A stretch of 63,289 bases of DNA, counting the filler. It is 3 parts of 3 records of this genome, joined end to end, with 100 filler letters (N's around TTAATTAATTAA, not from the genome) between each part and the next. Parts side by side here need not be neighbours in the genome. Positions count along the whole stretch, not along the records: positions 44,355 to 63,289 come from SRR20825006_208; 2 more parts are not named here. One strand, given 5' to 3'. A program made the position numbers and the translations under genes. Below are positions 1 through 63,289 of this stretch, piece after piece; the first letter of the stretch is position 1; each line of letters opens with the position of its first letter. The notes under the pieces are model-generated. The model had not been told where the DNA came from. It was given only the letters and a program-made list of their open reading frames with translations, and ran no database searches.

Positions 1-81
1 TTCGGTCTGGAGCCATTTCAGAATGATCGACGTATCAAGGCCGCCGGAATAGGCAAGAACGACTTTTTTGGGCGCAGACAT
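1..81 (-). CDS. argG: argininosuccinate synthase, N-terminal part (runs off the window start)
   Basis: Manual translation of the minus strand from ATG at 81 gives [27 protein letters not shown], containing the Arg[10 protein letters not shown] motif. Not in the ORF track. Confidence 0.93.
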
Positions 82-228
82 GAGACTTTCCTTTTTCGGA
101 TATCGCACGGGCGAGTATCGGGTTTTTCGCCCAAGAGCAAGGTTTCGCACTCAGTTCACTGTCAGAATGCTTTAGCTTCTGCCCGAAAAGTCCTAAACCA
201 TCCCCAAACACAGTCTCAAAGGGCGATC

Positions 229-981
229 ATGACCGGATTTCAATTGTTCCAACACGCTATTTTGCGTGTGTTCCGCAATCTCGACGAAGCATTGGCCGTT
301 TCTGGCTTGATTTGGATTGCCATTTTGGTTTGCCAGATCTTAGCTTTCGGGTCGTTAGATATGGAAGGCATGGCGGAAAGTGACGCACCCATGATGGGCG
401 GCTCATCCCTTTTCCTCATTCTTCTGTCCAATGTTGTGATGGCAATCGGCTCCTGTTGGGTCGCGGTTGAATGGCACCGCTATGTGCTTGAGGGCAAGCG
501 CCCGACATCCGCGTTTCCGTCGTGGAGCGGTTCGCGCGTTTGGGGGTATTTTGGTCTGTCCTTACTGATCGGCCTGTTGATTGGACTTTTCGTTGGTATT
601 TTGGCCGCTTTCTTGGTGTCTATTTTGGGATCACAGGGTGCTATGGTGCTTGGTGGTCTGTTCCTCATGGTCGTGATCGGCTTGCCAGCAATCTATGGAT
701 TTTTGCGGGTGTCCCCAGTTCTGCCCGCGATCGCATTGGGTGGGAAAATGCGATTTGCGGAGGCTTGGAGCGCTACCAAGCCGCACAGCGCCACAATTTT
801 GCAGGCAGCCATCCTCTCGATCGTCAGTTTGGTCGTGTTGCAAATTTTTGGCATGCTCTTTGGCAGCGGTTTGTTTGGGTTGATCTACGAACTGGTCACG
901 GGTTGGATCGTTTTGATGGTGAACGTCAGTCTTTTGTCCTCAATTTACGAGATTTCCATGCGAGGTCGGTTCGATGATTGA
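229..981 (+). CDS. hypothetical multi-pass membrane protein
   Basis: 250 aa with about 6 hydrophobic segments; overlaps the ilvA start. Confidence 0.75.
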   Translation: MTGFQLFQHAILRVFRNLDEALAVSGLIWIAILVCQILAFGSLDMEGMAESDAPMMGGSSLFLILLSNVVMAIGSCWVAVEWHRYVLEGKRPTSAFPSWSGSRVWGYFGLSLLIGLLIGLFVGILAAFLVSILGSQGAMVLGGLFLMVVIGLPAIYGFLRVSPVLPAIALGGKMRFAEAWSATKPHSATILQAAILSIVSLVVLQIFGMLFGSGLFGLIYELVTGWIVLMVNVSLLSSIYEISMRGRFDD

Positions 982-2224
982 TTGGACCAACTTTTCTGAC
1001 AAGGCATGTCAGGCCGAAGCCCGAGTGCGGCGCCTGTTTGAGCCGACGCCGTGTTTGCGCAATGATCATCTTTCGGTGGCCTATGGCGGTGACGTTTGGC
1101 TTAAGCGCGAAGACCTCACACCCGTGCGTTCCTATAAGTTGCGCGGGGCTTGGAATGCGATGGTCAAAGCGCGGGAAAAAGACCCAAGCATAGAGCTTTT
1201 CGTTTGTGCGTCTGCGGGCAATCACGCCCAAGGTGTCGCCTTTGCGTGCCGTGAATTTGGTGTGCGTGGGGTCATTTTTATGCCTGTGACGACACCGCAG
1301 CAGAAAATTGATAAAACCCGCGTGTTTGGTGCGGATATGGTCGAAATTCGCTTGGTTGGAGACTATTTTGACGACACTCTAGACGCCGCACGCACCTATT
1401 GTGAGGAGGAAGGCGGGCATTTTCTTTCGCCTTTCAACGATGCGGATGTGATTGAGGGACAAGCCACCGTTGCGGTGGAATTTATGGCGCAAATGACACC
1501 GGATGTTGTTGTGCTGCCGGTTGGAGGCGGCGGCCTTTCGTCGGGAGTCCTGTCATATCTTACAGAGGTTGCGCCACAGGTTGAGGTCTATTTTGTTGAG
1601 CCGTCAGGCGGACAATCTTTGGCCGCAGCTCTGGAGGCGGGCGAATTGGTGACGCTGAAAAATGTAGACAGCTTTGTCGATGGTGCCGCTGTTGCACGAA
1701 TTGGCGAAATCCCGTTCGAGGTGCTCAAAGACGTGTCGAAAGATCACGTTTTGTCCTGTCCAGAAGATCGGATTTGTTCGACGATGATCGAAATGCTGAA
1801 CGTGGAAGGGATCGTGCTTGAGCCCGCAGGGGCGCTATCGATTGATGCGCTTTGGGACATCCGAGAGCAGATTCGGGGCAAGCGCGTTTTGTGTGTCACA
1901 TCCGGCGGCAATTTTGATTTTGAACGTTTGCCAGAGGTCAAAGAACGGGCTCAGCGGTTCCGTAACCTCAAGAAATATTTCATTCTGCGTATGCCGCAGC
2001 GTCCCGGCGCGTTGCGTGATTTTTTGGACATGCTTGGCCCACAGGATGACATCGCGCGATTTGAGTATCTTAAAAAGTCGGCTCGAAATTTTGGATCTGT
2101 TTTGATCGGAATTGAGACGACGGACTCAAATAGCTTTGCGCATCTCTTTCAAAAGATGGATGATGCTGGCCTTGTCTACCGTGACATCACCAACGATCAG
2201 GCTTTGGCTGAATTCGTTCTTTGA
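974..2224 (+). CDS. ilvA: threonine dehydratase, biosynthetic (short regulatory domain)
   Basis: KREDL..VRSYKLRGA PLP-lysine motif, ASAGNHAQG, VGGGGL, and C-terminal PQRPGAL ACT-like domain. Confidence 0.95.
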   Translation: MIDWTNFSDKACQAEARVRRLFEPTPCLRNDHLSVAYGGDVWLKREDLTPVRSYKLRGAWNAMVKAREKDPSIELFVCASAGNHAQGVAFACREFGVRGVIFMPVTTPQQKIDKTRVFGADMVEIRLVGDYFDDTLDAARTYCEEEGGHFLSPFNDADVIEGQATVAVEFMAQMTPDVVVLPVGGGGLSSGVLSYLTEVAPQVEVYFVEPSGGQSLAAALEAGELVTLKNVDSFVDGAAVARIGEIPFEVLKDVSKDHVLSCPEDRICSTMIEMLNVEGIVLEPAGALSIDALWDIREQIRGKRVLCVTSGGNFDFERLPEVKERAQRFRNLKKYFILRMPQRPGALRDFLDMLGPQDDIARFEYLKKSARNFGSVLIGIETTDSNSFAHLFQKMDDAGLVYRDITNDQALAEFVL

Positions 2225-2234
2225 TCTCCCGTAT

Positions 2235-2555
2235 TTATGGGACAACTTTCGCCACAAAGGTGGTACGCGATTGTGCATAGGCATCAAAAATTTGGCCGAG
2301 ATCGACGGATTCGGCCTCTCCATTGCGCGCGGCGCGTTCTCCGGCGGCACAGAGGCTTGAAAACGCTGCAAACCCAAGATTAAGCGAACTGCCTTTGAGA
2401 AAATGCAAATCTTTCTCAACACTGGAGTGGGTTGGGTGATGTTTCATCCGCTCAATCACCTCATCCACCTCATCGAGAAAGAGATCGACAACTTCGCGAA
2501 AATCCTCGGCACCGACTTCATCACGCAGTTCGTCCACTCGCCTCCAATCAATCAT
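2235..2555 (-). CDS. Hpt (histidine phosphotransfer) domain protein
   Basis: LHFLKGSSLNLG Hpt motif; GGAG Shine-Dalgarno upstream. Confidence 0.9.
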   Translation of the reverse strand: MIDWRRVDELRDEVGAEDFREVVDLFLDEVDEVIERMKHHPTHSSVEKDLHFLKGSSLNLGFAAFSSLCAAGERAARNGEAESVDLGQIFDAYAQSRTTFVAKVVP

Positions 2556-2639
2556 GACGCTCTCCTTTTCCTAATGCATAAGAGATGAAGAATCTTAGCT
2601 TTAAGTAAGCGCGCCTCAATTATTCCAGAAAATTTTAGA

Positions 2640-2656
2640 TTTAAGGCCGCATTAAA
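2640..2656. promoter_or_regulatory. CtrA-type binding site (TTAA-N7-TTAA)
   Basis: tTTAAggccgcaTTAAa in the AT-rich divergent intergenic region between the Hpt and REC-PP2C genes. Confidence 0.7.
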
Positions 2657-2704
2657 CCGTGGGGTGCATTGTCCGATCAGAGCGCGCTTTTAAGGATTTT
2701 GATT

Positions 2705-3988
2705 TTGGCCATCGCACAAGAAAAACAAGCCTATCTTCAAGCCGTGCCAGAACGGGGTGTGGTCAACAACGTGTTGATTGTTGATGATTCCCGAGCTCAG
2801 AGGCGGATTCTATCGTCTTATCTCGGGCGCTGGGGCTACACTGTGTTTGAGGCGGGGTCCGGCGAAGAGGCGATGAACATTTGTCAAAGCGAAAGCATTG
2901 ATTTGATTGTCTCCGACTGGATGATGCCAGGGATGAGTGGGCTAGAATTTTGTCAATTATTTCGGCAACTTGATCGGGCGAACTATGGGTATTTCATCCT
3001 ATTGACTTCGAAATCCGATAAGACCGAGGTTGCACAGGGGTTGGATGTTGGGGCTGACGATTTTCTGACCAAACCCGTGGCGGGCGATGAATTGCTTGCG
3101 CGTATTCGTGCCGGGGAGCGTATTTTGCGGATGGAGCGAGAACTGACCGAAAAGAACCGGCTGGTCAGTTCCACATTGAAAGAAATATCTGACCTTTATG
3201 ATTCCCTCGACCGTGACCTTGTCGAAGCGCGCAAGTTGCAGCAATCACTCGTGCGGGAACGATTCCACGATTTTGAGACGGCTCAAATTTCGCTGCTTTT
3301 ACGTCCCAGCGGCCATGTTGGTGGCGATCTTGTTGGATTCTTCCCGATCAATGACCGGCAATTTGGCGTTTTTTCGATCGATGTTTCGGGCCATGGGATT
3401 GCATCAGCTTTGATGACAGCACGGCTTGCGGCCTACCTTACGGGGTCCACATCAGAGCAAAATCTCGCAATTCGATCCGATGAAATCGGCGGATATATTG
3501 CCGCAAGCCCTTCTGAGGCGGCTATGGCATTGAACCGCTTGATGTTGGAGGAAATGGAGACCGACCTCTATTTTACAATGATTCTTGGGCATTTTGATCG
3601 TTTCAGTGGCGAATTCGTTATGACGCAATGCGGTCACCCATACCCAATTGTTCAGCGCGCCAATGGGGACATATCCTTTTTTGGCGATGGCGGATTGCCC
3701 GTCGGTCTGATCCCTTTCGCCGCTTACGAGGATGTTCACATGAAATTGTCTCCCGGCGACAGGATTTTACTGTTTTCCGATGGGGTCACGGAATGTCCCG
3801 ATGGTGGCGATGGTATGCTCGGTGAAGAGGGGTTGGTCGAAATGTGCAAAAAAGTTGCCACTGAAACGGGCAACGCGTTTTTTGACACGTTCCTTTGGGA
3901 TTTGAACGATTTCAACAACGATCAGGATTTCCCTGACGACATCTCTGCCATTTTGCTCGAATATCCCGGAGGGGTCGCTAAAGAATAG
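2705..3988 (+). CDS. response regulator receiver + PP2C/SpoIIE phosphatase (RsbU/RbaY-like)
   Basis: REC domain (IVDDS, SDWMMP, DDFLTKP) followed by PP2C motifs GGD, DVSGHG, FSDGVTE, DDIS. Start uncertain (2669, 2705 or 2759). Confidence 0.9.
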   Translation: MAIAQEKQAYLQAVPERGVVNNVLIVDDSRAQRRILSSYLGRWGYTVFEAGSGEEAMNICQSESIDLIVSDWMMPGMSGLEFCQLFRQLDRANYGYFILLTSKSDKTEVAQGLDVGADDFLTKPVAGDELLARIRAGERILRMERELTEKNRLVSSTLKEISDLYDSLDRDLVEARKLQQSLVRERFHDFETAQISLLLRPSGHVGGDLVGFFPINDRQFGVFSIDVSGHGIASALMTARLAAYLTGSTSEQNLAIRSDEIGGYIAASPSEAAMALNRLMLEEMETDLYFTMILGHFDRFSGEFVMTQCGHPYPIVQRANGDISFFGDGGLPVGLIPFAAYEDVHMKLSPGDRILLFSDGVTECPDGGDGMLGEEGLVEMCKKVATETGNAFFDTFLWDLNDFNNDQDFPDDISAILLEYPGGVAKE

Positions 3989-4409
3989 TGTTCAGTAAAT
4001 CCCGCTCACCTGGATTCCCAAGCAGGAGCGAGGCCTCTTTGGTTGAAACCCAGTGCGCAGAGTGATCTGGTTCGGGCGGCTCAGAAAGCTGTCTGACCGG
4101 AAAAGCCCGATAAATCCGACAAATTTTTTCTGCCCACATGTCATACTCAGGCATATATACGAAACGTCGAAAAGACCTGATGAAGGTTGGGGAGGCGATG
4201 CGCCAGCCGGTTTCTTCAAAGACCTCGCGATGAAGCGCTGCAATGGGGCTTTCCCCCGGATCAATGCCGCCTCCGGGAAATTGAAACTCGTGGTGAATCC
4301 CGCCTTGGTACGTCAACAATACGCGCTCATTGCGGGACAATAGAGCGTAAACGCCAGGTCGAGCACGGTAGGTTTGCCCAAAAACTTTCGATTCTCCGTA
4401 GCGCCGCAT
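3978..4409 (-). CDS. NUDIX hydrolase
   Basis: Nudix box GGIDPGESPIAALHREVFEETG. Confidence 0.88.
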   Translation of the reverse strand: MRRYGESKVFGQTYRARPGVYALLSRNERVLLTYQGGIHHEFQFPGGGIDPGESPIAALHREVFEETGWRIASPTFIRSFRRFVYMPEYDMWAEKICRIYRAFPVRQLSEPPEPDHSAHWVSTKEASLLLGNPGERDLLNTIL

Positions 4410-4487
4410 CGTGTTCCACCTTCCTTCGGCGGTTGTTCCACCTATATGAACACGATATGTCAGCGCCGAACCTCAAGGAAAGCACAA

Positions 4488-5489
4488 ATGATCGGATCGA
4501 AAATCGCATGGGATGACACCGTTCTCCCGTTTCAACTGGATGCATCCGACATCCGGGGTCGTGTCGCGCGTCTTGACGGGGTTTTGGACCGCGTTTTGTC
4601 GCAACACAATTATCCGCCTGAAATAGAAGCGCTGGTCGCTGAGATTGCATTGCTGACCGCAATGATTGGTCAGACCATCAAATTGCGTTGGAAACTCTCT
4701 CTGCAAGTGCGCGGGGATGGTCCGGCTCGGTTGATCGCCACCGACTATTACGCGCCCGAAAAGGATGGCGCGCCGGGGCGCATTCGGGCCTATGCCTCCT
4801 ATGATGCCGAGCGCCTTCAGCCCGGTGTTGATCCGTTTTCGCAAATTGGCAAAGGCTATTTTGCCATCCTGATTGACCAAGGCAGCGGTACCACGCCCTA
4901 TCAAGGCATCACGCCGATCGCCGGTGGGTCTTTGTCGTCTTGCGCGGAAACTTATTTTGCCCAGTCCGAGCAACTGCCGACGCAGTTTTCGACCTCCTTT
5001 GGCAAATCGCGCCTATCGGGCGAAACCGAATCTTGGCGTGCGGGCGGCATCATGCTGCAAAAAATGCCGAAAGCGTCACCCTTCGCCGCACCTTTGGAGG
5101 GCGCAGAAGAGCAAAGCCTTTTGAAGCCCGCCGACATTCTGGCCGAGGATGATTTGGAGGACTGGAACCGCGCCAATATTCTTTTGAGTACCGTTGAGGA
5201 GATGGAACTTATCGGTCCGCGCGTTCAGCCCACCGATCTTCTTGTCCGCCTGTTTCACGAAGAGCAGCCCCGGGTTTTTGACCCGCAGCCCGTCGCTTTT
5301 GGCTGTAACTGCTCCGAGGATCGCGTGCGCAACAGCCTGTCGATGTACTCCGCGAAGGACATCCGGCATATGACAACGGAGGAGGGGACGGTGACTGCCG
5401 ACTGCCAATTCTGTGGCGAGCATTACATTCTCGATCCAAAAACAGTTGGCTTCGATGCGGAGGTTAAGCCGGATGGAACCACCGATTGA
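4488..5489 (+). CDS. hslO: Hsp33 redox-regulated chaperone
   Basis: C-terminal zinc motif CNCS...CQFC plus YFAQSEQ. ATG at 4488 follows AAGGA. Confidence 0.93.
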   Translation: MIGSKIAWDDTVLPFQLDASDIRGRVARLDGVLDRVLSQHNYPPEIEALVAEIALLTAMIGQTIKLRWKLSLQVRGDGPARLIATDYYAPEKDGAPGRIRAYASYDAERLQPGVDPFSQIGKGYFAILIDQGSGTTPYQGITPIAGGSLSSCAETYFAQSEQLPTQFSTSFGKSRLSGETESWRAGGIMLQKMPKASPFAAPLEGAEEQSLLKPADILAEDDLEDWNRANILLSTVEEMELIGPRVQPTDLLVRLFHEEQPRVFDPQPVAFGCNCSEDRVRNSLSMYSAKDIRHMTTEEGTVTADCQFCGEHYILDPKTVGFDAEVKPDGTTD

Positions 5490-6075
5490 TCGCACCACAC
5501 TTGAGGCGGCGCTCCACATGTCTGGCGCGCCGTCGTCAGATTTTGATCTGAATCCGGATTTTTCGGGCGCTGTGACGGGTGATTTGCGGGCGGCCGGTGT
5601 GTTGATCCCCATCATGGATCATCCCAAGGGGCCGAGGCTTGTGCTGACCAAACGTTCATCCGCACTCAAACATCATCCGGGTCAGATTGCATTCCCAGGT
5701 GGCCGGGTGGACCCGACAGATTTGGACCCGATTGACGCAGCCCTTCGCGAATCTGAAGAAGAGATCGGACTGCCGCGTCAGATTGTTGATGTTATTGGAA
5801 CTTTGCCCACCCATGAAACCGTGACGCGGTTTCAGATATATCCAGTTTTAGGCTGGATTAGAGATGATTTTGTGCCCATCGCCGAGCCGGGCGAAGTCTC
5901 GGAAATTTTCACTGTTCCCATGAACCACGTTCTTAACGTAGATAATTTCAATGTGCAGTCGCGCCTATGGCGCGGACAAAAGCGGTCGTTTTTCACCGTG
6001 CCTTACGGCCCTTACTATATCTGGGGTGCCACGGCGCGCATTTTACGCGGACTGGCGGATCGGGTGCAATTGTGA
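5473..6075 (+). CDS. CoA pyrophosphatase (NUDIX, NudL-like)
   Basis: LTKRS..L..HPGQIAFPGG, ALRESEEEIG and IWGATA motifs. Confidence 0.9.
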   Translation: MEPPIDRTTLEAALHMSGAPSSDFDLNPDFSGAVTGDLRAAGVLIPIMDHPKGPRLVLTKRSSALKHHPGQIAFPGGRVDPTDLDPIDAALRESEEEIGLPRQIVDVIGTLPTHETVTRFQIYPVLGWIRDDFVPIAEPGEVSEIFTVPMNHVLNVDNFNVQSRLWRGQKRSFFTVPYGPYYIWGATARILRGLADRVQL

Positions 6076-7226
6076 CCAAACTTACAGCGTCTTGGCTCAA
6101 AAGTGCGGGAGCACACCAAGTGATGGCGCTGTTCTCCGATATTGGAGAGCCAGCATATTTTGTTGGGGGGTGTGTCAGGAACAGCCTATTTGGTGTTCCT
6201 GTCAGTGATTTGGATATTTCGACACCAGTGCGACCCGAACTCATCTTAAACTTGGCACAAAAGGCCGGATTAAAAGTTATTCCAACCGGGATTGAGCACG
6301 GTACGGTCACGGTGATCGCGGAGGGCGAACCGTTTGAAATCACAACCTTTCGCAAAGATGTGGAGACGGATGGACGTCGCGCTGTCGTCGCATTTTCGAC
6401 TCACATGGAAGATGACGCGCGGCGACGTGATTTTACGATGAATGCGATATATGCCGACGCGACAGGAACGATCATTGACCCGCTTGGCGGGTTACCCGAT
6501 CTGCGCGCTGGGCGTGTCCGCTTTATTGATAATCCTGATCTTCGGATCAAAGAGGACTATCTCCGCATTCTCCGGTTCTTTCGGTTTTATGCGTGGTATG
6601 GTGATCATTCTGCCGGATTAGACCCTGATGGCTTGGCGGCTTGTGCAACACATCTTGATGGATTGGCAACACTGTCGCGGGAGCGTGTTGGGGCGGAGAT
6701 CATCAAGCTGTTGTCTGCCCCGTCGCCGGATCAGGCCATTGGCGCAATGGACCAATCTGGGGTTTTGAACACCCTTCTGCCGGGGGCGTCAACCAAAGCG
6801 TTCTTCCTTTTGACCTCTTTTGAAACACATCCAGACCCGATCCTGCGTCTTGCGGCGCTGGGCGATTTTGATGTGGCTGGTCTTTTGCGGTTGTCCAGGG
6901 CGCAATGCCGCCGATATGCGACCTATCGAGAGTGTGCGGTGGGACCGAGTGGGCTTGCAGAGATCGCCTATCGTGAAAATGCGGATATTGCGCGCGCCGT
7001 GTCATGTCTTAGGGCGGCATTTTTTGAACAGCCGGTTTCTCAGGACGCGGCGGTTGAAATCGCCAAAGGAGCTACAGCGATTTTCCCGCTGGTGGCATCA
7101 GATTTGATACCAGAACTGACGGGTCCTGCGCTTGGTGCCGCCTTGAAAGCAGCGGAACAGGCGTGGATTGAAAGTGGATTTACGCTGGATCGGCATGCCT
7201 TGATAAAGCGGGCAAAGGATACGTGA
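6072..7226 (+). CDS. cca: CCA tRNA nucleotidyltransferase
   Basis: VGGCVR, DLD, EITTFR, RRDFTMNA, EDYLRILR. GTG start overlaps the upstream stop codon. Confidence 0.92.
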   Translation: MTKLTASWLKSAGAHQVMALFSDIGEPAYFVGGCVRNSLFGVPVSDLDISTPVRPELILNLAQKAGLKVIPTGIEHGTVTVIAEGEPFEITTFRKDVETDGRRAVVAFSTHMEDDARRRDFTMNAIYADATGTIIDPLGGLPDLRAGRVRFIDNPDLRIKEDYLRILRFFRFYAWYGDHSAGLDPDGLAACATHLDGLATLSRERVGAEIIKLLSAPSPDQAIGAMDQSGVLNTLLPGASTKAFFLLTSFETHPDPILRLAALGDFDVAGLLRLSRAQCRRYATYRECAVGPSGLAEIAYRENADIARAVSCLRAAFFEQPVSQDAAVEIAKGATAIFPLVASDLIPELTGPALGAALKAAEQAWIESGFTLDRHALIKRAKDT

Positions 7227-7227
7227 T

Positions 7228-8445
7228 ATGACTCAGTTCGAAGTTGTCCGGCTTGGACATAAAGGTGACGGAATCACCAAGGACGGCGTGTTTGTGCCAC
7301 ATGCGCTTCCGGGTGAGGTTGTGGAGGGTGATGTTGAAAACGACCGGGTGATCCATGGTCGGATCATCACCTCATCTCCCGCTCGGGTTACACCCGCCTG
7401 CCGTCATTACAAGGCGTGCGGCGGTTGCGCGCTTCAACATGCCTCAGACGAATTCGTTGCCGACTGGAAGCGTGAAATCGTGGCAACCGCCCTCAAAAAT
7501 CATGGTATTTCGGCTGGGTTGGAGACGATCCATACGTCGCCCTCCTGCAGCCGCAGGCGTGCAGTGTTTCATGGGCGACGGACAAAAAAGAGTGTCATGG
7601 TTGGCCTTTATGGCCGTGCGTCTGACAGCTTGGTTCCGGTGCCTGACTGCATCCTGATGACCCCGGAGATCATGTCCGCCTATGGCGCGCTTGAACGGTT
7701 GGTTCAACTCGGGGCCTCGCGTCGCGGCGAAATGAACCTCGCGGTGATCGCAACGGAAACAGGTCTTGATGTGTCCGTGGAGAATGGCAAGCCGCTCGAT
7801 ATGGATCTGAGGATTGATCTTGGTCAAGTCGTACGTGAACAAAGGTTTTCACGACTGTCTTGGAATGGCGAAGATGTAGCGGGCGAAGCGCCGGCCTATC
7901 TGCGTTTTGGCAAAGCGCGGGTCGTGCCACCCGCCGGCGCCTTTCTTCAGGCGACCGCAGCAGGTGAGGCCGCGCTTGTTCGGGCGATGCGCCGGGCCGT
8001 TGGCGATGCGCGCCGCGTCATTGACCTTTTTGCAGGCTGTGGGACGTTTTCCTTACCTTGTGCGGAGACAGCTGAGGTTCATGCCGTGGAAGGCGTGAGC
8101 GAGATGCTTGACGCGTTGAGCAAAGGGTGGCGACAGGCCGAGGGCCTCAAACGCGTAACTGTTGAGACCCGTGACTTGTTCCGACAGCCGATTCGCGCCG
8201 ACGAACTCAATCGGTTTGACGCGGCGATCATTGATCCACCACGACCGGGGGCTGCCGCGCAGTGTGATGAGATCGCCAAAAGCGCGCTGAAAACCGTTGG
8301 TTTCGTGTCATGTAACCCGATCACATTCGCGCGAGACGCAAAAACACTGACCGATGCGGGCTTTGTTTTGGACTGGATTGAGGTGATTGATCAGTTTCGA
8401 TGGTCGACTCACGTCGAAATCGCGGCGCGATTCTTGCGCGTTTAG
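7228..8445 (+). CDS. TrmA/RlmD-family RNA (uracil-5) methyltransferase
   Basis: C..CGGC Fe-S motif, FLQ, DLFAGCG, DPPR, VSCNP, DQF..S.HVE. Confidence 0.9.
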   Translation: MTQFEVVRLGHKGDGITKDGVFVPHALPGEVVEGDVENDRVIHGRIITSSPARVTPACRHYKACGGCALQHASDEFVADWKREIVATALKNHGISAGLETIHTSPSCSRRRAVFHGRRTKKSVMVGLYGRASDSLVPVPDCILMTPEIMSAYGALERLVQLGASRRGEMNLAVIATETGLDVSVENGKPLDMDLRIDLGQVVREQRFSRLSWNGEDVAGEAPAYLRFGKARVVPPAGAFLQATAAGEAALVRAMRRAVGDARRVIDLFAGCGTFSLPCAETAEVHAVEGVSEMLDALSKGWRQAEGLKRVTVETRDLFRQPIRADELNRFDAAIIDPPRPGAAAQCDEIAKSALKTVGFVSCNPITFARDAKTLTDAGFVLDWIEVIDQFRWSTHVEIAARFLRV

Positions 8446-8515
8446 AGCAATCAAATCATTGGCCTGATCACCCAAATCGGTGTATCCAGCGGAAAACACA
8501 AATCGAGTAGACCCA

Positions 8516-9016
8516 ATGGATCGGCGGACTTTTTTAGCATCAACTGTGGCAGCCATTGTGCTGCCATTCGGCGTTTTGGCGCGCGAACTCAGGACCTATT
8601 CCGGGCCTGAAGTCACCCGGATTGTGATCTACAAGGGGCGCCGCAAAATGTACCTCATGCATGGGGCAAAGGTGCTCAAAAAGTATCGGATCGGAATTGG
8701 CGGAAATCCGGTTGGACCCAAGCAATTCGAAGGCGACAGTAAGACCCCGGAAGGCAGCTATATCATAGATCGGCGCAACCCGAATTCAGCTTACCATCTG
8801 TCTTTGGGGATTTCGTATCCGAACCAAAGAGATGAAGCATACGCCGCGTCGATGGGGCGGCGTCCGGGGGGGGATATTTTTATTCATGGACGGGCCGGCG
8901 AAAACCGGGGCAAGGGCCGCGACTGGACCGCGGGCTGTATCTCGGTTTCCGATCGCAATATTGAGAAAATCTACATGATGGTGCAAGATGGCACTCAGGT
9001 AGATATTTTTCCGTAA
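8516..9016 (+). CDS. YkuD-fold protein of the YafK/DpaA-like subfamily, Tat signal
   Basis: DRRTFL Tat motif; K.FEGD.KTPEG.Y, SYPN and GGDIFIHG...WTAGC motifs. Confidence 0.85.
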   Translation: MDRRTFLASTVAAIVLPFGVLARELRTYSGPEVTRIVIYKGRRKMYLMHGAKVLKKYRIGIGGNPVGPKQFEGDSKTPEGSYIIDRRNPNSAYHLSLGISYPNQRDEAYAASMGRRPGGDIFIHGRAGENRGKGRDWTAGCISVSDRNIEKIYMMVQDGTQVDIFP

Positions 9017-9026
9017 TTTCAGATAA

Positions 9027-9560
9027 TTATAGGCCTGAAAACTGAGATGGATTGGCTCCGATCAAGAGGGTCCACCACAGTTTTCCATTCTCTTCTTGAT
9101 ACCAGGCAAAGCCGATATCCGTTGCGCGCGGATCAAGAATGATATCGCGGGTGTCGGATTGCTCCATCCAGGCGGACAGGGTTTCAAGTTCGGTTTCGTA
9201 GGTTTCTGAAATATTTTCACCAAGCATCAAGCCGGTGTAGCCGGAACGGTTGACCCGATCGAGCGGCGAGGAGCCGTCAGAGCCGAAATGCCAGGGACGG
9301 TTTTGGACATGCATGTCACGCGAATGGGTCGCGGCGGCAGCGTTTAGATTGGCGTTGAGTTGAACGGGGGAGGTCCCGGCGGCGGCGCGCAGCGCGTTGA
9401 TCGAATCAAGGATGTGGTATTGAATCTTTGCTTCGTCCCGAGCGTGGATTCGATACAGCCGGGGCAAGGGCTTGCCATCGAGCCCAAGTCGTTCGGTCGG
9501 CGCGTCGCAGGCGGAGAGACCAACAAGGGCCATCATAAGGACAGCAATAATGCGAGACAT
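9027..9560 (-). CDS. CAP/SCP domain lipoprotein
   Basis: Lipobox LSAC; IN..R, HSRDM, H.GSDGS and GENI CAP motifs. Confidence 0.88.
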   Translation of the reverse strand: MSRIIAVLMMALVGLSACDAPTERLGLDGKPLPRLYRIHARDEAKIQYHILDSINALRAAAGTSPVQLNANLNAAAATHSRDMHVQNRPWHFGSDGSSPLDRVNRSGYTGLMLGENISETYETELETLSAWMEQSDTRDIILDPRATDIGFAWYQEENGKLWWTLLIGANPSQFSGL

Positions 9561-9727
9561 TCAGACACTCCAAAAACTTTGTCTTGATGACCTAGACCCT
9601 TTGATTGCCGGGATCAAATCCTGTTCGCAACTTTTTGCTATGAATGATTGTTTGATTTGCGACTGAGGCAATCGCGCCATATAAAGGCAAGGTACACGCG
9701 TTCACATTACATGACTGGCTTCGTTCA

Positions 9728-10321
9728 ATGAGTAAACTTCCGGCCCTCAAGGTTTCGCGCCGCGCATTTGTTGCAGGCTCTACAGCGGTTTTGGCATTGC
9801 CAGCTTTGGCACAGACCGACAACACGACAGAGATCGAAGGCGACATTTCAACCGTTGTGCGCCGCAATATTTCAAGTTTCCGCTCGCTGAACTGGGAACC
9901 CTATTTCAGCAATCTCAGCAATGGGGCGATCCTTGTTGATACCACATCGCGGGCGCTGCATTTTTGGAGCGAAGATCAGTCGGTCTACAAGCTCTATCCA
10001 ACATCGGTTCCCTTAACCGAAGACCTGACGCGTCGGGGCCGCACATCAATCATTCGCAAAGTCGAGGGGCCAAGTTGGTCTCCGACGCCAGCAATGAAAG
10101 TCCGCAATCCTGAATGGCCGGAATTTGTTGGGCCGGGTCCAAACAATCCGCTCGGCACGCATGCGCTTTATCTGTCTTGGCAATATTACCGAATCCACGG
10201 AACCCACGATACGCGAAAAATCGGCCGGAGATCCTCCAATGGCTGCATCGGTTTGTACAATGAGCATATCGCTGAGTTGTATTCTTTGACAAAAGTGGGA
10301 ACCCAAGTGTTGCTAATTTGA
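9728..10321 (+). CDS. L,D-transpeptidase (ErfK/YbiS/YcfS/YnhG family), Tat-exported
   Basis: SRRAFV Tat signal; GP.NPLG..AL and IHGT...SNGCI catalytic motif. Confidence 0.92.
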   Translation: MSKLPALKVSRRAFVAGSTAVLALPALAQTDNTTEIEGDISTVVRRNISSFRSLNWEPYFSNLSNGAILVDTTSRALHFWSEDQSVYKLYPTSVPLTEDLTRRGRTSIIRKVEGPSWSPTPAMKVRNPEWPEFVGPGPNNPLGTHALYLSWQYYRIHGTHDTRKIGRRSSNGCIGLYNEHIAELYSLTKVGTQVLLI

Positions 10322-10438
10322 CGATTCTCTGTTCGAAATGAGACCTACGTTAAAGGATAAATTGATTTCTCTTCGGTTTATCTGCATTACGAATACTGTG
10401 TAACAAACCTGACCTGCCAATGCAGGGATCATGGAGGA

Positions 10439-10630
10439 ATGAAAATGAAAAAATTCGCTGCTGCTGCCGTTTTTGCTTTGGCTGGCTCTGCTGCTTTTGC
10501 TGGTGGCTACTCTGCTCCGGTTATCGAAGCTCCTGTTGTCGTGGAAGAAACATCTTCTTCGTCCGCTGGCGGTTACGTTGTACCGTTGCTGATCTTGGCA
10601 CTCGTTGCCGCTGCTGTTGCTGCTGACTAA
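10439..10630 (+). CDS. small secreted protein with C-terminal hydrophobic anchor
   Basis: GGAGG Shine-Dalgarno, signal peptide ending AFA, strongly GCT/GTT-biased codons, and its own terminator. Start at 10439 or 10445. Confidence 0.85.
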   Translation: MKMKKFAAAAVFALAGSAAFAGGYSAPVIEAPVVVEETSSSSAGGYVVPLLILALVAAAVAAD

Positions 10631-10655
10631 TCGTCACTCGACAGTTACTCATTTT

Positions 10656-10684
10656 AAAGGGCAGCTCATTGAGCTGCCCTTTTC
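10656..10684 (+). terminator. intrinsic terminator (probably bidirectional)
   Basis: AAAGGGCAGCTC-ATT-GAGCTGCCCTTT followed by T, between convergent genes. Confidence 0.9.
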
Positions 10685-10725
10685 ATTTTGAACAAAGGGC
10701 TAGAGGCAAGACTCTATGAGTCCGC

Positions 10726-11787
10726 CTATACCCATCCACTCAGATTCTTACGGATTTGATCGACAAGGGCCTTGATGTGCAAAGGCTCGGCGTTGAGGCA
10801 GGGGATGTAGAGGAAATCCTCGCCGCCTGCGTGGTCAAAGCTTTCTTTGATCTCTTCGTTGATTTCCTCAAGCGTCTCAATGCAATCGGCGGAAAACGCA
10901 GGGGCACAAACGGCGATGCTTTTGTTCCCGGCTCCGGCCTGACGCGCCACCTCTTCCACGGTATAGGGTTGAAGCCAGTCTTCGGGACCGAATTTCGATT
11001 GAAACGTCGTCATGATCTGCGTGTCATCCCAACCGAGGCGTTCCTTAAGCAGCCGCGTCGTTTTCTGGCACTGACAATGATAGGGATCGCCCCCCTCTTT
11101 CAGGTAGCGTTCTGGCAGGCCGTGATAGGAACAAATCAGGATGTCGGGCTTTTTCGCCGCCGCCGCATAGGCGCGCTCAACGGACTGGGCGAGGGCTTCA
11201 ATATAGGCGGGATCATCGAAATAGGGCGGTACGGTCCGCGCGGCGGGTTGCCAGTTTTCTTCCATCAAAGCGCGGAAAAATTCGTCATTGGCGGTGGCAA
11301 CCGTTGCCCCGGCGTATTGCGGGTAGAGCGGGAAGAACAGGATTTTGCTACAGCCTTCGGAGACGAGTTTTTGCACCTTTGATTTGGTGGATGGGTTGCC
11401 GTAACGCATACAGAAATCAACCATCACCTCACCGCCAAACTCCTCCGCAAGCGCTGCTTTGATCGCCGCCGTTTGCTCTTTGGTGATGGTCATCAGCGGA
11501 CTTTCATCGGCCTCATTGTTCCAAATAGACCGATACGCCGCACCGGATTTCGATGGCCTAAAGGTCAAAACGATGCCTTGCAGGATCGGTTGCCATTTCC
11601 ATTTTGGATAGTCGATCACCCGCTGATCCGAGAGAAATTCATTTAAATACCGACGCATTGACCAATAGTCTGTCGCGTCAGGCGTTCCCAAATTTGACAG
11701 CAAAACCCCGATCTTTTGTTTTGGCACTTTGGGGTGGTCTGTTTGCGCGTGTATTGGACAGGTGGCGTCTGCCGCATTTGTGTTCAT
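10726..11787 (-). CDS. hemH: ferrochelatase
   Basis: NLGTP, MRYGNP, PLYPQY, SYHGLP, FQSKFG..WL.P and DCIETLEEI motifs. Start moved to ATG 11787. Confidence 0.95.
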   Translation of the reverse strand: MNTNAADATCPIHAQTDHPKVPKQKIGVLLSNLGTPDATDYWSMRRYLNEFLSDQRVIDYPKWKWQPILQGIVLTFRPSKSGAAYRSIWNNEADESPLMTITKEQTAAIKAALAEEFGGEVMVDFCMRYGNPSTKSKVQKLVSEGCSKILFFPLYPQYAGATVATANDEFFRALMEENWQPAARTVPPYFDDPAYIEALAQSVERAYAAAAKKPDILICSYHGLPERYLKEGGDPYHCQCQKTTRLLKERLGWDDTQIMTTFQSKFGPEDWLQPYTVEEVARQAGAGNKSIAVCAPAFSADCIETLEEINEEIKESFDHAGGEDFLYIPCLNAEPLHIKALVDQIRKNLSGWV

Positions 11788-11863
11788 CCGGCTTGGCTTC
11801 ATAAGTCCCATATGTCTGTCCTGATTTTTGTTTTTTATAGGCTTAGGGTGGTCGGGCTGCGGG

Positions 11864-12697
11864 TCAAGGGGCCGCGTCTGTGGGAAGTTTAAATTCCTGC
11901 GCCTGAAGCGCGTCGGCAAGGCGATGTTTGGCGGAACCGGGCATCAGCGGTTTCGGCTGGCTTTCATCCGGGGCCCAGCCTGTCAGAAACACCAAATCAA
12001 ATGTCGCCACAAGCCGGTCGTCTTGCGCAAAATGAGCCTGATAGAGATGCTCGGTCAGATCAAAAAGCGCCTTTGGGCTTGGAGTCATGTGCCGCGTGCC
12101 GAGCGCATTGCTTTCTCCCATGGCGCGCAGATCGGTGACGAGTCTTTTTAAACTGGGGTAGGTCACGGTGCGCGGGCTTTTGTCCGCGACAGGCAGGGCA
12201 AAAGAGGCGCGTTGCAACAGCGCACCGAGGTCGCGCAGTTCTCCCATCGGCAACACGCGCGGCGATAGGCCACCCAAAAGCGCCGCTTCCGCCTGTCCCA
12301 AACAGGCGCGCAGTTCATGCAGCGTTTGGTCGCCGAAAAAGGCCGCGATCATCAAGCCATCGGGTTTGAGCGCGCGATTGCATTGGATGAGCTGACCGAC
12401 GGGATCATTGGCCCAATGCAGGGACATGGCATGGATCACCAAATCATGCGCACCCTGTTCCAGGTCGAGCACATCGTCATCGGCAACGACACGCGCCTCG
12501 GGGAACCATTTTGACCACAACTCGGGAAATCCGGTGACAATCGCCGGCGATGTAAACGCTTTATTAACCATGCTTAACCGATCTTCGATCTCAGCGCGGG
12601 CCTCTTCATGCAAAAAGAAATCGCCCCCCATGCGCAAAGCACGGGTGCGGTATCGAGACAGGTGGTCCCGATGGATCAAAGGAACGGGGTCGGACAT
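11864..12697 (-). CDS. SAM-dependent methyltransferase (BioC/NDUFAF5-like)
   Basis: SLHWANDP, LKPDG, TLHELR, SPRV and DLRAMGE; divergent from comF, as is usual in alphaproteobacteria. Confidence 0.87.
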   Translation of the reverse strand: MSDPVPLIHRDHLSRYRTRALRMGGDFFLHEEARAEIEDRLSMVNKAFTSPAIVTGFPELWSKWFPEARVVADDDVLDLEQGAHDLVIHAMSLHWANDPVGQLIQCNRALKPDGLMIAAFFGDQTLHELRACLGQAEAALLGGLSPRVLPMGELRDLGALLQRASFALPVADKSPRTVTYPSLKRLVTDLRAMGESNALGTRHMTPSPKALFDLTEHLYQAHFAQDDRLVATFDLVFLTGWAPDESQPKPLMPGSAKHRLADALQAQEFKLPTDAAP

Positions 12698-12759
12698 GGA
12701 TGTGCTTTCTTTACGGTCATGTTTCAAACCTGCGGGCAATGTAGGAAGTTGACAGGGAA

Positions 12760-13473
12760 ATGCAAACACTGGCCAAGCTGATCTACCCGGCACAATGTCT
12801 CACCTGCGACGAAATGATCGAGGTGGCGCGCGGGTTGTGCCCAAAATGTTGGTCGCAAACACCGTTTATTGTCGATCCACCTTGTGATGCCTGTGGGCGC
12901 CCTTTGATTGGTGAGGCGCAGGAGGGCGATCTCTGTGATGACTGTCGCGCTAATCCGCGCCTGTGGGATCGAGGCCGGGCTGCGATGCTATATGCGGGCA
13001 ATGGCCGAGCGATGGTTTTGAGGTTCAAGCATGGCGACCGCACCGATCTTGCGCGCTCTGCGGGGGCGTGGTTGGCGCGGGCGGCAGAGCCTTTGATATG
13101 TGAGGATACGCTTGTTGCCCCGGTGCCTCTCCACTGGCTGCGTATCGTTCAGCGGCGGTACAATCAATCCGCGTTGCTTGCCGCTCAGGTGGCGAAGCTC
13201 CATGGATTGGACTATTGTCCTGACCTATTACGCCGACCTGTTGCGACTCGAAAATTGGATGGGATGACCGCAGATCAACGCCATGAAACGGTTTCAGGCG
13301 TGATCAAAGTCACACCGAAGCGCGCCAAGGTGATTGCCGGTCGGCATGTGCTTTTGATCGACGATGTGATGACCACTGGTGCGACTTTGGCGCAATGCAC
13401 GCGCGCCTGCCTTGAGGCTGGTGCGTCGCATGTTTCGATCGCGGTACTGGCCCGCGTTGCCAGAGAGGGCTAA
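12760..13473 (+). CDS. comF: ComF family protein (double zinc ribbon + PRTase)
   Basis: Four CxxC pairs, PVPLH, RRYNQS, LIDDVMTTGAT. Confidence 0.92.
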   Translation: MQTLAKLIYPAQCLTCDEMIEVARGLCPKCWSQTPFIVDPPCDACGRPLIGEAQEGDLCDDCRANPRLWDRGRAAMLYAGNGRAMVLRFKHGDRTDLARSAGAWLARAAEPLICEDTLVAPVPLHWLRIVQRRYNQSALLAAQVAKLHGLDYCPDLLRRPVATRKLDGMTADQRHETVSGVIKVTPKRAKVIAGRHVLLIDDVMTTGATLAQCTRACLEAGASHVSIAVLARVAREG

Positions 13474-13508
13474 ATCCTTATAGTCGCCGAAAGATCAAAG
13501 GATTTCCC

Positions 13509-13766
13509 ATGCAACCTGTCACGCTCTACACCACTCCGATTTGCCCTTATTGCATCGCGGCCAAGCGCCTGCTTGACAGCAAAGGGGTTACCTACACCGA
13601 CATCAACGTGATGGCCGAACCCAATCGTCGCGCCGAGATGATGCAAAAGGCCCATGGTCGCCACACCGTGCCGCAGATTTTCATTGGCGACACCCATGTC
13701 GGCGGTTGTGATGAGCTTTACGCCCTTGAACGTGCTGGTAAACTCGACCCGCTTTTGGCGGATTGA
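13509..13766 (+). CDS. grxC: glutaredoxin 3
   Basis: CPYC, TVPQIF and GGCD motifs. Confidence 0.95.
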   Translation: MQPVTLYTTPICPYCIAAKRLLDSKGVTYTDINVMAEPNRRAEMMQKAHGRHTVPQIFIGDTHVGGCDELYALERAGKLDPLLAD

Positions 13767-13769
13767 GCC

Positions 13770-14606
13770 ATGACCCGCGTTGGCCTTATTACGCTTAATT
13801 CCTCTGACGATCCACTTGCCAATCTTGCGATCACGCAACGCTATGTGACCGAAGCGGCAGAGGCGGGGGCGCAGATTGTTTTGACGCCAGAAGTCACCAA
13901 TTGCGTTTCAAGTTCGCGTACACATCAACGAGAGGTTTTGCGCGCTGAGTCTGAAGACCCAACATTGGCAGGGTTGCAGGAAACGGCAAAATCTTGTGGG
14001 ATTTGGCTCTTGATCGGCTCACTGGCCTTAAAGACCGATGATCCAGATGGGCGATTTGCCAATCGCTCGTTCCTGATCACCCCTGAGGGCGAAATCGCCG
14101 CGCGCTATGATAAAATCCACATGTTTGACGTCGATGTCAGCGAGACGGAGACCTATCGCGAATCCGCCGGGTATCGTCCTGGCAATCGGGCAGTTTTGGC
14201 GAAAACGGCGCTGGGCCAGATCGGTATGGCGATTTGTTATGATCTGCGTTTTCCGCATTTGTTTCGTTCTTTGGCACAGGCAGGAGCCGACATCCTCACC
14301 GTGCCTGCGGCCTTCTCTGCCGTGACCGGGGCCGCGCATTGGGAGAGCTTGCTCAGAGCGCGGGCGATTGAGACCGGGTGTTTTGTTTTTGCTCCGGCGC
14401 AAACGGGGCAACACGTCGAAACCACAGGGTCAACGCGCCGCACCTATGGTCATTCTCTTGCCGTTTCGCCCTGGGGAGAGGTGCTTTATGATGGCGGTGT
14501 TGAACCGGGATGGGATGTGATTGACATTGATATGGGCGACGTTGCTCATGCCAGATCGCGCATTCCTTCCCTGTCCCATGATCGTGACTTTGAGGTTCCG
14601 CAATGA
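13770..14606 (+). CDS. carbon-nitrogen hydrolase (Nit1-like)
   Basis: TPE, YDKIHMFD, ICYDLRFP and ARAIE: the Glu-Lys-Cys triad family. Confidence 0.92.
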   Translation: MTRVGLITLNSSDDPLANLAITQRYVTEAAEAGAQIVLTPEVTNCVSSSRTHQREVLRAESEDPTLAGLQETAKSCGIWLLIGSLALKTDDPDGRFANRSFLITPEGEIAARYDKIHMFDVDVSETETYRESAGYRPGNRAVLAKTALGQIGMAICYDLRFPHLFRSLAQAGADILTVPAAFSAVTGAAHWESLLRARAIETGCFVFAPAQTGQHVETTGSTRRTYGHSLAVSPWGEVLYDGGVEPGWDVIDIDMGDVAHARSRIPSLSHDRDFEVPQ

Positions 14607-15052
14607 GTGGCCCATCCAACAATGACTCGCTGTCTGTGGCGCTGTTTTCCGAGATTTTCATGGCGGATCAGTTGGCCCGAAACCGGCTGACCAAAGCGAT
14701 GCCCAAAGGCATGGAAATCAGTCACTTTTCGGTGCTCAACCATCTTGCCCGTGCCAATGACGAAAGGTCTCCGGCGCAGCTTGCGCGGGCGTTTCACGTC
14801 ACCCGCGGTGCGATGACCAACACATTGAACAAACTCGAATGGGCGGGACATGTTCACATTCGCCCGGATTGGGACGACGCGCGCCGCAAATTCGTGTCAA
14901 TTTCCCCATCAGGCCGCGCGGCACGAGACGCAGCTTTGGCGGCGATTGCGCCGATCCTGTCTGATATTGTCGAGGCGATTGGCACCGAACGGGTCAAGGC
15001 CGCACTTCCCGTCTTGCGGGAAATGCGCATTCGTCTTGAAGAAGAAAATTAG
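14603..15052 (+). CDS. MarR family transcriptional regulator
   Basis: Winged HTH with D..DARRK wing motif; ATGA overlap with the upstream gene. Confidence 0.9.
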   Translation: MSGPSNNDSLSVALFSEIFMADQLARNRLTKAMPKGMEISHFSVLNHLARANDERSPAQLARAFHVTRGAMTNTLNKLEWAGHVHIRPDWDDARRKFVSISPSGRAARDAALAAIAPILSDIVEAIGTERVKAALPVLREMRIRLEEEN

Positions 15053-15055
15053 ACC

Positions 15056-15802
15056 CTAACTCGGCTTGGTTGATGCCGTGACATAGTTTACCGACAGATC
15101 ACGGGCAGACAGAGACCAGGTCCAAAGCACCGGATTGAAGACAAAGCCTTTGCGATCGACCGGCAACAGGCCGGCTTTTTCAATCAGCGCGTATAACTCG
15201 TCTGGCGTGATGAATTTTTTCCACTCATGCGTGCCCTTCGGCAACCAACGCATGATCACCTCAGCACCGACAATCGCCATCATATAGCTTTTGGGATTGC
15301 GATTGATTGTTGAGGCAATCATCAGCCCGCCGGGTTTGAGCAACATCTGACAGGCGGTCATGTAGCCCTGTGGATCGGAGACATGTTCGACCACTTCCAT
15401 GTTCAAAACCACGTCAAACTGCTCCCCAGCTTCGGCCAATGATTCGGCAGTGGTGTGGCGATAGTCGATCACAAGCCCGGATTTTTCCGCATGAAGCTGC
15501 GCAACGGGCAGGTTTCCGGCCGCCGCATCGGCGCCCACAACCGTCGCCCCCAATCGCGCCATAGGTTCGGACAAAAGTCCGCCACCACAACCGATGTCAA
15601 GCAGGCGTAGCCCGTCAAAGGGACGTTCGCTGGACAGGTCACGCCCGAACTCAGCGGCGATTTGCGAGGTGATGTAATCAAGCCGACACGGGTTCAGCAT
15701 ATGCAATGGTTTAAACTTACCATTCGGGTCCCACCATTCTGCGGCCATGGCCTCGAATTTGGCGACCTCTTGCGGGTCAATGGTGGACTGATGCATTTGC
15801 AT
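15056..15802 (-). CDS. ubiG: ubiquinone biosynthesis O-methyltransferase
   Basis: EVAKF...[32 protein letters not shown] 15802 follows GGAGAGG. Confidence 0.95.
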
Positions 15803-15871
15803 GATCCTCTCCTTCGTGTTCAACTTAGAAATCGGTTTCTATACCGATTGATCGCTCTATATAGGAACCCC

Positions 15872-16849
15872 ATGGATAAGGTCTCAGGCCAAAAGAGCGC
15901 ATATAGCTACCTCTACCCCCAAATCGCGGTCTATGACCACCGGATGTTGGAGGTTGGGGACGGGCACCGGATTTACGTCGAGCAAAGCGGCAATCCGAAG
16001 GGTATTCCTGTGGTGGTGTTTCATGGTGGTCCAGGTGGGGGCTGTAGCCCTTATATGCGGCGCTATTTCGATCCGTCCATTTTTCGCATCATTTTGTTTG
16101 ATCAACGCGGTTGCGGCAAATCGCGGCCCTTCGCCTCCGTCGACGCCAATACGACATGGCATTTGGTCGCTGATGTTGAGCGGATTAGGGTCGAATTGGG
16201 CATTGAGCGTTGGACTGTGTTTGGCGGAAGTTGGGGGGCGACATTGGGCGTGGCCTATACTCAAAGTCATCCGGAACGAGTGCTGCATCTTGTTTTGCGC
16301 GGCGTGTTTTTGGCGCGGCAAAGTGAGTTGGATTGGTTCTACGCGGGCGGTGCGGGTCAGTTTTGGCCGGAGCTTTGGGCGGAGTTTTGCGATGCCATCC
16401 CGGATGAGGAACACGACGATTTGATCGCGGCCTATCATCGGCGTTTGTTTAGCGGCACTTATCAAGAAGAATTGCGTTTTGGTCGGATCTGGTCGCGTTG
16501 GGAGAATGCGTTGGCGTCGATCGGATCGAATGGCGCAGCGGGTGAGCCTGCGCCGGATTACGCCCGGACCTTTGCACGGCTGGAGAACCATTATTTCACC
16601 CACAAGGCATTCTTTGAGCGCGATGGACAGCTTTTGGAGGATATTGGCAAAATGGCCAATGTGCCTGGCACCATTGTTCAGGGGCGATTCGATATGATTT
16701 GCCCGCCACATACCGCCTACGCGCTGCATAAGGTTTGGCCCAAGGCGCGGTTGATGATGGTGGGGCAGGCAGGTCACGCCATGTCTGAGCCGGGAATCAC
16801 GCAGGCGCTTGTGTCGACGATGGACCGGATCGGACAGGAGATGCGATAA
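15872..16849 (+). CDS. pip: prolyl aminopeptidase
   Basis: HGGPGGG, DQRGCG.S, GGSWG nucleophile, VQGRFD, AGH. Confidence 0.93.
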   Translation: MDKVSGQKSAYSYLYPQIAVYDHRMLEVGDGHRIYVEQSGNPKGIPVVVFHGGPGGGCSPYMRRYFDPSIFRIILFDQRGCGKSRPFASVDANTTWHLVADVERIRVELGIERWTVFGGSWGATLGVAYTQSHPERVLHLVLRGVFLARQSELDWFYAGGAGQFWPELWAEFCDAIPDEEHDDLIAAYHRRLFSGTYQEELRFGRIWSRWENALASIGSNGAAGEPAPDYARTFARLENHYFTHKAFFERDGQLLEDIGKMANVPGTIVQGRFDMICPPHTAYALHKVWPKARLMMVGQAGHAMSEPGITQALVSTMDRIGQEMR

Positions 16850-16852
16850 GAC

Positions 16853-16881
16853 TTGCAGAGTGGCCTGTAGCGGCGTATAGG
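16853..16881 (+). promoter_or_regulatory. putative sigma70 promoter of rimP-nusA
   Basis: TTGCAG-N17-TATAGG immediately after the pip stop codon. Confidence 0.6.
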
Positions 16882-16934
16882 ACGTGCCAACAGCGGCGCG
16901 TTGGGAGGTCCCAAAGCTCCACCGGGAAAGATCG

Positions 16935-16957
16935 ACGGGCCGCGCGCCCGTTTTTTT
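16935..16957 (+). terminator. terminator hairpin in the rimP leader (putative attenuator)
   Basis: ACGGGC-CGCGC-GCCCGT followed by T-run, between the predicted promoter and the rimP ATG. Confidence 0.7.
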
Positions 16958-17021
16958 GTGCCCTGAAACCGCGTTGGTCGATGGGTGGCCCGTGAACCCG
17001 TATCTGAAAGGCAGCCCGGAC

Positions 17022-17609
17022 ATGTCCGAACTTATTGCCAAGACAGCCATTGACCGCCGTTTGGCGGAAATCATCACCCCGGTTATCGAGGGGATGGGAT
17101 TTGAACTTGTGCGCGTGCGTTTGATGTCGTCGACCAAATCGAAGACACTTCAAATTATGGCCGAACGTCCCGATGGCGGGATCGAAGTTGACGAATGTGC
17201 GCAGATTTCGACTGCGGTTTCTGCTATTCTCGACGTCGAAGACCCGATTGAGGACGAATACACGCTCGAAGTGTCAAGCCCTGGTATCGACCGACCTTTG
17301 ACGCGCCTGAAAGATTTTGCGTCTTTCGAGGGCTATGAGGCCAAGATTGAAACGACTGAGATGATCGACGGTCGCCGTCGCTTTAAAGGGGAGATCGCCG
17401 GTGTTGAAGGCGATGAAGTTCTCCTGACGATCGAAGAAAATGGTGAGACGCTCACCATCGGTTTGAATTTTGATTGGCTATCAGATGCGAAACTCGTGCT
17501 GACCGATGAGCTGATCCGCGAAATGTTGCGCCAACGCAAAGCGTCCGGGGCAATTGACGAAACAAATTTTGACGAAATCCAGACCGACGACGGGTCTTCA
17601 GAGGATTGA
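17022..17609 (+). CDS. rimP: ribosome maturation factor RimP
   Basis: LDVEDPI...[13 protein letters not shown]; lies upstream of nusA. Confidence 0.95.
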
Positions 17610-17623
17610 GAGAGGACTGAGAT

Positions 17624-18304
17624 ATGGCAATCACCTCTGCAAACCAGCTTGAGCTGTTGCAAACCGCCGAGGCCGTGGCCCGCGAGAAAATGATCGACCC
17701 CGAGTTGGTGGTTGAAGCGATGGAGGAGAGCCTCGCACGCGCTGCAAAGTCGCGTTATGGCTCCGAAATGGATATTCGTGTGTCCATTGACCGCAAGACT
17801 GGCCGGGCCACCTTTACTCGTGTGCGCACTGTGGTTGAGGAAGACGAGCTTGAGAATTACCAATCCGAGATGACCGTCACGCAGGCCAAACAATACATGG
17901 CCGACCCGCAGATCGGTGACGAGATCAAGGAAGAGGTTCCCCCGGTGGAGCTTGGCCGGATCGCAGCGCAATCTGCCAAGCAGGTCATCTTGCAAAAGGT
18001 GCGCGAAGCGGAGCGGGATCGTCAGTTTGATGAATTCAAAGACCGCGTCGGCACCATCATCAATGGTGTGGTGAAACGCGAAGAATATGGCAACGTGATC
18101 GTTGATGTGGGTCGTGGCGAAGCCATCCTGCGCCGCAACGAGAAAATCGGTCGCGAAACCTATCGCCCGAATGATCGCATCCGGTGTTTCATCAAAGACG
18201 TGCGCCGCGAAGCGCGTGGGCCGCAGGTGTTCCTGTCCCGCACCGCGCCGGAATTCATGTCCGAACTGTTCAAAATGGAAGTGCCGGAAATCTATGACGG
18301 CATC
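17624..18304 (+). CDS. nusA: transcription elongation factor NusA (truncated by contig end)
   Basis: GRIAAQSAKQVILQ, S1 domain, LSRT..F...LF..EVPEI.DG. Confidence 0.96.
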
Positions 18305-18404
18305 NNNNNNNNNNNNNNNNNNNNNNNNNNNNNNNNNNNNNNNNNNNNTTAATTAATTAANNNNNNNNNNNNNNNNNNNNNNNNNNNNNNNNNNNNNNNN
18401 NNNN
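18305..18404. other. artificial contig spacer
   Basis: N-run with central TTAATTAATTAA (stops in all six frames). Genes are truncated on both sides and base composition shifts. Confidence 0.97.
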
Positions 18405-18497
18405 AATGTGTCTCTTTAAGAATATTCCTGATATCCTATTGAGCAATCCTACATGATTTTCGGAATACACCGAGATGGTATACCATTGTTTTCCCAT
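18405..18497 (-). CDS. ilvN: acetolactate synthase small subunit, N-terminal part
   Basis: Manual translation MGKQWYTISVYSENHVGLLNRISGIFLKRHI (ACT domain EN..GLL.RI..IF.KR). Not in the ORF track. Confidence 0.88.
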
Positions 18498-18504
18498 GCT
18501 GTTC

Positions 18505-19083
18505 TTATTTTTTTACTGCGACTATAAGTCCTGTGGACCAGTCCATCTTTGTTATTGTAATGTCTTTTCTTTTTTCAATTGATTTGATCAATTGGTTTGC
18601 CTTTTGTTCATGTCCTTCCGGCCAATTGGGCTGTTTTTTCATATCGTCGATTACATAGTAACCGCCCTTTTTCAACAATCCCAAGGTTCTGTCCAAATGA
18701 CTGTACTTTCCCGGCCACGCATCTGCAAAAATCAAATCGAAAGTATCGCCATTGTATTCCTCCAACCATTTCCCTCCATCATCACACACAAGCTCCAATC
18801 TGTCTTCGTCTTCAAAAAACAATTTTGCCACTTCGATGAGCGAAGCATCATTGTCTACACTTATGATTTTTGAATCCTCGTCCATTCCCTGAATCAACCA
18901 AGACAATGATAGTCCGATTCCTGTACCCAATTCCAAAAACTTACCTGATGGTTTTGATGCCACCAATGTTTTCAATAAAGTGCCAATATAAATATCGGAA
19001 GGCATGGTAAATCCCATCTCCTTGCTCTTCTCAAGCAAATCTTGATATTGCTTGGGTTTTTCTGTGATAGTGGATTGATCCAT
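18505..19083 (-). CDS. class I SAM-dependent O-methyltransferase
   Basis: LELGTGIG motif I, FDLIFADAW, LLKKGG..VIDD. Confidence 0.88.
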   Translation of the reverse strand: MDQSTITEKPKQYQDLLEKSKEMGFTMPSDIYIGTLLKTLVASKPSGKFLELGTGIGLSLSWLIQGMDEDSKIISVDNDASLIEVAKLFFEDEDRLELVCDDGGKWLEEYNGDTFDLIFADAWPGKYSHLDRTLGLLKKGGYYVIDDMKKQPNWPEGHEQKANQLIKSIEKRKDITITKMDWSTGLIVAVKK

Positions 19084-20817
19084 TTACTTCAACCTGATAT
19101 CTGAAACGGATGCCCCTGATGGAATCATTGGGAATACATTATCCTCTTTTTCCACCTTAACTTCCAAAAAGTATGGGTCCTTGGAGGCCATCATTTCTTT
19201 TACCGCCTCTTGAAGGTCGCCACGTTCGGACACTCTTCTTGATTTGATATGATACCCCTCAGCGATTTTTACAAAATCCGGGTTGGTCATTACCGTAGAA
19301 GCATAGCGTTTGTCGAAGAACAATTCTTGCCATTGTCGCACCATTCCCAAGTGATCGTTGTTCAACACCACGATTTTGACGGGCACATTGTGCTGGAAAA
19401 TAACACCGAGTTCCTGAATGGTCATTTGATAACCGCCGTCACCGATAATAGCGACCACTTCGCGATCCATTGCACCCATTTTGGCACCAATGGCCGCTGG
19501 AAGTCCAAATCCCATGGTTCCTAGGCCTCCAGAGGTTATATTGCTCTTGGATTGCTTGAATTTGGCATAGCGACAAGCAATCATTTGGTGTTGTCCCACA
19601 TCGGAAACAATCACGGCTTCATGGCCAGAAGCCATATTGATTTGCTCGATTACTTCGCCCATCGTCAACCCTTCCTTGGTCGGATGAATATCGTTGTTGA
19701 TCAAGGTGTCATATTCAATTTGATACATTTTATCAAATTCGGCTTTCCATTCTTTATGCTCATTTTTATTGACCAAAGGCAATATCTGGCTTAAAGTTTC
19801 CTTGGAATTGCCCAAAACAGCCACATCCACTTTCACGTTTTTGTTGACCTCTGCTGGATCTATCTCAAAATGAATGATCTTCGCCTGCTTCGCGTAGGTA
19901 TTCAAATCTCCGGTCACACGATCATCGAAACGCATTCCGATGGCGATGAGCAAATCACACTCGTTGGTCAACATATTGGGACCGTAATTTCCGTGCATGC
20001 CCACCATACCCACATTCAACGGATGGTCGGTATCCATGGCAGAAAGACCTAGAATGGTCCAAGCTGCGGGGATTCCGGTTTTTTCAACAAGGGCTTTGAG
20101 TTCGGCTTCTGCTTCGCCCAAAATCACCCCTTGACCAAATACAATAAATGGCTTTTTGGCACTATTGATCAATTCGGCCGCTTTTTCAAGACTACTAGGC
20201 TCCGGTTTGGGAGCTGGTTTATAGCTTCTTACCGCTGTACATTTTTCATATACAAAATCAAGCTCATCAAACTGGGCATTTTTGGTAATGTCCACCAATA
20301 CAGGCCCCGGTCTTCCTGAGCGGGCAATGTAAAATGCCTTCGCCATAATCTCTGGAATCTCTTCCACCCTGGTAATCTGATAGTTCCACTTGGTTACTGG
20401 CGTGGAAATGCCCACGATATCCGTTTCTTGGAACGCATCGGAACCCAAAAGGCTTCTGGTCACCTGGCCCGTGATACAAACCATGGGGGTGCTATCTATC
20501 TGCGCATCGGCAATTCCAGTGACCAAATTGGTCGCACCAGGGCCTGAAGTTGCCATAGCGACCCCTACTCTGCCGGTAACCCTTGCATAGCCTTGGGCGG
20601 CGTGCGTGGCACCTTGCTCGTGACGCGTCAAAATATGCGTCAATTTATCTTGAAACTTGTAAAGTTCATCGTAGACGGGCATAATGGCACCGCCTGGGTA
20701 ACCGTATATCAAATCGACCCCTTCCGCGAGCAAACAATGGATAATGGCTTCTGCACCAGAAATCCTGATTGATTTTTGACTTTTACTATCTTTTTTTTGT
20801 GCTTTTAATGTCTCCAT
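19084..20817 (-). CDS. ilvB: acetolactate synthase large subunit
   Basis: GYPGGAIM, RHEQGA, TSGPGATN and the GDG...NN TPP-binding motif. Confidence 0.96.
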   Translation of the reverse strand: METLKAQKKDSKSQKSIRISGAEAIIHCLLAEGVDLIYGYPGGAIMPVYDELYKFQDKLTHILTRHEQGATHAAQGYARVTGRVGVAMATSGPGATNLVTGIADAQIDSTPMVCITGQVTRSLLGSDAFQETDIVGISTPVTKWNYQITRVEEIPEIMAKAFYIARSGRPGPVLVDITKNAQFDELDFVYEKCTAVRSYKPAPKPEPSSLEKAAELINSAKKPFIVFGQGVILGEAEAELKALVEKTGIPAAWTILGLSAMDTDHPLNVGMVGMHGNYGPNMLTNECDLLIAIGMRFDDRVTGDLNTYAKQAKIIHFEIDPAEVNKNVKVDVAVLGNSKETLSQILPLVNKNEHKEWKAEFDKMYQIEYDTLINNDIHPTKEGLTMGEVIEQINMASGHEAVIVSDVGQHQMIACRYAKFKQSKSNITSGGLGTMGFGLPAAIGAKMGAMDREVVAIIGDGGYQMTIQELGVIFQHNVPVKIVVLNNDHLGMVRQWQELFFDKRYASTVMTNPDFVKIAEGYHIKSRRVSERGDLQEAVKEMMASKDPYFLEVKVEKEDNVFPMIPSGASVSDIRLK

Positions 20818-20853
20818 AAGCCTGTATTTAGGGAGATACCCCTATCATAATTG

Positions 20854-22530
20854 TTAAAACAAATCGGTAACACAGCCTTTTGCTGCAGATGATACCGTTT
20901 TGGCGTATTTGTACAAGCTTCCCGACTTTATTTTAAGTTCAGGTTGCTTCCATTCTTTTCTTCGTTGTTCGAACTCTTCGTCCGAAATATTAATATTGAT
21001 GGTATTGTTTACCGCATCAATGGTGATTTCATCGCCATTTTTTACCAAGGCGATGCCCCCACCTACTTGTGCTTCGGGGGAAACGTGACCCACAACAAAT
21101 CCGTGGGAACCACCGGAGAACCTTCCATCGGTAATCAGGGCCACATCCTTTCCAAGGCCTGCGCCCATAATGGCGGAGGTAGGCTTCAACATTTCGGGCA
21201 TTCCCGGAGCTCCTTTTGGCCCCTCGTAACGGATGACCACCACATCCCCTTTTTGGACCTTGCCTGTGTGGATGCCTTCGTTCACCGCTGTTTCGCTGTC
21301 AAAAACACGGGCAGTTCCTGTGAATTCCAGTCCTTCTTTCCCTGTGATTTTGGCCACGGCACCTTCGGAAGCTAGGTTTCCATATAATATACGAATATGT
21401 CCCGTCTCCTTAATAGGTTGCTCCTTTTTTCTTATGATATCCTGCCCTTCTTGTAAATCCGGTGCATCCAATAGGTTTTCCGCCAAGGTTTTTCCAGTGA
21501 CCGTCATACAATCACCGTGAAGCATACCTTCCTTCAACATATATTTCAATACCGCAGGAACCCCTCCCACCTTGTGTAGGTCTTCCATCAAATATTTTCC
21601 ACTTGGTTTTAAATCGGCCAACAATGGCGTCGACTCACTGATTCTTGTGATGTCCTCCAAGGTAAAGTCCACTTCAGCAGCGTGCGCAATGGCCATAAAG
21701 TGAAGCACCGCATTGGTAGAGCCACCAAGCACGGTCACCAACCTAAAGGCATTTTCCAATGCTTTTTTGGTAACAATGTCTCTTGGTTTAATATCTTCTT
21801 TCAATAAATGATACAGTGCCGCTCCCGATGCTTCACAATCTGCTTGTTTTTTATCGTTAACCGCCGGAATGGACGAGTTGAACGGCATGGACATTCCCAT
21901 GGCCTCAATGGCAGATGCCATAGTGTTTGCAGTGTACATACCCCCGCAGGCGCCGGCTCCCGGACACGCTTTGTGAATGACTTCCTTATATTCTTTTTCA
22001 TCTATCGCTCCAGCAACTTTTTGTCCGTAAGCCTCAAAAGCGGAGATGATATCGAGTTTTTTATTGTTATGGCAACCTGGCGCAATGGTTCCGCCATATA
22101 CCAAAATGGACGGACGGTTCAATCGCAGTTGCGCCATTAGGGCACCGGGCATATTTTTATCGCATCCTACCACAGTGACCAACCCATCGTAGCTCATCGC
22201 TTGGATCACGGTTTCAATGGAATCTGCAATAATATCCCTTGAAGGCAAGGAATATCGCATTCCTGGTGTTCCGTTGGAGATTCCATCGCTGACCCCAATG
22301 GTGTTGAAAATAAGGCCGACCAAATTGGAAGACTCCACTCCTTTTTTCACTTCGAGGGCCAAATCATTTAAGTGCATGTTGCAGGGGTTTCCCTCGTAGC
22401 CCGTACTCGCTATTCCGATTAGGGGTTTTTGTAAATCTTCGTCTGTGAGCCCAATCGCGTGCAACATGGCCTGGGCGGCAGGCAGCGTGGGGTCCTGTGT
22501 TACTTTTTTGCTAAACTTGTTCAATTCCAT
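20854..22530 (-). CDS. ilvD: dihydroxy-acid dehydratase
   Basis: [37 protein letters not shown]. Confidence 0.96.
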
Positions 22531-22579
22531 TATCAAATTTCATTCAAATACAGTATTCTTCTGAATTTATACCGTAATT

Positions 22580-22587
22580 CAAAGATA
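22580..22587 (-). promoter_or_regulatory. Bacteroidetes -7 promoter element upstream of ilvD
   Basis: Minus strand TATCTTTG matches the TAnnTTTG consensus, about 50 bp upstream of the ilvD ATG. Confidence 0.55.
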
Positions 22588-22721
22588 TATGTTTAAAATA
22601 CCCTAGATTTTTAACAGTTGTTCGCTGTTTAAATCCACTGGAAACATAATAAACATAATTTACTGTATTTCAGTTTTTTAGATTGATTAAAATTCCAATA
22701 TTCAATTAATTTTATTGTAAT

Positions 22722-22758
22722 AAAAAAGGCCTGTATCGTGTGGGATACAGGCCTTTTT
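22722..22758 (-). terminator. attenuator terminator of the ilv leader
   Basis: Minus strand AAAAAGGCCTGTATC-CCACAC-GATACAGGCCTTTTTT. Confidence 0.9.
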
Positions 22759-22778
22759 AAGTCAATTGCAAGTCCGTA

Positions 22779-22835
22779 TCACTCCATTTCTGGAATAATC
22801 ACGACCTCGACAATGACTTGTTTATTTCTTTTCAT
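22779..22835 (-). CDS. ilv operon leader peptide (18 aa)
   Basis: MKRNKQVIVEVVIIPEME*, with 7 Val/Ile codons in 8 consecutive positions, directly before the terminator upstream of ilvD. Confidence 0.82.
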   Translation of the reverse strand: MKRNKQVIVEVVIIPEME

Positions 22836-22891
22836 ATTGTAATGGTACGAAAAATATTATGAATTTAGAATCAAGAATTAGAATATGTTTC

Positions 22892-23731
22892 TCAAACCAG
22901 TTTAAACTTCAACTCATCCCCATACTTTTTCTGGGCCAATATAGATATGGATTCCTCGCTCAATTGAAGTATACGGGGATACCCTCCTGTGGTCTGGCCA
23001 TCCTTCATTAAAATGATCATTCGGCCTGCTGGTGTCAATTGTATAGTTCCCGGCAAGGTTCCAGAGGTCAGCATGGAATGGGAATGTCCGGTAATCAATT
23101 CGGAGAGCTGATAGGCCATTCGGTTGTTTTCTTTGGAAACGGTATACGGTTTGGCAAAAATCTCTGTAAGCTGGCCATCGGATAAAAGAGAAAACTCAGG
23201 CCCTTTATAGACCTTTAAAATATTATTTTCGAAATGTTCTTCAATTTTCACCTCTGAGATTTTTGGTTCATAGTTCTTGGTTTCGCTGTATGGCACCTCA
23301 TCACCATCTTTAAGTCGTGCCGATTTTGTAACAGGATAAAACTGTGAGCGACTATCGAGCACCTTTTTGGTCTGAAAACCGCCCTTTATAGCGATATATC
23401 CTCTAAAACCTAATTCCAATCGGCCGTAGGACAAAATATCTCCCTTTCCAATTTTGATGACTGAGTAATTATCTATCGGCTCATTGTTCAAAGTGGCCAC
23501 AATATGGGCTCCGGACAAACTTATATATGTGTCCGTATCAAATTGGAGGGTTGGCCCGGTCATGGTTATTTCAAGAACCGCATCATTTTCATCATTTTCC
23601 AATAGCAGATTGGCTTTCTTTACCGATTCCACATCCATGGCTCCTGCAATCGGCACTCCAATATCTCTGTGACCGTACCTTCCTAAATCCTGAACGGTCG
23701 TATAAAGTCCGGGTTTTAAAACTTTAAGCAT
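22892..23731 (-). CDS. pxpC: 5-oxoprolinase subunit C
   Basis: TTVQDLGR.G, GAMD, PGTIQ, DGQTTGGYP. Confidence 0.92.
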   Translation of the reverse strand: MLKVLKPGLYTTVQDLGRYGHRDIGVPIAGAMDVESVKKANLLLENDENDAVLEITMTGPTLQFDTDTYISLSGAHIVATLNNEPIDNYSVIKIGKGDILSYGRLELGFRGYIAIKGGFQTKKVLDSRSQFYPVTKSARLKDGDEVPYSETKNYEPKISEVKIEEHFENNILKVYKGPEFSLLSDGQLTEIFAKPYTVSKENNRMAYQLSELITGHSHSMLTSGTLPGTIQLTPAGRMIILMKDGQTTGGYPRILQLSEESISILAQKKYGDELKFKLV

Positions 23732-24458
23732 TCAGTACAACTTTTTCGGGTTCGTAAATACCTACTTCGCCTTCAATCTTATGGAGTTTATACTCTGCTT
23801 TGGAGATGCGCTCAAACTGTATCTTATCCCCTACTTTTACAAAACAAGGGTCGTCCTTCATCGGGTTGAATAAATCAACGGGGCAATTCCCGATAATGTT
23901 CCATCCCCCGGGAGAATCCTGCGGATAAATGCCGGTTTGCTTACTGGCCAAGCCTACGGAACCTTTCTGCACTTTTAATCGTGGTTCTGCCCTGCGTGGA
24001 ATTTCCAAAGTTGATGGAAGTCCGCCCAAGTACATAAATCCGGGCAAAAACCCGATGCCGTACACCACATATTGGTGCGATGTGTGCTGCTCAATAAGTT
24101 CTTTGACCGATAAACCTAATGTTTTGGAGGCCTCTTCAATGTCCATTCCGAATTCGAGGTCATAGCACACGGGTAATGTCCATAAATGTTGTATGCGCTC
24201 TGTTTTGGATTTGGCCTGCTTTTCGTGGCACTCCAGAATCATGTTTTTGGTCTCCTCAAAATCAATATGGTCTTGGTTATAGACCATGGTCAAGGAATTA
24301 TAGGCCACGGACATTTCCCAATCTGGAATTTCCAGTTCTTTGAAAGCATCCATAAAATCGAGGATGTCCGCTAAAATGGATTCACTCACCTTTTCGGGCC
24401 ATTCTACTAAAACGGCTCGTTCTCCGAAAGGCTTAATGCTAATGGGGTAACTTTTCAT
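23724..24458 (-). CDS. pxpB: 5-oxoprolinase subunit B
   Basis: GFLPGF.YLG, GSVG and QTGIYP..SPGGWNIIG. Confidence 0.92.
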   Translation of the reverse strand: MKSYPISIKPFGERAVLVEWPEKVSESILADILDFMDAFKELEIPDWEMSVAYNSLTMVYNQDHIDFEETKNMILECHEKQAKSKTERIQHLWTLPVCYDLEFGMDIEEASKTLGLSVKELIEQHTSHQYVVYGIGFLPGFMYLGGLPSTLEIPRRAEPRLKVQKGSVGLASKQTGIYPQDSPGGWNIIGNCPVDLFNPMKDDPCFVKVGDKIQFERISKAEYKLHKIEGEVGIYEPEKVVLNA

Positions 24459-25198
24459 TTTTGTATCCGCACCTGGTTTTGGGGTAATTGTTTAGAAAGA
24501 TACATTAATATTTTTAAGGCAGAAACTGTATCGCCGTGTATGCAAAGGGTGTCCGCCTGAATATTTAAGGATTGGCCTTGCACCGATAACACTTCTCCCT
24601 TTTTGATGATGGGCAAAATATGTTCCAATACCGCTTCCGGGTCTTCAATTAGCGCATTTTTATCTTTTCTGGAGACCAGTGAAAGGTCGGAATTGTAATT
24701 TCGGTCCGCAAAGGCTTCAAACCAAATTTTAAATCCACGCTCTTCTGCCATTCTTGCTATTATGGAATCAAAAGGAACATAAAGAATGGTCTTTTCTTTA
24801 TAATCGGCAATGGCGTCCAAATATACTTTGGCCAAATTATCGTTCATTGCAGTCTGATTATACAATGCTCCGTGGGCTTTGATGTGATGCAGGCTGACTT
24901 CCGTCTTTTTCAATACTTCATCAAAAACCGACAATTGCTGCCTAATACTATGTATTAGATCTTGGTTGGAAATATCCATCACTTCCCTGCCAAAATTGGC
25001 TTTATCGGGGTATGATGGGTGCGCGCCCACTTTAAGTTGATGCTTTTTGGCCAGTGAAGCTACTCCCAACATGGTTTCCTTGTCACCAGCGTGGCCTCCA
25101 CAAGCAATATTGCAAGAACTTATAAACGGGAAAATATTAGCCTCATTGTCCACACCCTCACCTACATCACAATTAATATCAATAGTGAATTTATGCAT
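24455..25198 (-). CDS. pxpA: 5-oxoprolinase subunit A (LamB/YcsF)
   Basis: DINCDVGEG, NIACGGHAGD, GAHPSYPD, K.HGALYN, TLCIHGD. Confidence 0.93.
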   Translation of the reverse strand: MHKFTIDINCDVGEGVDNEANIFPFISSCNIACGGHAGDKETMLGVASLAKKHQLKVGAHPSYPDKANFGREVMDISNQDLIHSIRQQLSVFDEVLKKTEVSLHHIKAHGALYNQTAMNDNLAKVYLDAIADYKEKTILYVPFDSIIARMAEERGFKIWFEAFADRNYNSDLSLVSRKDKNALIEDPEAVLEHILPIIKKGEVLSVQGQSLNIQADTLCIHGDTVSALKILMYLSKQLPQNQVRIQK

Positions 25199-26395
25199 CT
25201 AAAACAGTCCGATTACTTTAAAAATACTTTTTGCGCCCAAAAATATCGTGAACAGCACAATGGCCGCACCAAATGCATTCTGGACCAGGGAATTTTTGTT
25301 TTCGCCCATTACGGATTTCTTATTTACCACCCATAAAAGCAACAAGGCCATTACGGGGAGCAAAATGCCATTGGCGACTTGGGCAAACTGGATGACCTCG
25401 ATGGGTTTAATATCAAAGGAAAGAAATAGGACGCCGCACAAAAGCACAATGGCCCATACCATTTTAAACTTTTTATTCTGCATGCCACCTTCCCATCCAA
25501 AGCAACTACTGGCCACATAGGCTGCGGCCAAAGGAGCGGTAATGGCCGATGTGATTCCTGCCGCCAAAAGCCCGATGGCCATGAACAAAAACGCCATTTT
25601 TCCAAAAAGAGGCTCCAAGGCCTTGGCCATATCCAATGCATTGTTGATTTCTGATATTGGCGCTGCCGAAGCTGTGATCAGTATGGCCATGGATACCAAC
25701 CCTCCCAATCCAATGGAAACAATGGTGTCCCATTGCACTGCTTTTAGATCGGTTTTGGAATTCCATTTTTCCTTGACCAATGAAGCATGCAAGAAAAGGT
25801 TATAAGGCACCACCGTAGTTCCCACTAGGGCAACGACCGTAAGCAATCCATTTTCAGGCAACCTTGGAATGAACATTCCTTTGAATATTTCAGAAATCGA
25901 TGGTTGAACCATAACGGCACAAATCACAAAACTGACCCCCATAACACCAACAAGTCCAACGAATATCTTTTCCAAAATCTTGTAGCTACTGAACCATAGC
26001 AATAGAAATATGATGCTCCCGATAATGGTCGGCAAAAAGGGTCTCAGTTCCGGTTGGGGCAACAATTGTTCAAGTCCCAAAGTTGCACCTCCAATATTAC
26101 CGGCTTCGTAGGCTGCGTTGCCCACCAAAATAGCACCCAAAACAATGGCAATCACAAAATTTTTGACCCACCGGGTCTTAAGTTCTGTCCTAACGACATC
26201 CACAAGACCGCTTTGGGTCACTAAGCCGATTCTGCCCGCCATGCCCTGCAATACGATGGTCGCCAATACAGATACGAGCAAGGCCCACAGCAGGGCGTAT
26301 CCAAAGTTTGTTCCCGCCAAGGTACACATCGTAATGGTTCCAGGACCCACGAATGCTGCAGCTACCAACACTCCCGGACCTATTTTATTGAACAT
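25199..26395 (-). CDS. NRAMP-like (YcsG-type) transporter
   Basis: GPG..VAAAFVGPGT, VGTTVVPYNLFLHAS and about 11 TM segments; first gene of the pxp operon. Start at 26395 or 26401. Confidence 0.85.
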   Translation of the reverse strand: MFNKIGPGVLVAAAFVGPGTITMCTLAGTNFGYALLWALLVSVLATIVLQGMAGRIGLVTQSGLVDVVRTELKTRWVKNFVIAIVLGAILVGNAAYEAGNIGGATLGLEQLLPQPELRPFLPTIIGSIIFLLLWFSSYKILEKIFVGLVGVMGVSFVICAVMVQPSISEIFKGMFIPRLPENGLLTVVALVGTTVVPYNLFLHASLVKEKWNSKTDLKAVQWDTIVSIGLGGLVSMAILITASAAPISEINNALDMAKALEPLFGKMAFLFMAIGLLAAGITSAITAPLAAAYVASSCFGWEGGMQNKKFKMVWAIVLLCGVLFLSFDIKPIEVIQFAQVANGILLPVMALLLLWVVNKKSVMGENKNSLVQNAFGAAIVLFTIFLGAKSIFKVIGLF

Positions 26396-26573
26396 GGGCA
26401 CTATATTTAAAACGATGAATTTAAAAGATATCTTAACAAAAAATGCATTTCATCCAAAAAAAGGCAATTCGTATAAAAGTGGGGTGCCGTACGTCGAATT
26501 TTTATACTATTTCAAAAATCTCAAAGTTATAATAATCCCAAATCATACTTTGACATAAACTTGACTAAAACTA

Positions 26574-27017
26574 ATGAAATGTAAGGATTGCGGCAAAGAT
26601 ATTAGCCCCCAACAGTTTAAGGCCTCAAAAGAAGCTTTAGGTGTAGCGCTTTGCGAACGACATACACGACTTATCAAAAAGGTGATTCTAGACAATGATA
26701 CCCCAATTGATGCGGTCCATTTATTTTACGCCCTAAAAGATGCCGGTGTTCACCCCATGTTGGAATGGTGGGATGGTAAAAAATCAGTGGATATTGCCAT
26801 TTCCAGGGTCAAATTAAATATTGAAATCGACAGGAATTACAATATGATCACGCATGAGCAGGCCATAAACGACCTAGAGGATGCAATGCACTCCTTTAAA
26901 AACGGTTTTACCACCGTTAGAATTCCTCATCTTGCGGTTAAATATTATTTGGAAGAGACGGTAGAGAATATTTTAGGCATCATATCCGGACTTAAGGCAA
27001 ATATCAAGGCGATTTAA
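26574..27017 (+). CDS. hypothetical protein, CxxC/CxxH zinc ribbon + DUF559-like domain
   Basis: CKDC...CERH, then VDIAI...LNIEID and GFTTVRIP. Confidence 0.65.
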   Translation: MKCKDCGKDISPQQFKASKEALGVALCERHTRLIKKVILDNDTPIDAVHLFYALKDAGVHPMLEWWDGKKSVDIAISRVKLNIEIDRNYNMITHEQAINDLEDAMHSFKNGFTTVRIPHLAVKYYLEETVENILGIISGLKANIKAI

Positions 27018-27424
27018 TTTGAAAAGTGCATGTTGCTCTTTTTTTCCACAGTCTTGTATTCAAGGATATTGATGACAATGGCGTACTCGCCGATGTTCTC
27101 TAGATCATTGATGTAATTTTTTCCTCTATTTTCGAAGTAATCGGCATCTCCCTGATTCAGTTTGATCATGTCAATTTTACCATTTCCATAACGCGTGATT
27201 ACAAGGCCTCCGGTGGTGCACACCCATCCATAATTGGTATTGTGCCTTCTAAAATCAAGCCTTTCGCCGGGTAAAAGTCTGAGGTCCCAAAGTTTAACGC
27301 TCTCGTTCTCGAATACCAATTGGTCCGTTAACGACTCTTTGATTTTTTGATGTAGCAACTCATCAATCTTCTCCTGCTCCCAAGGGTCAAAATTGCCCAT
27401 TGGGTTCAACTCCACACATTGCAT
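27014..27424 (-). CDS. hypothetical cupin-like protein
   Basis: LVFENESVKLWDLRL.PGE...H pattern typical of small cupins. Confidence 0.65.
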   Translation of the reverse strand: MQCVELNPMGNFDPWEQEKIDELLHQKIKESLTDQLVFENESVKLWDLRLLPGERLDFRRHNTNYGWVCTTGGLVITRYGNGKIDMIKLNQGDADYFENRGKNYINDLENIGEYAIVINILEYKTVEKKSNMHFSN

Positions 27425-27635
27425 TCCTGTACTTTCTTTTAAAAACGGCGCAAATATAGATTTTAAAATACTTAAAAACAGTAGATTAAGTAATGTTTAA
27501 CGTAATCCATGAACATTCGTCCAATTAAACCGATTTAATTGACAATTTGATCAATCACAGTAGATTAAATTATTTTTTTCTTATCGATTGCTTAGCGATT
27601 TTTATCTAATTTGGAGGCATCAACCATAACCGACC

Positions 27636-29063
27636 ATGAAAAAAATTCTCCTTGCCATTCTGGCTATCATTGTGATTCTTATCGCCGTACTGACAATCAA
27701 CACCTTTTCCCTTACATCAAAACAAGTTGCTTCGGAACCTTTGGAAGCAATGGATTTCCCTGAAGGTGCATTTCAAAATCTATCAAAAGCCATACAGTTC
27801 AGAACCATCTCCTTGAGTGAGGATGCCATCCCCGATTCTACTGCGTTCAACGGCTTTCATCAGTTCTTAAAAGAAACCTATCCTCTCCTGCACCAGAACC
27901 TCGTTTTGGAGAAAATAAACGATTATAGCCTGCTCTACAAATGGGAAGGTTCCGACCCGTCACAAAAACCTATTGTATTGCTTTCCCATCAAGATGTGGT
28001 TCCTGTGGACCAACCCACCCTATCCGAATGGGAGGCGGGACCATTCGAAGGGGCTATCACGGACACCCACATTATCGGTAGGGGCACTCTGGATGACAAA
28101 AGCTCCTTGATGGCCCTTATGGAATCCGTAGAAATGTTGTTGAAAGAATCCTTTGTGCCAAAGCAAACCATTTATCTGGCGTTTGGACATGATGAGGAAC
28201 TTGGAGGTGGAAACGGCGCAAAGGCTATTGCAGCATACCTGAAAAATAAAGGCGTCCATACCGCCATGACCTTGGACGAAGGTGGGTTTTTAGCAGAAAA
28301 TATGGTTCCCGATTTTGACAAGACCGTCGCTATGGTCAATTTGGCGGAAAAAGGCTATGCTTCATTTCAACTTATTGTAAAAACCAGCGGGGGCCATAGT
28401 TCGGCACCGCCGGAAAACAACACCCTTGGCATGCTGGCCCAGGCCATTGTGGATTTAGAGAACAATCAGCGTCCCTATAAACTGGTAAAGCCCATCGATT
28501 ATCAATTCGAATATATGGGTGCCGAAATGCCCTTTTTCAAAAAAATGGCATTTGCCAACCCATGGCTTTTCAAAGGCCCTGTCCTAAAGGCTTTGAACGC
28601 ACATACCACTACGTCGCCCACCATAATAGAAGGCGGGGTCAAGGACAATGTGATTCCCACGGTGGGCAAAGCCACTATTAATTTTAGGATATTGCCCGGT
28701 GAGACCATTGAATCGGTTAAGGAACATATCAAAAAAACCGTTGGGGATGGAATCGAGGTTGAACTGAATGGCTTTGCCACAAACCCTTCCCCTGTTTCCG
28801 GAATAGATTCCGATGCCTTCAAAAACCTTGAAAAAACCATACGCTCCGTGTTTCCCGAAGCCGTTGTGGTGCCGGGCCTGATAGGTGGCGGTACGGATGC
28901 CAGATACTTTTATGATGTATCCGATGATGTGTACAGGTTCTACCCTATTCGAATAGGTCCGGACAGTATGACAAGATTCCATGGGATCGATGAAAAAATT
29001 GCGAAAGATAACTATAAGGAAATGATTGTTTTTACCTACAACTTGATCAAAAGGTTCGATTAA
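27636..29063 (+). CDS. M20 family metallohydrolase (carboxypeptidase S/PM20D1-like)
   Basis: N-terminal anchor; HQDVVP, GRGTLDDK, HDEE, GGHSS, GGTD, HGIDE. Confidence 0.92.
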   Translation: MKKILLAILAIIVILIAVLTINTFSLTSKQVASEPLEAMDFPEGAFQNLSKAIQFRTISLSEDAIPDSTAFNGFHQFLKETYPLLHQNLVLEKINDYSLLYKWEGSDPSQKPIVLLSHQDVVPVDQPTLSEWEAGPFEGAITDTHIIGRGTLDDKSSLMALMESVEMLLKESFVPKQTIYLAFGHDEELGGGNGAKAIAAYLKNKGVHTAMTLDEGGFLAENMVPDFDKTVAMVNLAEKGYASFQLIVKTSGGHSSAPPENNTLGMLAQAIVDLENNQRPYKLVKPIDYQFEYMGAEMPFFKKMAFANPWLFKGPVLKALNAHTTTSPTIIEGGVKDNVIPTVGKATINFRILPGETIESVKEHIKKTVGDGIEVELNGFATNPSPVSGIDSDAFKNLEKTIRSVFPEAVVVPGLIGGGTDARYFYDVSDDVYRFYPIRIGPDSMTRFHGIDEKIAKDNYKEMIVFTYNLIKRFD

Positions 29064-29077
29064 AATCAAATTTACAT

Positions 29078-29617
29078 ATGAAAAACATTGGAATCGTTAT
29101 TACTTTGATGCTTACACTAAGTGTTGCAATTGCTAATGCGGGTAACCCTAAAAACGATACAAACGGTAAAATTGAAACTCCAAATGATTCGTTAAGACTA
29201 GCAGAACTAAATAATTTTTGGGCCGAGGTTTCGAGAACTGTAAATGAGGGGGACTTTGAAGGCTATAAAGCTACCTACCATGAAGATGCGGTTGTTGTAT
29301 TTACAACTGGTGAAAACAAAGGATCCGTACCTATTGCAAAGGCGCTACTAAATTGGAAGCAAGGTTTCACAGACACCAAGACAGGAAAAACACAGAATAG
29401 TGTGGAATTCCGTTTTTCACAGCGAATAGGTGACGAAACTACCGCACATGAAACAGGAATTTTTGCTTACCAATCCAACAATGGGACTGGTAACGCCAAT
29501 CAAAAACAATTCGTACATTTTGATGCCCTACTGATAAAACGCAATAAAGCTTGGTTGTTGGTAATGGAATATCAAAAATCCAAAGCAACTGAAGAAGAGT
29601 GGAACTTATTGGAATAA
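29078..29617 (+). CDS. secreted NTF2/SnoaL-like protein
   Basis: Signal peptide; GDF.GY...YH.DAV and TAHETG...W...MEYQ. Confidence 0.7.
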   Translation: MKNIGIVITLMLTLSVAIANAGNPKNDTNGKIETPNDSLRLAELNNFWAEVSRTVNEGDFEGYKATYHEDAVVVFTTGENKGSVPIAKALLNWKQGFTDTKTGKTQNSVEFRFSQRIGDETTAHETGIFAYQSNNGTGNANQKQFVHFDALLIKRNKAWLLVMEYQKSKATEEEWNLLE

Positions 29618-29759
29618 TCTTGCAATCCTTACTAAAAAACAACATACGTTTTAAGATATAAGATTGTACAACAAACTTCGGAATACCATACCATGGCACA
29701 TGTAAGTTTGTGAAGCGGAAAAACTATTCGAAGTGGTTAATAAGGTAAAGTATCCTTTA

Positions 29760-31295
29760 TCACCCCAACCAGCCTTCTCTGTCCAGACTCCGGTACTGAA
29801 TGGCTTCCGATATATGGTTTTCCACTACCCCTTCAATACCCTCTAAATCTGCAATGGTACGTGCCACTTTCAAAATTCTGTCGTAAGCTCTGGCCGACAA
29901 ATTCAGTCGTTGCATCGCTTCTTTCAAGAGATATTTAGAGGATTCGTTGAGTTTACAGAACTCCCTAATATGCTTAGTACCCATTTGGGCATTGTAATGA
30001 ATTCCTTCAATCTTTTTGAATCTTCGGGTCTGTAACTGGCGTGCCGCCTCTACTTGTTCCCTGATAATGGCACTGCTCTCCCCTTTTCGTTCCTCGGACA
30101 ATTTATCAAAAGGGACCGGGGTCACTTCAATGTGGATATCGATCCTATCCAATAATGGTCCGGATATCTTGCCCAAATAACGTTGCATTTCAGCCGGTGA
30201 GGAAGTGACCGGCGCATCTGGGTCGTTAAAATAGCCCCCTGGGCTCGGGTTCATACTGGCCACCAGCATAAAACTGCTAGGGTATGTTACCGTAAACTGG
30301 GCCCTGGCTATAGTAACCTCTCTATCCTCTATCGGTTGTCGCATAACTTCGAGCACACGGCGTTCAAACTCGGGCAGTTCGTCCAAGAACAGAACACCGT
30401 TATGTGCCAACGAAATCTCGCCTGGCTGCGGATAACTGCCTCCTCCTACCAAGGCAGCGCTGCTAATGGTATGGTGAGGGCTTCTAAACGGTCTTTGGCT
30501 CATCAACCCCCTATTCTTTACCTTTCCGACAACACTGTGGATTTTGGTAGTTTCCAGTGCTTCGTGAAGTGTCATTGGAGGCAGAATGGAAGGCAACCTT
30601 TTGGCCAGCATGGTCTTTCCCGCACCCGGTGGACCTATCAAGATGACGTTGTGGCCTCCGGCAGCAGCAATTTCCATACATCTTTTAATACTCTCCTGCC
30701 CTTTTACATCTGAAAAATCAAACTCGGGAAAGCTCAGGTGTTCATAAAATTCCTGTCGGGTATCCACCACCGTTTGTTCCAAAGGTGCATCGGTATCAAA
30801 AAAGTCGATTACCTCTTTTATGTTCTCGACCCCATATACTTTCAGTCCATTTACCACCGCTGCTTCATTCGCGTTTTCTTTGGGCAGTATAAACCCCTCA
30901 AAACCTTCCTCTTTTGCTTTGATGGCAATGGGCAAAGCGCCTTTTATCGGTTGCAGGCTCCCATCCAAAGACAGCTCCCCCATAATTAAATACTTGTCGA
31001 TATTTTCGGAACGAATCTGATTGGATGCGGTTAAAATACCGATGGCCAGTGTCAAATCATAGGCAGAACCTTCCTTTCTTAGGTCGGCAGGTGCCATATT
31101 GATGGTGATTTTTTTTCCGGGAATGCGATACCCGTTATTCTGAAGAGCCGCAGCTATCCTAAAATTGCTTTCTTTAATGGCGTTATCCGGCAATCCAACC
31201 AAATGATAACCAATACCCTTATCTATATTGACCTCTACAACAATTGTTGTTGCTTCGATTCCAAAAACGGCACTTCCGTAAACTTTTATAAGCAT
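29760..31295 (-). CDS. comM: YifB/ComM Mg-chelatase-like AAA+ ATPase
   Basis: VGLPD, NMAPADLRKEG, GPPGAGKT, FRSPHH, GVLFLDELPEF, SGPLLDRID. Confidence 0.93.
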   Translation of the reverse strand: MLIKVYGSAVFGIEATTIVVEVNIDKGIGYHLVGLPDNAIKESNFRIAAALQNNGYRIPGKKITINMAPADLRKEGSAYDLTLAIGILTASNQIRSENIDKYLIMGELSLDGSLQPIKGALPIAIKAKEEGFEGFILPKENANEAAVVNGLKVYGVENIKEVIDFFDTDAPLEQTVVDTRQEFYEHLSFPEFDFSDVKGQESIKRCMEIAAAGGHNVILIGPPGAGKTMLAKRLPSILPPMTLHEALETTKIHSVVGKVKNRGLMSQRPFRSPHHTISSAALVGGGSYPQPGEISLAHNGVLFLDELPEFERRVLEVMRQPIEDREVTIARAQFTVTYPSSFMLVASMNPSPGGYFNDPDAPVTSSPAEMQRYLGKISGPLLDRIDIHIEVTPVPFDKLSEERKGESSAIIREQVEAARQLQTRRFKKIEGIHYNAQMGTKHIREFCKLNESSKYLLKEAMQRLNLSARAYDRILKVARTIADLEGIEGVVENHISEAIQYRSLDREGWLG

Positions 31296-31358
31296 ATAAC
31301 CTTTCTAATTGAAAAAGGCTAAGAAAATAGCCAATCTCCAATCAAAAAAATCAATGGT

Positions 31359-31410
31359 TTGACGATACCCTTATTTGAATTGACGAATGCCCCTTTTGAA
31401 TTAACGAAAG
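31359..31410. promoter_or_regulatory. three direct repeats at 21-bp period (LytTR-like operator)
   Basis: TTGACGATAC (31359), TTGACGAATG (31380), TTAACGAAAG (31401). Confidence 0.55.
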
Positions 31411-33788
31411 ATCAAAACAGATGCAGCAGTTTCTTCAATTTCCTTCTTGTTCATCATCATTTTACGGAACTCTCCGTTGACATACATCTGTGCTTGATCA
31501 TCGTAATGTTTGCTCAGGGGGTTACCGGATTGCCCGGTCGGCAAAATACTGATGCTGTTCTCGATATCGGAGAAATCTATGATTCTACGGGTCGAAGGTC
31601 CTGAATTCACCTTATAGAAACCGGTGCTGTCGTAAGGAAAAGCAAGATTGTTTATTACCTCACGTGTACCTTCTACAGGGAATGGCCCCACATTGAAGTA
31701 TTTTCTCAAGGATGCCACTTGGCCAAAGGGGTGCCCATGTTCCAAAGTATGTACCTTGTCCCAAGTCCACTGGCTAGTATCCTCTCCAAAGTCTTTAATC
31801 AATGATTCCCATGTCTGAGCGAACGACATCAACACGATATCCTGCCTTGTTTCCACTACATCTGGAGTGTTGACGTTGTCCCACCATTTTCCGGATTTCA
31901 TACTGGAGCCCCAAGCTATCTGTCTCTTAAATAGATGTGTGGACAAGAATTGTTTGAACATTTCTGGGCCCAATTCGTCTTCCATGGTATTCTTTACCAT
32001 AAAATATAGTGTCCTGTGATATATCACCGGGCTAATGGATTTGAGCCTATATTCCCCATTCCAATTTTTCATGGAGTCCAAAAGCACCAATTGTTCATTG
32101 TTCAAATTTGAAACATCGAACAATTTAATCAACTCGGTGACCACATCCGTGTTCACTGGAGAGGTAACATCCAATATCATCTCAGAAATGGATTCCCTGT
32201 CCCAATCATCTTTAGCGTCCAATAACTGCACAATCCGCTTGGCACGGTTTTCAGGCAAATAATAACCAGGATAGAGCATCCCTGCAATGGAGTCGGGCTG
32301 GTTATTGGCAGAATACACATAGTTCCATGGTGGATTCTCGGCCATGGGATTCTCTGAAAAGTCCAAATAGCGCAATGGCTCTTCTTTGCCTGATGTGCCA
32401 TCCAAAATAAACTTGGTGGACAGAATGTCCGGCATCTCGTAAAGCTTGGCGGTGGCCCACCATGCCACATTTCCTTGGGCATCACCATACATTACATTGA
32501 GTCCCGGTGCATGAATATTGGGCAAAGCGTTTTTAAACTCTTTCATATTGCTTGCATGGCTCAATCCGTATAAGGCATGCATCACCATATTCTTGGGTTT
32601 GGTATATATCCAAGACATGGCAACTGGTTTTTCCTCCGAAATTTGGTCAGCTATATTGTTTAAGACAGGCCCGTGATGTGTTTTCTTGTAAGTAAACGAT
32701 ACATCCTCACCATCTTTTACTTTGATGGTTTTATTTACAAATTCATAGTCCTTCCATCCTTCTGCTGTTTTGTATTTGGTACTATCGGATGGGTGGGTTT
32801 CTTCATAATAAAAATCGATGTCGTCGTTCTCGAACATGGTGAGTCCGTACGCCAGATTTCTGTTGTGTCCCAATAAAGGAAATGGAACTCCTGCCAAATG
32901 ATACCCGTACTTTTCATAGGTTGGGGTACTTATGTGGGCCTCATACCAAACCGAAGGTTGTGCAAACCCAATGTGAGGGTCGTTGGCCAAAATCACCTTT
33001 CCATTTTTAGTTTTTTGCGGAGCAATCACCCAACTGTTGCTTCCTTCGAATTGCGGAATGGGTAGCTTGCTTAAGGCTGTATTCACACTTGCGGTAATAT
33101 TTGTACCGAGAGTATCGGTAACTTCTCCTTTAAAATTTTTAATCCATACAGTAGAGGTATCCGAACTTATGGCCAAGTCCTTCATGTACTCGTCCCCCAA
33201 TTTGTTGCGCATACTTGTCAACAAAGGGTCTGTTTTGTGGGCCATGGCAAAACTGAATGCCATATATCCCACCGCATTGTACACATCTTCAATGGTAAAG
33301 GGCTCCTTATCGATGCCGGTCAAATAAAACTCTATGGGAGTCGGTCCCTGTTTTAGAAATTCATTGACTCCATCCAGATAGGCTTCGGCGAGCACAATGG
33401 TTTCACTATCGGTAGCAAGACTAGCAACAGTTTCTTTTGTGTGATCGGCAATGCCCAGAGAGAGAAAAAACTTGTCAGTTCCAATCATATCCTTCCCAAA
33501 AACCTCAGAAAGTCTTCCTTTGGCCACCCTTCGCAACAACTCCATTTGCCATAATCTGTCCTGAGCATGAACATAACCCAATGCCTTCAATGCATCAGCC
33601 TCGTTCTCGGCATAAATATGAGGAATTCCATAGGAGTCAAAATAAGTGGTTACCTCATTGGAAATACCTGGCAGTTTTTTTTCACCGCTATAGTCTGGTT
33701 TTAGGGAATTTAAGAATATAGCAATACCTATAATTACAAGTAGAAGGAATCCTGCAAGAACAAGAAGAATCTTTTTGTACGTTTTCAC
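31401..33788 (-). CDS. penicillin acylase family (Ntn hydrolase S45)
   Basis: GIPHI, GYVHAQDRLWQM, GSNSW nucleophile, LANDPH, GQSG.P.S.HY.DQ. Confidence 0.93.
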   Translation of the reverse strand: MKTYKKILLVLAGFLLLVIIGIAIFLNSLKPDYSGEKKLPGISNEVTTYFDSYGIPHIYAENEADALKALGYVHAQDRLWQMELLRRVAKGRLSEVFGKDMIGTDKFFLSLGIADHTKETVASLATDSETIVLAEAYLDGVNEFLKQGPTPIEFYLTGIDKEPFTIEDVYNAVGYMAFSFAMAHKTDPLLTSMRNKLGDEYMKDLAISSDTSTVWIKNFKGEVTDTLGTNITASVNTALSKLPIPQFEGSNSWVIAPQKTKNGKVILANDPHIGFAQPSVWYEAHISTPTYEKYGYHLAGVPFPLLGHNRNLAYGLTMFENDDIDFYYEETHPSDSTKYKTAEGWKDYEFVNKTIKVKDGEDVSFTYKKTHHGPVLNNIADQISEEKPVAMSWIYTKPKNMVMHALYGLSHASNMKEFKNALPNIHAPGLNVMYGDAQGNVAWWATAKLYEMPDILSTKFILDGTSGKEEPLRYLDFSENPMAENPPWNYVYSANNQPDSIAGMLYPGYYLPENRAKRIVQLLDAKDDWDRESISEMILDVTSPVNTDVVTELIKLFDVSNLNNEQLVLLDSMKNWNGEYRLKSISPVIYHRTLYFMVKNTMEDELGPEMFKQFLSTHLFKRQIAWGSSMKSGKWWDNVNTPDVVETRQDIVLMSFAQTWESLIKDFGEDTSQWTWDKVHTLEHGHPFGQVASLRKYFNVGPFPVEGTREVINNLAFPYDSTGFYKVNSGPSTRRIIDFSDIENSISILPTGQSGNPLSKHYDDQAQMYVNGEFRKMMMNKKEIEETAASVLIFR

Positions 33789-33868
33789 GAAGATGGGTTA
33801 AGTCAATTAGTACTCTAAGGTATAATTAATTTCTTAGATGACTTTAATAAAATATTGACAAATATCAA

Positions 33869-35857
33869 CTATTTGATCATGGAAAGATGGTGTTTTTCCA
33901 AGCCTGACTTTAACCATTTCTCATAGGTTTCAACGTCAACATATTGTACCGCTTCGTTAAGAATTTCAAGATTTGGAGAAAGCAATACATAATAGGGTTG
34001 GGATGCGGCATTAAAATTAATGGTCTGGAACGTCCCCCATTTTTGGCCAATCGTCTGGATGGATTTCACCCGTCCAGAGTCATATTTAAAATCGAACTGC
34101 TCGGATTTAGGCAGTTCTTTTCTATCATCAACATAAAGTGAAATCAACACATAATCTTCCTTTAAAATGGGGTAAATATTGGAATCGCTCCACACATTTT
34201 CCTCCATTTTTCTACAATTTACACAGGCCCAGCCCGTAAAATCGAGTAAAATAGGCTTGTTTACTTCTTGCGCGTAAGCCACGCCTTTTTCAAAATCTTT
34301 ATAGCAATCCAACCCTAACGGACAATCGCTCTCTGTTTCTACCACACTGTAAAAACTTGGTGGCGGGAACCCGCTCAACAATTTTAATGGTGTAATATTG
34401 AACAATCCGAGTACCAAATACACCGTGAAGGCAAAACTCAATAAACCAAATCCTTTTCGGGCCGTTGAGAGATTCTTTTTGGGTCCATCATGCGGAAACC
34501 TAAAAATTCCGAATAGGTAAAGTGTCATCAAAACAAATAGCACTACCCAGATACCAATAAAAATTTCTCGTTTAAAAATGCCCCAGTTCCCCACCAAATC
34601 TGCGTTGGATAAGAATTTGAAGGCGAGTGCCAATTCCAAGAACCCAAGCACCACTTTTACGGTCGTCATCCAACCACCAGATTTTGGCAACGAATTTAAC
34701 CAAGCTGGAAACATGGCAAACAAAGCAAACGGAAGCGCCAATGCCAAACCAAAACCAACCATTCCCGAGGTTAAGTTGGTGGCCACGTTCCCTTCAGCCA
34801 AGGTTGTACTTCCTAAAAGACCTCCCAAAATGGGTCCTGTACAAGAAAATGATACTATGGCCAGCGTCAAGGCCATAAAAAAGATACCCAATCCCCCTCC
34901 TACTTTGGACGAGGCCGAATCCATTTTGTTCGCCCAAGAACTGGGCAACGTCAATTCATAGTAGCCAAAGAATGAAAAGGCAAAGAATACAAAAATGACA
35001 AAGAAGAACACGTTCAACCAGATATTGGTGGCGATGGTGTTCAAAATTTGCGAGTCCACCGAATTGAACAAATGGAACGGTAAGCTCAACAAGAAATAAA
35101 TCAAAACGATAAAGAAACCGTAGAGCAAGGCGTTTACTATTCCTTTGGATTTATTCTGGGTCTGCTTGGTGAAAAAAGACACCGTCAAAGGAATCATAGG
35201 GAACACGCAGGGCGTCAACAAGGCTATTAATCCCCCGATAAAACCCAATCCAAAAATCATCCACAGATTGGACCTTCCTTCAGAATCCGTAACTCCGTTT
35301 TGATTCAAAAGATTCTTGTTCTTAAAATTAACCTTAAGTGATTCACCCAGGGCAACGCTCCGTTCGTCCAGAGCTGCCTCTTCTGCAACAAACCCTGTTC
35401 CGTCCAACGAAATCTGGAACAGTTCGTCAACAGGAATGCAAACCTCCTTGCAGATTTGGTAGAACAAATTCACAGAAATCTGGTTGACATCCGGGTCGAG
35501 AAGTTTAATTTTTTGGGTGAATATGGCCTCTTCTTTGAAAAAAGTTTCATCTACCTCAAAAATTTCGCTGTATTCTATGATTGTTTCACTTTCCTGCGTT
35601 TTACCTACCAGCTCGTAATCCTCACCGGATTTTTTAAAAGTAAATTCGCTGGGCAAAGAACCACCTTCATCCGTATACTGTGAATAGATGTGCCACCCAT
35701 CCATAATTTTTGCCTTGAACACCAATTCGTATTCGGTATCGGACAATTTATGCACCTCATGGCTCCAAACTGCGGGGTTCTTATCAGTTTGGGCAAATGT
35801 GCTCAAATTGATGAGCAATAATCCTAAAAAGAGAAGCGATAATTTTATTTTAGCCAT
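33869..35857 (-). CDS. dsbD: thiol:disulfide interchange protein DsbD family
   Basis: CKEVC N-terminal domain, LTPCVFP and SCTGP membrane domain, WACVNC thioredoxin domain. Confidence 0.92.
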   Translation of the reverse strand: MAKIKLSLLFLGLLLINLSTFAQTDKNPAVWSHEVHKLSDTEYELVFKAKIMDGWHIYSQYTDEGGSLPSEFTFKKSGEDYELVGKTQESETIIEYSEIFEVDETFFKEEAIFTQKIKLLDPDVNQISVNLFYQICKEVCIPVDELFQISLDGTGFVAEEAALDERSVALGESLKVNFKNKNLLNQNGVTDSEGRSNLWMIFGLGFIGGLIALLTPCVFPMIPLTVSFFTKQTQNKSKGIVNALLYGFFIVLIYFLLSLPFHLFNSVDSQILNTIATNIWLNVFFFVIFVFFAFSFFGYYELTLPSSWANKMDSASSKVGGGLGIFFMALTLAIVSFSCTGPILGGLLGSTTLAEGNVATNLTSGMVGFGLALALPFALFAMFPAWLNSLPKSGGWMTTVKVVLGFLELALAFKFLSNADLVGNWGIFKREIFIGIWVVLFVLMTLYLFGIFRFPHDGPKKNLSTARKGFGLLSFAFTVYLVLGLFNITPLKLLSGFPPPSFYSVVETESDCPLGLDCYKDFEKGVAYAQEVNKPILLDFTGWACVNCRKMEENVWSDSNIYPILKEDYVLISLYVDDRKELPKSEQFDFKYDSGRVKSIQTIGQKWGTFQTINFNAASQPYYVLLSPNLEILNEAVQYVDVETYEKWLKSGLEKHHLSMIK

Positions 35858-37152
35858 GAAATCTTTACTATTTTTCGGGTTGATTCCTCAACCTTGAACC
35901 TTTCGTCAGCGCGCTTGCCTACAATCCAGACAATTTTATCGCCTGAACAAAGCAACCATTGCTTTTCTTTTGAAATGAGGTCCATTTTTTCATCCTTGAA
36001 AAATTTGGACAACTTTTTTTTTCCTTGCATCCCAAAAGGATAAAAATAGTCGCCTTTTTCCCAGTTTCTTAACACCAACGGAAAGATTAACTTTTCCATA
36101 TCCAAAAATACGACATTTTGTGTCTGTTTTTCAAAGGATTCTACCTCTTCTAACTGTATTTTAATGGGCAATCCATCCGAAGTTTTATCCAAATGAAGGT
36201 TATACGTTCCTTTTATTTCAGGAATGATTTCAGCAAGAATCAAGAAATCCCTGTTCTTAAGAAGTCGATGGGTCTTGGAAAAGACTTGTTTGCCACTCTC
36301 GGCCGTCAATAAATCCTTCACATCGTTCCACTCGGTAAATCCATAACTATGTAACAATCCATAAATATAAGCGTCCAAGGGATTTAACTGCTGAAGCTCG
36401 GCAATTGGAATTGCAACAGCCCCATCTCGTTGACGAAACAATTTTGATTTTAATTCTTCCAAATAATTGTGTGCCAAATCGCTCGTCTGCCTTAAAAAAT
36501 GTTGGGTATGCTGAAAGTTTTGAAGAAATGTTGGATTGAGTTCCTTTACGATAGGAACTATTTGATGACGAATCTTGTTACGAAGGTATTTGATACTCGC
36601 ATTGCTACTGTCTTCCCGCCACTCCTTACCTTCCAAGGTGGCAAATTCCAAAATTTCTTCCCGTGAAAAGGACAATAACGGTCGCACAATGTTCCCGTTC
36701 ATCTTAGGAATGCCCGAAAGCCCTTGAATACCTGTTCCTCGGGATAAATTGATGAGAAAAGTTTCCAAACTATCATCCGCATGGTGGGCCGTCAGCACAT
36801 AATCGTATCCCTTGGATGTCAACAGTTCATCAAACCACTGGTAGCGCAATTCCCTGGCGGCCATTTGCACGGATAAACGCTTTGTTTTGGCTTCTTGTTC
36901 CGTATTGAACTGCTTCACAAAACATTCTACCCCTAATTGTGATGCCAAATCAGCTACAAAGGTCTCGTCCCCTTCACTTTCTGCGCCTCGAAGCGAAAAA
37001 TTGCAATGTGCTATGGCAAAATCAAATTTTGAAGCAGCGCATAAATGAGTTAAAACAACGCTGTCAAGTCCTCCACTGCAGGCCACTAAAAGTTTTTTCT
37101 CTTTGAGAAATGGCAAGCTTTTTACAATGTGCTCATTGAATTTTTGGACCAT
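35845..37152 (-). CDS. tilS: tRNA(Ile)-lysidine synthase
   Basis: SGGLDS, ARELRY, TAHHADD, RPLL, RNKIR. Confidence 0.95.
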   Translation of the reverse strand: MVQKFNEHIVKSLPFLKEKKLLVACSGGLDSVVLTHLCAASKFDFAIAHCNFSLRGAESEGDETFVADLASQLGVECFVKQFNTEQEAKTKRLSVQMAARELRYQWFDELLTSKGYDYVLTAHHADDSLETFLINLSRGTGIQGLSGIPKMNGNIVRPLLSFSREEILEFATLEGKEWREDSSNASIKYLRNKIRHQIVPIVKELNPTFLQNFQHTQHFLRQTSDLAHNYLEELKSKLFRQRDGAVAIPIAELQQLNPLDAYIYGLLHSYGFTEWNDVKDLLTAESGKQVFSKTHRLLKNRDFLILAEIIPEIKGTYNLHLDKTSDGLPIKIQLEEVESFEKQTQNVVFLDMEKLIFPLVLRNWEKGDYFYPFGMQGKKKLSKFFKDEKMDLISKEKQWLLCSGDKIVWIVGKRADERFKVEESTRKIVKISWLK

Positions 37153-37485
37153 GATGCGAATTTACAAATAAACCCTAAGCCTTACGGCTAGGTTATATTG
37201 TTAGTATGTTTCTGAGTTATTGTGTTTTTCTATCCGTGTATGAGGTTGAATTGATACTTGATAGCATCTTTAAATCCGTCCTTATGTCCAACGGCGGAGT
37301 GGTCTTGGTACTTTTTCTCTTGCACTTCATTCTTTTCTCTTTTTGACACCAATTCCACAAATCCTCCCGAATGTTTTTTATCGATTTTGACGTTTGAACT
37401 TTTACACCTGCATACTGATTACTGAGTTATCTGTTTATAGGTCTGTGTTCTTTTATCCAAAAGCGCAGCGGTCTTGTTTCCTTAC

Positions 37486-38775
37486 CTATGTTTCTCTTTC
37501 CTCCAAAACCGTTCGCATTGCTTTAGCTTTCAGCAAACATTCCTTATACTCCCTTTCTGGGTCGGATTTAGCTGTAATGGCACTGCCTACGGAAAAGGAC
37601 ACATATTTATTGCTTGCATTGTACAGAATACTGCGAATCACGACATTGAAATCAAAATCACCATTTGGTGAAAAATAACCTACCGCTCCGCTGTACAGAC
37701 CTCGTTTGGTTTCCTCCAATTCCTCGATGATTTTCATTGCGGAAATTTTTGGAGCTCCGGTCATACTTCCCATTGGAAAAGTTTCTTTGATTAATTCCAG
37801 CGGATATTTATCCTTAGGCACGTTTGAAACTATTGTGGAAATAAGTTGATGTACTTGCTTAAAAGTATAGGGGTTACAAAGTTCCTCTACTCGCACCGAA
37901 CCCTTTATTGCACTCTTGGACAAATCATTCCGAACCAAATCGGTGATCATAATATTTTCGGAGCGTTCTTTTTCATCTTGAGCTAAATCTCTTTTGAATT
38001 TTTCATCTTCCCGCTCATCATCACCTCTCCTTGCAGTTCCCTTTATGGGTTGTGAAATTACTTTTTGTCCTTGCTTTTTTAAATATCGTTCAGGCGAAGC
38101 GCACATCAAATAGTTATCGTTGAGGCGTGCAAAAGCGGCAAACGGCGGTTCCGATATGCCATTCAACTTTTGATAGGTCTCCCATGGATTGATGGTAGCA
38201 TCTTCGGCATAAAACTCTTGACAAAAGTTGGCTTCATAAATATCTCCTCTGTGAATATGTTCCAAAAAACGATGGGCCTTTTCAAAATAAGCATCCTTGT
38301 GAATCCTCATTTTTATTTTGATAGCATCTTGTGGCTCGGGCGGCAATTGTAAAGGGACAAAATCTCTGATTTCTTCAAAATCCGCTTCAATTTCCTGAGC
38401 AACCTCATTCAAATAAATGAAATGAAGCTCATCATTTTCTACCCGGATAACCTTTAACGGCTGAAAAAACTGCACCGCCGGAAACCCGAGACCGTCAAAA
38501 TTATTTGAGGTCAAGTCCTCCAACTCGTTCTTTACATCGTATGAAAAGTAACCAAATAGCCAATCTTTTTCGTTTTCTAAAAAATCGTGGAGCGTTTTAG
38601 TGATTTCAAATTTTTGAGATGCGCCAACCGCTAAACAGGCTTCAAAACTGGAATATCGGTCCTGATGGGAATTGCTGTCCAGCCAAACGGCCGTTTCAAA
38701 TTGTTTGGACCACCAAAAAAGCGCCTCTTTACTTTGTAAAAGGGATTTTATCTTAAAGGAGCGATGCGTCCGCAA
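37486..38775 (-). CDS. pabB: aminodeoxychorismate synthase component I (chorismate-binding family)
   Basis: GDIYE.N, SPERY, PIKGT, ENIMITDLVRND, FPMGSMTGAPK; TTG start. Confidence 0.85.
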   Translation of the reverse strand: MRTHRSFKIKSLLQSKEALFWWSKQFETAVWLDSNSHQDRYSSFEACLAVGASQKFEITKTLHDFLENEKDWLFGYFSYDVKNELEDLTSNNFDGLGFPAVQFFQPLKVIRVENDELHFIYLNEVAQEIEADFEEIRDFVPLQLPPEPQDAIKIKMRIHKDAYFEKAHRFLEHIHRGDIYEANFCQEFYAEDATINPWETYQKLNGISEPPFAAFARLNDNYLMCASPERYLKKQGQKVISQPIKGTARRGDDEREDEKFKRDLAQDEKERSENIMITDLVRNDLSKSAIKGSVRVEELCNPYTFKQVHQLISTIVSNVPKDKYPLELIKETFPMGSMTGAPKISAMKIIEELEETKRGLYSGAVGYFSPNGDFDFNVVIRSILYNASNKYVSFSVGSAITAKSDPEREYKECLLKAKAMRTVLEERET

Positions 38776-38778
38776 TAG

Positions 38779-39315
38779 TTATGAGTTTAGGGAATCCAAA
38801 AATGTATCCAGCGCCTGTTGGTGTTCAATCTGCAGGGTCTTGTCCAAAATACCATCATCACCAAAATTCTCATAAAAAGAGGGCAATGAAAAGCTCGCTG
38901 TTATTTCCGCTCCAAATCTTGGCAGCATACCTTCAATCACTGTAAAAGAACCTTTTGCGCCACGTCTGCCGCCCGATGTGGACATCAAAAACACCTTGGT
39001 GCCTTCCAAAAAATTACGGTCCATGCGGGACAACCAATCCAATACATTCTTAAAATATGCAGACGGATTGCCATTATGCTCGTTTACGGACAAAATAAGT
39101 GCATCCGAACTGTTGATTTTTGCTTTCAAATCCTGTAAGGAATCAGCATATCCATCTGATTTCTCCAAATCTTCACTAAACATGGGAAATGCATGTTCTG
39201 ACATGTTTAGGAGTTGAATATCATGCTGTTGAACCAAGGAAACGGTAAATTTCACCAATCTAAAATTGATAGAAGTGGAAGAATTACTCCCCCCTAATGC
39301 CAAAATTGCAGCCAT
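38779..39315 (-). CDS. NADPH-dependent FMN reductase
   Basis: GSNS..SIN, EHNG...FKN.LDWLSR, STS.G..G. Confidence 0.9.
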   Translation of the reverse strand: MAAILALGGSNSSTSINFRLVKFTVSLVQQHDIQLLNMSEHAFPMFSEDLEKSDGYADSLQDLKAKINSSDALILSVNEHNGNPSAYFKNVLDWLSRMDRNFLEGTKVFLMSTSGGRRGAKGSFTVIEGMLPRFGAEITASFSLPSFYENFGDDGILDKTLQIEHQQALDTFLDSLNS

Positions 39316-39445
39316 ATCATGGAATTGTTGATTGTTTCGCTAAAATACCCCAATTGGAAGTTAGATGCGACTATTTTGCATATTTTTGATGCGGCCAACA
39401 TCTAAACTACTTGCTAAACAAGTATATAGGGTGAATCAAATACAA

Positions 39446-40642
39446 ATGACTGCAAAGACTGACAGACTATTTTTTGTGGATGCCATGCGTGCATGGGCAA
39501 TTTTGATGATGCTGCAAGGACATTTTATAGATGGCCTACTAGACCCTGTTTTTAGGGATGCCGGCAACACGACCTATAACATCTGGTTATATTTTAGGGG
39601 GATAACTGCTCCCGTGTTTTTTACGGTTTCCGGTTTTATTTTTACCTACCTATTGATTCGGGTTCCACAAAGTGGTATGGAAAACCCAAGGGTGGCCAAG
39701 GGAATCAGACGTGGGATACAATTACTGCTCATTGGCTATTTGCTTCGAATGAATCTTGGAGGATTATTTAAAGGAGAAATTTATGATTCTTTCTATCTGG
39801 TAGATGTTCTCCACTGTATTGGTCTATCTATTTTGGGACTTATAGGTGTTTATGTACTGACTGCAAAAAAGAAAAGCTATGTTTTTCCGACTGTTCTTGT
39901 GATCATCACATTGGTGCTTTTCCTGTTCGAAAGGGTTTACAAGGATTGGTCCTTTGCATTTTTGCCCGACTTTTTGGCAAATTACTTTACAAAGTCCAAC
40001 GGTTCTGTATTTACCATCATACCCTGGTTCGGCTACACCACTATTGGGGCATTTGTATCCGTGCTCTTTACCAGATTCAAAAATTATAGATATTTATACC
40101 CTGTCGCTATTTCCATAGCATTGGCAGTAGGTTATCTGTTGATTTATCAATCGTCCAATTTCTTTGAAATCGTTTACGAAAGAACTGGGTTCAATTTTCT
40201 CAAACAACTGCTCACCAACAACTACCTATTTATTCGGTTGGGCGATGTTTTTGTAGTTTTTGCCGTGTTTATGGTACTCCGCAGATTAATGACCAACAAG
40301 ACTGTTTTGAAAATCGGAGCAAGTACTTTGTCCATCTATGTGATTCACTTTGTTATCCTTTATGGCAGTCTTACAGGCTTGGGGCTCTATCGGTTCTTTC
40401 ACCATTCACTTTCTCCCGAGATCGTGGTTCCCGGTGCACTTGCATTTATGATTACGTGCACATGGTTGGCCCTTCAATACAACAAGTACGAATTGGGCAT
40501 CAAAACACAGATTTCTACAGGTCTTGCGTTCATCAAAACCCAGGCAATCGAACTAAAAGAAATATCCATTCCGGTACTTCGAGAAGTTTTTATCCGTGTT
40601 CGTATTTTTCTAAGACGCGTTTTCCGAACTGTCAGGAGCTAA
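39446..40642 (+). CDS. membrane acyltransferase-like protein (DUF1624/HGSNAT-like)
   Basis: R..FVDAMRA.AI.MM.QGH and many TM helices. Confidence 0.8.
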   Translation: MTAKTDRLFFVDAMRAWAILMMLQGHFIDGLLDPVFRDAGNTTYNIWLYFRGITAPVFFTVSGFIFTYLLIRVPQSGMENPRVAKGIRRGIQLLLIGYLLRMNLGGLFKGEIYDSFYLVDVLHCIGLSILGLIGVYVLTAKKKSYVFPTVLVIITLVLFLFERVYKDWSFAFLPDFLANYFTKSNGSVFTIIPWFGYTTIGAFVSVLFTRFKNYRYLYPVAISIALAVGYLLIYQSSNFFEIVYERTGFNFLKQLLTNNYLFIRLGDVFVVFAVFMVLRRLMTNKTVLKIGASTLSIYVIHFVILYGSLTGLGLYRFFHHSLSPEIVVPGALAFMITCTWLALQYNKYELGIKTQISTGLAFIKTQAIELKEISIPVLREVFIRVRIFLRRVFRTVRS

Positions 40643-40675
40643 AAAAAGCATCCAATCCTAAGACTGAATGCTTTT
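40641..40675 (-). terminator. intrinsic terminator after lpdA
   Basis: Minus strand GCATTCAGTC-TTAG-GATTGGATGC stem with G-U pairs, then T7. Confidence 0.75.
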
Positions 40676-40700
40676 AGTATAAATCGTTCTGATTTTCTAT

Positions 40701-42104
40701 CTACACATGCAATGCCCTATCATCCGTAGCGGCCAACGCAGCTTCCTTAACGGCTTCGGCAAAGGTTGGGTGTGCATGGCTCATACGTGAAATGTCTTCG
40801 GCAGATGCCCGGAACTCCATAGCAGTAACACCTTCGGCAATCAAATCGGCACAACGTGCACCAATCATATGGATACCTAGAACCTCATCTGTCTTTTTAT
40901 CAGCAAGGATTTTTACAAAACCATCCAAATCCATACTGGCACGGGACCTTCCTAGTGCCCTCATTGGAAACTGACCTGATTTATATTCCACGCCTTCTTC
41001 CTTCAATTGCTCCTCTGTTTTGCCCACAGCGGCAACTTCCGGCCAGGTGTAGACCACTCCCGGAATCAAATTGTAATCGATATGTGGTTTCTGTCCCGCT
41101 AAAATTTCAGCGACCATGGTACCCTCTTCTTCGGCTTTGTGGGCCAACATGGCTCCTTTTACCACATCGCCAATGGCGTAAATGTTGGACACATTGGTCT
41201 GTAGATGTTCGTTTACCTCTACTCTACCCCTATCGTCCAATTTTACTCCCGCTGCTTCAGCGTCCAATCCATCGGTGTAGGGCTTACGACCCACACTTAC
41301 CAAACAGTAATCACCTTTAATGGTGACTTCCCCTCCTTTTTTGTCGTCGGCTTTTACGATGACCTCATCACCTTTACGCTCCACGGATTTTACTTTGTGG
41401 GACAGGTTGAACTTTACTTTTTGTTTCTTCATCACCTTGGTCAGCTCTTTGGACAATGCACCGTCCATTCCTGGGATTATGCGGTCCATATACTCCACTA
41501 CGGTTACATCGGCACCCAAGCGCTTGTATACTTGGCCCAGTTCCAATCCAATGACACCGCCTCCAATAACAATCAGGTGTTTTGGGATTTCTCTCAGCTT
41601 TAAAGCTTCGGTAGAAGTGATCACGCGCTCCTTGTCAATTTCAATAAATGGCAAGGACGATGGTTTGGAGCCAGTTGCTATAATTATATTTTTAGCTTCA
41701 ATGGTCTCCTCTCCGCCCTCTTTTGCAATGTTGATGTGCGTGGCATCTTTAAAGCTACCTACACCGTGGTACACATCAATTTTATTTTTGTCCATCAAAA
41801 ACTCGATGCCCTTGGTGGTCTGGTCCACAACGCCTTGTTTACGGGCAATCATTTGCTCCAAGTTTACTTTGATCTCACCCGGTATATCGATACCGTGTTC
41901 CTCGAAATGCTTTACGGCATCCTCGTAGTGGTGCGATGAGTCCAACAGTGCCTTGGACGGGATACAGCCTACGTTAAGACAGGTTCCGCCAAGGGTGGCA
42001 TACTTTTCTATAATTGCGGTTTTCATTCCCAATTGGGCACATCGAATGGCCGCCACATAGCCTCCTGGTCCAGAGCCGATGATGGCTACATCATATTGAT
42101 TCAT
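40701..42104 (-). CDS. lpdA: dihydrolipoyl dehydrogenase
   Basis: GSGPGGY, GGTCLNVGCIPSK, GGGVIGLE, HAHPT.AE. Confidence 0.97.
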   Translation of the reverse strand: MNQYDVAIIGSGPGGYVAAIRCAQLGMKTAIIEKYATLGGTCLNVGCIPSKALLDSSHHYEDAVKHFEEHGIDIPGEIKVNLEQMIARKQGVVDQTTKGIEFLMDKNKIDVYHGVGSFKDATHINIAKEGGEETIEAKNIIIATGSKPSSLPFIEIDKERVITSTEALKLREIPKHLIVIGGGVIGLELGQVYKRLGADVTVVEYMDRIIPGMDGALSKELTKVMKKQKVKFNLSHKVKSVERKGDEVIVKADDKKGGEVTIKGDYCLVSVGRKPYTDGLDAEAAGVKLDDRGRVEVNEHLQTNVSNIYAIGDVVKGAMLAHKAEEEGTMVAEILAGQKPHIDYNLIPGVVYTWPEVAAVGKTEEQLKEEGVEYKSGQFPMRALGRSRASMDLDGFVKILADKKTDEVLGIHMIGARCADLIAEGVTAMEFRASAEDISRMSHAHPTFAEAVKEAALAATDDRALHV

Positions 42105-42228
42105 ATGGTATTGTTTGTAAGGATAATTGCTAAAAAACTGTGTTTTTGTAAAAACAAGTGTAAAAATACGAATGTTTTTCGGGACAGTACCAAGGAATTA
42201 TGTGGGATTGTTGGGTTGATGGAGGTTT

Positions 42229-42376
42229 GATTGAATGGGTCAAGGGTGATGGGTAAAAGGTAAAGGATTGAATGGGTGTGAACATTTAGATAATTCGGTT
42301 GTTGGTTGATTGCTCATTGTTAACTGCTTACTGACTTCCAACTTCTAAAATCTAAATACTAACATTTCATATCTAA
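42229..42376. repeat. degenerate heptamer tandem repeats
   Basis: GGTCAAG GGTGATG GGTAAAA GGTAAAG (from 42238) and CTTCCAA CTTCTAA AATCTAA ATACTAA CATTTCA TATCTAA (from 42335). Confidence 0.55.
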
Positions 42377-42380
42377 TTAT

Positions 42381-42415
42381 AAAAAAACCGGAAAAGCACG
42401 TGGCCCCTCCGGTTT
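42381..42415 (-). terminator. intrinsic terminator after the surface lipoprotein gene
   Basis: Minus strand AAACCGGAGGGGC-CACGT-GCTTTTCCGGTTTTTTT. Confidence 0.8.
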
Positions 42416-42436
42416 GTAATTGCTGATTCTTATTTT

Positions 42437-44134
42437 TTAATCGCAGGGTTTCACACCATCTGAAATAATAGCCCAGTTATTGGGCGCATTAGTAAGAGTT
42501 ATAAAAGCATTGATTCCATCATCATCGTCTAAACAGAGATACAAACCCTCCGCTCCTAAAATGATATTTGACTTTACCCCTGGAGCTGCCCAACCGATCA
42601 AAGTGTTGGAAAAGTTGAGAGGCGACATATTACTATCATCGAACATATTTTCCATCATTATTACACTGCTGATATCCCAACTACCCAAATCCTGATCAAA
42701 CGATACAGCTCCATCGAACATGAACGTCATGCTCTTTATGTTGGCAGTGTTCCATCCACTAATATCCCCATTAAACGAGGTAGCATCCAGAAACATAGCA
42801 ATAACGTTTTGCACTTTAGTTAGGTCGGGGAGATCCATGGCATTGTATACCATATTACTACATTGGGCAAAAGTAGCTTCAAAATTTTCCCATTCTATTT
42901 TTCCCCATTGCTCTATACTCAACAAACGAGACTCAAAACCCTGATCTGCATTAACTATACTAAAATAAGGAATTTGACCCTGAATAGCCACGGTATAGGT
43001 GCCTGCCGTCTCGTACTCATGCTGTATACTAAAACTATCAGGAACCTCATTAATATCAATAGTTTCCACGATACCATCGCCCCAGTCAACAGTAAAATTG
43101 TATTCGTAGTCAACAGAAATGTAAAACCCTATTTCCTCTCCATTAGCCTCTGTTTGCCAAGTAGTGATAAAAGAGGTCGGGTCTTCTACCATACTATCAA
43201 TAACGTTCTGGACAGTTATGGTAATGGTGGCCTCCACGGTCTCCTCACCATCTGTAGCGCTAACCGTAAGGCTGTGAGAAGTCTCTGTTTCATAATCCAA
43301 TGCTTTGCCTTCGGCAAGTGTCAACACACCAGCATCCGAGATATCAAACAGTTCGCTGTCGGCAATACTAAAGGTCAAGGTGTCGTTATCGGGGTCAGTG
43401 GCCACTACCTGCCCTATTTCATCTGCATTCGTAATACTTTCTGAAACCACAAATTCCTGATCCTCCATCAAAGGGGATTGGTTGTCAGGGTCACCTTCCA
43501 GAACATTTATAGGGACCTTGGCCTCTGTAATAGTGCTCCCATCGGATGCCCCTATGGTAATTTCGTGCTCCGTTGCAGATTCAAAATCAAGGCTTTTGCC
43601 CTCGGCAAGGGTCAATATTCCCTTTTCTGTTATATAGAACAGGTTGTTGTCGTTGGCAACAATGTTAAAGGTAAGTTCGCCCCCTTCGGGATCCGTGGCC
43701 TGGATCTGTCCTATTTCGTCCGTATCCGTAATGGTCTGTTCAACGCTGAATTCCTGATTTTCCATTACAGGGGATTTATTCTCCGTATCAGCTTTTGTAA
43801 CGATAAACGTACCAGTACTGGTCGCGGTATTTCCACTCACACTAACGGAAATCTTGGCCGTTGTTGCTCCTGTAGGTACGTTCACAACTATCTTGGTGGC
43901 CGTAGCAGTAACAACACTGGCCGCTACCGAACCAAACTTAACTGCATTGTCGGCAGCGATGGTGGAGAAATTGGTTCCTGTAATGGTAACCACTGTGCCC
44001 ACTGTGCCCGTTTTGGGGTCGAAATCAGTTATGGTAGGTTTGCTCTGTACTGGCGGAGTAGCTGGGCCATCGTCCTTGCCACAAGACCAAAGGATGGCCA
44101 TGGCCAACAACACCGAAAAAAGTATCTTTTTCAT
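42437..44134 (-). CDS. surface lipoprotein: IPT/TIG + 2 cadherin-like + PKD-like + DUF285/BspA repeats
   Basis: Lipobox LWSC; PTIT.F.P..G..GT.VTITG.NF; ATDP.G / LDFE / LDYET; VDWGDG; MF..A.SFN.DIS.W repeats. Confidence 0.85.
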   Translation of the reverse strand: MKKILFSVLLAMAILWSCGKDDGPATPPVQSKPTITDFDPKTGTVGTVVTITGTNFSTIAADNAVKFGSVAASVVTATATKIVVNVPTGATTAKISVSVSGNTATSTGTFIVTKADTENKSPVMENQEFSVEQTITDTDEIGQIQATDPEGGELTFNIVANDNNLFYITEKGILTLAEGKSLDFESATEHEITIGASDGSTITEAKVPINVLEGDPDNQSPLMEDQEFVVSESITNADEIGQVVATDPDNDTLTFSIADSELFDISDAGVLTLAEGKALDYETETSHSLTVSATDGEETVEATITITVQNVIDSMVEDPTSFITTWQTEANGEEIGFYISVDYEYNFTVDWGDGIVETIDINEVPDSFSIQHEYETAGTYTVAIQGQIPYFSIVNADQGFESRLLSIEQWGKIEWENFEATFAQCSNMVYNAMDLPDLTKVQNVIAMFLDATSFNGDISGWNTANIKSMTFMFDGAVSFDQDLGSWDISSVIMMENMFDDSNMSPLNFSNTLIGWAAPGVKSNIILGAEGLYLCLDDDDGINAFITLTNAPNNWAIISDGVKPCD

Positions 44135-44204
44135 AATCTTAAAATTTTAGTTATTAAAAAATCAAGATAAATTCGGGAGTTCTCGTGAGGTTTTTGCCCA
44201 CCAA

Positions 44205-44254
44205 TTGACCGATGCCCCTTTTGGGTTGACGGATGAGGGGTTTGGGTTGATGGG
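44205..44254. promoter_or_regulatory. direct repeats at 21-bp period (LytTR-like operator)
   Basis: TTGACCGATG (44205), TTGACGGATG (44226), TTGATGGG (44247, cut by the gap). Confidence 0.55.
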
Positions 44255-44354
44255 NNNNNNNNNNNNNNNNNNNNNNNNNNNNNNNNNNNNNNNNNNNNTT
44301 AATTAATTAANNNNNNNNNNNNNNNNNNNNNNNNNNNNNNNNNNNNNNNNNNNN
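44255..44354. other. artificial contig spacer
   Basis: Same N-TTAATTAATTAA-N linker as 18305-18404. Confidence 0.97.
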
Positions 44355-44355
44355 A

Positions 44356-44757
44356 CAACGAAGCGCTACAGGATATAACGCCAAACGACTTAATATGCTT
44401 TTAGCTGTTTTAGAAAAAAGAGCTGGATTTAAATTAGGTGCAAAAGATGTCTTTTTAAATGTAACCGGTGGAATTTCTGTAGATGACCCTGCAATTGATC
44501 TCGCTGTGGTTGCAGCTGTTTTATCCAGCAATGAAGATATTCATGTTCCTAAAGATATTTGTTTTGCCGCAGAAGTGGGTTTAGCTGGTGAGATACGTCC
44601 AGTGCCAAAAGTTGAACAACGTATTCTTGAAGCTGAAAAACTAGGCTTTGCATCAATAATGATTTCACGCTATTGTAAACTTCCGAAGGAAACCTATGGC
44701 ATCAACGTGGTAAAAGCGGCGAAAATTACAGATGTTGTGCATTATCTTTTTGGCTAG
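44356..44757 (+). CDS. radA: DNA repair protein RadA/Sms, C-terminal part
   Basis: RL.MLLAVLEKR, DVFLNVTGG, DPAIDLAV, EVGLAGEIR, EAEKLGF. Confidence 0.93.
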   Translation, partial: QRSATGYNAKRLNMLLAVLEKRAGFKLGAKDVFLNVTGGISVDDPAIDLAVVAAVLSSNEDIHVPKDICFAAEVGLAGEIRPVPKVEQRILEAEKLGFASIMISRYCKLPKETYGINVVKAAKITDVVHYLFG

Positions 44758-44923
44758 CACCAAAATGAAGTTGAAATCGAAATTGATATAATTTTTAGTA
44801 CAGCTATCTCAATTAAGGCACTTATAGCCCATAGCTCACCACTCATAGATTAAAATACTAATACCTTACACCTATTCCCTAACGCCTATTTTTGGCATAA
44901 TTTCTGTTTAATTTATAGCTGCT

Positions 44924-46057
44924 ATGAATAAACAGATTTTTATTGTCTTAGGCGTATGTTTAGTAATTGTTTCTTGCAAGCAACTTACCAAAGCAACAGA
45001 TTTTATTACGCAACCAACTGCAAAAGAAATATATGCGCGTGATTTTGAAGACACAGATGTTATTTTTAATACTTGGACCAAAAACTTCGAGGTTTCAAAA
45101 AATGATTCTCTAAAAATTAATTTACCATATTTAGAGCAAGTACAACTACACAGCACTAATCTTCAGTCTTATTCATATAACATAAATCTTTCTGAAGGTG
45201 AGTTATTTAATCTGCAAATTGAAAGTGATGTAGATTCAATTCAATTTTTCTCTGAATTATTTAAAATTGAAGGCGACTCTATAACATCATTCAAATCATT
45301 AATAAAAAGCAAGCCTAATGAGACAAATATGTCTGTCCCAATTAAAGAGAGCGCTACTTATAAACTTATATTACAGCCAGAAATCTATGCTTCAACAAAA
45401 GCATCTTTAAAAATATTTACATCGCCTACCTATTACTTTCCTGTAGCAGGCAAAACTAGTAAGGCCATACAAAGTTTTTGGGGTGCAAGTCGCGATGGCG
45501 GTAAACGCAGCCATAAAGGTGTAGATATTTTTGCAGAAAGAGGCACACCTGTAATTGCAGCTGTTGATGGCTATGTAAGTTCAACTGGAAATAAAGGATT
45601 AGGCGGAAAACAAGTTTGGTTGAGAGACGGTCTTTTTGGAGCTTCACTTTACTATGCACACTTAGATAGTATTGCTACGCAGTCTGGTAAAAAAGTAAAA
45701 ATAGGAGATACTCTAGGTTTTGTAGGTAATACTGGCAACGCAAAATACACACCACCACATTTACATTTTGGTATTTACAAAGGCTACAATGGCGCTGTAA
45801 ATCCACTGCCGTTTATTAAAAATGCTGAAATCCCAGAAACAGATAATTTATTTGTTTCTATAACACCTAAGGCTATAATTAAAAACAGCGTAGCTAATAT
45901 AAGAATAGGACCATCTTCAAAATTTGATAAAATATCCCAACTTAAGCGTAATGATACTATTACAGTTCTGGGTAAACAGGATGATTGGTTACATATTAAA
46001 ACAGGTGACGGACAAAAAGCTTTTGTGTTTAAAACGCTTACAGAATCACTGCCTTAA
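44924..46057 (+). CDS. M23 family metallopeptidase lipoprotein with C-terminal SH3b domain
   Basis: Lipobox VSC; HKGVD, YAHL and PHLHF M23 motifs; ANIRIGPS SH3. Confidence 0.9.
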   Translation: MNKQIFIVLGVCLVIVSCKQLTKATDFITQPTAKEIYARDFEDTDVIFNTWTKNFEVSKNDSLKINLPYLEQVQLHSTNLQSYSYNINLSEGELFNLQIESDVDSIQFFSELFKIEGDSITSFKSLIKSKPNETNMSVPIKESATYKLILQPEIYASTKASLKIFTSPTYYFPVAGKTSKAIQSFWGASRDGGKRSHKGVDIFAERGTPVIAAVDGYVSSTGNKGLGGKQVWLRDGLFGASLYYAHLDSIATQSGKKVKIGDTLGFVGNTGNAKYTPPHLHFGIYKGYNGAVNPLPFIKNAEIPETDNLFVSITPKAIIKNSVANIRIGPSSKFDKISQLKRNDTITVLGKQDDWLHIKTGDGQKAFVFKTLTESLP

Positions 46058-46132
46058 AATTTAGAGTTTACATTAACATTCCTTTGTTAACAGAATTAAA
46101 TAGCTCTGGTTATCTTTAAAAGAAAAAACCAT

Positions 46133-47494
46133 ATGTCATTATTCGGTAAAATTAAAGGCACATTATCTCTTTTAAAAGATATAGATATAGAAGCTATTGC
46201 CAAGCTAAATTCTAAGATAGACTTAAAAGAAGTTATGGATAAGGTTGGTAGCTTAGATGATGACCAGCTTAATGGCTTAATGAAAATGCTTACTCGAAAA
46301 GCAAAAAGAGGCCAACACAAATTACCGCCTATTGATGGTGATTTTTATGACCTTAGCCTTAAGCTAACTCCAGAGCAACGAGAGATACAACTCAAGGTGC
46401 GTAATTTCATGGAAGATGAAGTGAGACCCATTGCCAATGAGTATTGGAAGAAAGCAGAATTTCCGCAACAGATTATCCCAAAATTAGCCACTTTAAATAT
46501 TGCCGGCATAGCTTATAAAGGCTATGGTTGTCCAGAACAAAATTTTGTGATGGAAGGTATAATTGCTATTGAAATGGCACGAGTAGATGTTTCGATGTCT
46601 ACATTTTTTGGCGTGCATAGCGGTTTAGCTATGGGAAGTATTTACCTATGTGGTAGTGAAGAGCAAAAGTTAGAATGGCTTCCTAAAATGCAACGTATGG
46701 AAGCTATTGGCGCCTTTGGTTTAACAGAACCAAATGTAGGTTCTGCCATTTCTCAAGGTATGGAAACCACCTGCCAACGTGATGGTGATACTTGGATACT
46801 AAACGGTCAAAAAAAATGGATTGGTAACGCCACATTTGCAGATGTAACAATAGTTTGGGCTAAAGATGTAGATGATAAGCAAGTAAAAGGATTTTTGGTA
46901 AGAAAAGGCACGCCTGGTTTTTCACCTGAAAAAATTGAAGATAAGATGGCGTTACGTACTGTAGAGAATGCCTTAATTACTATAACAGATTGTCGTATTT
47001 CAGAAAGTGACCGTTTACAAGAGGCTAATAGTTTTAAAGACACCGCAAAGGTTTTAAAAATGACACGTGCTGGTGTTGCTTGGCAAGCAGTAGGTTGTGC
47101 TAGAGGTGCCTATGAAAGTGCAGTTAAGTATTGTAAAAAACGTGAACAATTTGGGAAGCCAATTGCAACTTTTCAACTTATACAAAATCATTTGGTAGAG
47201 ATGCTCGCTAATCTTACAGCTATGCAAACCCTATGCTACAGACTTTCTGAACTCCAAGACGAAGGATTGTTAAAGGATGAACAAGCCTCATTGGCTAAAG
47301 TATTTTGCTCTATGCGCACACGAGATGTGGTGAGCAGAGCAAGAGAAGTTATGGGTGGCAATGGTATATTGTTAGAACACGATGTTGCTCGTTTTGTAGC
47401 AGATGCCGAAGCAATTTATAGTTACGAAGGTACCAAAGAGATTAACTCATTAATTGTTGGTCGCGCAATTACTGGATATTCGGCGTTTGTGTAA
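46133..47494 (+). CDS. acyl-CoA dehydrogenase family (glutaryl-CoA dehydrogenase-like)
   Basis: FGLTEP..GS, LNGQKKWIGN, REQFGKP, GGNG, YSYEGT. Confidence 0.9.
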   Translation: MSLFGKIKGTLSLLKDIDIEAIAKLNSKIDLKEVMDKVGSLDDDQLNGLMKMLTRKAKRGQHKLPPIDGDFYDLSLKLTPEQREIQLKVRNFMEDEVRPIANEYWKKAEFPQQIIPKLATLNIAGIAYKGYGCPEQNFVMEGIIAIEMARVDVSMSTFFGVHSGLAMGSIYLCGSEEQKLEWLPKMQRMEAIGAFGLTEPNVGSAISQGMETTCQRDGDTWILNGQKKWIGNATFADVTIVWAKDVDDKQVKGFLVRKGTPGFSPEKIEDKMALRTVENALITITDCRISESDRLQEANSFKDTAKVLKMTRAGVAWQAVGCARGAYESAVKYCKKREQFGKPIATFQLIQNHLVEMLANLTAMQTLCYRLSELQDEGLLKDEQASLAKVFCSMRTRDVVSRAREVMGGNGILLEHDVARFVADAEAIYSYEGTKEINSLIVGRAITGYSAFV

Positions 47495-47519
47495 TCCTTA
47501 TTTATTAGACAGTTAACGA

Positions 47520-47560
47520 AATAAAAAAGCAGGTTTTCTAAGAAAACCTGCTTTTTTATT
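47520..47560. terminator. bidirectional intrinsic terminator
   Basis: Perfect inverted repeat AATAAAAAAGCAGGTTTTCT-A-AGAAAACCTGCTTTTTTATT between convergent genes. Confidence 0.92.
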
Positions 47561-47585
47561 AAATGTAGGAGCTTGAGAGTAATTA

Positions 47586-48062
47586 TTAGTCTCTCCAAAC
47601 TTTAATCACGTCAAATTTTATGGTACCGTTAGGTGTTGTTACTTCTGCAACATCTCCTTCTTGTTTACCTAGTAAACCTTTCCCTATTGGAGAGTCCACA
47701 GATATTTTACCTGATTTTAAATCAGATTCGCTTTGCGCAACTAGTTTATAGGTCATTTCCGCACCATTTCCTTGGTGTTTTATCTTAACACTTGAGTGGA
47801 TTAATACTTTAGAGGTGTCTAGTTGAGAATCATCTATCACTCGTGCGTTAGATAGTACTCCTTCAAGCTTAGAAATTTTCATCTCTAACATACCTTGCGC
47901 TTCCTTTGCTGCATCATACTCAGCATTTTCACTTAGATCACCTTTATCTCTAGCCTCAGCAATAGCTTGAGACGCTTTAGGGCGCTCTACATCTCTAAGA
48001 AGGTCCAGTTCATCTCTCAACTTCTTTAATCCTTCTTCTGTATAATAATTTACTTTACTCAT
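47586..48062 (-). CDS. greA: transcription elongation factor GreA
   Basis: GDLSENAEYDAAKE and IS..SPIG..L.G. Confidence 0.97.
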   Translation of the reverse strand: MSKVNYYTEEGLKKLRDELDLLRDVERPKASQAIAEARDKGDLSENAEYDAAKEAQGMLEMKISKLEGVLSNARVIDDSQLDTSKVLIHSSVKIKHQGNGAEMTYKLVAQSESDLKSGKISVDSPIGKGLLGKQEGDVAEVTTPNGTIKFDVIKVWRD

Positions 48063-48195
48063 AATGTTGTTTTCTTAATCTTAATAAAAAAGCCTTCTTT
48101 AGTTTCATTTGGCTTCTAAATACTCTTATTAAATAGCGGTTAAAAACACAATAACAATAGAAGCATTACGTTATAATCAACTGATATTTAAACAC

Positions 48196-48235
48196 AAAAA
48201 ATCCCATACACGACGGGATTAGATGTTCAAATATA
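48196..48235 (-). promoter_or_regulatory. greA promoter (-7 TATATTTG) with promoter-proximal terminator hairpin
   Basis: Minus strand TATATTTG (48228-48235), then AATCCCGT-CGTGT-ATGGGATT followed by TTTT. Confidence 0.6.
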
Positions 48236-48286
48236 CATAATTTTTAGATGCTTGTCAATTATACTAACTTGCACAATTAAATTTTG

Positions 48287-48724
48287 ATGATGAAAAACCT
48301 ATTTATAGCTACACTTTTAATAGCAATACTATCTTCTTGCTCAACAGATGATTCTGCAAGAGATAATAATCCTAATTTAGTTGACTTAAACTTTGGGGCA
48401 GTTTATAACTTAACCTTACCACAATACAACCAATTAAATTTTGAAGGCAATAGTTTTCAAGACTATTCGGTTGGTATTTCTGGAATTAATATCTTTTATA
48501 TAGGTAACGATCAATACTTAGCTTTTGAGCTTACAGACCCAAATCATCCTGTTAGCGATTGTTCCAGGCTGGTAGTTACTGGTCTTACTGCAAGATGCCA
48601 ATGTGATGATAACAATGCATACAACCTTACCAACGGACAACAAACAGAAGGTGGTCCTGGAACATACAGTTTAAGGATGTATCGCGCTGAGCTTAACGGA
48701 GACATCCTTACTGTATCTAATTAA
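48287..48724 (+). CDS. hypothetical lipoprotein (Rieske-like fold suspected)
   Basis: Lipobox SSC; AF...DPNH...C...C.C..Y....G pattern; divergent from greA. Confidence 0.7.
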   Translation: MMKNLFIATLLIAILSSCSTDDSARDNNPNLVDLNFGAVYNLTLPQYNQLNFEGNSFQDYSVGISGINIFYIGNDQYLAFELTDPNHPVSDCSRLVVTGLTARCQCDDNNAYNLTNGQQTEGGPGTYSLRMYRAELNGDILTVSN

Positions 48725-48725
48725 G

Positions 48726-51137
48726 TTAAAATTTAAGTGTTGCTCCTAATAAAAAGTTAGCTTTTGCTTGCGGGAAAAATCCTGCTCCTTCAAAAGTTGT
48801 AATGCTACCGTCTTCATTTCCTCCATCGAAGGTGAAGTAATACCCATTATTTACATACTCTTCACTAAAGATGTTGTTAACCAATCCTGTTATCACTATT
48901 TCTTTAAACAGACTGTTTGTAGAGAAAGTATATTGCACATTTAAATCTGTTGTGAAATAGCTATCTAGTTTAGATAAAGGCGCTTCTACATTACTTAAAT
49001 ATTGTTCTCCTACATATTTATTAAGCATCTGTAACTCTAAATTTTTAACCGGTATGTATTTAATTGCGTTTCCAGCTATAACATTAGGCGAATACGAAAT
49101 TTCTGTATTGCCTAGGTTTACTAAGCTGCCGTCTAGACTAGTTACAAAATCTCTGTTTTTATTGGTACTTATAGCCATATTAGGATTCCAAATAAGGTTT
49201 TTCAAAATTTGAACAGATGCATCTACCTCTAACCCTAATCTATAGCTTGAGCCACTATTAGCTCTAATTGGTGATCCTACATCATCTATTGCTCCAGTAA
49301 GCACAAGTTGATTGTTATAATTCATATAATACACATTAGTATTTATTTGAAATTTAGGATTGTTTAATCTCCAACCTAACTCAAAATCATCTAACTGTTC
49401 TGGCTCTGGATTACCGTTTTCAAAATCTGTGCGGTTTGGTTCTCTGTTAGCTCGTGCATAAGATAAATACAAACTGTTTTCTGTATTTAACTTATAGTTT
49501 GTTCCTAATTTAGGATTAAAGAACGTATAGCTTTCATCTACATCTAAGTCGTCACTACCACCAATAGCTTCGTAATCTACTAGGCGTATTTGTGCGTCTC
49601 CATAAACACTCCATTTATCGCCAAATTTTAAAGTAGCTTTACTAAAAGCAGAAAATTCATTTTTCTCACTATCGCCATCATAATATCTGTCATAAGGTAA
49701 GAACCCGATAGGGATTTCTGTAGATAATATTTCGCCATAGTGATCTCCTTTATAGGTGCTATAAAAAGCTCCTGTTGTTACATCTAAACTTTCATTTTTG
49801 TAGTTTACACTTGCATTTACAGCTAAGAAATTATTATCTAACCAACGACGTCTTACATAATCTGTAGTTGTAAACTCTTCGCCATCTATGGTTACAGGAT
49901 CTACGCCAAAAAAGTCTAATTGTGCATCTCCTGAAAATAAGATGTTTGAATAATAAAATTCATCTACATACTGCTCAAAATATCCTGCACCTCTAGTGTA
50001 GTTAAGTGCTACGTTAGTGCTCCAGTTATTATTGTAACGCTCATTCCAAAGTAATTGATAATGATCTTGACGGTAATTATCTACTTCATTTTCATAAAAT
50101 CCTTCAAAGTTTCCTTCGCGGTCAAATTGTTGTCCTACGGTATTAAATGTTCTGTCGCTTTGTAGCGTTGCCTCATCGACACCATAATAGGCCTGATAAG
50201 TTTCTTCAAAACCACCAAAGGTTATAGCTTTTATTAGTGTGTTATCATCTTTATAAGCTGCTTGTAAAAAATAACCCTTAAGATCTGATGTTGCACGATC
50301 TATATAACCATCTGAATCTATTTTGGACAAACGCCCTGAAACTGAAAAATGATCACTTAATGTTCCAGTTCCAAACCTAAGTGTTGCCTTACGAGTGTTA
50401 AAACTACCTACAGATCCAGACAGCTCACCATAAGCTTCATCTTTTACAGCATCTGTCAAGATATTTAAACTTGCACCAAAAGCACCAGAGCCATTTACAG
50501 AAGTACCAACACCGCGTTGTAATTGGATGTTCTCTGTAGAAGAGGCAAAATCTCCTAAATTAACCCAAAATGTGCCTTGGCTTTCTGCGTCGTTATAAGG
50601 AATCCCGTTAATTGTTACATTTACACGAGTAGCATCACTACCACGCACACGTATTCCAGTATAACCAACACCAGCACCAGCATCACTAGTTGTTACAACT
50701 GCAGGTTGGTAGTTTAAGAGTATAGGAATGTCTTGTCCTAAGTTACGATCTTCAATCTCTTCTTTAGAAATGTTTGAATACGTAATTGGTGAGTCTGCAG
50801 TAACTCTTACAGAACGCACTAAGACTTCATCTAAAATCTCAGAGTCTTCTAATAAGACAAAATTTGCAGTTACATCTTCTTCAAGATTAATAGTCTGCTC
50901 TTGTGTAATCATACCAACATAACTTACAACTATTGTATACTGCTCTTTTTCTAAAGAGAAGTTATAGTTACCAAGTGCATTGGTTTCTGTGCCTGTAGTT
51001 GTTCCTTTAATAAAAATAGAAACACCTTCAATAGGCTCATTTTTAGAGTTTGTGACATTACCAGAGAGTTGAAATTCTTGCGCAAATGTGCTGGCAGACA
51101 CAAATAGTGCGCAAAGTAGAATAGATACAGTTTTCAT
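48726..51137 (-). CDS. TonB-dependent receptor, probable thiamine (vitamin B1) uptake
   Basis: Signal peptide, carboxypeptidase-regulatory-like N-terminal domain, plug (RVRG..R.NV.INGIP.ND), C-terminal Phe; preceded by a TPP riboswitch. Confidence 0.88.
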   Translation of the reverse strand: MKTVSILLCALFVSASTFAQEFQLSGNVTNSKNEPIEGVSIFIKGTTTGTETNALGNYNFSLEKEQYTIVVSYVGMITQEQTINLEEDVTANFVLLEDSEILDEVLVRSVRVTADSPITYSNISKEEIEDRNLGQDIPILLNYQPAVVTTSDAGAGVGYTGIRVRGSDATRVNVTINGIPYNDAESQGTFWVNLGDFASSTENIQLQRGVGTSVNGSGAFGASLNILTDAVKDEAYGELSGSVGSFNTRKATLRFGTGTLSDHFSVSGRLSKIDSDGYIDRATSDLKGYFLQAAYKDDNTLIKAITFGGFEETYQAYYGVDEATLQSDRTFNTVGQQFDREGNFEGFYENEVDNYRQDHYQLLWNERYNNNWSTNVALNYTRGAGYFEQYVDEFYYSNILFSGDAQLDFFGVDPVTIDGEEFTTTDYVRRRWLDNNFLAVNASVNYKNESLDVTTGAFYSTYKGDHYGEILSTEIPIGFLPYDRYYDGDSEKNEFSAFSKATLKFGDKWSVYGDAQIRLVDYEAIGGSDDLDVDESYTFFNPKLGTNYKLNTENSLYLSYARANREPNRTDFENGNPEPEQLDDFELGWRLNNPKFQINTNVYYMNYNNQLVLTGAIDDVGSPIRANSGSSYRLGLEVDASVQILKNLIWNPNMAISTNKNRDFVTSLDGSLVNLGNTEISYSPNVIAGNAIKYIPVKNLELQMLNKYVGEQYLSNVEAPLSKLDSYFTTDLNVQYTFSTNSLFKEIVITGLVNNIFSEEYVNNGYYFTFDGGNEDGSITTFEGAGFFPQAKANFLLGATLKF

Positions 51138-51316
51138 CCGTAACAAAAATTACGAATAAAAGGGGCGATTATTCTTAGGTTTAAAAAAATTAAATTATAA
51201 AGCTACTATAGCTTCTTGTGTTATTAAAACAGTAAAATTTTAGTCTATTTCGCAAAAAAATAACCCATTGCAATATGCTTACAACAACTTAATTTGACTA
51301 AAAAAATATGTTTTAA

Positions 51317-51396
51317 AAATTTCCCTAAACAGCATTACCTGTTCTAGGTTCATTGGGTGTAATCTCAGCCGTATTAAAATACAGCACCCCTTTGAG
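51317..51396 (-). ncRNA. TPP (THI-box) riboswitch, variant
   Basis: Minus strand AAAGGGGTGC-TGTATTTTAATACG-GCTGAGA-TTAC-ACCC-AATGAA-CCTAGAACAG-GTAATG-CTGTTTAGGGAAA. P2, GCUGAGA, ACCU and the L5 UAAU are present. Confidence 0.88.
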
Positions 51397-51404
51397 ATTT
51401 TGCG

Positions 51405-51412
51405 CAAAGATA
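51405..51412 (-). promoter_or_regulatory. Bacteroidetes -7 element for the riboswitch/TonB receptor transcript
   Basis: Minus strand TATCTTTG about 10 nt upstream of the aptamer. Confidence 0.7.
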
Positions 51413-51493
51413 GACATTGGTTTTAATCTGCAAAATCAATTTTATTAATTCCTTAGCATATCGCTATAAGAACTCTCTGTATTTTTGAAGCCT

Positions 51494-53935
51494 ATGGATA
51501 AGACCAAAAATAGGTTTACATTTAAAATCATACTTAGTTATGTGACCTTAGGGGTTTTAGCCCTTGTTGTAGGTTTTTTCTTGTATTCTGAATTTAAGTT
51601 TCTGCTTAAAACCAATACGACTACAACAGAAGATGAAAAATTTATAGAAACCGGAACACTTATAAATCAAGTTTACGAAACCGATGGCTTTTCCAGGCTT
51701 GCCTTGCTTACTGGTGAAGAGTCTGATTTTGAGTTATATCAACAAAAAGCAGACTCACTTTTTAATAAAATTGAGGAAATAAAAACCTTAACAGACATCC
51801 AATTTCAAAAGCAACAATTGGATTATGTTAAAGAGCTACTGCTTCAAAAAACTAAGAATATTGAGCAGCTACGCATTCTTAAACTTACCAATAGTAAAGA
51901 CTCTTCTTTTGATGATATAGCAGAAGAGTTTAATAAGCTAGAATCCTCTATGGGGAAACTCACAGTCGAAACGTTTATTAATAATCCCAATGATCTTACA
52001 GAGCGAGAACGTAGAATTTGGAGTAATTATGTAGAATACCTAAATCAATCTGAAGAGCGAGACACTGCCACTGTAAAAACAAAGGTTGTAGACTCTATGA
52101 TTACTGCAACAAGATTTATTCTGGCTGAAGCTAAAAGAGAAAATTCAAAATCTAGAGAAGCGCTACAGCAAAAAGAGAATGAGTTAATTAGGAACGATCT
52201 AAATATTTCTGCACAATTGCGCCAAATAATAACTGCGTTTGATGCAGAGATAGCACGAAAAAACCAAATACAAGCGACCAAGAAAAGTGCTTCTGTAGAT
52301 AGGACAAGTACAATTTTAAAATACTCTGGTGTTTTAGGAATATTTATCATACTCCTATTTACCTACATTATTTTAAATGATTTCTTTAAAGCAGAACGCT
52401 TTAAAATATCACTCAAAAAATCTAAAGATTATTCTGAAGAACTTTTAAAAAGTAGGGAACAACTTATCTCAACTGTAAGTCACGATTTAAAAACACCCTT
52501 AAATACAATTGTAGGCTACTCTGATCTTATTGAAAATACAGACCTTACAGAAAAGCAACTATACTATGTAAACCAAATAACCAACAGCTCATTATACGTG
52601 ACCAAGTTGGTTGATGACCTTTTAGATTTCTCTAAACTAGAAGCTGGCAAACTACATATTGAAACTATACCATTTTCTCTAGAAAGCATAATACAGCAAA
52701 CTGTTGAAACCTCTAAAGATGTGCATCAACAAAAAAATGTAGCCATCCATCTTTATGTGGACCAAGCTATAAGCAATCAAGTTTTTGAAAGCGACCCACT
52801 ACGTATTCGCCAAATATTAAGTAACCTAATTGGTAATGCATTTAAATTTACCGAAGAAGGTTCTGTTACAGTTTATGCTAAAATATTAGAGCAAAAAGCA
52901 CAAGAATTTGAGATAGAAATAAAGGTAGTAGATACCGGAATAGGTATTTCTAAAGAAAAACAAGAACTTATATTTAAAGAATTTCAGCAAGCAGAAGCAG
53001 ATACCATAAAACGCTTTGGCGGTAATGGCTTAGGCCTTGCCATTAGCAGGAAACTTACCAACTTATTACATGGAACCTTAACTGTAGATAGTACTCCAAA
53101 CCAAGGCAGTACGTTTACATTAGTATTACCTCTCAAACTTTCTGAGAGTAAACTAAAGTCTGAAATTACCACGTTAACTAAAGCGGTAAAGTCTTTAACT
53201 GTTGTGGTTATAGATGATGATACAAGTATGACTAAGTTATTAGAGGAGCTTTTTGGCCAAATGAATATTACTTGCCACAGCTTTAATGCTTTTGAAGATT
53301 TTGTTGCTTCGCATAATTTTGAATACGATTTTGTACTTACAGATGTTGAAATGCCAAAAACAAATGGCTTTCAGGTTTTAGAACAACTAAAGCGACACTT
53401 TAAAGCAAATTATAACGGACAGCCAATTGTGGCTATGACAGGTAGTAGAGAATACACCGTAAGATCTTTTAAAGAACAAGGTTTTTCTGGATTGTTGCAC
53501 AAACCTTTTCCTAAGGAGAAGTTATATTCTGCCTTAAATCAATTATTTCCAGAACATATGGGAATACCTATTAAAATTGAAAGCGAAAAGGAAACAACAC
53601 AACAAAGCACATTATTTAATTTAAGCTTGCTCAACTCATTTCTTAGTACAGAAGACGCTTTAGAAGAAGTTTTGTTTTCGTTTTATAATGAAGTGAATAT
53701 AGATTTACAACGTATGGCACTAGCCGTAAAAACAGAAGATTATACCGCCGTAAATGACATAGCACACAAAATGCTTACACTAACCAGACAATTAGAAGCT
53801 AAAGAGGTTGTAAAAATTTTAGATGTGTTAGAGTATGTAACTCCAGAAAACTTAAGGCAAGAAACATTAACGTCTCTATTTAACTCATTACAAGAAAAAG
53901 TAGAAAACTTAGTGACAGCTTTAAAGAATAGATAA
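51494..53935 (+). CDS. hybrid sensor histidine kinase (periplasmic domain, HisKA, HATPase, REC, Hpt)
   Basis: Two TM segments, SHDLKTPL, NAFKFT, DTGIG, GLGL, DVEMP, and AHKM Hpt-like motif. Confidence 0.93.
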   Translation: MDKTKNRFTFKIILSYVTLGVLALVVGFFLYSEFKFLLKTNTTTTEDEKFIETGTLINQVYETDGFSRLALLTGEESDFELYQQKADSLFNKIEEIKTLTDIQFQKQQLDYVKELLLQKTKNIEQLRILKLTNSKDSSFDDIAEEFNKLESSMGKLTVETFINNPNDLTERERRIWSNYVEYLNQSEERDTATVKTKVVDSMITATRFILAEAKRENSKSREALQQKENELIRNDLNISAQLRQIITAFDAEIARKNQIQATKKSASVDRTSTILKYSGVLGIFIILLFTYIILNDFFKAERFKISLKKSKDYSEELLKSREQLISTVSHDLKTPLNTIVGYSDLIENTDLTEKQLYYVNQITNSSLYVTKLVDDLLDFSKLEAGKLHIETIPFSLESIIQQTVETSKDVHQQKNVAIHLYVDQAISNQVFESDPLRIRQILSNLIGNAFKFTEEGSVTVYAKILEQKAQEFEIEIKVVDTGIGISKEKQELIFKEFQQAEADTIKRFGGNGLGLAISRKLTNLLHGTLTVDSTPNQGSTFTLVLPLKLSESKLKSEITTLTKAVKSLTVVVIDDDTSMTKLLEELFGQMNITCHSFNAFEDFVASHNFEYDFVLTDVEMPKTNGFQVLEQLKRHFKANYNGQPIVAMTGSREYTVRSFKEQGFSGLLHKPFPKEKLYSALNQLFPEHMGIPIKIESEKETTQQSTLFNLSLLNSFLSTEDALEEVLFSFYNEVNIDLQRMALAVKTEDYTAVNDIAHKMLTLTRQLEAKEVVKILDVLEYVTPENLRQETLTSLFNSLQEKVENLVTALKNR

Positions 53936-55309
53936 TTACAACTCTAAATTATAATGCTCCATCTTATTATAAAGAGTCTTTCTGGTAACATTTAACAACC
54001 TAGCCGCTTTACTCTTATTGTAACCAGCTTCTTTAAGTGCATTAATTATAAGTTGCTTTTCATTAGTGTCTTTAGAAAAATCTTGAGTTGTTACTGCCAC
54101 TTGTCCCTTAAAGTTAACTACTTCTCTAGGAATTACATCTATTGGCACCAACTGCCCAGTTGTAAGTAAAACAGCTCTTTTAATAATGTTTTTTAATTCT
54201 CTCAGGTTACCAGGCCAGTTGTAGGATTTAATAGCTTCTTCAACTTCCTTAGACAGGCCTACAACATTTTTATCTAAAGCTTTGTTAGCCATTTCTAAAA
54301 AGAACTCTGTAAATAAGAATAAATCGTCACTACGCTCTTTTAAGCTAGGTATATGTACAGAAAACTCATTTAGCCTATGGTATAAATCTTCTCTAAACTT
54401 ACCATCTGCAACTGCTTTTAAAAGATCTTCATTAGTGGCAGAAATAATTCTAACATCTACCTCTATCTCTTTGTTACTGCCTACAGGTTTTATTTTTCTT
54501 TCTTGTAAGGCACGCAAAAGCTGAACTTGGTTTTCGTAAGACAGATTACCAACCTCATCTAAAAATAATGTGCCTTTATGAGCAGCTTCAAAATGACCTT
54601 TTTTGTCATTTATTGCGCCTGTAAAGCTTCCTTTTACGTGTCCAAAAAACTCACTTGCAGCAATTTCTTTAGGGATAGCACCACAATCTACAGCTACAAA
54701 ATTTTCGTTACTGCGTTTGCTATAGTTATGAATAGCATTTGCGGCAACCTCTTTACCAGTACCACTTTCACCTTGTATAAGCACGCACATATCTGTTGGT
54801 CCTACAAGCTTTAGGTACTCATTAAATTTCTTAGAAGATTCACTAATACCTTTCACAAATGAAGAAGAGTCTGGAAGCTCACTCGTTTTGTGCTTTACGG
54901 TTTTAGCTTTAGGACTTGTTTCAACATTAAGTGTAGCATTTGTTTTAGATTTATTTTCTGCCTGCTCAATAACCATTAGCAACTCTTCTGGTCTAAACGG
55001 TTTTGAAATATAATCTAACGCTCCTTTTTTAATAGCTTCAACAGCTGTTGAAACTTCTGCATAACTTGTCATTAAAATAATGTTAGTATCTGCAGATACG
55101 CTTTGGCAATACTCCAAAAGATTAAGGCCGCTATCATCTGGAAGCTTTAAATCTGTTATAAGCAACTCATACTTTTGTTCTTCCATCTGCTTTCTAGCAT
55201 GATTTCCGTTTAAGGCAGTACTTACCTGAAAACCCTTTCGTTCTAGAAACTTAGAAAGCATTTTACCAAAAGCAACGTCATCTTCTACGACTAATATTCG
55301 TTGTATCAT
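53936..55309 (-). CDS. sigma54-dependent NtrC-family response regulator
   Basis: REC domain, GESGTGKE, GSFTGA, LFLDE, WPGNLREL and Fis-type HTH. Start moved to ATG 55309. Confidence 0.94.
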   Translation of the reverse strand: MIQRILVVEDDVAFGKMLSKFLERKGFQVSTALNGNHARKQMEEQKYELLITDLKLPDDSGLNLLEYCQSVSADTNIILMTSYAEVSTAVEAIKKGALDYISKPFRPEELLMVIEQAENKSKTNATLNVETSPKAKTVKHKTSELPDSSSFVKGISESSKKFNEYLKLVGPTDMCVLIQGESGTGKEVAANAIHNYSKRSNENFVAVDCGAIPKEIAASEFFGHVKGSFTGAINDKKGHFEAAHKGTLFLDEVGNLSYENQVQLLRALQERKIKPVGSNKEIEVDVRIISATNEDLLKAVADGKFREDLYHRLNEFSVHIPSLKERSDDLFLFTEFFLEMANKALDKNVVGLSKEVEEAIKSYNWPGNLRELKNIIKRAVLLTTGQLVPIDVIPREVVNFKGQVAVTTQDFSKDTNEKQLIINALKEAGYNKSKAARLLNVTRKTLYNKMEHYNLEL

Positions 55310-55372
55310 TTCATATATGTATGAATTGTAAAAATAGAAAGTCTCCACACCTTTTGTCTTTAAAGTTATCAT

Positions 55373-55406
55373 AAAAAAAAGACACCCATTTTACTGAGTG
55401 CCTCTT
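55373..55406 (-). terminator. intrinsic terminator after the two small secreted proteins
   Basis: Minus strand GAGGCACTCA-GTAAAA-TGGGTGTCTT stem followed by a T-run. Confidence 0.75.
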
Positions 55407-55433
55407 CAACGTATTAAAAACTAAATCCTGCTT

Positions 55434-55757
55434 CTATTGCTTTTTAATCCACTCGCCTTTGCTATTTGCATAAACGGTTTTTTCAGCTTTATCTGCAGTA
55501 GTTATGACAAGCTTGTACTCGTCCTTGTCATTTGCAAAGGCTTTAGTAAGAGTTGCCCCTTTAAAATCTGATGCAAATGCTTCTTTAACGGCTTGTGGTA
55601 ATTTCTCTGCAGTAATTGCTTTGTAATTATCCTGAACAGCAACTGTAGTCTTCACTTCAGTCTTTGTCATTGCCATTGTTTCAGTTTTCTTTTCCTGTGC
55701 ATTCATTGCTGTTAGTGTACCTAGAGCAATTGCAGCTGTTAATATGATCTTTTTCAT
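55434..55757 (-). CDS. small secreted protein, PepSY/DUF2874-like repeat (paralog 2)
   Basis: Signal peptide; LPQAV...F.GATL.KA...EYKL...VYA...GEWIK. Confidence 0.8.
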   Translation of the reverse strand: MKKIILTAAIALGTLTAMNAQEKKTETMAMTKTEVKTTVAVQDNYKAITAEKLPQAVKEAFASDFKGATLTKAFANDKDEYKLVITTADKAEKTVYANSKGEWIKKQ

Positions 55758-55798
55758 AACAATTTTTTTTTGTGGTTAAACTATAATCTAGTTGGTGG

Positions 55799-56125
55799 TT
55801 ATTTTTTCTTAATCCACTCACCTTCTGCAGTTGCATATACAGTTGCTTCTGTATCTTCTGCAGTAGTAAGGGTTAATTTATATTCGTTTTTACTGTTTAT
55901 GTACGCCTTATTTAAGGTTGCTCCTTCAAAATCTTTTGATAGTGCAGTTTGAACCTCTTGTGGTAAATCTGTAGCTTTAATTTCTACATATTTTTCCTGT
56001 AATAAAGACTCTGCTTTTACCTCAACAGAAGCTTCTGTATTTGCTGCTACTGGTGTTGTAGCTTGTGCATTTGTAAATCCTATTGCTCCTAATGCAATTA
56101 CCGCTGTATATATGATCTTTTTCAT
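55799..56125 (-). CDS. small secreted protein, PepSY/DUF2874-like repeat (paralog 1)
   Basis: Signal peptide; LPQEV...DFEGATLNKA...EYKL...VYA...GEWIKK. Confidence 0.8.
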   Translation of the reverse strand: MKKIIYTAVIALGAIGFTNAQATTPVAANTEASVEVKAESLLQEKYVEIKATDLPQEVQTALSKDFEGATLNKAYINSKNEYKLTLTTAEDTEATVYATAEGEWIKKK

Positions 56126-56174
56126 GATATCTAATTTTAGATTTATTTAATGTTTCAAAGTTGTTAGGTATAAG

Positions 56175-56190
56175 GCTACAATTATACCAA
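56175..56190 (-). promoter_or_regulatory. sigma54 (-24/-12) promoter
   Basis: Minus strand TTGGTATAATTGTAGC gives GG-N10-GC, 50 bp upstream of ATG 56125. Confidence 0.65.
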
Positions 56191-56368
56191 GGCTTTAAAA
56201 AATTAATTATCAAGTAAGTTTTGATAGAATATTATAGATAAAAAAGTACATGCCAGTACTCATAAAACAATAAACACCAATGCATTACAGGTTTTGTTTT
56301 ATATGTAGTTTATAAAAACACAACTAATTAGGTACAAAATATATGAAAGTTGAAAATTGGATATCAGG

Positions 56369-56404
56369 TGTGTAAACTTTAAAATTGTGTGTAATTGTTA
56401 CACA
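56369..56404. promoter_or_regulatory. putative enhancer (UAS) for the NtrC-type activator
   Basis: Perfect palindrome TGTGTAA-TTG-TTACACA (56388-56404) plus an adjacent degenerate copy TGTGTAA-ACT-TTAAAAT (from 56369). Confidence 0.6.
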
Positions 56405-56419
56405 AAAGATCTGTATAGT

Positions 56420-56827
56420 TTAGTAATCTAATCTTGGCTTCTGTCTATTTGCTTTTTTCTTAGATGTTTTTTTCTTTGAATTAAGGCGTTTTAGTTTGGC
56501 CATTTTAGAAGGTCTTGTCTTTTTTCTAGGAGGTTTTTGCTTAGCGTTCTTTTTGATAAGCTCTAAAAAACGTTTAATAACTATATCCTTATTTTTGTGT
56601 TGACTTCTTGAGTCTTGAGCAACTATAATAAGGACGTTATCTTTAGTTAGCCTTGAGGAAAGCTTTTCTAACAATATAAAACGTTCTTTTTCTGAAATTG
56701 CTTGAGATGAGTTAATATTCCATCTAAGCTCAACTGCTGTTTCTGTTTTATTAGCGTGCTGGCCGCCAGGTCCAGAACTTGTGGTAGTGTTAAACTCTAC
56801 CTCTTCTATAAGTTGAGAGGCATTCAT
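56420..56827 (-). CDS. arfB: alternative ribosome rescue factor B
   Basis: SSGPGGQHANK GGQ motif, RSQ..N, and basic C-terminal tail. Confidence 0.93.
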   Translation of the reverse strand: MNASQLIEEVEFNTTTSSGPGGQHANKTETAVELRWNINSSQAISEKERFILLEKLSSRLTKDNVLIIVAQDSRSQHKNKDIVIKRFLELIKKNAKQKPPRKKTRPSKMAKLKRLNSKKKTSKKKANRQKPRLDY

Positions 56828-58413
56828 TAATTACTTATTTGGTGTGATTCTTTTAATAGATCTACCACAGTTTTTACAGGGTTAAATGTAGATAAGGGAA
56901 CTTCTACAAAAATTGTATTCCAATGTGCCATAGAGCCATTCCACAAACCAGGACGTTCTAATGCTTTTATATCTTGGCCATTTATGGTCTTTTGATTTAT
57001 AAAGCCTGCTTTATAATCTACATATTTAAGTAAGTCGAATTTTTCTCCTTTATAATTTCTTACGCTGCAAACAATATCTACAGGATTAAAATGTGTTGCA
57101 TCATTAAGGTAACGTAACTGTCTTGGGTCTTCTTTGTTAATTTGAACAGATTCTACAATCTGAAGAGATATTTTACCGCTTTCATGTTTAACCCAAAAAG
57201 GACCGCCACCTGGCTCTCCTTCGTTCTTAACCATACCACAAACGCGAATAGGTTTATCAAGTTGTTCCCGCAAATATTCAATTTGATATTTTAAAGAGAA
57301 CTTCTCAAAATCTTCGGACAGTATATTATTAAAGTTATCTTGTAAAAAGTAAACAATCTCGTGTATAAATTCTTCTGTAGGGTTCGCATTTTCATCTAAC
57401 ATCTCAAGAAATTTGAACGATGTTTGTCTTTGCTCTAAAAGCAAACCACCTAACATTTTCTTATAGTTGGCCACATCTTCTTCATATTGATATGTGACTA
57501 CATTGTCTATATTTTTAATAAATATGATATCTGCATCTTGTTCATTTAAATTTTCAATTAATGCACCATGACCGCCAGGTCTAAATACCAGATTGCCATC
57601 GTCATCTACAAATGGTGTATTATCTAAATTAACCGCTACAGTGTCTGTACTTTTCTTTTGGTAAGACTCTGTGGTAATAAATGTTGTGTCAGTTTTATTA
57701 GAGACTATGTCTTTTATACGATCATACTCAGATTTAAACTTATTGTAATGGTTATTTGATATGGTAAAATGAAGATGCGCCTTTTTATTTGGAGCAGCAT
57801 ACTTAGAGGCCTCAAATAAATGTTCTGCAAATGCAGATGCAGTATGTTCTTTATATTTATGAAAAGGCACCAATCCTTTAGGGAGATTTCCGTAGTTAAG
57901 TCCAGTTTCGCCTAATAAACACTCTACAATGCACACTTTTTTCTCATCATCAGAAAGTGAATTATAATTTGGGCAAGTTTTCTTTAACTGCTGAAGTATA
58001 GCCTCATAAAATGGAAATTTTTCTAAGCCGACAAAAAAGAGTTTAAGTGTATTGTCTTTTGTTTTATTTATAAAGGCATTAATACTTTCTTTTGAAGGAT
58101 TATAGGTGTCTAAAAACCGGTATAATGACTTAAACATTCTTGTAGCAGCGCCTGAAGCAGGTACAAATTTGATGACTTCAATATCATCTAGTTTTGAATT
58201 GTATAACTTAATATACGTCTGTTTCTTATCGTCTGAGATTTGAAGGATTCCGTTTTCTATTGTAGCACAGTCTGTCAAATTTATAAAAGGAATACCTTCC
58301 ATGAAGGTTTGCAACTGGTTCTCAACCTGTTTTAACGTTAAACCGTGATTTTCTATTTGCTTAAGTTGCTGTGCTGTAAAATCCAAAATATTTGCTTTTA
58401 TAGTGCCTCGCAA
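56827..58413 (-). CDS. DUF4301 family protein (nucleotidyltransferase-like motifs)
   Basis: KFVPASGAATRMFK, LPKGL, RPGGHGAL, IKNIDN, GEPGGGP, PGLWNG.M, FNPVKT. Start TTG at 58413 or 58386. Confidence 0.85.
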   Translation of the reverse strand: MRGTIKANILDFTAQQLKQIENHGLTLKQVENQLQTFMEGIPFINLTDCATIENGILQISDDKKQTYIKLYNSKLDDIEVIKFVPASGAATRMFKSLYRFLDTYNPSKESINAFINKTKDNTLKLFFVGLEKFPFYEAILQQLKKTCPNYNSLSDDEKKVCIVECLLGETGLNYGNLPKGLVPFHKYKEHTASAFAEHLFEASKYAAPNKKAHLHFTISNNHYNKFKSEYDRIKDIVSNKTDTTFITTESYQKKSTDTVAVNLDNTPFVDDDGNLVFRPGGHGALIENLNEQDADIIFIKNIDNVVTYQYEEDVANYKKMLGGLLLEQRQTSFKFLEMLDENANPTEEFIHEIVYFLQDNFNNILSEDFEKFSLKYQIEYLREQLDKPIRVCGMVKNEGEPGGGPFWVKHESGKISLQIVESVQINKEDPRQLRYLNDATHFNPVDIVCSVRNYKGEKFDLLKYVDYKAGFINQKTINGQDIKALERPGLWNGSMAHWNTIFVEVPLSTFNPVKTVVDLLKESHQISN

Positions 58414-58952
58414 TGCTCTATTGCAGTTTTTAAACGAGTTTCTACATTACCTTGTAATATTACATAATTACAATTATTTGCATCTAACTCATCCTTAAAC
58501 TTTAAAAACATAGCTTTACGTTCATCAGGTTTATCCCTAAGATCGTCTGCTTCCCAAGGTGTATCAATATAGGTTAATAGATATAGGTGGTAATAGTGGT
58601 CATTAACAGCACCTAAGATTTCTTTGGGGCAATAGTCGTTATAATATGCTTTGGAGTAAACTTTTATCTCACGAAGATTAGTATCACAAAACAAATATTT
58701 ATTTGCAACGTTGGAAAGTTCATTCTCCGTATTAATTTGCCCTTTTGCAATTGGGATTAAATCTTCCTTTTCACAAACTGTTTGTGTCCTATCCCATTTG
58801 TCTTGTAAATATATTCTCATAAACTCAGGCACAGAAACTGTTTTAAAATGTTCTGCTAAAAGGTTTACTAAAGTAGTTTTTCCTGAAGATTCAGGACCGT
58901 AGAGAACAATTTTTAGGCAGTCTGAAGTCTGTTGTTTAAAATCTTTTTCCAA
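58398..58952 (-). CDS. NadR/Ttd14-type P-loop kinase (ribosylnicotinamide-kinase-like domain only)
   Basis: GPESSGKTT, VPE..R.Y, FCDT, PW..D.LRD; no HxGH adenylyltransferase domain. Confidence 0.87.
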   Translation of the reverse strand: MEKDFKQQTSDCLKIVLYGPESSGKTTLVNLLAEHFKTVSVPEFMRIYLQDKWDRTQTVCEKEDLIPIAKGQINTENELSNVANKYLFCDTNLREIKVYSKAYYNDYCPKEILGAVNDHYYHLYLLTYIDTPWEADDLRDKPDERKAMFLKFKDELDANNCNYVILQGNVETRLKTAIEHCEAL

Positions 58953-59545
58953 GCTAAGTATCCAAATATTGAGATAATGACAAATATAACGTAAAGAAAA
59001 CTGCTCAATGTTAAACCCTTGTAAAAATAGAGCGGCACACTAATTACATTTCCCATTAATAAAAACAGCCAATTTTCTAGTTTCTTTTTGGCAAGCATCC
59101 ACATACCTACAAAGAACAATCCTGTTGTAAGTATATCTATATAGGATACCCAACCCTCAAACTTTTCAAACACATAATATATTATGTATATAAACAACAT
59201 TGTACTTAAAAATATTCCTAAACTATACGTATAGTCATTTTTAGTAGCCTTTGTTATAGGTGTTGTTTGCGTTGGTGTAACTTTTCTTGTCCAAATATAC
59301 CAGCCGTAAATACTCATTACAAAGTAGTAGCCATTAATTATGGTATCGCCTAGTAAATTGAATTTTAATAAGATATAAACAAAGATTAAAGTACTTACTA
59401 TTCCTGTAGGATACACCCAAACACTGTTGCGCATAGAGCAAATAGAAGATATTAAACCGAATACAATACCGGCAACTTCAAGACCTATAATATGTGTTTC
59501 GTAACCTCGATATTGCCCGAAGAAAAACTCAAAAATGGGGCTCAT
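58913..59545 (-). CDS. pnuC: PnuC-family vitamin transporter
   Basis: YP.GI, YY..MSIYGW..W, KK.ENW, PLYFYKG, GY..W; about 7 TM segments. Confidence 0.9.
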   Translation of the reverse strand: MSPIFEFFFGQYRGYETHIIGLEVAGIVFGLISSICSMRNSVWVYPTGIVSTLIFVYILLKFNLLGDTIINGYYFVMSIYGWYIWTRKVTPTQTTPITKATKNDYTYSLGIFLSTMLFIYIIYYVFEKFEGWVSYIDILTTGLFFVGMWMLAKKKLENWLFLLMGNVISVPLYFYKGLTLSSFLYVIFVIISIFGYLAWKKILNNRLQTA

Positions 59546-59789
59546 AATCGTGACGATCAGATTTTACGATTTTAATATAAAGTAAACCTCTCTCAACAAC
59601 CTCTAAAGCTATTTTCATTTCTTTTTGAAGAATACCCATCACCTCGTCATACTCTCCATATACTTGCGTACTTAAAGGGTTCTCCAATACTTTTAACCCT
59701 GAAGCTCTTAAGGATTTAATGAAGTTTATTATTGCTGGTTCAAAATCGTCTTGTAGTGGAGTTAGCGTTAGCTCGACTGAAATATTCAT
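59529..59789 (-). CDS. YkoF/MTH1187-type thiamine-binding protein
   Basis: ISVEL...PL, I..L..SGL....P.ST...G.YDEVM; ferredoxin-like, 86 aa. Confidence 0.8.
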   Translation of the reverse strand: MNISVELTLTPLQDDFEPAIINFIKSLRASGLKVLENPLSTQVYGEYDEVMGILQKEMKIALEVVERGLLYIKIVKSDRHDYEPHF

Positions 59790-59809
59790 TATGGTTGGTT
59801 TGGTTTCAG

Positions 59810-60694
59810 TTATTTGTTTAGATAGCCAAATCTACGTAATTGATTATCGTTACTACGCCAGTTTTTGTTCACTTTTACATATAACTCAATATGGACTTGT
59901 TTGCCAAAAAACTTTTCCAAATCTTTTCGTGCTTCAACTCCTACTCGTTTTAAAGCACTTCCTTTGTGACCTATTATAATTCCTTTTTGAGAATCTCGCT
60001 CAACCATAATAATGCTTCGCATTTTTATGATTTCTTCTTCTTCAAAAAACTCTTCGGTATCTACCTCTACACTATATGGAATCTCTTTTTTGTAATGCAT
60101 TAGAATTTTTTCTCTAATAATTTCATTTACAAAAAAGCGTTCTGGCTTATCTGTTAATTGATCTTTAGGATAAAATGCCGGAGACTCTGGCATTACTTCA
60201 ATAATTCTATTCAACACTTCAGAAACATTAAAACCTTCTAAAGCTGAAATTGGGTAAATTTCTGCAGTTGGCACTTTTTCTTTCCAATACTGCATTTGTT
60301 CTTCTAATTGATGCTGGTCTGAAGTATCAATTTTATTAAGTAATAATAATACAGGAATTTCTGCATTTGTAATTTTCTTGAAAAAGGCTTCATCTTTAAG
60401 ACTTTGCTCTCCAATCTCCACCATGTAGATAAGTACATCTGCATCTTCAAAAGCAGACTTTACAAAATCCATCATATTTTCCTGAAGTTGATATGCTGGT
60501 TTTATAATTCCTGGCGTATCACTTAACACAATTTGAAAATCTTCTCCATTTACAATTCCCAAGATACGATGTCTTGTGGTCTGAGCTTTGCTTGTTATGA
60601 TGCTTAGCTTTTCTCCTACAAAGGCATTCATTAATGTGCTTTTACCCACATTTGGGTTTCCAATTATATTTACAAATCCTGCTTTATGAGCCAT
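59810..60694 (-). CDS. era: GTPase Era
   Basis: GNPNVGKST, QTTR, DTPG, NKID, EIPYS and IIIG..G KH domain; -7 element TATCTTTG at 60710-60717. Confidence 0.97.
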   Translation of the reverse strand: MAHKAGFVNIIGNPNVGKSTLMNAFVGEKLSIITSKAQTTRHRILGIVNGEDFQIVLSDTPGIIKPAYQLQENMMDFVKSAFEDADVLIYMVEIGEQSLKDEAFFKKITNAEIPVLLLLNKIDTSDQHQLEEQMQYWKEKVPTAEIYPISALEGFNVSEVLNRIIEVMPESPAFYPKDQLTDKPERFFVNEIIREKILMHYKKEIPYSVEVDTEEFFEEEEIIKMRSIIMVERDSQKGIIIGHKGSALKRVGVEARKDLEKFFGKQVHIELYVKVNKNWRSNDNQLRRFGYLNK

Positions 60695-60738
60695 ATTAAA
60701 ACTTTTATACAAAGATACATTTTATTGCTCTAGTGTTC

Positions 60739-61605
60739 CTAAGGTTTTATGTCTTCTATAAGTGTTGTAATGAGCACTTCTATTTCGGGCTTTACGAGTT
60801 CTGGTCTTTGCCAGGCAATTTCATGTCCTGCATTAGAAATTGGAATAACAGTTATATTTTCGAAAACTTCTTTAGAGTAATTTACATTTCCAAATGGCAC
60901 TACTTTATCTTCTGTTCCGTGAATATGAACTACAGGAATTTTTAATGCTTCCCAACCATCTTCAATCTTTTCTAATTCTTTAGCGTGCGTCGTCTTTTCA
61001 TCTCCAGCAACACGGTAACCTGTTGGCACCAACCATCGCGTGAGCCAACATTGCGTTAGTCTAGATGCCCAAATTTTCTTTTCCTGATTAGGGTCTAATG
61101 CTGGAGACACCATAATTAGTGCTTTTACGCGTGTATTTAAAACAGCTGTCCTTGCTGCTAATGGACCACCATAAGATGTTCCTACCAAAATAACATTCTC
61201 TAAGTTATAGTCTTTAATTAACTCGTTCATAACTTTGGCATGAGTTTTAATAGATGTAAGCTCATCTCCAAAACCAGAATATCCATAACCTGGCCTATCT
61301 ACTGCATATAAGTTAGCTTTCTTTACTAATGACGTGTCTATTAAATAGTCTCGCCAAGCAGCCATTGAGCTAGGTGAACCGTGAAAAAAAATAACATTAA
61401 TGTTATTGTTAGATTCTTTTACTGCTTGTACCCTAATGTTTCTATCTATTACTTTTGAATTGAATGTAGTAATTTCTGTAGGTATGTTTATAGCTTTATG
61501 CCTAAGGTAAACCTCTTCTGTAGTTTCTCTGTATTGTAATGCTGTGCAAGAAGCGAATAAGACTCCTATAAGTATTAGTACTACTAACTAGGTTTTGGTT
61601 TTCAT
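60739..61605 (-). pseudogene. alpha/beta hydrolase lipoprotein with in-frame TAG at codon 6
   Basis: ATG AAA ACC AAA ACC TAG TTA GTA..., then an open frame with lipobox FASC, FHGSPSS, DRPGYG, GTSYGG, HGTEDKVV and AGH. Confidence 0.75.
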
Positions 61606-61645
61606 CTTCTTTTTAAATTCAGTTTTTATCTTGACTTTACAAATT

Positions 61646-61675
61646 AAAAAACTCTCAACTAGTGTTGAGAGTTTT
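61646..61675 (-). terminator. intrinsic terminator after the TonB receptor
   Basis: AAAACTCTCAAC-TAGT-GTTGAGAGTTTT inverted repeat. Confidence 0.88.
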
Positions 61676-61703
61676 AAGACTAATTTTTAACTATTTAAAT
61701 AAC

Positions 61704-63289
61704 TTAGAATGTGAAATCTAGACGTGTATAGTAGTAAGCACCGCCAAATCCCATTTGAACTGAATCCCAATAACCACCACCTTCGGTTTCACCATCATTT
61801 TGCTGATCTGGATATTCATTAAATAAGTTATTACTACCTATACTAAGCTTAACTTGGTCTGTAATTTCATACCCAAAGTTTAAGTCAACAGTGAATTTTG
61901 CATCATATACATCTTCTGTTTCTGCAAAATCGATTAAAGTTATTTCTGAATATCTTGTAACCCCCAATGCTGTATTAAACTTATTTTTTACATAAGACAT
62001 GTTTAAAGCAAACTTGCTATCTGGTGCAGAAGCTAATAAGAATGCTCGCTCTCTCGCACCGAAAAATGTATCTTCATCTAAGTTGCCATTATTTACATCC
62101 TTAATTTCAATACTGTTTATATTACCTAGTAAAGTGGCAGAAATTGAGCCGTCATCTAAAAGTTTCCTGTAAGAAAGTATAATATCTACACCTGTAGTTT
62201 CTGTATCTACGCCATTTACAAAAAACTGAGCTTCATTAACGTTGTCTATTTGTGGAGCGTCAAAAGTACCAGTTAGCACTATACGGTCTTTTACACTCAC
62301 AAAATAACCATCTATAGTAGCTGTAAAATCACCAGCTTTAGCTGTAAACCCTAAAGATGCATTTGTAGCAGTTTCTTCTTTTAACTCTCCAATACCAAAT
62401 GATCTGGTTACAGGACTATTATTTGCAGATAGTAGTGACTCTGTTGCGGTTCCTCCTTGAAAATCTGTAAAGCGCAAGTTGTAATATACTTGTGCCAAAG
62501 ATGGCGCCCTAAAGCCTGAGCTTAAAGATCCCCTTAAATTTATATTATCTGTAAGCTTATATCTTGATGCCAATTTTCCATTAAATGTGCTTCCGAAATC
62601 ACTGTAGTTTTCGAATCTAACTGCGCCGGCTAAAAGAAACTTTTCTGTAACGTCTAATTCTGTATCAACATACAGAGAAACGTTAGACCTACTTCTATCT
62701 ACTACATTTTCCGGGCTATAGCCTGGAAAACCTTGTGAGCCACCAGGTCTTGGGTTACCAGTTCCTGGATCTATAGGTTGTTGTTGTGTTTGAGGATCTG
62801 TTATGGGTTGCCCATTGGTGTCGTAGGTTGCATAAGAACCTGTTTCTCCTGCAAAAATTGTAAACGTTTCTGTTCTGTACTCTGTACCAATTGCTAAGTT
62901 AAAACCATTAGCTATGTCTGCGTAATATTTTGAAAAGTCTAAGTTTATTGTGTTTTGTGATAAAGAATGACCACCAGCATCAAACTCTGTAGGAGAGTTT
63001 TCTTCTAAAGATGCATTTAAGGTTCCTTTTATGTAATAATGAAAGACATTTTTTCCGTAAGTATTACTTAAATCTACTTTCCAATCGTTTCCTAACTCAG
63101 ATCGTACACCTGCTGCAAAAGAATTATCTGTAATTATAGATGTTATTCTTGGCGTAAAACCATTTGGATATATTTCTGTAACAACACGTTCTCCTCCATT
63201 TCTTGTAAATGCATAGGCATCTGTATCTCTATAATTTCGACCACCAAAGGCATAAACTTCGGTTTGGTCTGACACTGGAAAACTCAAGT
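61704..63289 (-). CDS. TonB-dependent receptor, C-terminal barrel (runs off the window end)
   Basis: RFENYSDFG, GFRAPSL, NNLFNEYP and C-terminal Phe. Confidence 0.9.
   Translation of the reverse strand, partial: LSFPVSDQTEVYAFGGRNYRDTDAYAFTRNGGERVVTEIYPNGFTPRITSIITDNSFAAGVRSELGNDWKVDLSNTYGKNVFHYYIKGTLNASLEENSPTEFDAGGHSLSQNTINLDFSKYYADIANGFNLAIGTEYRTETFTIFAGETGSYATYDTNGQPITDPQTQQQPIDPGTGNPRPGGSQGFPGYSPENVVDRSRSNVSLYVDTELDVTEKFLLAGAVRFENYSDFGSTFNGKLASRYKLTDNINLRGSLSSGFRAPSLAQVYYNLRFTDFQGGTATESLLSANNSPVTRSFGIGELKEETATNASLGFTAKAGDFTATIDGYFVSVKDRIVLTGTFDAPQIDNVNEAQFFVNGVDTETTGVDIILSYRKLLDDGSISATLLGNINSIEIKDVNNGNLDEDTFFGARERAFLLASAPDSKFALNMSYVKNKFNTALGVTRYSEITLIDFAETEDVYDAKFTVDLNFGYEITDQVKLSIGSNNLFNEYPDQQNDGETEGGGYWDSVQMGFGGAYYYTRLDFTF

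Follow-up and report, generated by a model that had tools for sequence, protein, structure and literature searches.

Among riboswitch classes the TPP riboswitch is the most widespread, and all its members are taken to have a pyrophosphate pocket. What, then, is a TPP-type element that lacks this pocket, which gene does it control, and which thiamine compound would it sense? The question is raised by a window of 63,289 nucleotides (the whole stretch of DNA analysed), in which a sequence-only reading had placed a TPP riboswitch variant with a collapsed pyrophosphate-sensing loop.

Results

A TPP-type aptamer with a remodelled arm

At gathering thresholds, Rfam gave zero matches in the whole window; the element surfaced only with E-value thresholds. 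A permissive E-value scan of 50900-51700 aligned RF00059 end to end with 51303-51401 of the minus strand (42.5 bits, E 7.1e-07), which falls under the gathering score of 54.3 bits, and RF00059 was the sole family with E <0.1 in this interval. The window element is a real TPP-type aptamer, with a similarity far above chance. Read on the minus strand from 51399 to 51322 it runs AAUCUCAAA-GGGGUGC-[P3]-GCUGAGAUUACACCC-AAUGAA-CCU-AG-AACAG-GUAAUG-CUGUU-U-AGG-GA, in agreement with the strings and coordinates (51317-51396) of the TPP-type element first proposed. The pyrimidine-sensor half had been called canonical, and this holds: GGGGUGC, the J3/2 sequence CUGAGA that makes up the U39-A43 T-loop, and the ACCC frame are all in the window and fit the RF00059 consensus, with P3a absent. 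The P1 pairs were marked non-canonical by Infernal and amount to A/U complementarity only.

The other arm was said to pair continuously with one bulge, and it does so in the window (Table 1). In the Infernal alignment a gap and a U stand against the consensus C-G in ..CCggCGuAGGGA, the window letters being CUGU-UUAGGGA. These positions matter for ligand recognition in E. coli thiM, where G60 and A61 are reported to coordinate Mg and C77/G78 to hydrogen-bond the beta-phosphate (bioRxiv 10.1101/2025.01.21.634073); U59, A80, G60, C77 and G78 are described as ranking with the most conserved positions of the TPP class (PMC3764141). As judged from the alignments below, the subclass to which the window element belongs has A61 and C77-G78 (E. 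coli thiM numbering) replaced by two covarying Watson-Crick pairs, and retains U59-A80 and one non-Watson-Crick G, which lies opposite A or is bulged beside an N-U pair.

Table 1. Coordinates of the features of the locus in the window
Feature	Position	Strand	Details and basis
TonB-dependent receptor	48726..51137	(-)	CarboxypepD_reg, Plug, beta-barrel; Pfam
Start-codon sequestor hairpin (predicted)	51118..51161	(-)	minimum-free-energy fold of leader
Platform box CGCCCCUUUU	51158-51167	(-)	complementary to AAAGGGGUG, aptamer 5' side
Platform box AGAAUAAU	51168-51175	(-)	conserved in family leaders
A/U-rich leader spacer	51176..51321	(-)	sequence and length differ between genera
Variant TPP-type aptamer	51322..51390	(-)	RF00059 42.5 bits; own covariance model R1 from 42 relatives
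Remodelled pyrophosphate-sensor arm	51324..51348	(-)	P4-P5 helix 100% paired, 42 sequences
P4	51346-51348 with 51324-51326	(-)	CCU with AGG
J5/4	51327	(-)	U
P5	51339-51343 with 51328-51332	(-)	AACAG with CUGUU
L5	51333-51338	(-)	GUAAUG
J4/5	51344-51345	(-)	AG
J2/4	51349-51354	(-)	AAUGAA
P2	51387-51389 with 51355-51357	(-)	
J3/2	51363-51368	(-)	CUGAGA
P3 hairpin	51368-51385	(-)	
Conserved 5' element UCUCAAA	51391..51397	(-)	at or near RNA 5' end; T3, T5 invariant, C4, C6 nearly so
Promoter -7 box TATCTTTG	51405..51412	(-)	Bacteroidota TAnnTTTG type; aligned leaders
Possible -33 TTTG	51431-51434	(-)	
Upstream salvage cluster, whole	56827..59789	(-)	conserved neighbourhood
DUF4301	56827-58413	(-)	Pfam, NCBIfam
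AAA_28 NadR-like kinase	58398-58952	(-)	Pfam, NCBIfam
PnuC family transporter	58913-59545	(-)	Pfam, NCBIfam
Thiamine_BP, small protein	59529-59789	(-)	PF01910, E 1.7e-08; Pfam, NCBIfam

The two-armed fold of the RF00059 TPP riboswitch (E. coli thiM, PDB 2GDI, cited in bioRxiv 10.1101/2025.01.21.634073) is common to both forms, as are GGGGUGC...GCUGAGA...ACCC, a GUAAUG-type L5, the AGGGA 3' end and the association with thiamine genes. In contrast to RF00059, the variant has neither the unpaired C-G in J5/4 nor an A61-type residue, Watson-Crick pairs being found instead; its internal loop is 1x1 (G/A) or 2x1 (NG/U), compared with about 3x3 in the canonical arm; and in Flavobacteriaceae it has no evident P1 and a P2 whose 5' strand would switch. 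Because the defining feature of the pyrophosphate loop was checked and is missing, we file the element as a variant and not as an ordinary member of RF00059.

Conservation and distribution of the collapsed arm

The nearest genome (G001), from another species of the same family as this part of the window, carries a homologous element (81% identity over the aptamer) and shares with the window a divergent hybrid histidine kinase as well as the receptor downstream. We searched 61 genomes of this family, one per genus, with RF00059 at E<=0.01. Matches were obtained in 56 of them, but above the cut-off in just 16; the above-cut-off matches L014, L018 and L019 were left out of the inspection, and L242 out of the classification. 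Relatives of the window aptamer in the family score 27-50 bits, and some Bacteroidales members that combine the same arm with a normal P1 reach 54-63 bits. The sample yielded 51 distinct variant aptamers, that of the window included, and under a slightly wider definition the variant occurs in 52/61 genomes. Annotation at the Rfam threshold overlooks the sole thiamine riboswitch in about two-thirds of the sampled family genomes.

The family variants share the pattern (N)UCUCAAA(A), GGGGUGC, P3, GCUGAGAUYAUACCC, followed by the arm, CCU-(N)G-[5 bp]-GUAAUG-[5 bp]-(A/U)-AGG. In an alignment of 42 of these sequences, CUGAGA, GGGG and CCC are invariant in all 42, GUAAUG, the L5 loop that would dock on P3, is nearly so, and the P4-P5 arm has 9-10 layers. 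Standard pairs fill 96.7% of the structure cells; in 500 shuffles neither this pairing nor the covariation score was attained, and pairing fell to 33-66% in slid controls. Pair 72-87 of this alignment is AU in 23 sequences, GC in 18 and GU in 1, and pair 73-86 is GC in 21, AU in 20 and GU in 1. Since the pairs that replace the pyrophosphate-sensing loop covary, its collapse, the central claim of the sequence-only reading, is conserved and under selection.

We searched 151 genomes of the phylum with R1, the covariance model of the variant. Among its best 30 matches, 19 had the collapsed arm, 3 were intermediates and 8 were canonical; the collapsed arms were seen in 11/11 family genomes, the other 8 coming from four other families of the class. 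We scanned 185,579 species, each represented by a single genome, for the exact pattern and found at least 120 loci, in Flavobacteriaceae, Weeksellaceae, Saprospiraceae, Lewinellaceae, Chitinophagaceae, Cytophagales and Marinilabiliaceae, and also in Porphyromonas, Prevotellaceae and Bacteroides MAGs; the orders represented among the listed loci are Flavobacteriales, Chitinophagales, Cytophagales and some Bacteroidales. When J4/5 and J5/4 were tabulated across the 120 listed loci, G faced A in 83, NG faced U in 34 and the arrangement was another in 3, and each of the first two P5 pairs occurs as all four Watson-Crick types. J5/4 is A or U in 120/120 listed loci, and a non-Watson-Crick G stands directly after CCU, in the place of the Mg-coordinating G60, in 119/120. 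From these comparisons, the collapsed arm defines a conserved Bacteroidota subclass and is not a local accident. This natural subclass is large, is carried by the majority of genera in a major bacterial family of sea and soil, and has lost the pocket but kept the rest under selection.

Receptor, salvage genes and thiamine metabolism

The gene behind the element encodes a receptor of 806 aa. An ORF with a signal peptide starts 23-222 nt after the variant in 51/51 family loci. We scanned 53 downstream ORFs (the 51 variant loci plus L021 and L034) and found a Plug domain in all 53 and a TonB beta-barrel in 40, the remainder running off the locus; 50 of the receptors at variant loci are 47-62% identical to the window protein. 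These sequences make the window receptor the candidate regulated gene and a candidate outer-membrane thiamine importer, and the variant element likely marks the thiamine receptor gene of B1-auxotrophic Flavobacteriaceae.

A kinase/DUF4301 operon had been noted nearby, and we indeed found genes for Thiamine_BP, PnuC, an AAA_28 kinase and DUF4301, all on the minus strand like the riboswitch and 5.4 kb upstream of it (about 7 kb for PnuC and the kinase). A histidine kinase and a sigma-54 activator lie between the salvage genes and the riboswitch-receptor half, and an Rfam E-value scan of 59400-59900 detected no TPP-like RNA before the salvage genes. The NadR-like kinase has an ortholog in 57/61 family genomes, and in 45/52 variant genomes it lies <10 kb from the variant on the same contig, at 1.0-2.7 kb in 26 genomes and at 5.5-9.2 kb in 19. 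At locus L261 Thiamine_BP, PnuC, kinase, DUF4301, riboswitch and receptor follow one another contiguously and co-directionally; the cluster is likewise contiguous and co-directional at L262, without DUF4301 and with an RF-1 domain gene. The window thus has the features of a Bacteroidota thiamine uptake locus, namely a THI-box, a TonB-dependent receptor, a Pnu transporter and a kinase, the last being NadR-like and not a thiamine pyrophosphokinase (TPK), and the element ties the receptor to the module of PnuC, NadR-like kinase and DUF4301.

ThiL is present in 61/61 family genomes, ThiE in 17, ThiC in 11 and TPK in 5. Thirty-six genomes carry the variant only and have no match to ThiC, ThiE or TPK; canonical aptamers are found in 14 genomes, every one with ThiE. 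This gene content indicates that the typical family member is a B1 auxotroph that reaches TPP via TMP and ThiL, a predicted metabolic context that fits a role for TMP.

Leader and expression platform

In all 42 aligned leaders a promoter-like box lies 8-11 nt 5' of UCUC, with TA..TTT invariant and the G nearly invariant. It conforms to TAnnTTTG, which we take to be the consensus of the Bacteroidota -7 promoter box. Because of this constant placement, transcription is predicted to start a few bases before UCUCAAA, which would leave no space for a conventional P1. Canonical aptamers of the same family have ACUUU in place of the UCUCAAA element, and other lineages with the variant arm do have a P1 (for example AACAAA/UUUGUU in L226 and L241). 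Pairing of UCUC with the GAGA of J3/2 was considered and rejected, as GAGA is invariant, the helix would cross the anti-P2 helix and other lineages are without UCUC; the only two natural changes of UCUC, to UCUU in L045 and to UUUU in L049, are both still compatible with it.

RNA-library contigs from three marine studies join the 5' coding region of the receptor with the leader and the aptamer arm (50689-51351), which fits a long 5' UTR and proves little. Contigs X14, X15 and X17 give no cover past 51379, two of them ending in adapter at 51357 and 51379, and X16 spans the whole stretch. These ends are compatible with a start near 51398, the missing cover itself being no evidence. A joint of 51176 to 51324 in X15 and X17 was set aside: it has just 27 letters on one of its sides, and its probable source is relatives whose spacer is shorter.

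The interval 51050-51520 contained no terminator-like site, and transcription attenuation was therefore dropped for the window. In some relatives (L058, L065, L068 and L078), a hairpin and a U-run, read by eye, lie right behind the aptamer. Directly before the start codon, family leaders almost all follow the consensus AGAAUAAU-NN-CC(C/U)CUUUU-AUUCG-[variable hairpin]-CGAAUGAAA. The string CC(C/U)CUUU(U)-AUUCG, with ATGA.. no more than 60 nt behind it, occurs in 46/49 family leaders and in 54/107 leaders from the scan. In the minimum-free-energy fold of the window leader, UUUUAUUCGUAAU (51149-51161) is predicted to pair with GUUACGGAUGAAAA (51131-51144), burying the AUG at 51135-51137; AGAAUA (51170-51175) would form a lower stem with UAUUCU (51118-51123, codons 5-7), and CGCCCC would be placed in the internal loop between the two stems. 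The sequence CGCCCCUUU is complementary to AAAGGGGUG, that is, to the A-run and the 5' strand of P2.

Constrained folds put the conformer with the aptamer formed and the anti-P2 conformer 0-4 kcal/mol apart in 13/13 leaders. The AUG and the A-rich codons after it are paired in the former; the latter frees the G of the start codon and all that lies 3' of it, and the first two letters of that codon, A and U, often stay paired. The lengths of the A-run and the U-run are correlated (r=0.82, n=112), with essentially two clades behind the correlation.

These folds suggest a mechanism in which the A-run and the 5' strand of P2 compete with the conserved CCCCUUUU box for the hairpin that buries the AUG, the A-run of UCUCAAA being part of the proposed anti-sequestor strand. 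Without ligand, AAAGGGGUG would pair with CGCCCCUUU, which is displayed in the internal loop of the long hairpin; the resulting helix would open the lower part of the hairpin and expose the A-rich codons together with the G of the start codon. Once ligand is bound, P2 would form, CCCCUUUU would be released and the hairpin would close over the AUG. We infer the direction of switching from this model. The window element is most likely a translational OFF switch on the TonB-dependent receptor, with P2 as the switching strand.

Discussion

Which ligand?

The explanation that we prefer, at a probability of about 0.55, is that the element is a functional riboswitch of THI-box architecture from a distinct and widespread Bacteroidota subclass, acting as a translational OFF switch with a phosphorylated thiamine as its ligand. 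TPP is the leading candidate for the physiological effector, a prediction that we hold at roughly even odds. A metal bridging to the conserved G would hold it, and the beta-phosphate would count for less than it does with canonical aptamers. Judging by its unpaired G, constant length and invariant L5, the arm seems still to touch a phosphate-metal group, a contact that may persist via the G retained in the place of G60. The collapsed arm also stands before biosynthetic genes identified with Pfam: ThiS-ThiC in Labilibacter (L236) and Saccharicrinis (L237), ThiD-ThiS (L234, L241) and ThiE-ThiG (L205). This position before de novo biosynthesis operons argues against an importer-specific precursor such as HMP and fits a sensor of the end product. 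When a canonical element was sought in the Labilibacter genome (G215), only variant-type matches were obtained, and in the family of G213 9/10 inspected loci from 11 genomes were variant-type, with no canonical element there. Since no canonical element was found in those genomes, the variant must report the end state of the pathway there.

The subclass would then be either a second RNA way of holding TPP or a sensor of another B1 vitamer. Given how strongly C77 and G78 are conserved in the class, their loss should cost much TPP-specific affinity. As a somewhat less probable alternative to TPP, collapsed-loop THI-box RNAs could be a natural class tuned to TMP, or to thiamine phosphates regardless of the beta-phosphate: TMP would be preferred, or TMP and even thiamine would not be discriminated from TPP, and the switch would report a TMP pool fed by ThiE and by salvage through PnuT and the NadR-like kinase, a route that ends with ThiL. 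The equivalents of A61, C77 and G78 are gone in the 51 family loci and the at least 120 scan loci, with the Mg-coordinating G kept, and thiM is reported to bind TMP about 1.4 and thiamine about 3 orders of magnitude worse than TPP, a small margin for TMP (bioRxiv 10.1101/2025.01.21.634073). The gene content described above, with ThiL universal, TPK rare and 36 variant-only genomes without ThiC, ThiE and TPK, favours the same reading. By tblastn, a NadR-like kinase is near 39/120 listed variant loci and TPK near 0/120; at canonical receptor loci, PnuC and TPK are near 4/16 (3/15 in Bacteroidales, plus G022) and the NadR-like kinase near 0/16. Genome G022, of the same family as the window, has a canonical arm before a receptor with PnuC and TPK, and neither the variant nor the NadR-like kinase. 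Canonical arms occur in the same family, and even in the same genomes, in the leaders of thiC or thiS-thiC (9 loci), thiD, thiM-thiE and PnuT; because they persist alongside, the difference between the two arms is maintained and is not simply a habit of the lineage. Saccharicrinis has two different thiC genes, one behind a canonical and the other behind a variant aptamer, and each gene context seen for the variant sits on a route through TMP. Several points nevertheless weigh against tuning to TMP. The contrast between the NadR-like kinase and TPK includes few independent events and may only mean that whole modules were inherited together; three of the five TPK-positive genomes carry the variant too; and the substrate of the NadR-like kinase is putative. 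TPP, the dominant cellular vitamer, is the end product in variant-bearing organisms as well. The class has no natural member known to prefer another ligand, and the available text of a 2022 review names TPP and HMP-PP only (PMC9971707).

Two further explanations would remove thiamine phosphates altogether. A sensor of a pyrimidine without the thiazole (HMP, HMP-P/PP or a degradation product), regulating an importer of a precursor, would account for the pyrimidine-sensor half alone being fully canonical and for ThiC being confined to 11/61 family genomes. However, most variant genomes are without ThiE and could not use HMP, an arm free of ligand contacts would not be expected to conserve P4/P5, its length, GUAAUG and the unpaired G so strongly, and the HMP-PP riboswitch is described with an unrelated, terminator-embedded architecture (PMC6478431); we regard such a sensor as very improbable. 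We give no more credit to a decayed aptamer that binds no ligand, its leader acting as a constitutive or as a protein- or temperature-dependent attenuator of translation. The Rfam score below the cut-off, the lack of P1 in the window and the further degenerate TPP-like elements of the family (L004, L028 and L039) are what decay would leave, but the nucleotides of the pyrimidine pocket are near-invariant across orders and P3, P4 and P5 show compensatory changes, which together show purifying selection on the folded aptamer. A functional switch responding to a phosphorylated thiamine is thus the reading that we retain. Should it be tuned to TMP, the subclass, which is abundant in Bacteroidota of sea and soil, would be the TPP riboswitch's first vitamer-specific offshoot, inherited together with a putative TMP-forming route of receptor, PnuT, NadR-like kinase and ThiL.

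Comparison with known systems

From Bacteroides, a TonB-dependent thiamine receptor whose translation is controlled by a riboswitch in front of it is already known: OMthi (BT2390) of Bacteroides thetaiotaomicron is reported to be a TonB-dependent thiamine transporter under a translational TPP riboswitch (PMC5613172; bioRxiv 10.1101/867226). OMthi and the window share the thiamine-type riboswitch directly before the receptor, translational control (predicted in the window) and a Pnu-family partner transporter. They differ in the arm and the kinase. In 41 Bacteroidales genomes, the best 30 RF00059 matches all have canonical, CG-containing arms, many before receptor-like ORFs, and where a kinase lies near canonical receptor loci it is TPK (3/15), whereas the window has the remodelled arm, the NadR-like kinase and DUF4301. 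By analogy with this sample, the experimentally studied Bacteroides switches are probably canonical and hence would be uninformative on the variant. What is new here is the collapsed-loop anatomy, how its pairs covary and how widely it occurs, along with the expression platform and the contrast between the NadR-like kinase and TPK. We found no description of a THI-box subclass without the J5/4 C-G in the full-text literature; supplements and subscription journals lay outside this search, and supplementary alignments may show such sequences.

Changed-ligand riboswitches have a precedent in the guanine-class variants for xanthine or 2'-deoxyguanosine (PMC9295807, as far as its available text describes them). 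Like the THI-box variant, these keep the parent fold, carry substitutions at ligand contacts only and have distinct gene associations; they are rare and biochemically validated, whereas the THI-box variant is abundant and its change of ligand putative. The HMP-PP riboswitch (thiS motif), described as a small aptamer in a terminator stem that activates thiazole genes (PMC6478431), is the sole other validated class for a compound of the thiamine pathway. The window element differs from it in having the full THI-box fold and a leader without a terminator; the existence of the HMP-PP class shows that more than one metabolite of the pathway is sensed.

Arm types of TPP-type aptamers

Saccharicrinis aurantiacus (genome G212; aptamer loci L232 and L237) has two thiC genes within a single genome. 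One is preceded by a canonical aptamer (72.9 bits) and the other, in a thiS-thiC arrangement, by an aptamer with the collapsed arm, in which Watson-Crick pairs replace the pyrophosphate-sensor loop of P4/P5 (52.7 bits). A third aptamer in this genome, likewise of the variant type, lies before a receptor gene.

The strongest collapse among the aptamers seen was at L034 (G052:C4), which precedes a receptor ortholog of 46% identity. Its arm reads CCA-GAUAG-AUAAUG-CUAUC-A-UGG, so that the conserved G is itself paired and a bulged A alone is left. We also noted further degenerate TPP-like elements, L004 (G001:C32; 29 bits), L028 (G038:C3; 47.9 bits) and L039 (G018:C21; 47.1 bits), in which the CUGAGA half is intact and the P4/P5 arms are even more aberrant; directly downstream of these three there was no obvious thiamine gene.

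In several genera, the variant aptamer carries very long insertions of about 60-110 nt in place of its P3 loop (loci L054, L064, L069, L071, L073, L074, L077, L078 and L079), some of which hold short tandem repeats, for example, CAUAACU.

PnuC genes and the kinase operon

The PnuC operon of the window (see table) and the receptor are syntenic in 45 of the 52 sampled genomes with the variant. Its AAA_28 kinase is a candidate for the phosphorylation of thiamine to TMP, and DUF4301 weakly resembles UDPGP (E 5.4e-04).

A TPP aptamer precedes a second PnuC-family gene at L002 (G001, the nearest genome), L022 (G042), L037 (G016), L070 (G032) and L076 (G046); the pyrophosphate arm is canonical at the first four and may be so at L076. 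The next gene at L002, L022 and L076 is an acyl-CoA-dehydrogenase-like ORF (Pfam matches are weak for that of L002), an odd partner for a predicted thiamine transporter.

Make-up of the window and RNA-library depth

The three parts of the window differ in their relation to G001, with junctions near 18404/18405 and 44254/44255, the second of which carries a truncated ORF. The composite looks like concatenated contigs from a mixed bin.

Features of the window and their positions
Feature	Position	Strand	Remark
First part	1-18404		GC 0.49-0.56; no counterpart in G001
Second part	18405-44254		100% identity to G001:C1:23509-49358
Third part	44255-63289		GC about 0.33; similarity to G001:C44 only 67-81%
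ChlI/Lon_C ORF	44395-44757		truncated
Stretch of raised RNA-library depth over the conserved aptamer arm	51313-51374		
Thiamine_BP, PnuC, AAA_28 (NadR-like) kinase and DUF4301 operon	56827-59789	-	no riboswitch

Contigs from three marine RNA libraries, summed, cover the conserved aptamer arm 3-9 times as deeply as its flanks. Their loose ends are leaders of other species, and the three libraries thus contain many related species' versions of the leader.

Follow-up and report, generated by a model that had tools for sequence, protein, structure and literature searches.

A conserved PnuC, NadR-like kinase and DUF4301 gene cluster of marine Flavobacteriaceae: a candidate system for thiamine uptake and trapping

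The cluster studied here lies in a 63,289-nucleotide window, i.e., the whole stretch of DNA that was analysed, and consists of four genes packed on the minus strand. The first gene (59529..59789) codes for a small, 86-residue Thiamine_BP protein of the MTH1187/YkoF type (PF01910, E 1.7e-8). It is followed by genes for a 210-residue Pnu-family carrier of the PnuT-like clade (58913..59545; PF04973, E 2.6e-48, with positions 3-175 of the 175-position profile covered), a 184-residue, kinase-only NadR-RNK-like P-loop kinase (58398..58952; PF13521 AAA_28, E 3.9e-42), and a 528-residue DUF4301 nucleotidyltransferase (56827..58413; PF14134, E 1.7e-216). The genes overlap by 17, 40, and 16 bp; this packing, proposed in an earlier sequence-only reading of the locus, was borne out by re-called coordinates and profile matches. 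That reading had also described the kinase as NadR-type without an adenylyltransferase domain, and AAA_28 was indeed the only domain matched, with no NMN adenylyltransferase domain in the 184 residues. Its description of the first product as a YkoF-like, thiamine-binding-type protein held in part: PF01910 scored above its cut-off (34.7 versus 24.9 bits), but YkoF PF07615 scored below (17.7 versus 21), as did TIGR00106 (17.9 versus 54.7 bits). Two features of the surroundings were absent from the earlier description. A gene for the ribosome-rescue hydrolase ArfB (56420..56827, minus strand; NF006718, 123.5 bits versus a cut-off of 100) overlaps the DUF4301 gene by 1 bp, and, upstream, 20 bp separate the first gene of the cluster from the end of the era gene, which codes for GTPase Era (59810..60712, minus strand; NF000908, 373.8 bits).

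Related genomes show this gene order as well. Of 80 named Flavobacteriaceae loci, all 80 have PnuC next to the kinase, and in 68 DUF4301 comes next; the arrangement is thus not due to chance. The Thiamine_BP gene was found in 61 of the 80 loci and is missing from all 11 genomes of genus g18. We conclude that the four-gene cluster is genuine and is kept in marine Flavobacteriaceae. ArfB, which occurs in 47 of the 80 loci, is an unrelated, tightly packed passenger, and serves as an internal control for synteny. Era is outside the conserved cluster: a phmmer search with the window's Era (E 1e-3) revealed none in the DUF4301 loci examined, and no match was listed at E 1e-5 in the 80 named loci. 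A hybrid histidine kinase (plus strand) and a sigma-54 response regulator (minus strand), identified with Pfam, are encoded between the cluster and the riboswitch described below (51485..55372); a homologue of the regulator is also found near DUF4301 in five Flavobacteriaceae loci (L016, L022, L028, L067, and L068). All functional assignments that follow are genomic inferences from such related, non-independent genomes.

A search of the window for TPP riboswitches at the gathering level returned nothing. A sub-threshold match to RF00059 (42.5 versus 54.3 bits, E 1.4e-5), which spans the full model length and includes the core motifs, was present at 51303..51401 on the minus strand, and elements homologous to it were observed in 18 of 20 Flavobacteriaceae loci. 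Under it lies a gene for a TonB-dependent receptor with plug and barrel domains (48726..51146, minus strand), whose start and the end of the DUF4301 gene are 5681 bp apart; the co-oriented riboswitch and receptor that had been placed some 5.7 kb downstream are therefore there, with the riboswitch below threshold. The receptor is 56% identical to its counterpart in genome G001 and, over 753 residues, 27% identical (E 4e-70) to the receptor of an operon (L114) with the order riboswitch-TonB receptor-TPK-PnuT, and is a probable outer-membrane thiamine receptor. Co-oriented elements of this kind lie downstream of the cluster in 41 of the 80 named loci, where none was on the opposite strand, and in 45 of 75 metagenome loci. 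In 33 of the 41 named loci the element comes directly after ArfB or DUF4301, at most 300 nt away. PnuC-kinase pairs followed by a riboswitch were also observed in families f19, f26, and f28. The single TPP riboswitch of one whole genome (G258) adjoins the cluster. Upstream of the cluster, no TPP element was found in the window, none was listed in the 80 named loci, and none of the 75 metagenome loci had a riboswitch preceding PnuC-kinase.

To place the carrier, a careful PnuC tree was built with 41 of 79 rows. A split with 100/100 support was obtained, and the window's PnuC fell on the 28-row side together with all five PnuTs that are riboswitch-led (L072, L077, L085, and L088) or TPK-linked (L114). 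All seven PnuCs adjoining NadR-type genes, with NMNAT and kinase domains, fell on the opposite side (L097, with CTP_transf_like plus AAA_28, was verified as NadR-type). Judged from its sequence relationships, the window's PnuC is a probable thiamine facilitator, though it lacks the PnuT trait of control by a TPP riboswitch of its own, the riboswitch being downstream of the cluster. Its TM6 reads W-L-F-L-L-M-G-N, so that the first W and the final N of the WxxW(x)3D/N motif are kept and the second W is replaced by L; in the available text of PMC5749112, changes at W positions of this motif did not abolish binding. Genomes G001, G218, G266, and G310 also contain a separate, riboswitch-led PnuT paralogue, and the PnuC of the cluster could therefore carry another substrate.

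Among the invariant motifs of the kinase is a Walker A motif (GPESSGKT). The protein matches TIGR01526 at positions 165-318 (E 1.7e-23, far under the whole-protein cut-off), a region that we read, by analogy with the domain order of L097, as the kinase part, and its best solved relatives are NadR kinase domains in the PDB (E 4e-12). In a quick tree of 46 rows, NadR kinase domains formed a clade of their own (95) with the window's kinase outside, a placement that is only moderately secure. Both kinds of kinase, NadR-type and window-type, are present in genomes G150 and G282. We consider the window's kinase a candidate thiamine kinase.

The thiamine pathway of these bacteria has a gap that such an enzyme would fill. 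The window contains no TPK detectable by tblastn with the L114 TPK (best E 1.8), as the earlier reading had noted for this segment. Of 23 Flavobacteriaceae genomes, 11 gave a TPK match, and all 11 belong to genus g18; none was found in the 12 others. ThiE is missing from 9 of the 23, and eight genera lack both enzymes. ThiL was nevertheless present in 10 of 10 genomes tested, including seven of these eight genera; enterobacterial ThiK scored over the cut-off in none of five genomes, and ThiC was found in one of five. Thus, where ThiL is present and ThiE and TPK are missing, a thiamine kinase is missing from the pathway. In hand-collated counts within the class, an AAA_28 gene adjoins PnuC in 42 of 53 TPK-negative genomes, with no kinase there in the remaining 11, and in 8 of 17 TPK-positive genomes (0 of 6 outside g18). 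In at least 19 further genomes, PnuC and TPK are no more than 1 kb apart.

On balance, we slightly favour the view that Thiamine_BP, PnuC, and the kinase constitute a thiamine carrier with a thiamine kinase of a new type. In this model, whose steps are inferred from comparative genomics, thiamine would pass the outer membrane via the riboswitch-controlled TonB receptor and the inner membrane via the PnuT-like facilitator, the NadR-kinase-like P-loop kinase would convert it to TMP, and ThiL would convert TMP to TPP; as a guess, Thiamine_BP may hold the vitamin or a vitamer. Thiamine is favoured over nicotinamide riboside because of the placement of PnuC in the PnuT clade, the position of the kinase outside the NadR clade, the presence of ThiL without a source of TMP where ThiE, TPK, and ThiK are lacking, and the adjacent riboswitch-controlled receptor. 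Against thiamine stand the lack of a riboswitch preceding PnuC-kinase, the fact that nicotinamide riboside kinases are the nearest characterised relatives of the kinase, the 11 TPK-negative genomes without a kinase at PnuC, and genus g18, where 8 of 11 genomes retain the kinase despite the presence of TPK and, mostly, of ThiE.

The proposed system can be compared with several that are known. In enterobacteria, ThiK, an enzyme of the aminoglycoside-phosphotransferase fold, converts thiamine to TMP, which ThiL converts to TPP. ThiK is considered a signature B1 salvage enzyme (PMC6593275). The chemistry proposed here is the same, but the candidate enzyme is a P-loop kinase. Another parallel is with the thiamine uptake system of Bacteroides thetaiotaomicron, made up of OMthi (BT2390), PnuT (BT2396), and Tnr3/TPK (BT2397), as presented in the available text of PMC5613172: a riboswitch-controlled TonB receptor, a Pnu carrier of the same clade, and a cytoplasmic kinase for trapping recur in both. 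Unlike in that system, the partner kinase is of the AAA_28/NadR type and would act as a non-orthologous stand-in for TPK, its product would be TMP, which needs ThiL, the PnuC and kinase genes are upstream of the riboswitch and not under it, and Thiamine_BP and DUF4301 are added. Finally, the LicB-LicA-LicC proteins import choline, phosphorylate it, and transfer a cytidylyl group. By analogy only, a cationic hydroxyethyl compound would likewise be imported, phosphorylated, and activated by nucleotidyl transfer, but the protein families are unrelated and no downstream transferase was seen here.

At the sequence level, PF01704 (UDPGP) matched the C-terminal part of DUF4301 only and below the cut-off (19.2 versus 22 bits), and a profile search of the PDB returned E 0.24. 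An AF2 model (pLDDT 93.6) gave a Foldseek match with E 1.6e-11 and probability 1.00. The best structural matches were UDP-glucose pyrophosphorylases (Z 21-24), and a VIA comparison with yeast Ugp1p aligned 338 residues (Z 23.8, rmsd 3.6). Ca. 190 of the 528 residues are outside the aligned core, and the matches stop near residue 400 of the UGPase chains. A GAATRM loop, RPxGHG, KNIDN, and PVK..DLL are invariant in 41 DUF4301 sequences and align with UGPase motifs; we take the nucleotide loop and the GHG, NIDN, and PVK..DLL motifs to have catalytic roles. DUF4301 thus resembles eukaryote-type UDP-glucose and UDP-GlcNAc pyrophosphorylases (PF01704; yeast Ugp1p, 2I5K; human UGP2, 4R7P) in catalytic fold and motifs, and differs from them in its sub-threshold Pfam score and the residues beyond the core. 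From the modelled fold and the motifs we conclude that DUF4301 functions as a nucleotidyltransferase, with the fold of UDP-sugar pyrophosphorylases, and would convert an NTP and a phosphate ester into an NDP-ester and PPi. Of the import, phosphorylation, and nucleotidylation that the sequence-only reading had proposed, the first two steps are supported, with thiamine as the favoured substrate, and the third is chemically possible.

Whether the acceptor of DUF4301 comes from the thiamine module is a separate matter. The reading had made the proposed link depend in part on co-occurrence of DUF4301 with pnuC and the kinase. Inside Flavobacteriaceae they occur together; outside, neither PnuC nor the kinase was near DUF4301 in any of 33 loci, and of 30 DUF4301 genomes, 15 had no PnuC, 17 no AAA_28, and 25 no ThiE. 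Given this solitary occurrence in other Bacteroidota, DUF4301 probably uses a phosphate ester of the cell's own metabolism as acceptor, with a sugar-1-phosphate the simplest candidate. Within the cluster, translation of DUF4301 is coupled to that of the kinase, and fusions of the two are found in many species: a single ORF occurs in 8 of 11 g18 and 3 of 25 g1 genomes, and in 5 of 68 named loci from four genera (split forms also exist in three of these genera). Of 76 long kinase homologues, about 70 are such fusions. That DUF4301 acts on a product of the thiamine module is conceivable, and we would sooner doubt it than assert it, since ArfB is packed as tightly and the kinase has further fusion partners, namely ArfB (P0180), an EPSP-synthase-like domain (P0177), and an aldose 1-epimerase domain (L108, G194), so that fusion to any downstream gene happens.

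There is a substantial chance, if somewhat short of even, that DUF4301 is an ordinary NDP-sugar (e.g., UDP-glucose) pyrophosphorylase and a syntenic passenger like ArfB, with the module limited to Thiamine_BP, PnuC, and the kinase. The structural matches, the solitary loci, and the packing and fusions just described agree with this, as do the near absence of GalU from the phylum (3 of 301 genomes) and a GT3 glycogen synthase gene directly upstream of DUF4301 in one locus of family f4 (L064). However, GT3 does not track DUF4301 (8 of 34 positive versus 4 of 36 negative genomes; 0 of 14 Flavobacteriaceae), DUF4301 is absent from 251 of the 301 genomes and is therefore not the general enzyme of the phylum, the residues outside the UGPase core are left over, and fusions with the kinase are frequent and stable. 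A salvage route of the Leloir/Isselbacher type, in which the Pnu carrier would import a sugar or riboside, the kinase would phosphorylate it, and DUF4301 would make an NDP-sugar, is highly improbable. The SWEET fold common to Pnu carriers (in the available text of PMC5749112) would suit it, and so would two fusion partners of the kinase, both from sugar pathways: the UGPase-like enzyme of Flavobacteriaceae and the epimerase domain of G194 (L108). It would not account for the neighbouring riboswitch, the PnuT clade, the occurrence of ThiL by itself, or the pattern of the kinase against TPK, and no member of this P-loop kinase family is known to us to phosphorylate an anomeric carbon.

NAD salvage is another reading that we consider very unlikely. 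PnuC would import nicotinamide riboside, the kinase would make NMN, and DUF4301 would be a non-orthologous NMN adenylyltransferase, so that the cluster would correspond to a NadR split into separate proteins, whose fused forms have the domains in the opposite order. Salvage by PnuC and NadR is described for H. influenzae and L. lactis in the available text of PMC7221760. As there, a Pnu carrier adjoins a homologous P-loop kinase, which matches the NadR kinase region, and the fused forms join the kinase to an enzyme with nucleotidyltransferase chemistry. NMN is, as is well established, a metabolite of all cells, and the solitary occurrence of DUF4301 elsewhere would agree with this; precursor salvage could be relevant since NadA is missing in three of five genomes. 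However, there is no HTH or NMNAT domain, the kinase and PnuC fall outside the NadR kinases and NadR-linked PnuCs, respectively, and the joined transferase has the UGPase fold and not the HxGH Rossmann type, its close structural relatives all using hexose-1-phosphates. Genomes without DUF4301 often have kinase-only modules (in family f18, DUF4301 0 of 16, AAA_28 16 of 16), and PncC and NadC were each found in five of five genomes tested. No adenylyltransferase is therefore missing, and the replacement enzyme that the earlier reading had suggested is not needed.

If, as we slightly favour, the cluster takes up and phosphorylates thiamine, DUF4301 might transfer NMP to TMP or TPP, yielding a compound resembling adenosine-thiamine-di/triphosphate. 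We regard this as unlikely. The indications that PnuC and the kinase act on thiamine, and the widespread fusions of the kinase with DUF4301, are in its favour; in three g18 genomes that lost the kinase, all with ThiE, PnuC and DUF4301 are still adjacent, and in L064 DUF4301 is directly before the riboswitch-receptor unit. On the other hand, many DUF4301 genomes outside Flavobacteriaceae lack ThiE and the kinase and so have no route to TMP, with TPP still possible as the acceptor; DUF4301 was cleanly lost, with the rest kept, in two genera (L069-L071; Tenacibaculum and Polaribacter); the motif alignment runs into a UGPase segment that presumably binds sugar; and we know of no need for a thiaminylated nucleotide. 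To our knowledge, no gene has been assigned to the synthesis of such compounds. Should this reading be true, DUF4301 would be the first gene for that activity, and a form of vitamin B1 used for storage or signalling would be indicated in marine Flavobacteriaceae.

The cluster lies on the minus strand, where five genes follow era (59810-60712) in close succession: a Thiamine_BP gene encoding an 86-residue protein (ThiBP; 59529-59789), a Pnu-family transporter gene (PnuC; 58913-59545), a gene for a 184-residue AAA_28 kinase (58398-58952), a DUF4301 gene (56827-58413), and ArfB (56420-56827). Overlaps between successive genes, from Thiamine_BP through ArfB, are 17, 40, 16, and 1 bp. The tight packing of the first four genes, with overlaps of 17, 40, and 16 bp, was described in a sequence-only reading of this DNA and is confirmed here; ArfB, the fifth packed gene, was absent from that reading. 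In the NadR model TIGR01526, the match to the kinase spans positions 165-318, which we take to be the kinase part of the model. A thiamine pyrophosphokinase (TPK) query found no match within the window, in agreement with the earlier claim that this segment carries no such gene. Within the cluster we saw no convincing terminator, and a sigma-70 promoter scan, a method ill-suited to Bacteroidota, performed no better than on shuffled sequences.

Both the gene set and its packing are genuine and conserved. The named relatives belong to Flavobacteriaceae. DNA identity of the cluster region (positions 55001-62000, set against L016 and other loci) to any compared locus is at most about 65-71%, the best protein match is 71% (a 99% copy aside), and the nearest genome, G001, has 58% of sampled 31-letter words in common with the window. 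In a set of 80 named loci from Flavobacteriaceae, each from a different species, PnuC adjoins the kinase in all 80, DUF4301 follows in 68, and ThiBP and ArfB are present in 61 and 47, respectively; of the 76 loci long enough to hold it, 9 (Tenacibaculum, Polaribacter, and others) lack DUF4301. Of 301 genomes drawn evenly from the phylum, 50 carry DUF4301, including 20 of the 23 Flavobacteriaceae, and in all 20 PnuC lies directly upstream. The kinase is separate in nine of these genomes, forms one open reading frame with DUF4301 in eight (all of genus g18), and is missing in three (also g18). The three Flavobacteriaceae genomes without DUF4301 keep PnuC, kinase, and ArfB, and two of them (L070, L071) keep ThiBP as well. 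The expectation that DUF4301 would co-occur with PnuC and the kinase thus holds inside the family and fails outside it: neither gene was found within 8 kb of DUF4301 in any of 33 loci from other families, and of the 30 other DUF4301-bearing genomes of the draw, 15 lack PnuC and 17 lack an AAA_28 gene. No conserved DUF4301 neighbors were found outside Flavobacteriaceae; those seen were TerB, QueF, Hpt, STAS, and sigma-54 regulators.

At the gathering level, Rfam gives no match in the window. A TPP element appears only with an E-value threshold, as a full-length match on the minus strand (51303-51401; 42.5 bits versus 54.3, E 1.4e-5), and a TonB receptor gene (48726-51146) lies downstream of it. 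Between ArfB and the riboswitch lie genes for a hybrid histidine kinase and for a sigma-54 response regulator (51485-55372); homologs of the regulator are seen near DUF4301 in L016, L022, L028, L067, and L068. Riboswitches of related loci were likewise missed at the gathering level and were located by nhmmer with a profile derived from the copy in the window. The element was downstream of the cluster, on the same strand, in 41 of the 80 named loci (no more than 300 nt away in 33), and on the opposite strand in none; in 75 marine metagenome loci it was downstream in 45 and upstream in none. In one genome, G258, the only TPP riboswitch is the one adjoining the cluster. No riboswitch-led PnuC-kinase operon was found among the named and metagenome loci, and both collection scans returned only Flavobacteriaceae-type loci. 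Copies of Flavo-1 RNA (RF01705) also lie close to the cluster in two genomes of genus g18 (L029:12094-12172 and 13748-13826; L035:3758-3833).

To place the transporter, a careful tree was built from 41 Pnu proteins, chosen among the 79 of a quick tree by dropping near-duplicates and long branches. It contains one split with 100/100 support. The window's PnuC is on the 28-row side, together with four paralogs directly led by a TPP riboswitch (L072, L077, L085, L088), proteins of family f42, and the carrier of L114, whose operon reads riboswitch (69.9 bits)-TonB receptor-TPK-PnuC. All seven PnuCs adjoining long NadR-type genes, one of which was checked and consists of CTP_transf_like and AAA_28 domains, fall on the other side, as do the PnuCs of some kinase-only partners (f19, L098, L106, L128). 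By hand reading of coordinates, at least 19 genomes have PnuC no more than 1 kb from TPK; the two genes share a strand in family f47 and genome G070 and converge in f42. According to two studies, the thiamine uptake genes of B. thetaiotaomicron are pnuT-tnr3 and OMthi (PMC5613172), and PnuT mediates facilitated diffusion of thiamine and binds neither TMP nor TPP (PMC5749112). In four genomes of three families, the second, riboswitch-led Pnu paralog is followed by an overlapping gene for an acyl-CoA-dehydrogenase-like protein of approximately 345-365 residues (L072:3935-5704, L077:3950-5702, L085:3877-5893, L088:3896-5744), an unusual companion for a transporter of thiamine.

The distribution of thiamine genes points to a missing step in these bacteria. 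TPK is present in 11 of 23 Flavobacteriaceae genomes, all of genus g18, and elsewhere in the class few families have it; 9 of the 23 genomes lack ThiE, and eight genera lack both. ThiL was found in all 10 Flavobacteriaceae genomes tested, seven of them from the group without ThiE and TPK, while ThiC was found in one of five genomes and enterobacterial ThiK scored over the cut-off in none of five. With ThiL present and ThiE, TPK, and ThiK absent, a source of TMP is missing unless another thiamine kinase exists, and the NadR-like AAA_28 kinase is the sole candidate for one that adjoins the sole Pnu carrier. Within the class, hand-collated counts give an AAA_28 gene adjacent to PnuC in 42 of the 53 genomes without TPK (two of them NadR type) and in 8 of the 17 with TPK (0 of 6 outside g18); because the genomes are related, these counts make the evidence look more independent than it is, and we see about five separate contrasts in them. 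A quick tree of 46 kinase domains resolved the NadR-type domains as their own clade (95*), with kinase-only proteins of other Flavobacteriia as its sister and the Flavobacteriaceae proteins outside both; genomes G150 and G282 carry both kinase types. Each sampled Flavobacteriaceae genome also carries a second AAA_28 gene, which belongs to a different subfamily (L129-L136, L147; e.g., L129:1118-4546); after it come genes for a RecQ-like helicase and a methionyl-tRNA-formyltransferase-like protein.

The best reading of the cluster, to which we give a slightly better than even chance, is that a PnuT-like carrier would import thiamine and a NadR-like thiamine kinase of a new type would convert it to TMP, feeding ThiL, beside a riboswitch-controlled receptor. 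One of the two options in the sequence-only reading was a route from nicotinamide riboside through NMN to NAD, with DUF4301 as the adenylyltransferase. This route is quite unlikely. PncC and NadC were each found in five of five genomes; NadA and a NAPRTase were each found in two of five, and the genomes without NadA presumably make quinolinate from tryptophan. With no step visibly missing, a new NMN adenylyltransferase is not called for. Uptake of nicotinamide riboside may still be a second or alternative role of the carrier. In the open-access articles searched, no link between an AAA_28 or NadR-like kinase and thiamine was found; a comparative study of thiamine regulons reportedly dates from 2002.

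DUF4301 is very probably an active NTP:phosphate-ester nucleotidyltransferase with the fold of UDP-glucose pyrophosphorylase (UGPase), judging from its modeled structure and from invariant motifs that align with those of UGPase. An AlphaFold2 model (alignment of 41 sequences, mean pLDDT 93.6) matched UDP-glucose and UDP-GlcNAc pyrophosphorylases in Foldseek (E 1.6e-11 and weaker, TM 0.35-0.55). VIA-align superimposed it on yeast Ugp1p with Z 23.8 (338 aligned, rmsd 3.6) and on UDP-GlcNAc enzymes with Z of approximately 21, and some 190 residues are outside the UGPase-aligned core. The invariant residues (the GAATRM loop, RPxGHG, KNIDN, a GGGP segment, and PVK..DLL) were aligned by HMMER to the counterpart UGPase motifs. 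The ESM Atlas gave no usable match. More than 8000 clusters of the family at 90% identity were scored, and all source names seen were "DUF4301 family protein" or "hypothetical protein"; among the open-access articles searched, DUF4301 turned up in one, a rumen metaproteome. A second copy in G314 (L063, G314:C42) has an internal stop, and family f22 genomes (L060/L062; G158, G114) have a shortened protein whose helical insert is smaller by roughly 45 residues.

TMP, the acceptor of this predicted enzyme in the other version of the sequence-only reading (thiamine to TMP to a nucleotidylated thiamine), has a potential source, ThiE or the kinase, in 20 of 20 DUF4301-bearing Flavobacteriaceae; outside the family the requirement fails, as only 5 of 30 genomes have ThiE and 13 of 30 have AAA_28. 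Across the draw, ThiE occurs in 17 of 50 DUF4301-positive and 117 of 251 negative genomes (54 of 188 without family f35), which is no clear difference. In L064, glycogen synthase adjoins DUF4301, which suggests a role with UDP-glucose, but GT3 glycogen synthase occurs in 8 of 34 positive versus 4 of 36 negative genomes, no real association. At E 1e-40, canonical GalU (TIGR01099) was detected in only 3 of the 301 genomes of Bacteroidota, and it exceeded the cut-off in one; being nearly absent from the phylum, it is uninformative on DUF4301 by complementarity, and the source of UDP-glucose in Bacteroidota is not obvious from such searches. The L064 region itself (5632-10908; genome G028, family f4) has DUF4301 between the GT3 gene (PF05693) and a riboswitch-TonB receptor unit, with PnuC and kinase not nearby; further upstream are genes for a class-V aminotransferase and a Thiamine_BP protein.

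Fusions of kinase and DUF4301 were found in 8 of 11 g18 genomes, in 3 of 25 genomes of genus g1, and in 5 of 68 named loci (four genera, three of which also have split forms); they make up approximately 70 of 76 long kinase homologs. No fusion of DUF4301 into larger proteins of 925-2640 residues was found. The kinase is also fused to ArfB, an EPSP-synthase-like domain, and aldose epimerase, so it tends to fuse with whatever gene lies downstream. ArfB has no conceivable role in a vitamin module, yet is packed equally tightly. Both points weaken the evidence from fusion and packing, and we regard a tie of DUF4301 to the vitamin module as possible but rather doubtful. A complex prediction for kinase and DUF4301, run without alignments, scored 0.00 and is evidence in neither direction. 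Proteins P0180, P0177, P0187, and P0188 join the kinase to ArfB, the EPSP-synthase-like domain, or PnuC itself, and some of these may be assembly frameshifts; in L108:3380-4825 (G194, family f28), a kinase with an aldose 1-epimerase domain (AAA_28 and PF01263) is flanked by PnuC and a TPP riboswitch.

Inability to make vitamin B1 is common among marine and freshwater bacteria. According to a gut-microbiome reconstruction (PMC6593275), "ThiL/ThiN" alone is a signature of B1 auxotrophs, ThiK, ThiM, and ThiN are salvage enzymes, and genome-based predictions take "ThiL or ThiN" as sufficient for B1 salvage; ThiL by itself needs a thiamine kinase. The DUF4301 family now has a clear predicted fold and a short list of candidate acceptors open to assay. 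If the NadR-like kinase is the missing thiamine kinase, "nicotinamide riboside transporter/kinase" labels across Flavobacteriia are misannotated, and maps of B1 and B3 auxotrophy among ocean microbes would change.
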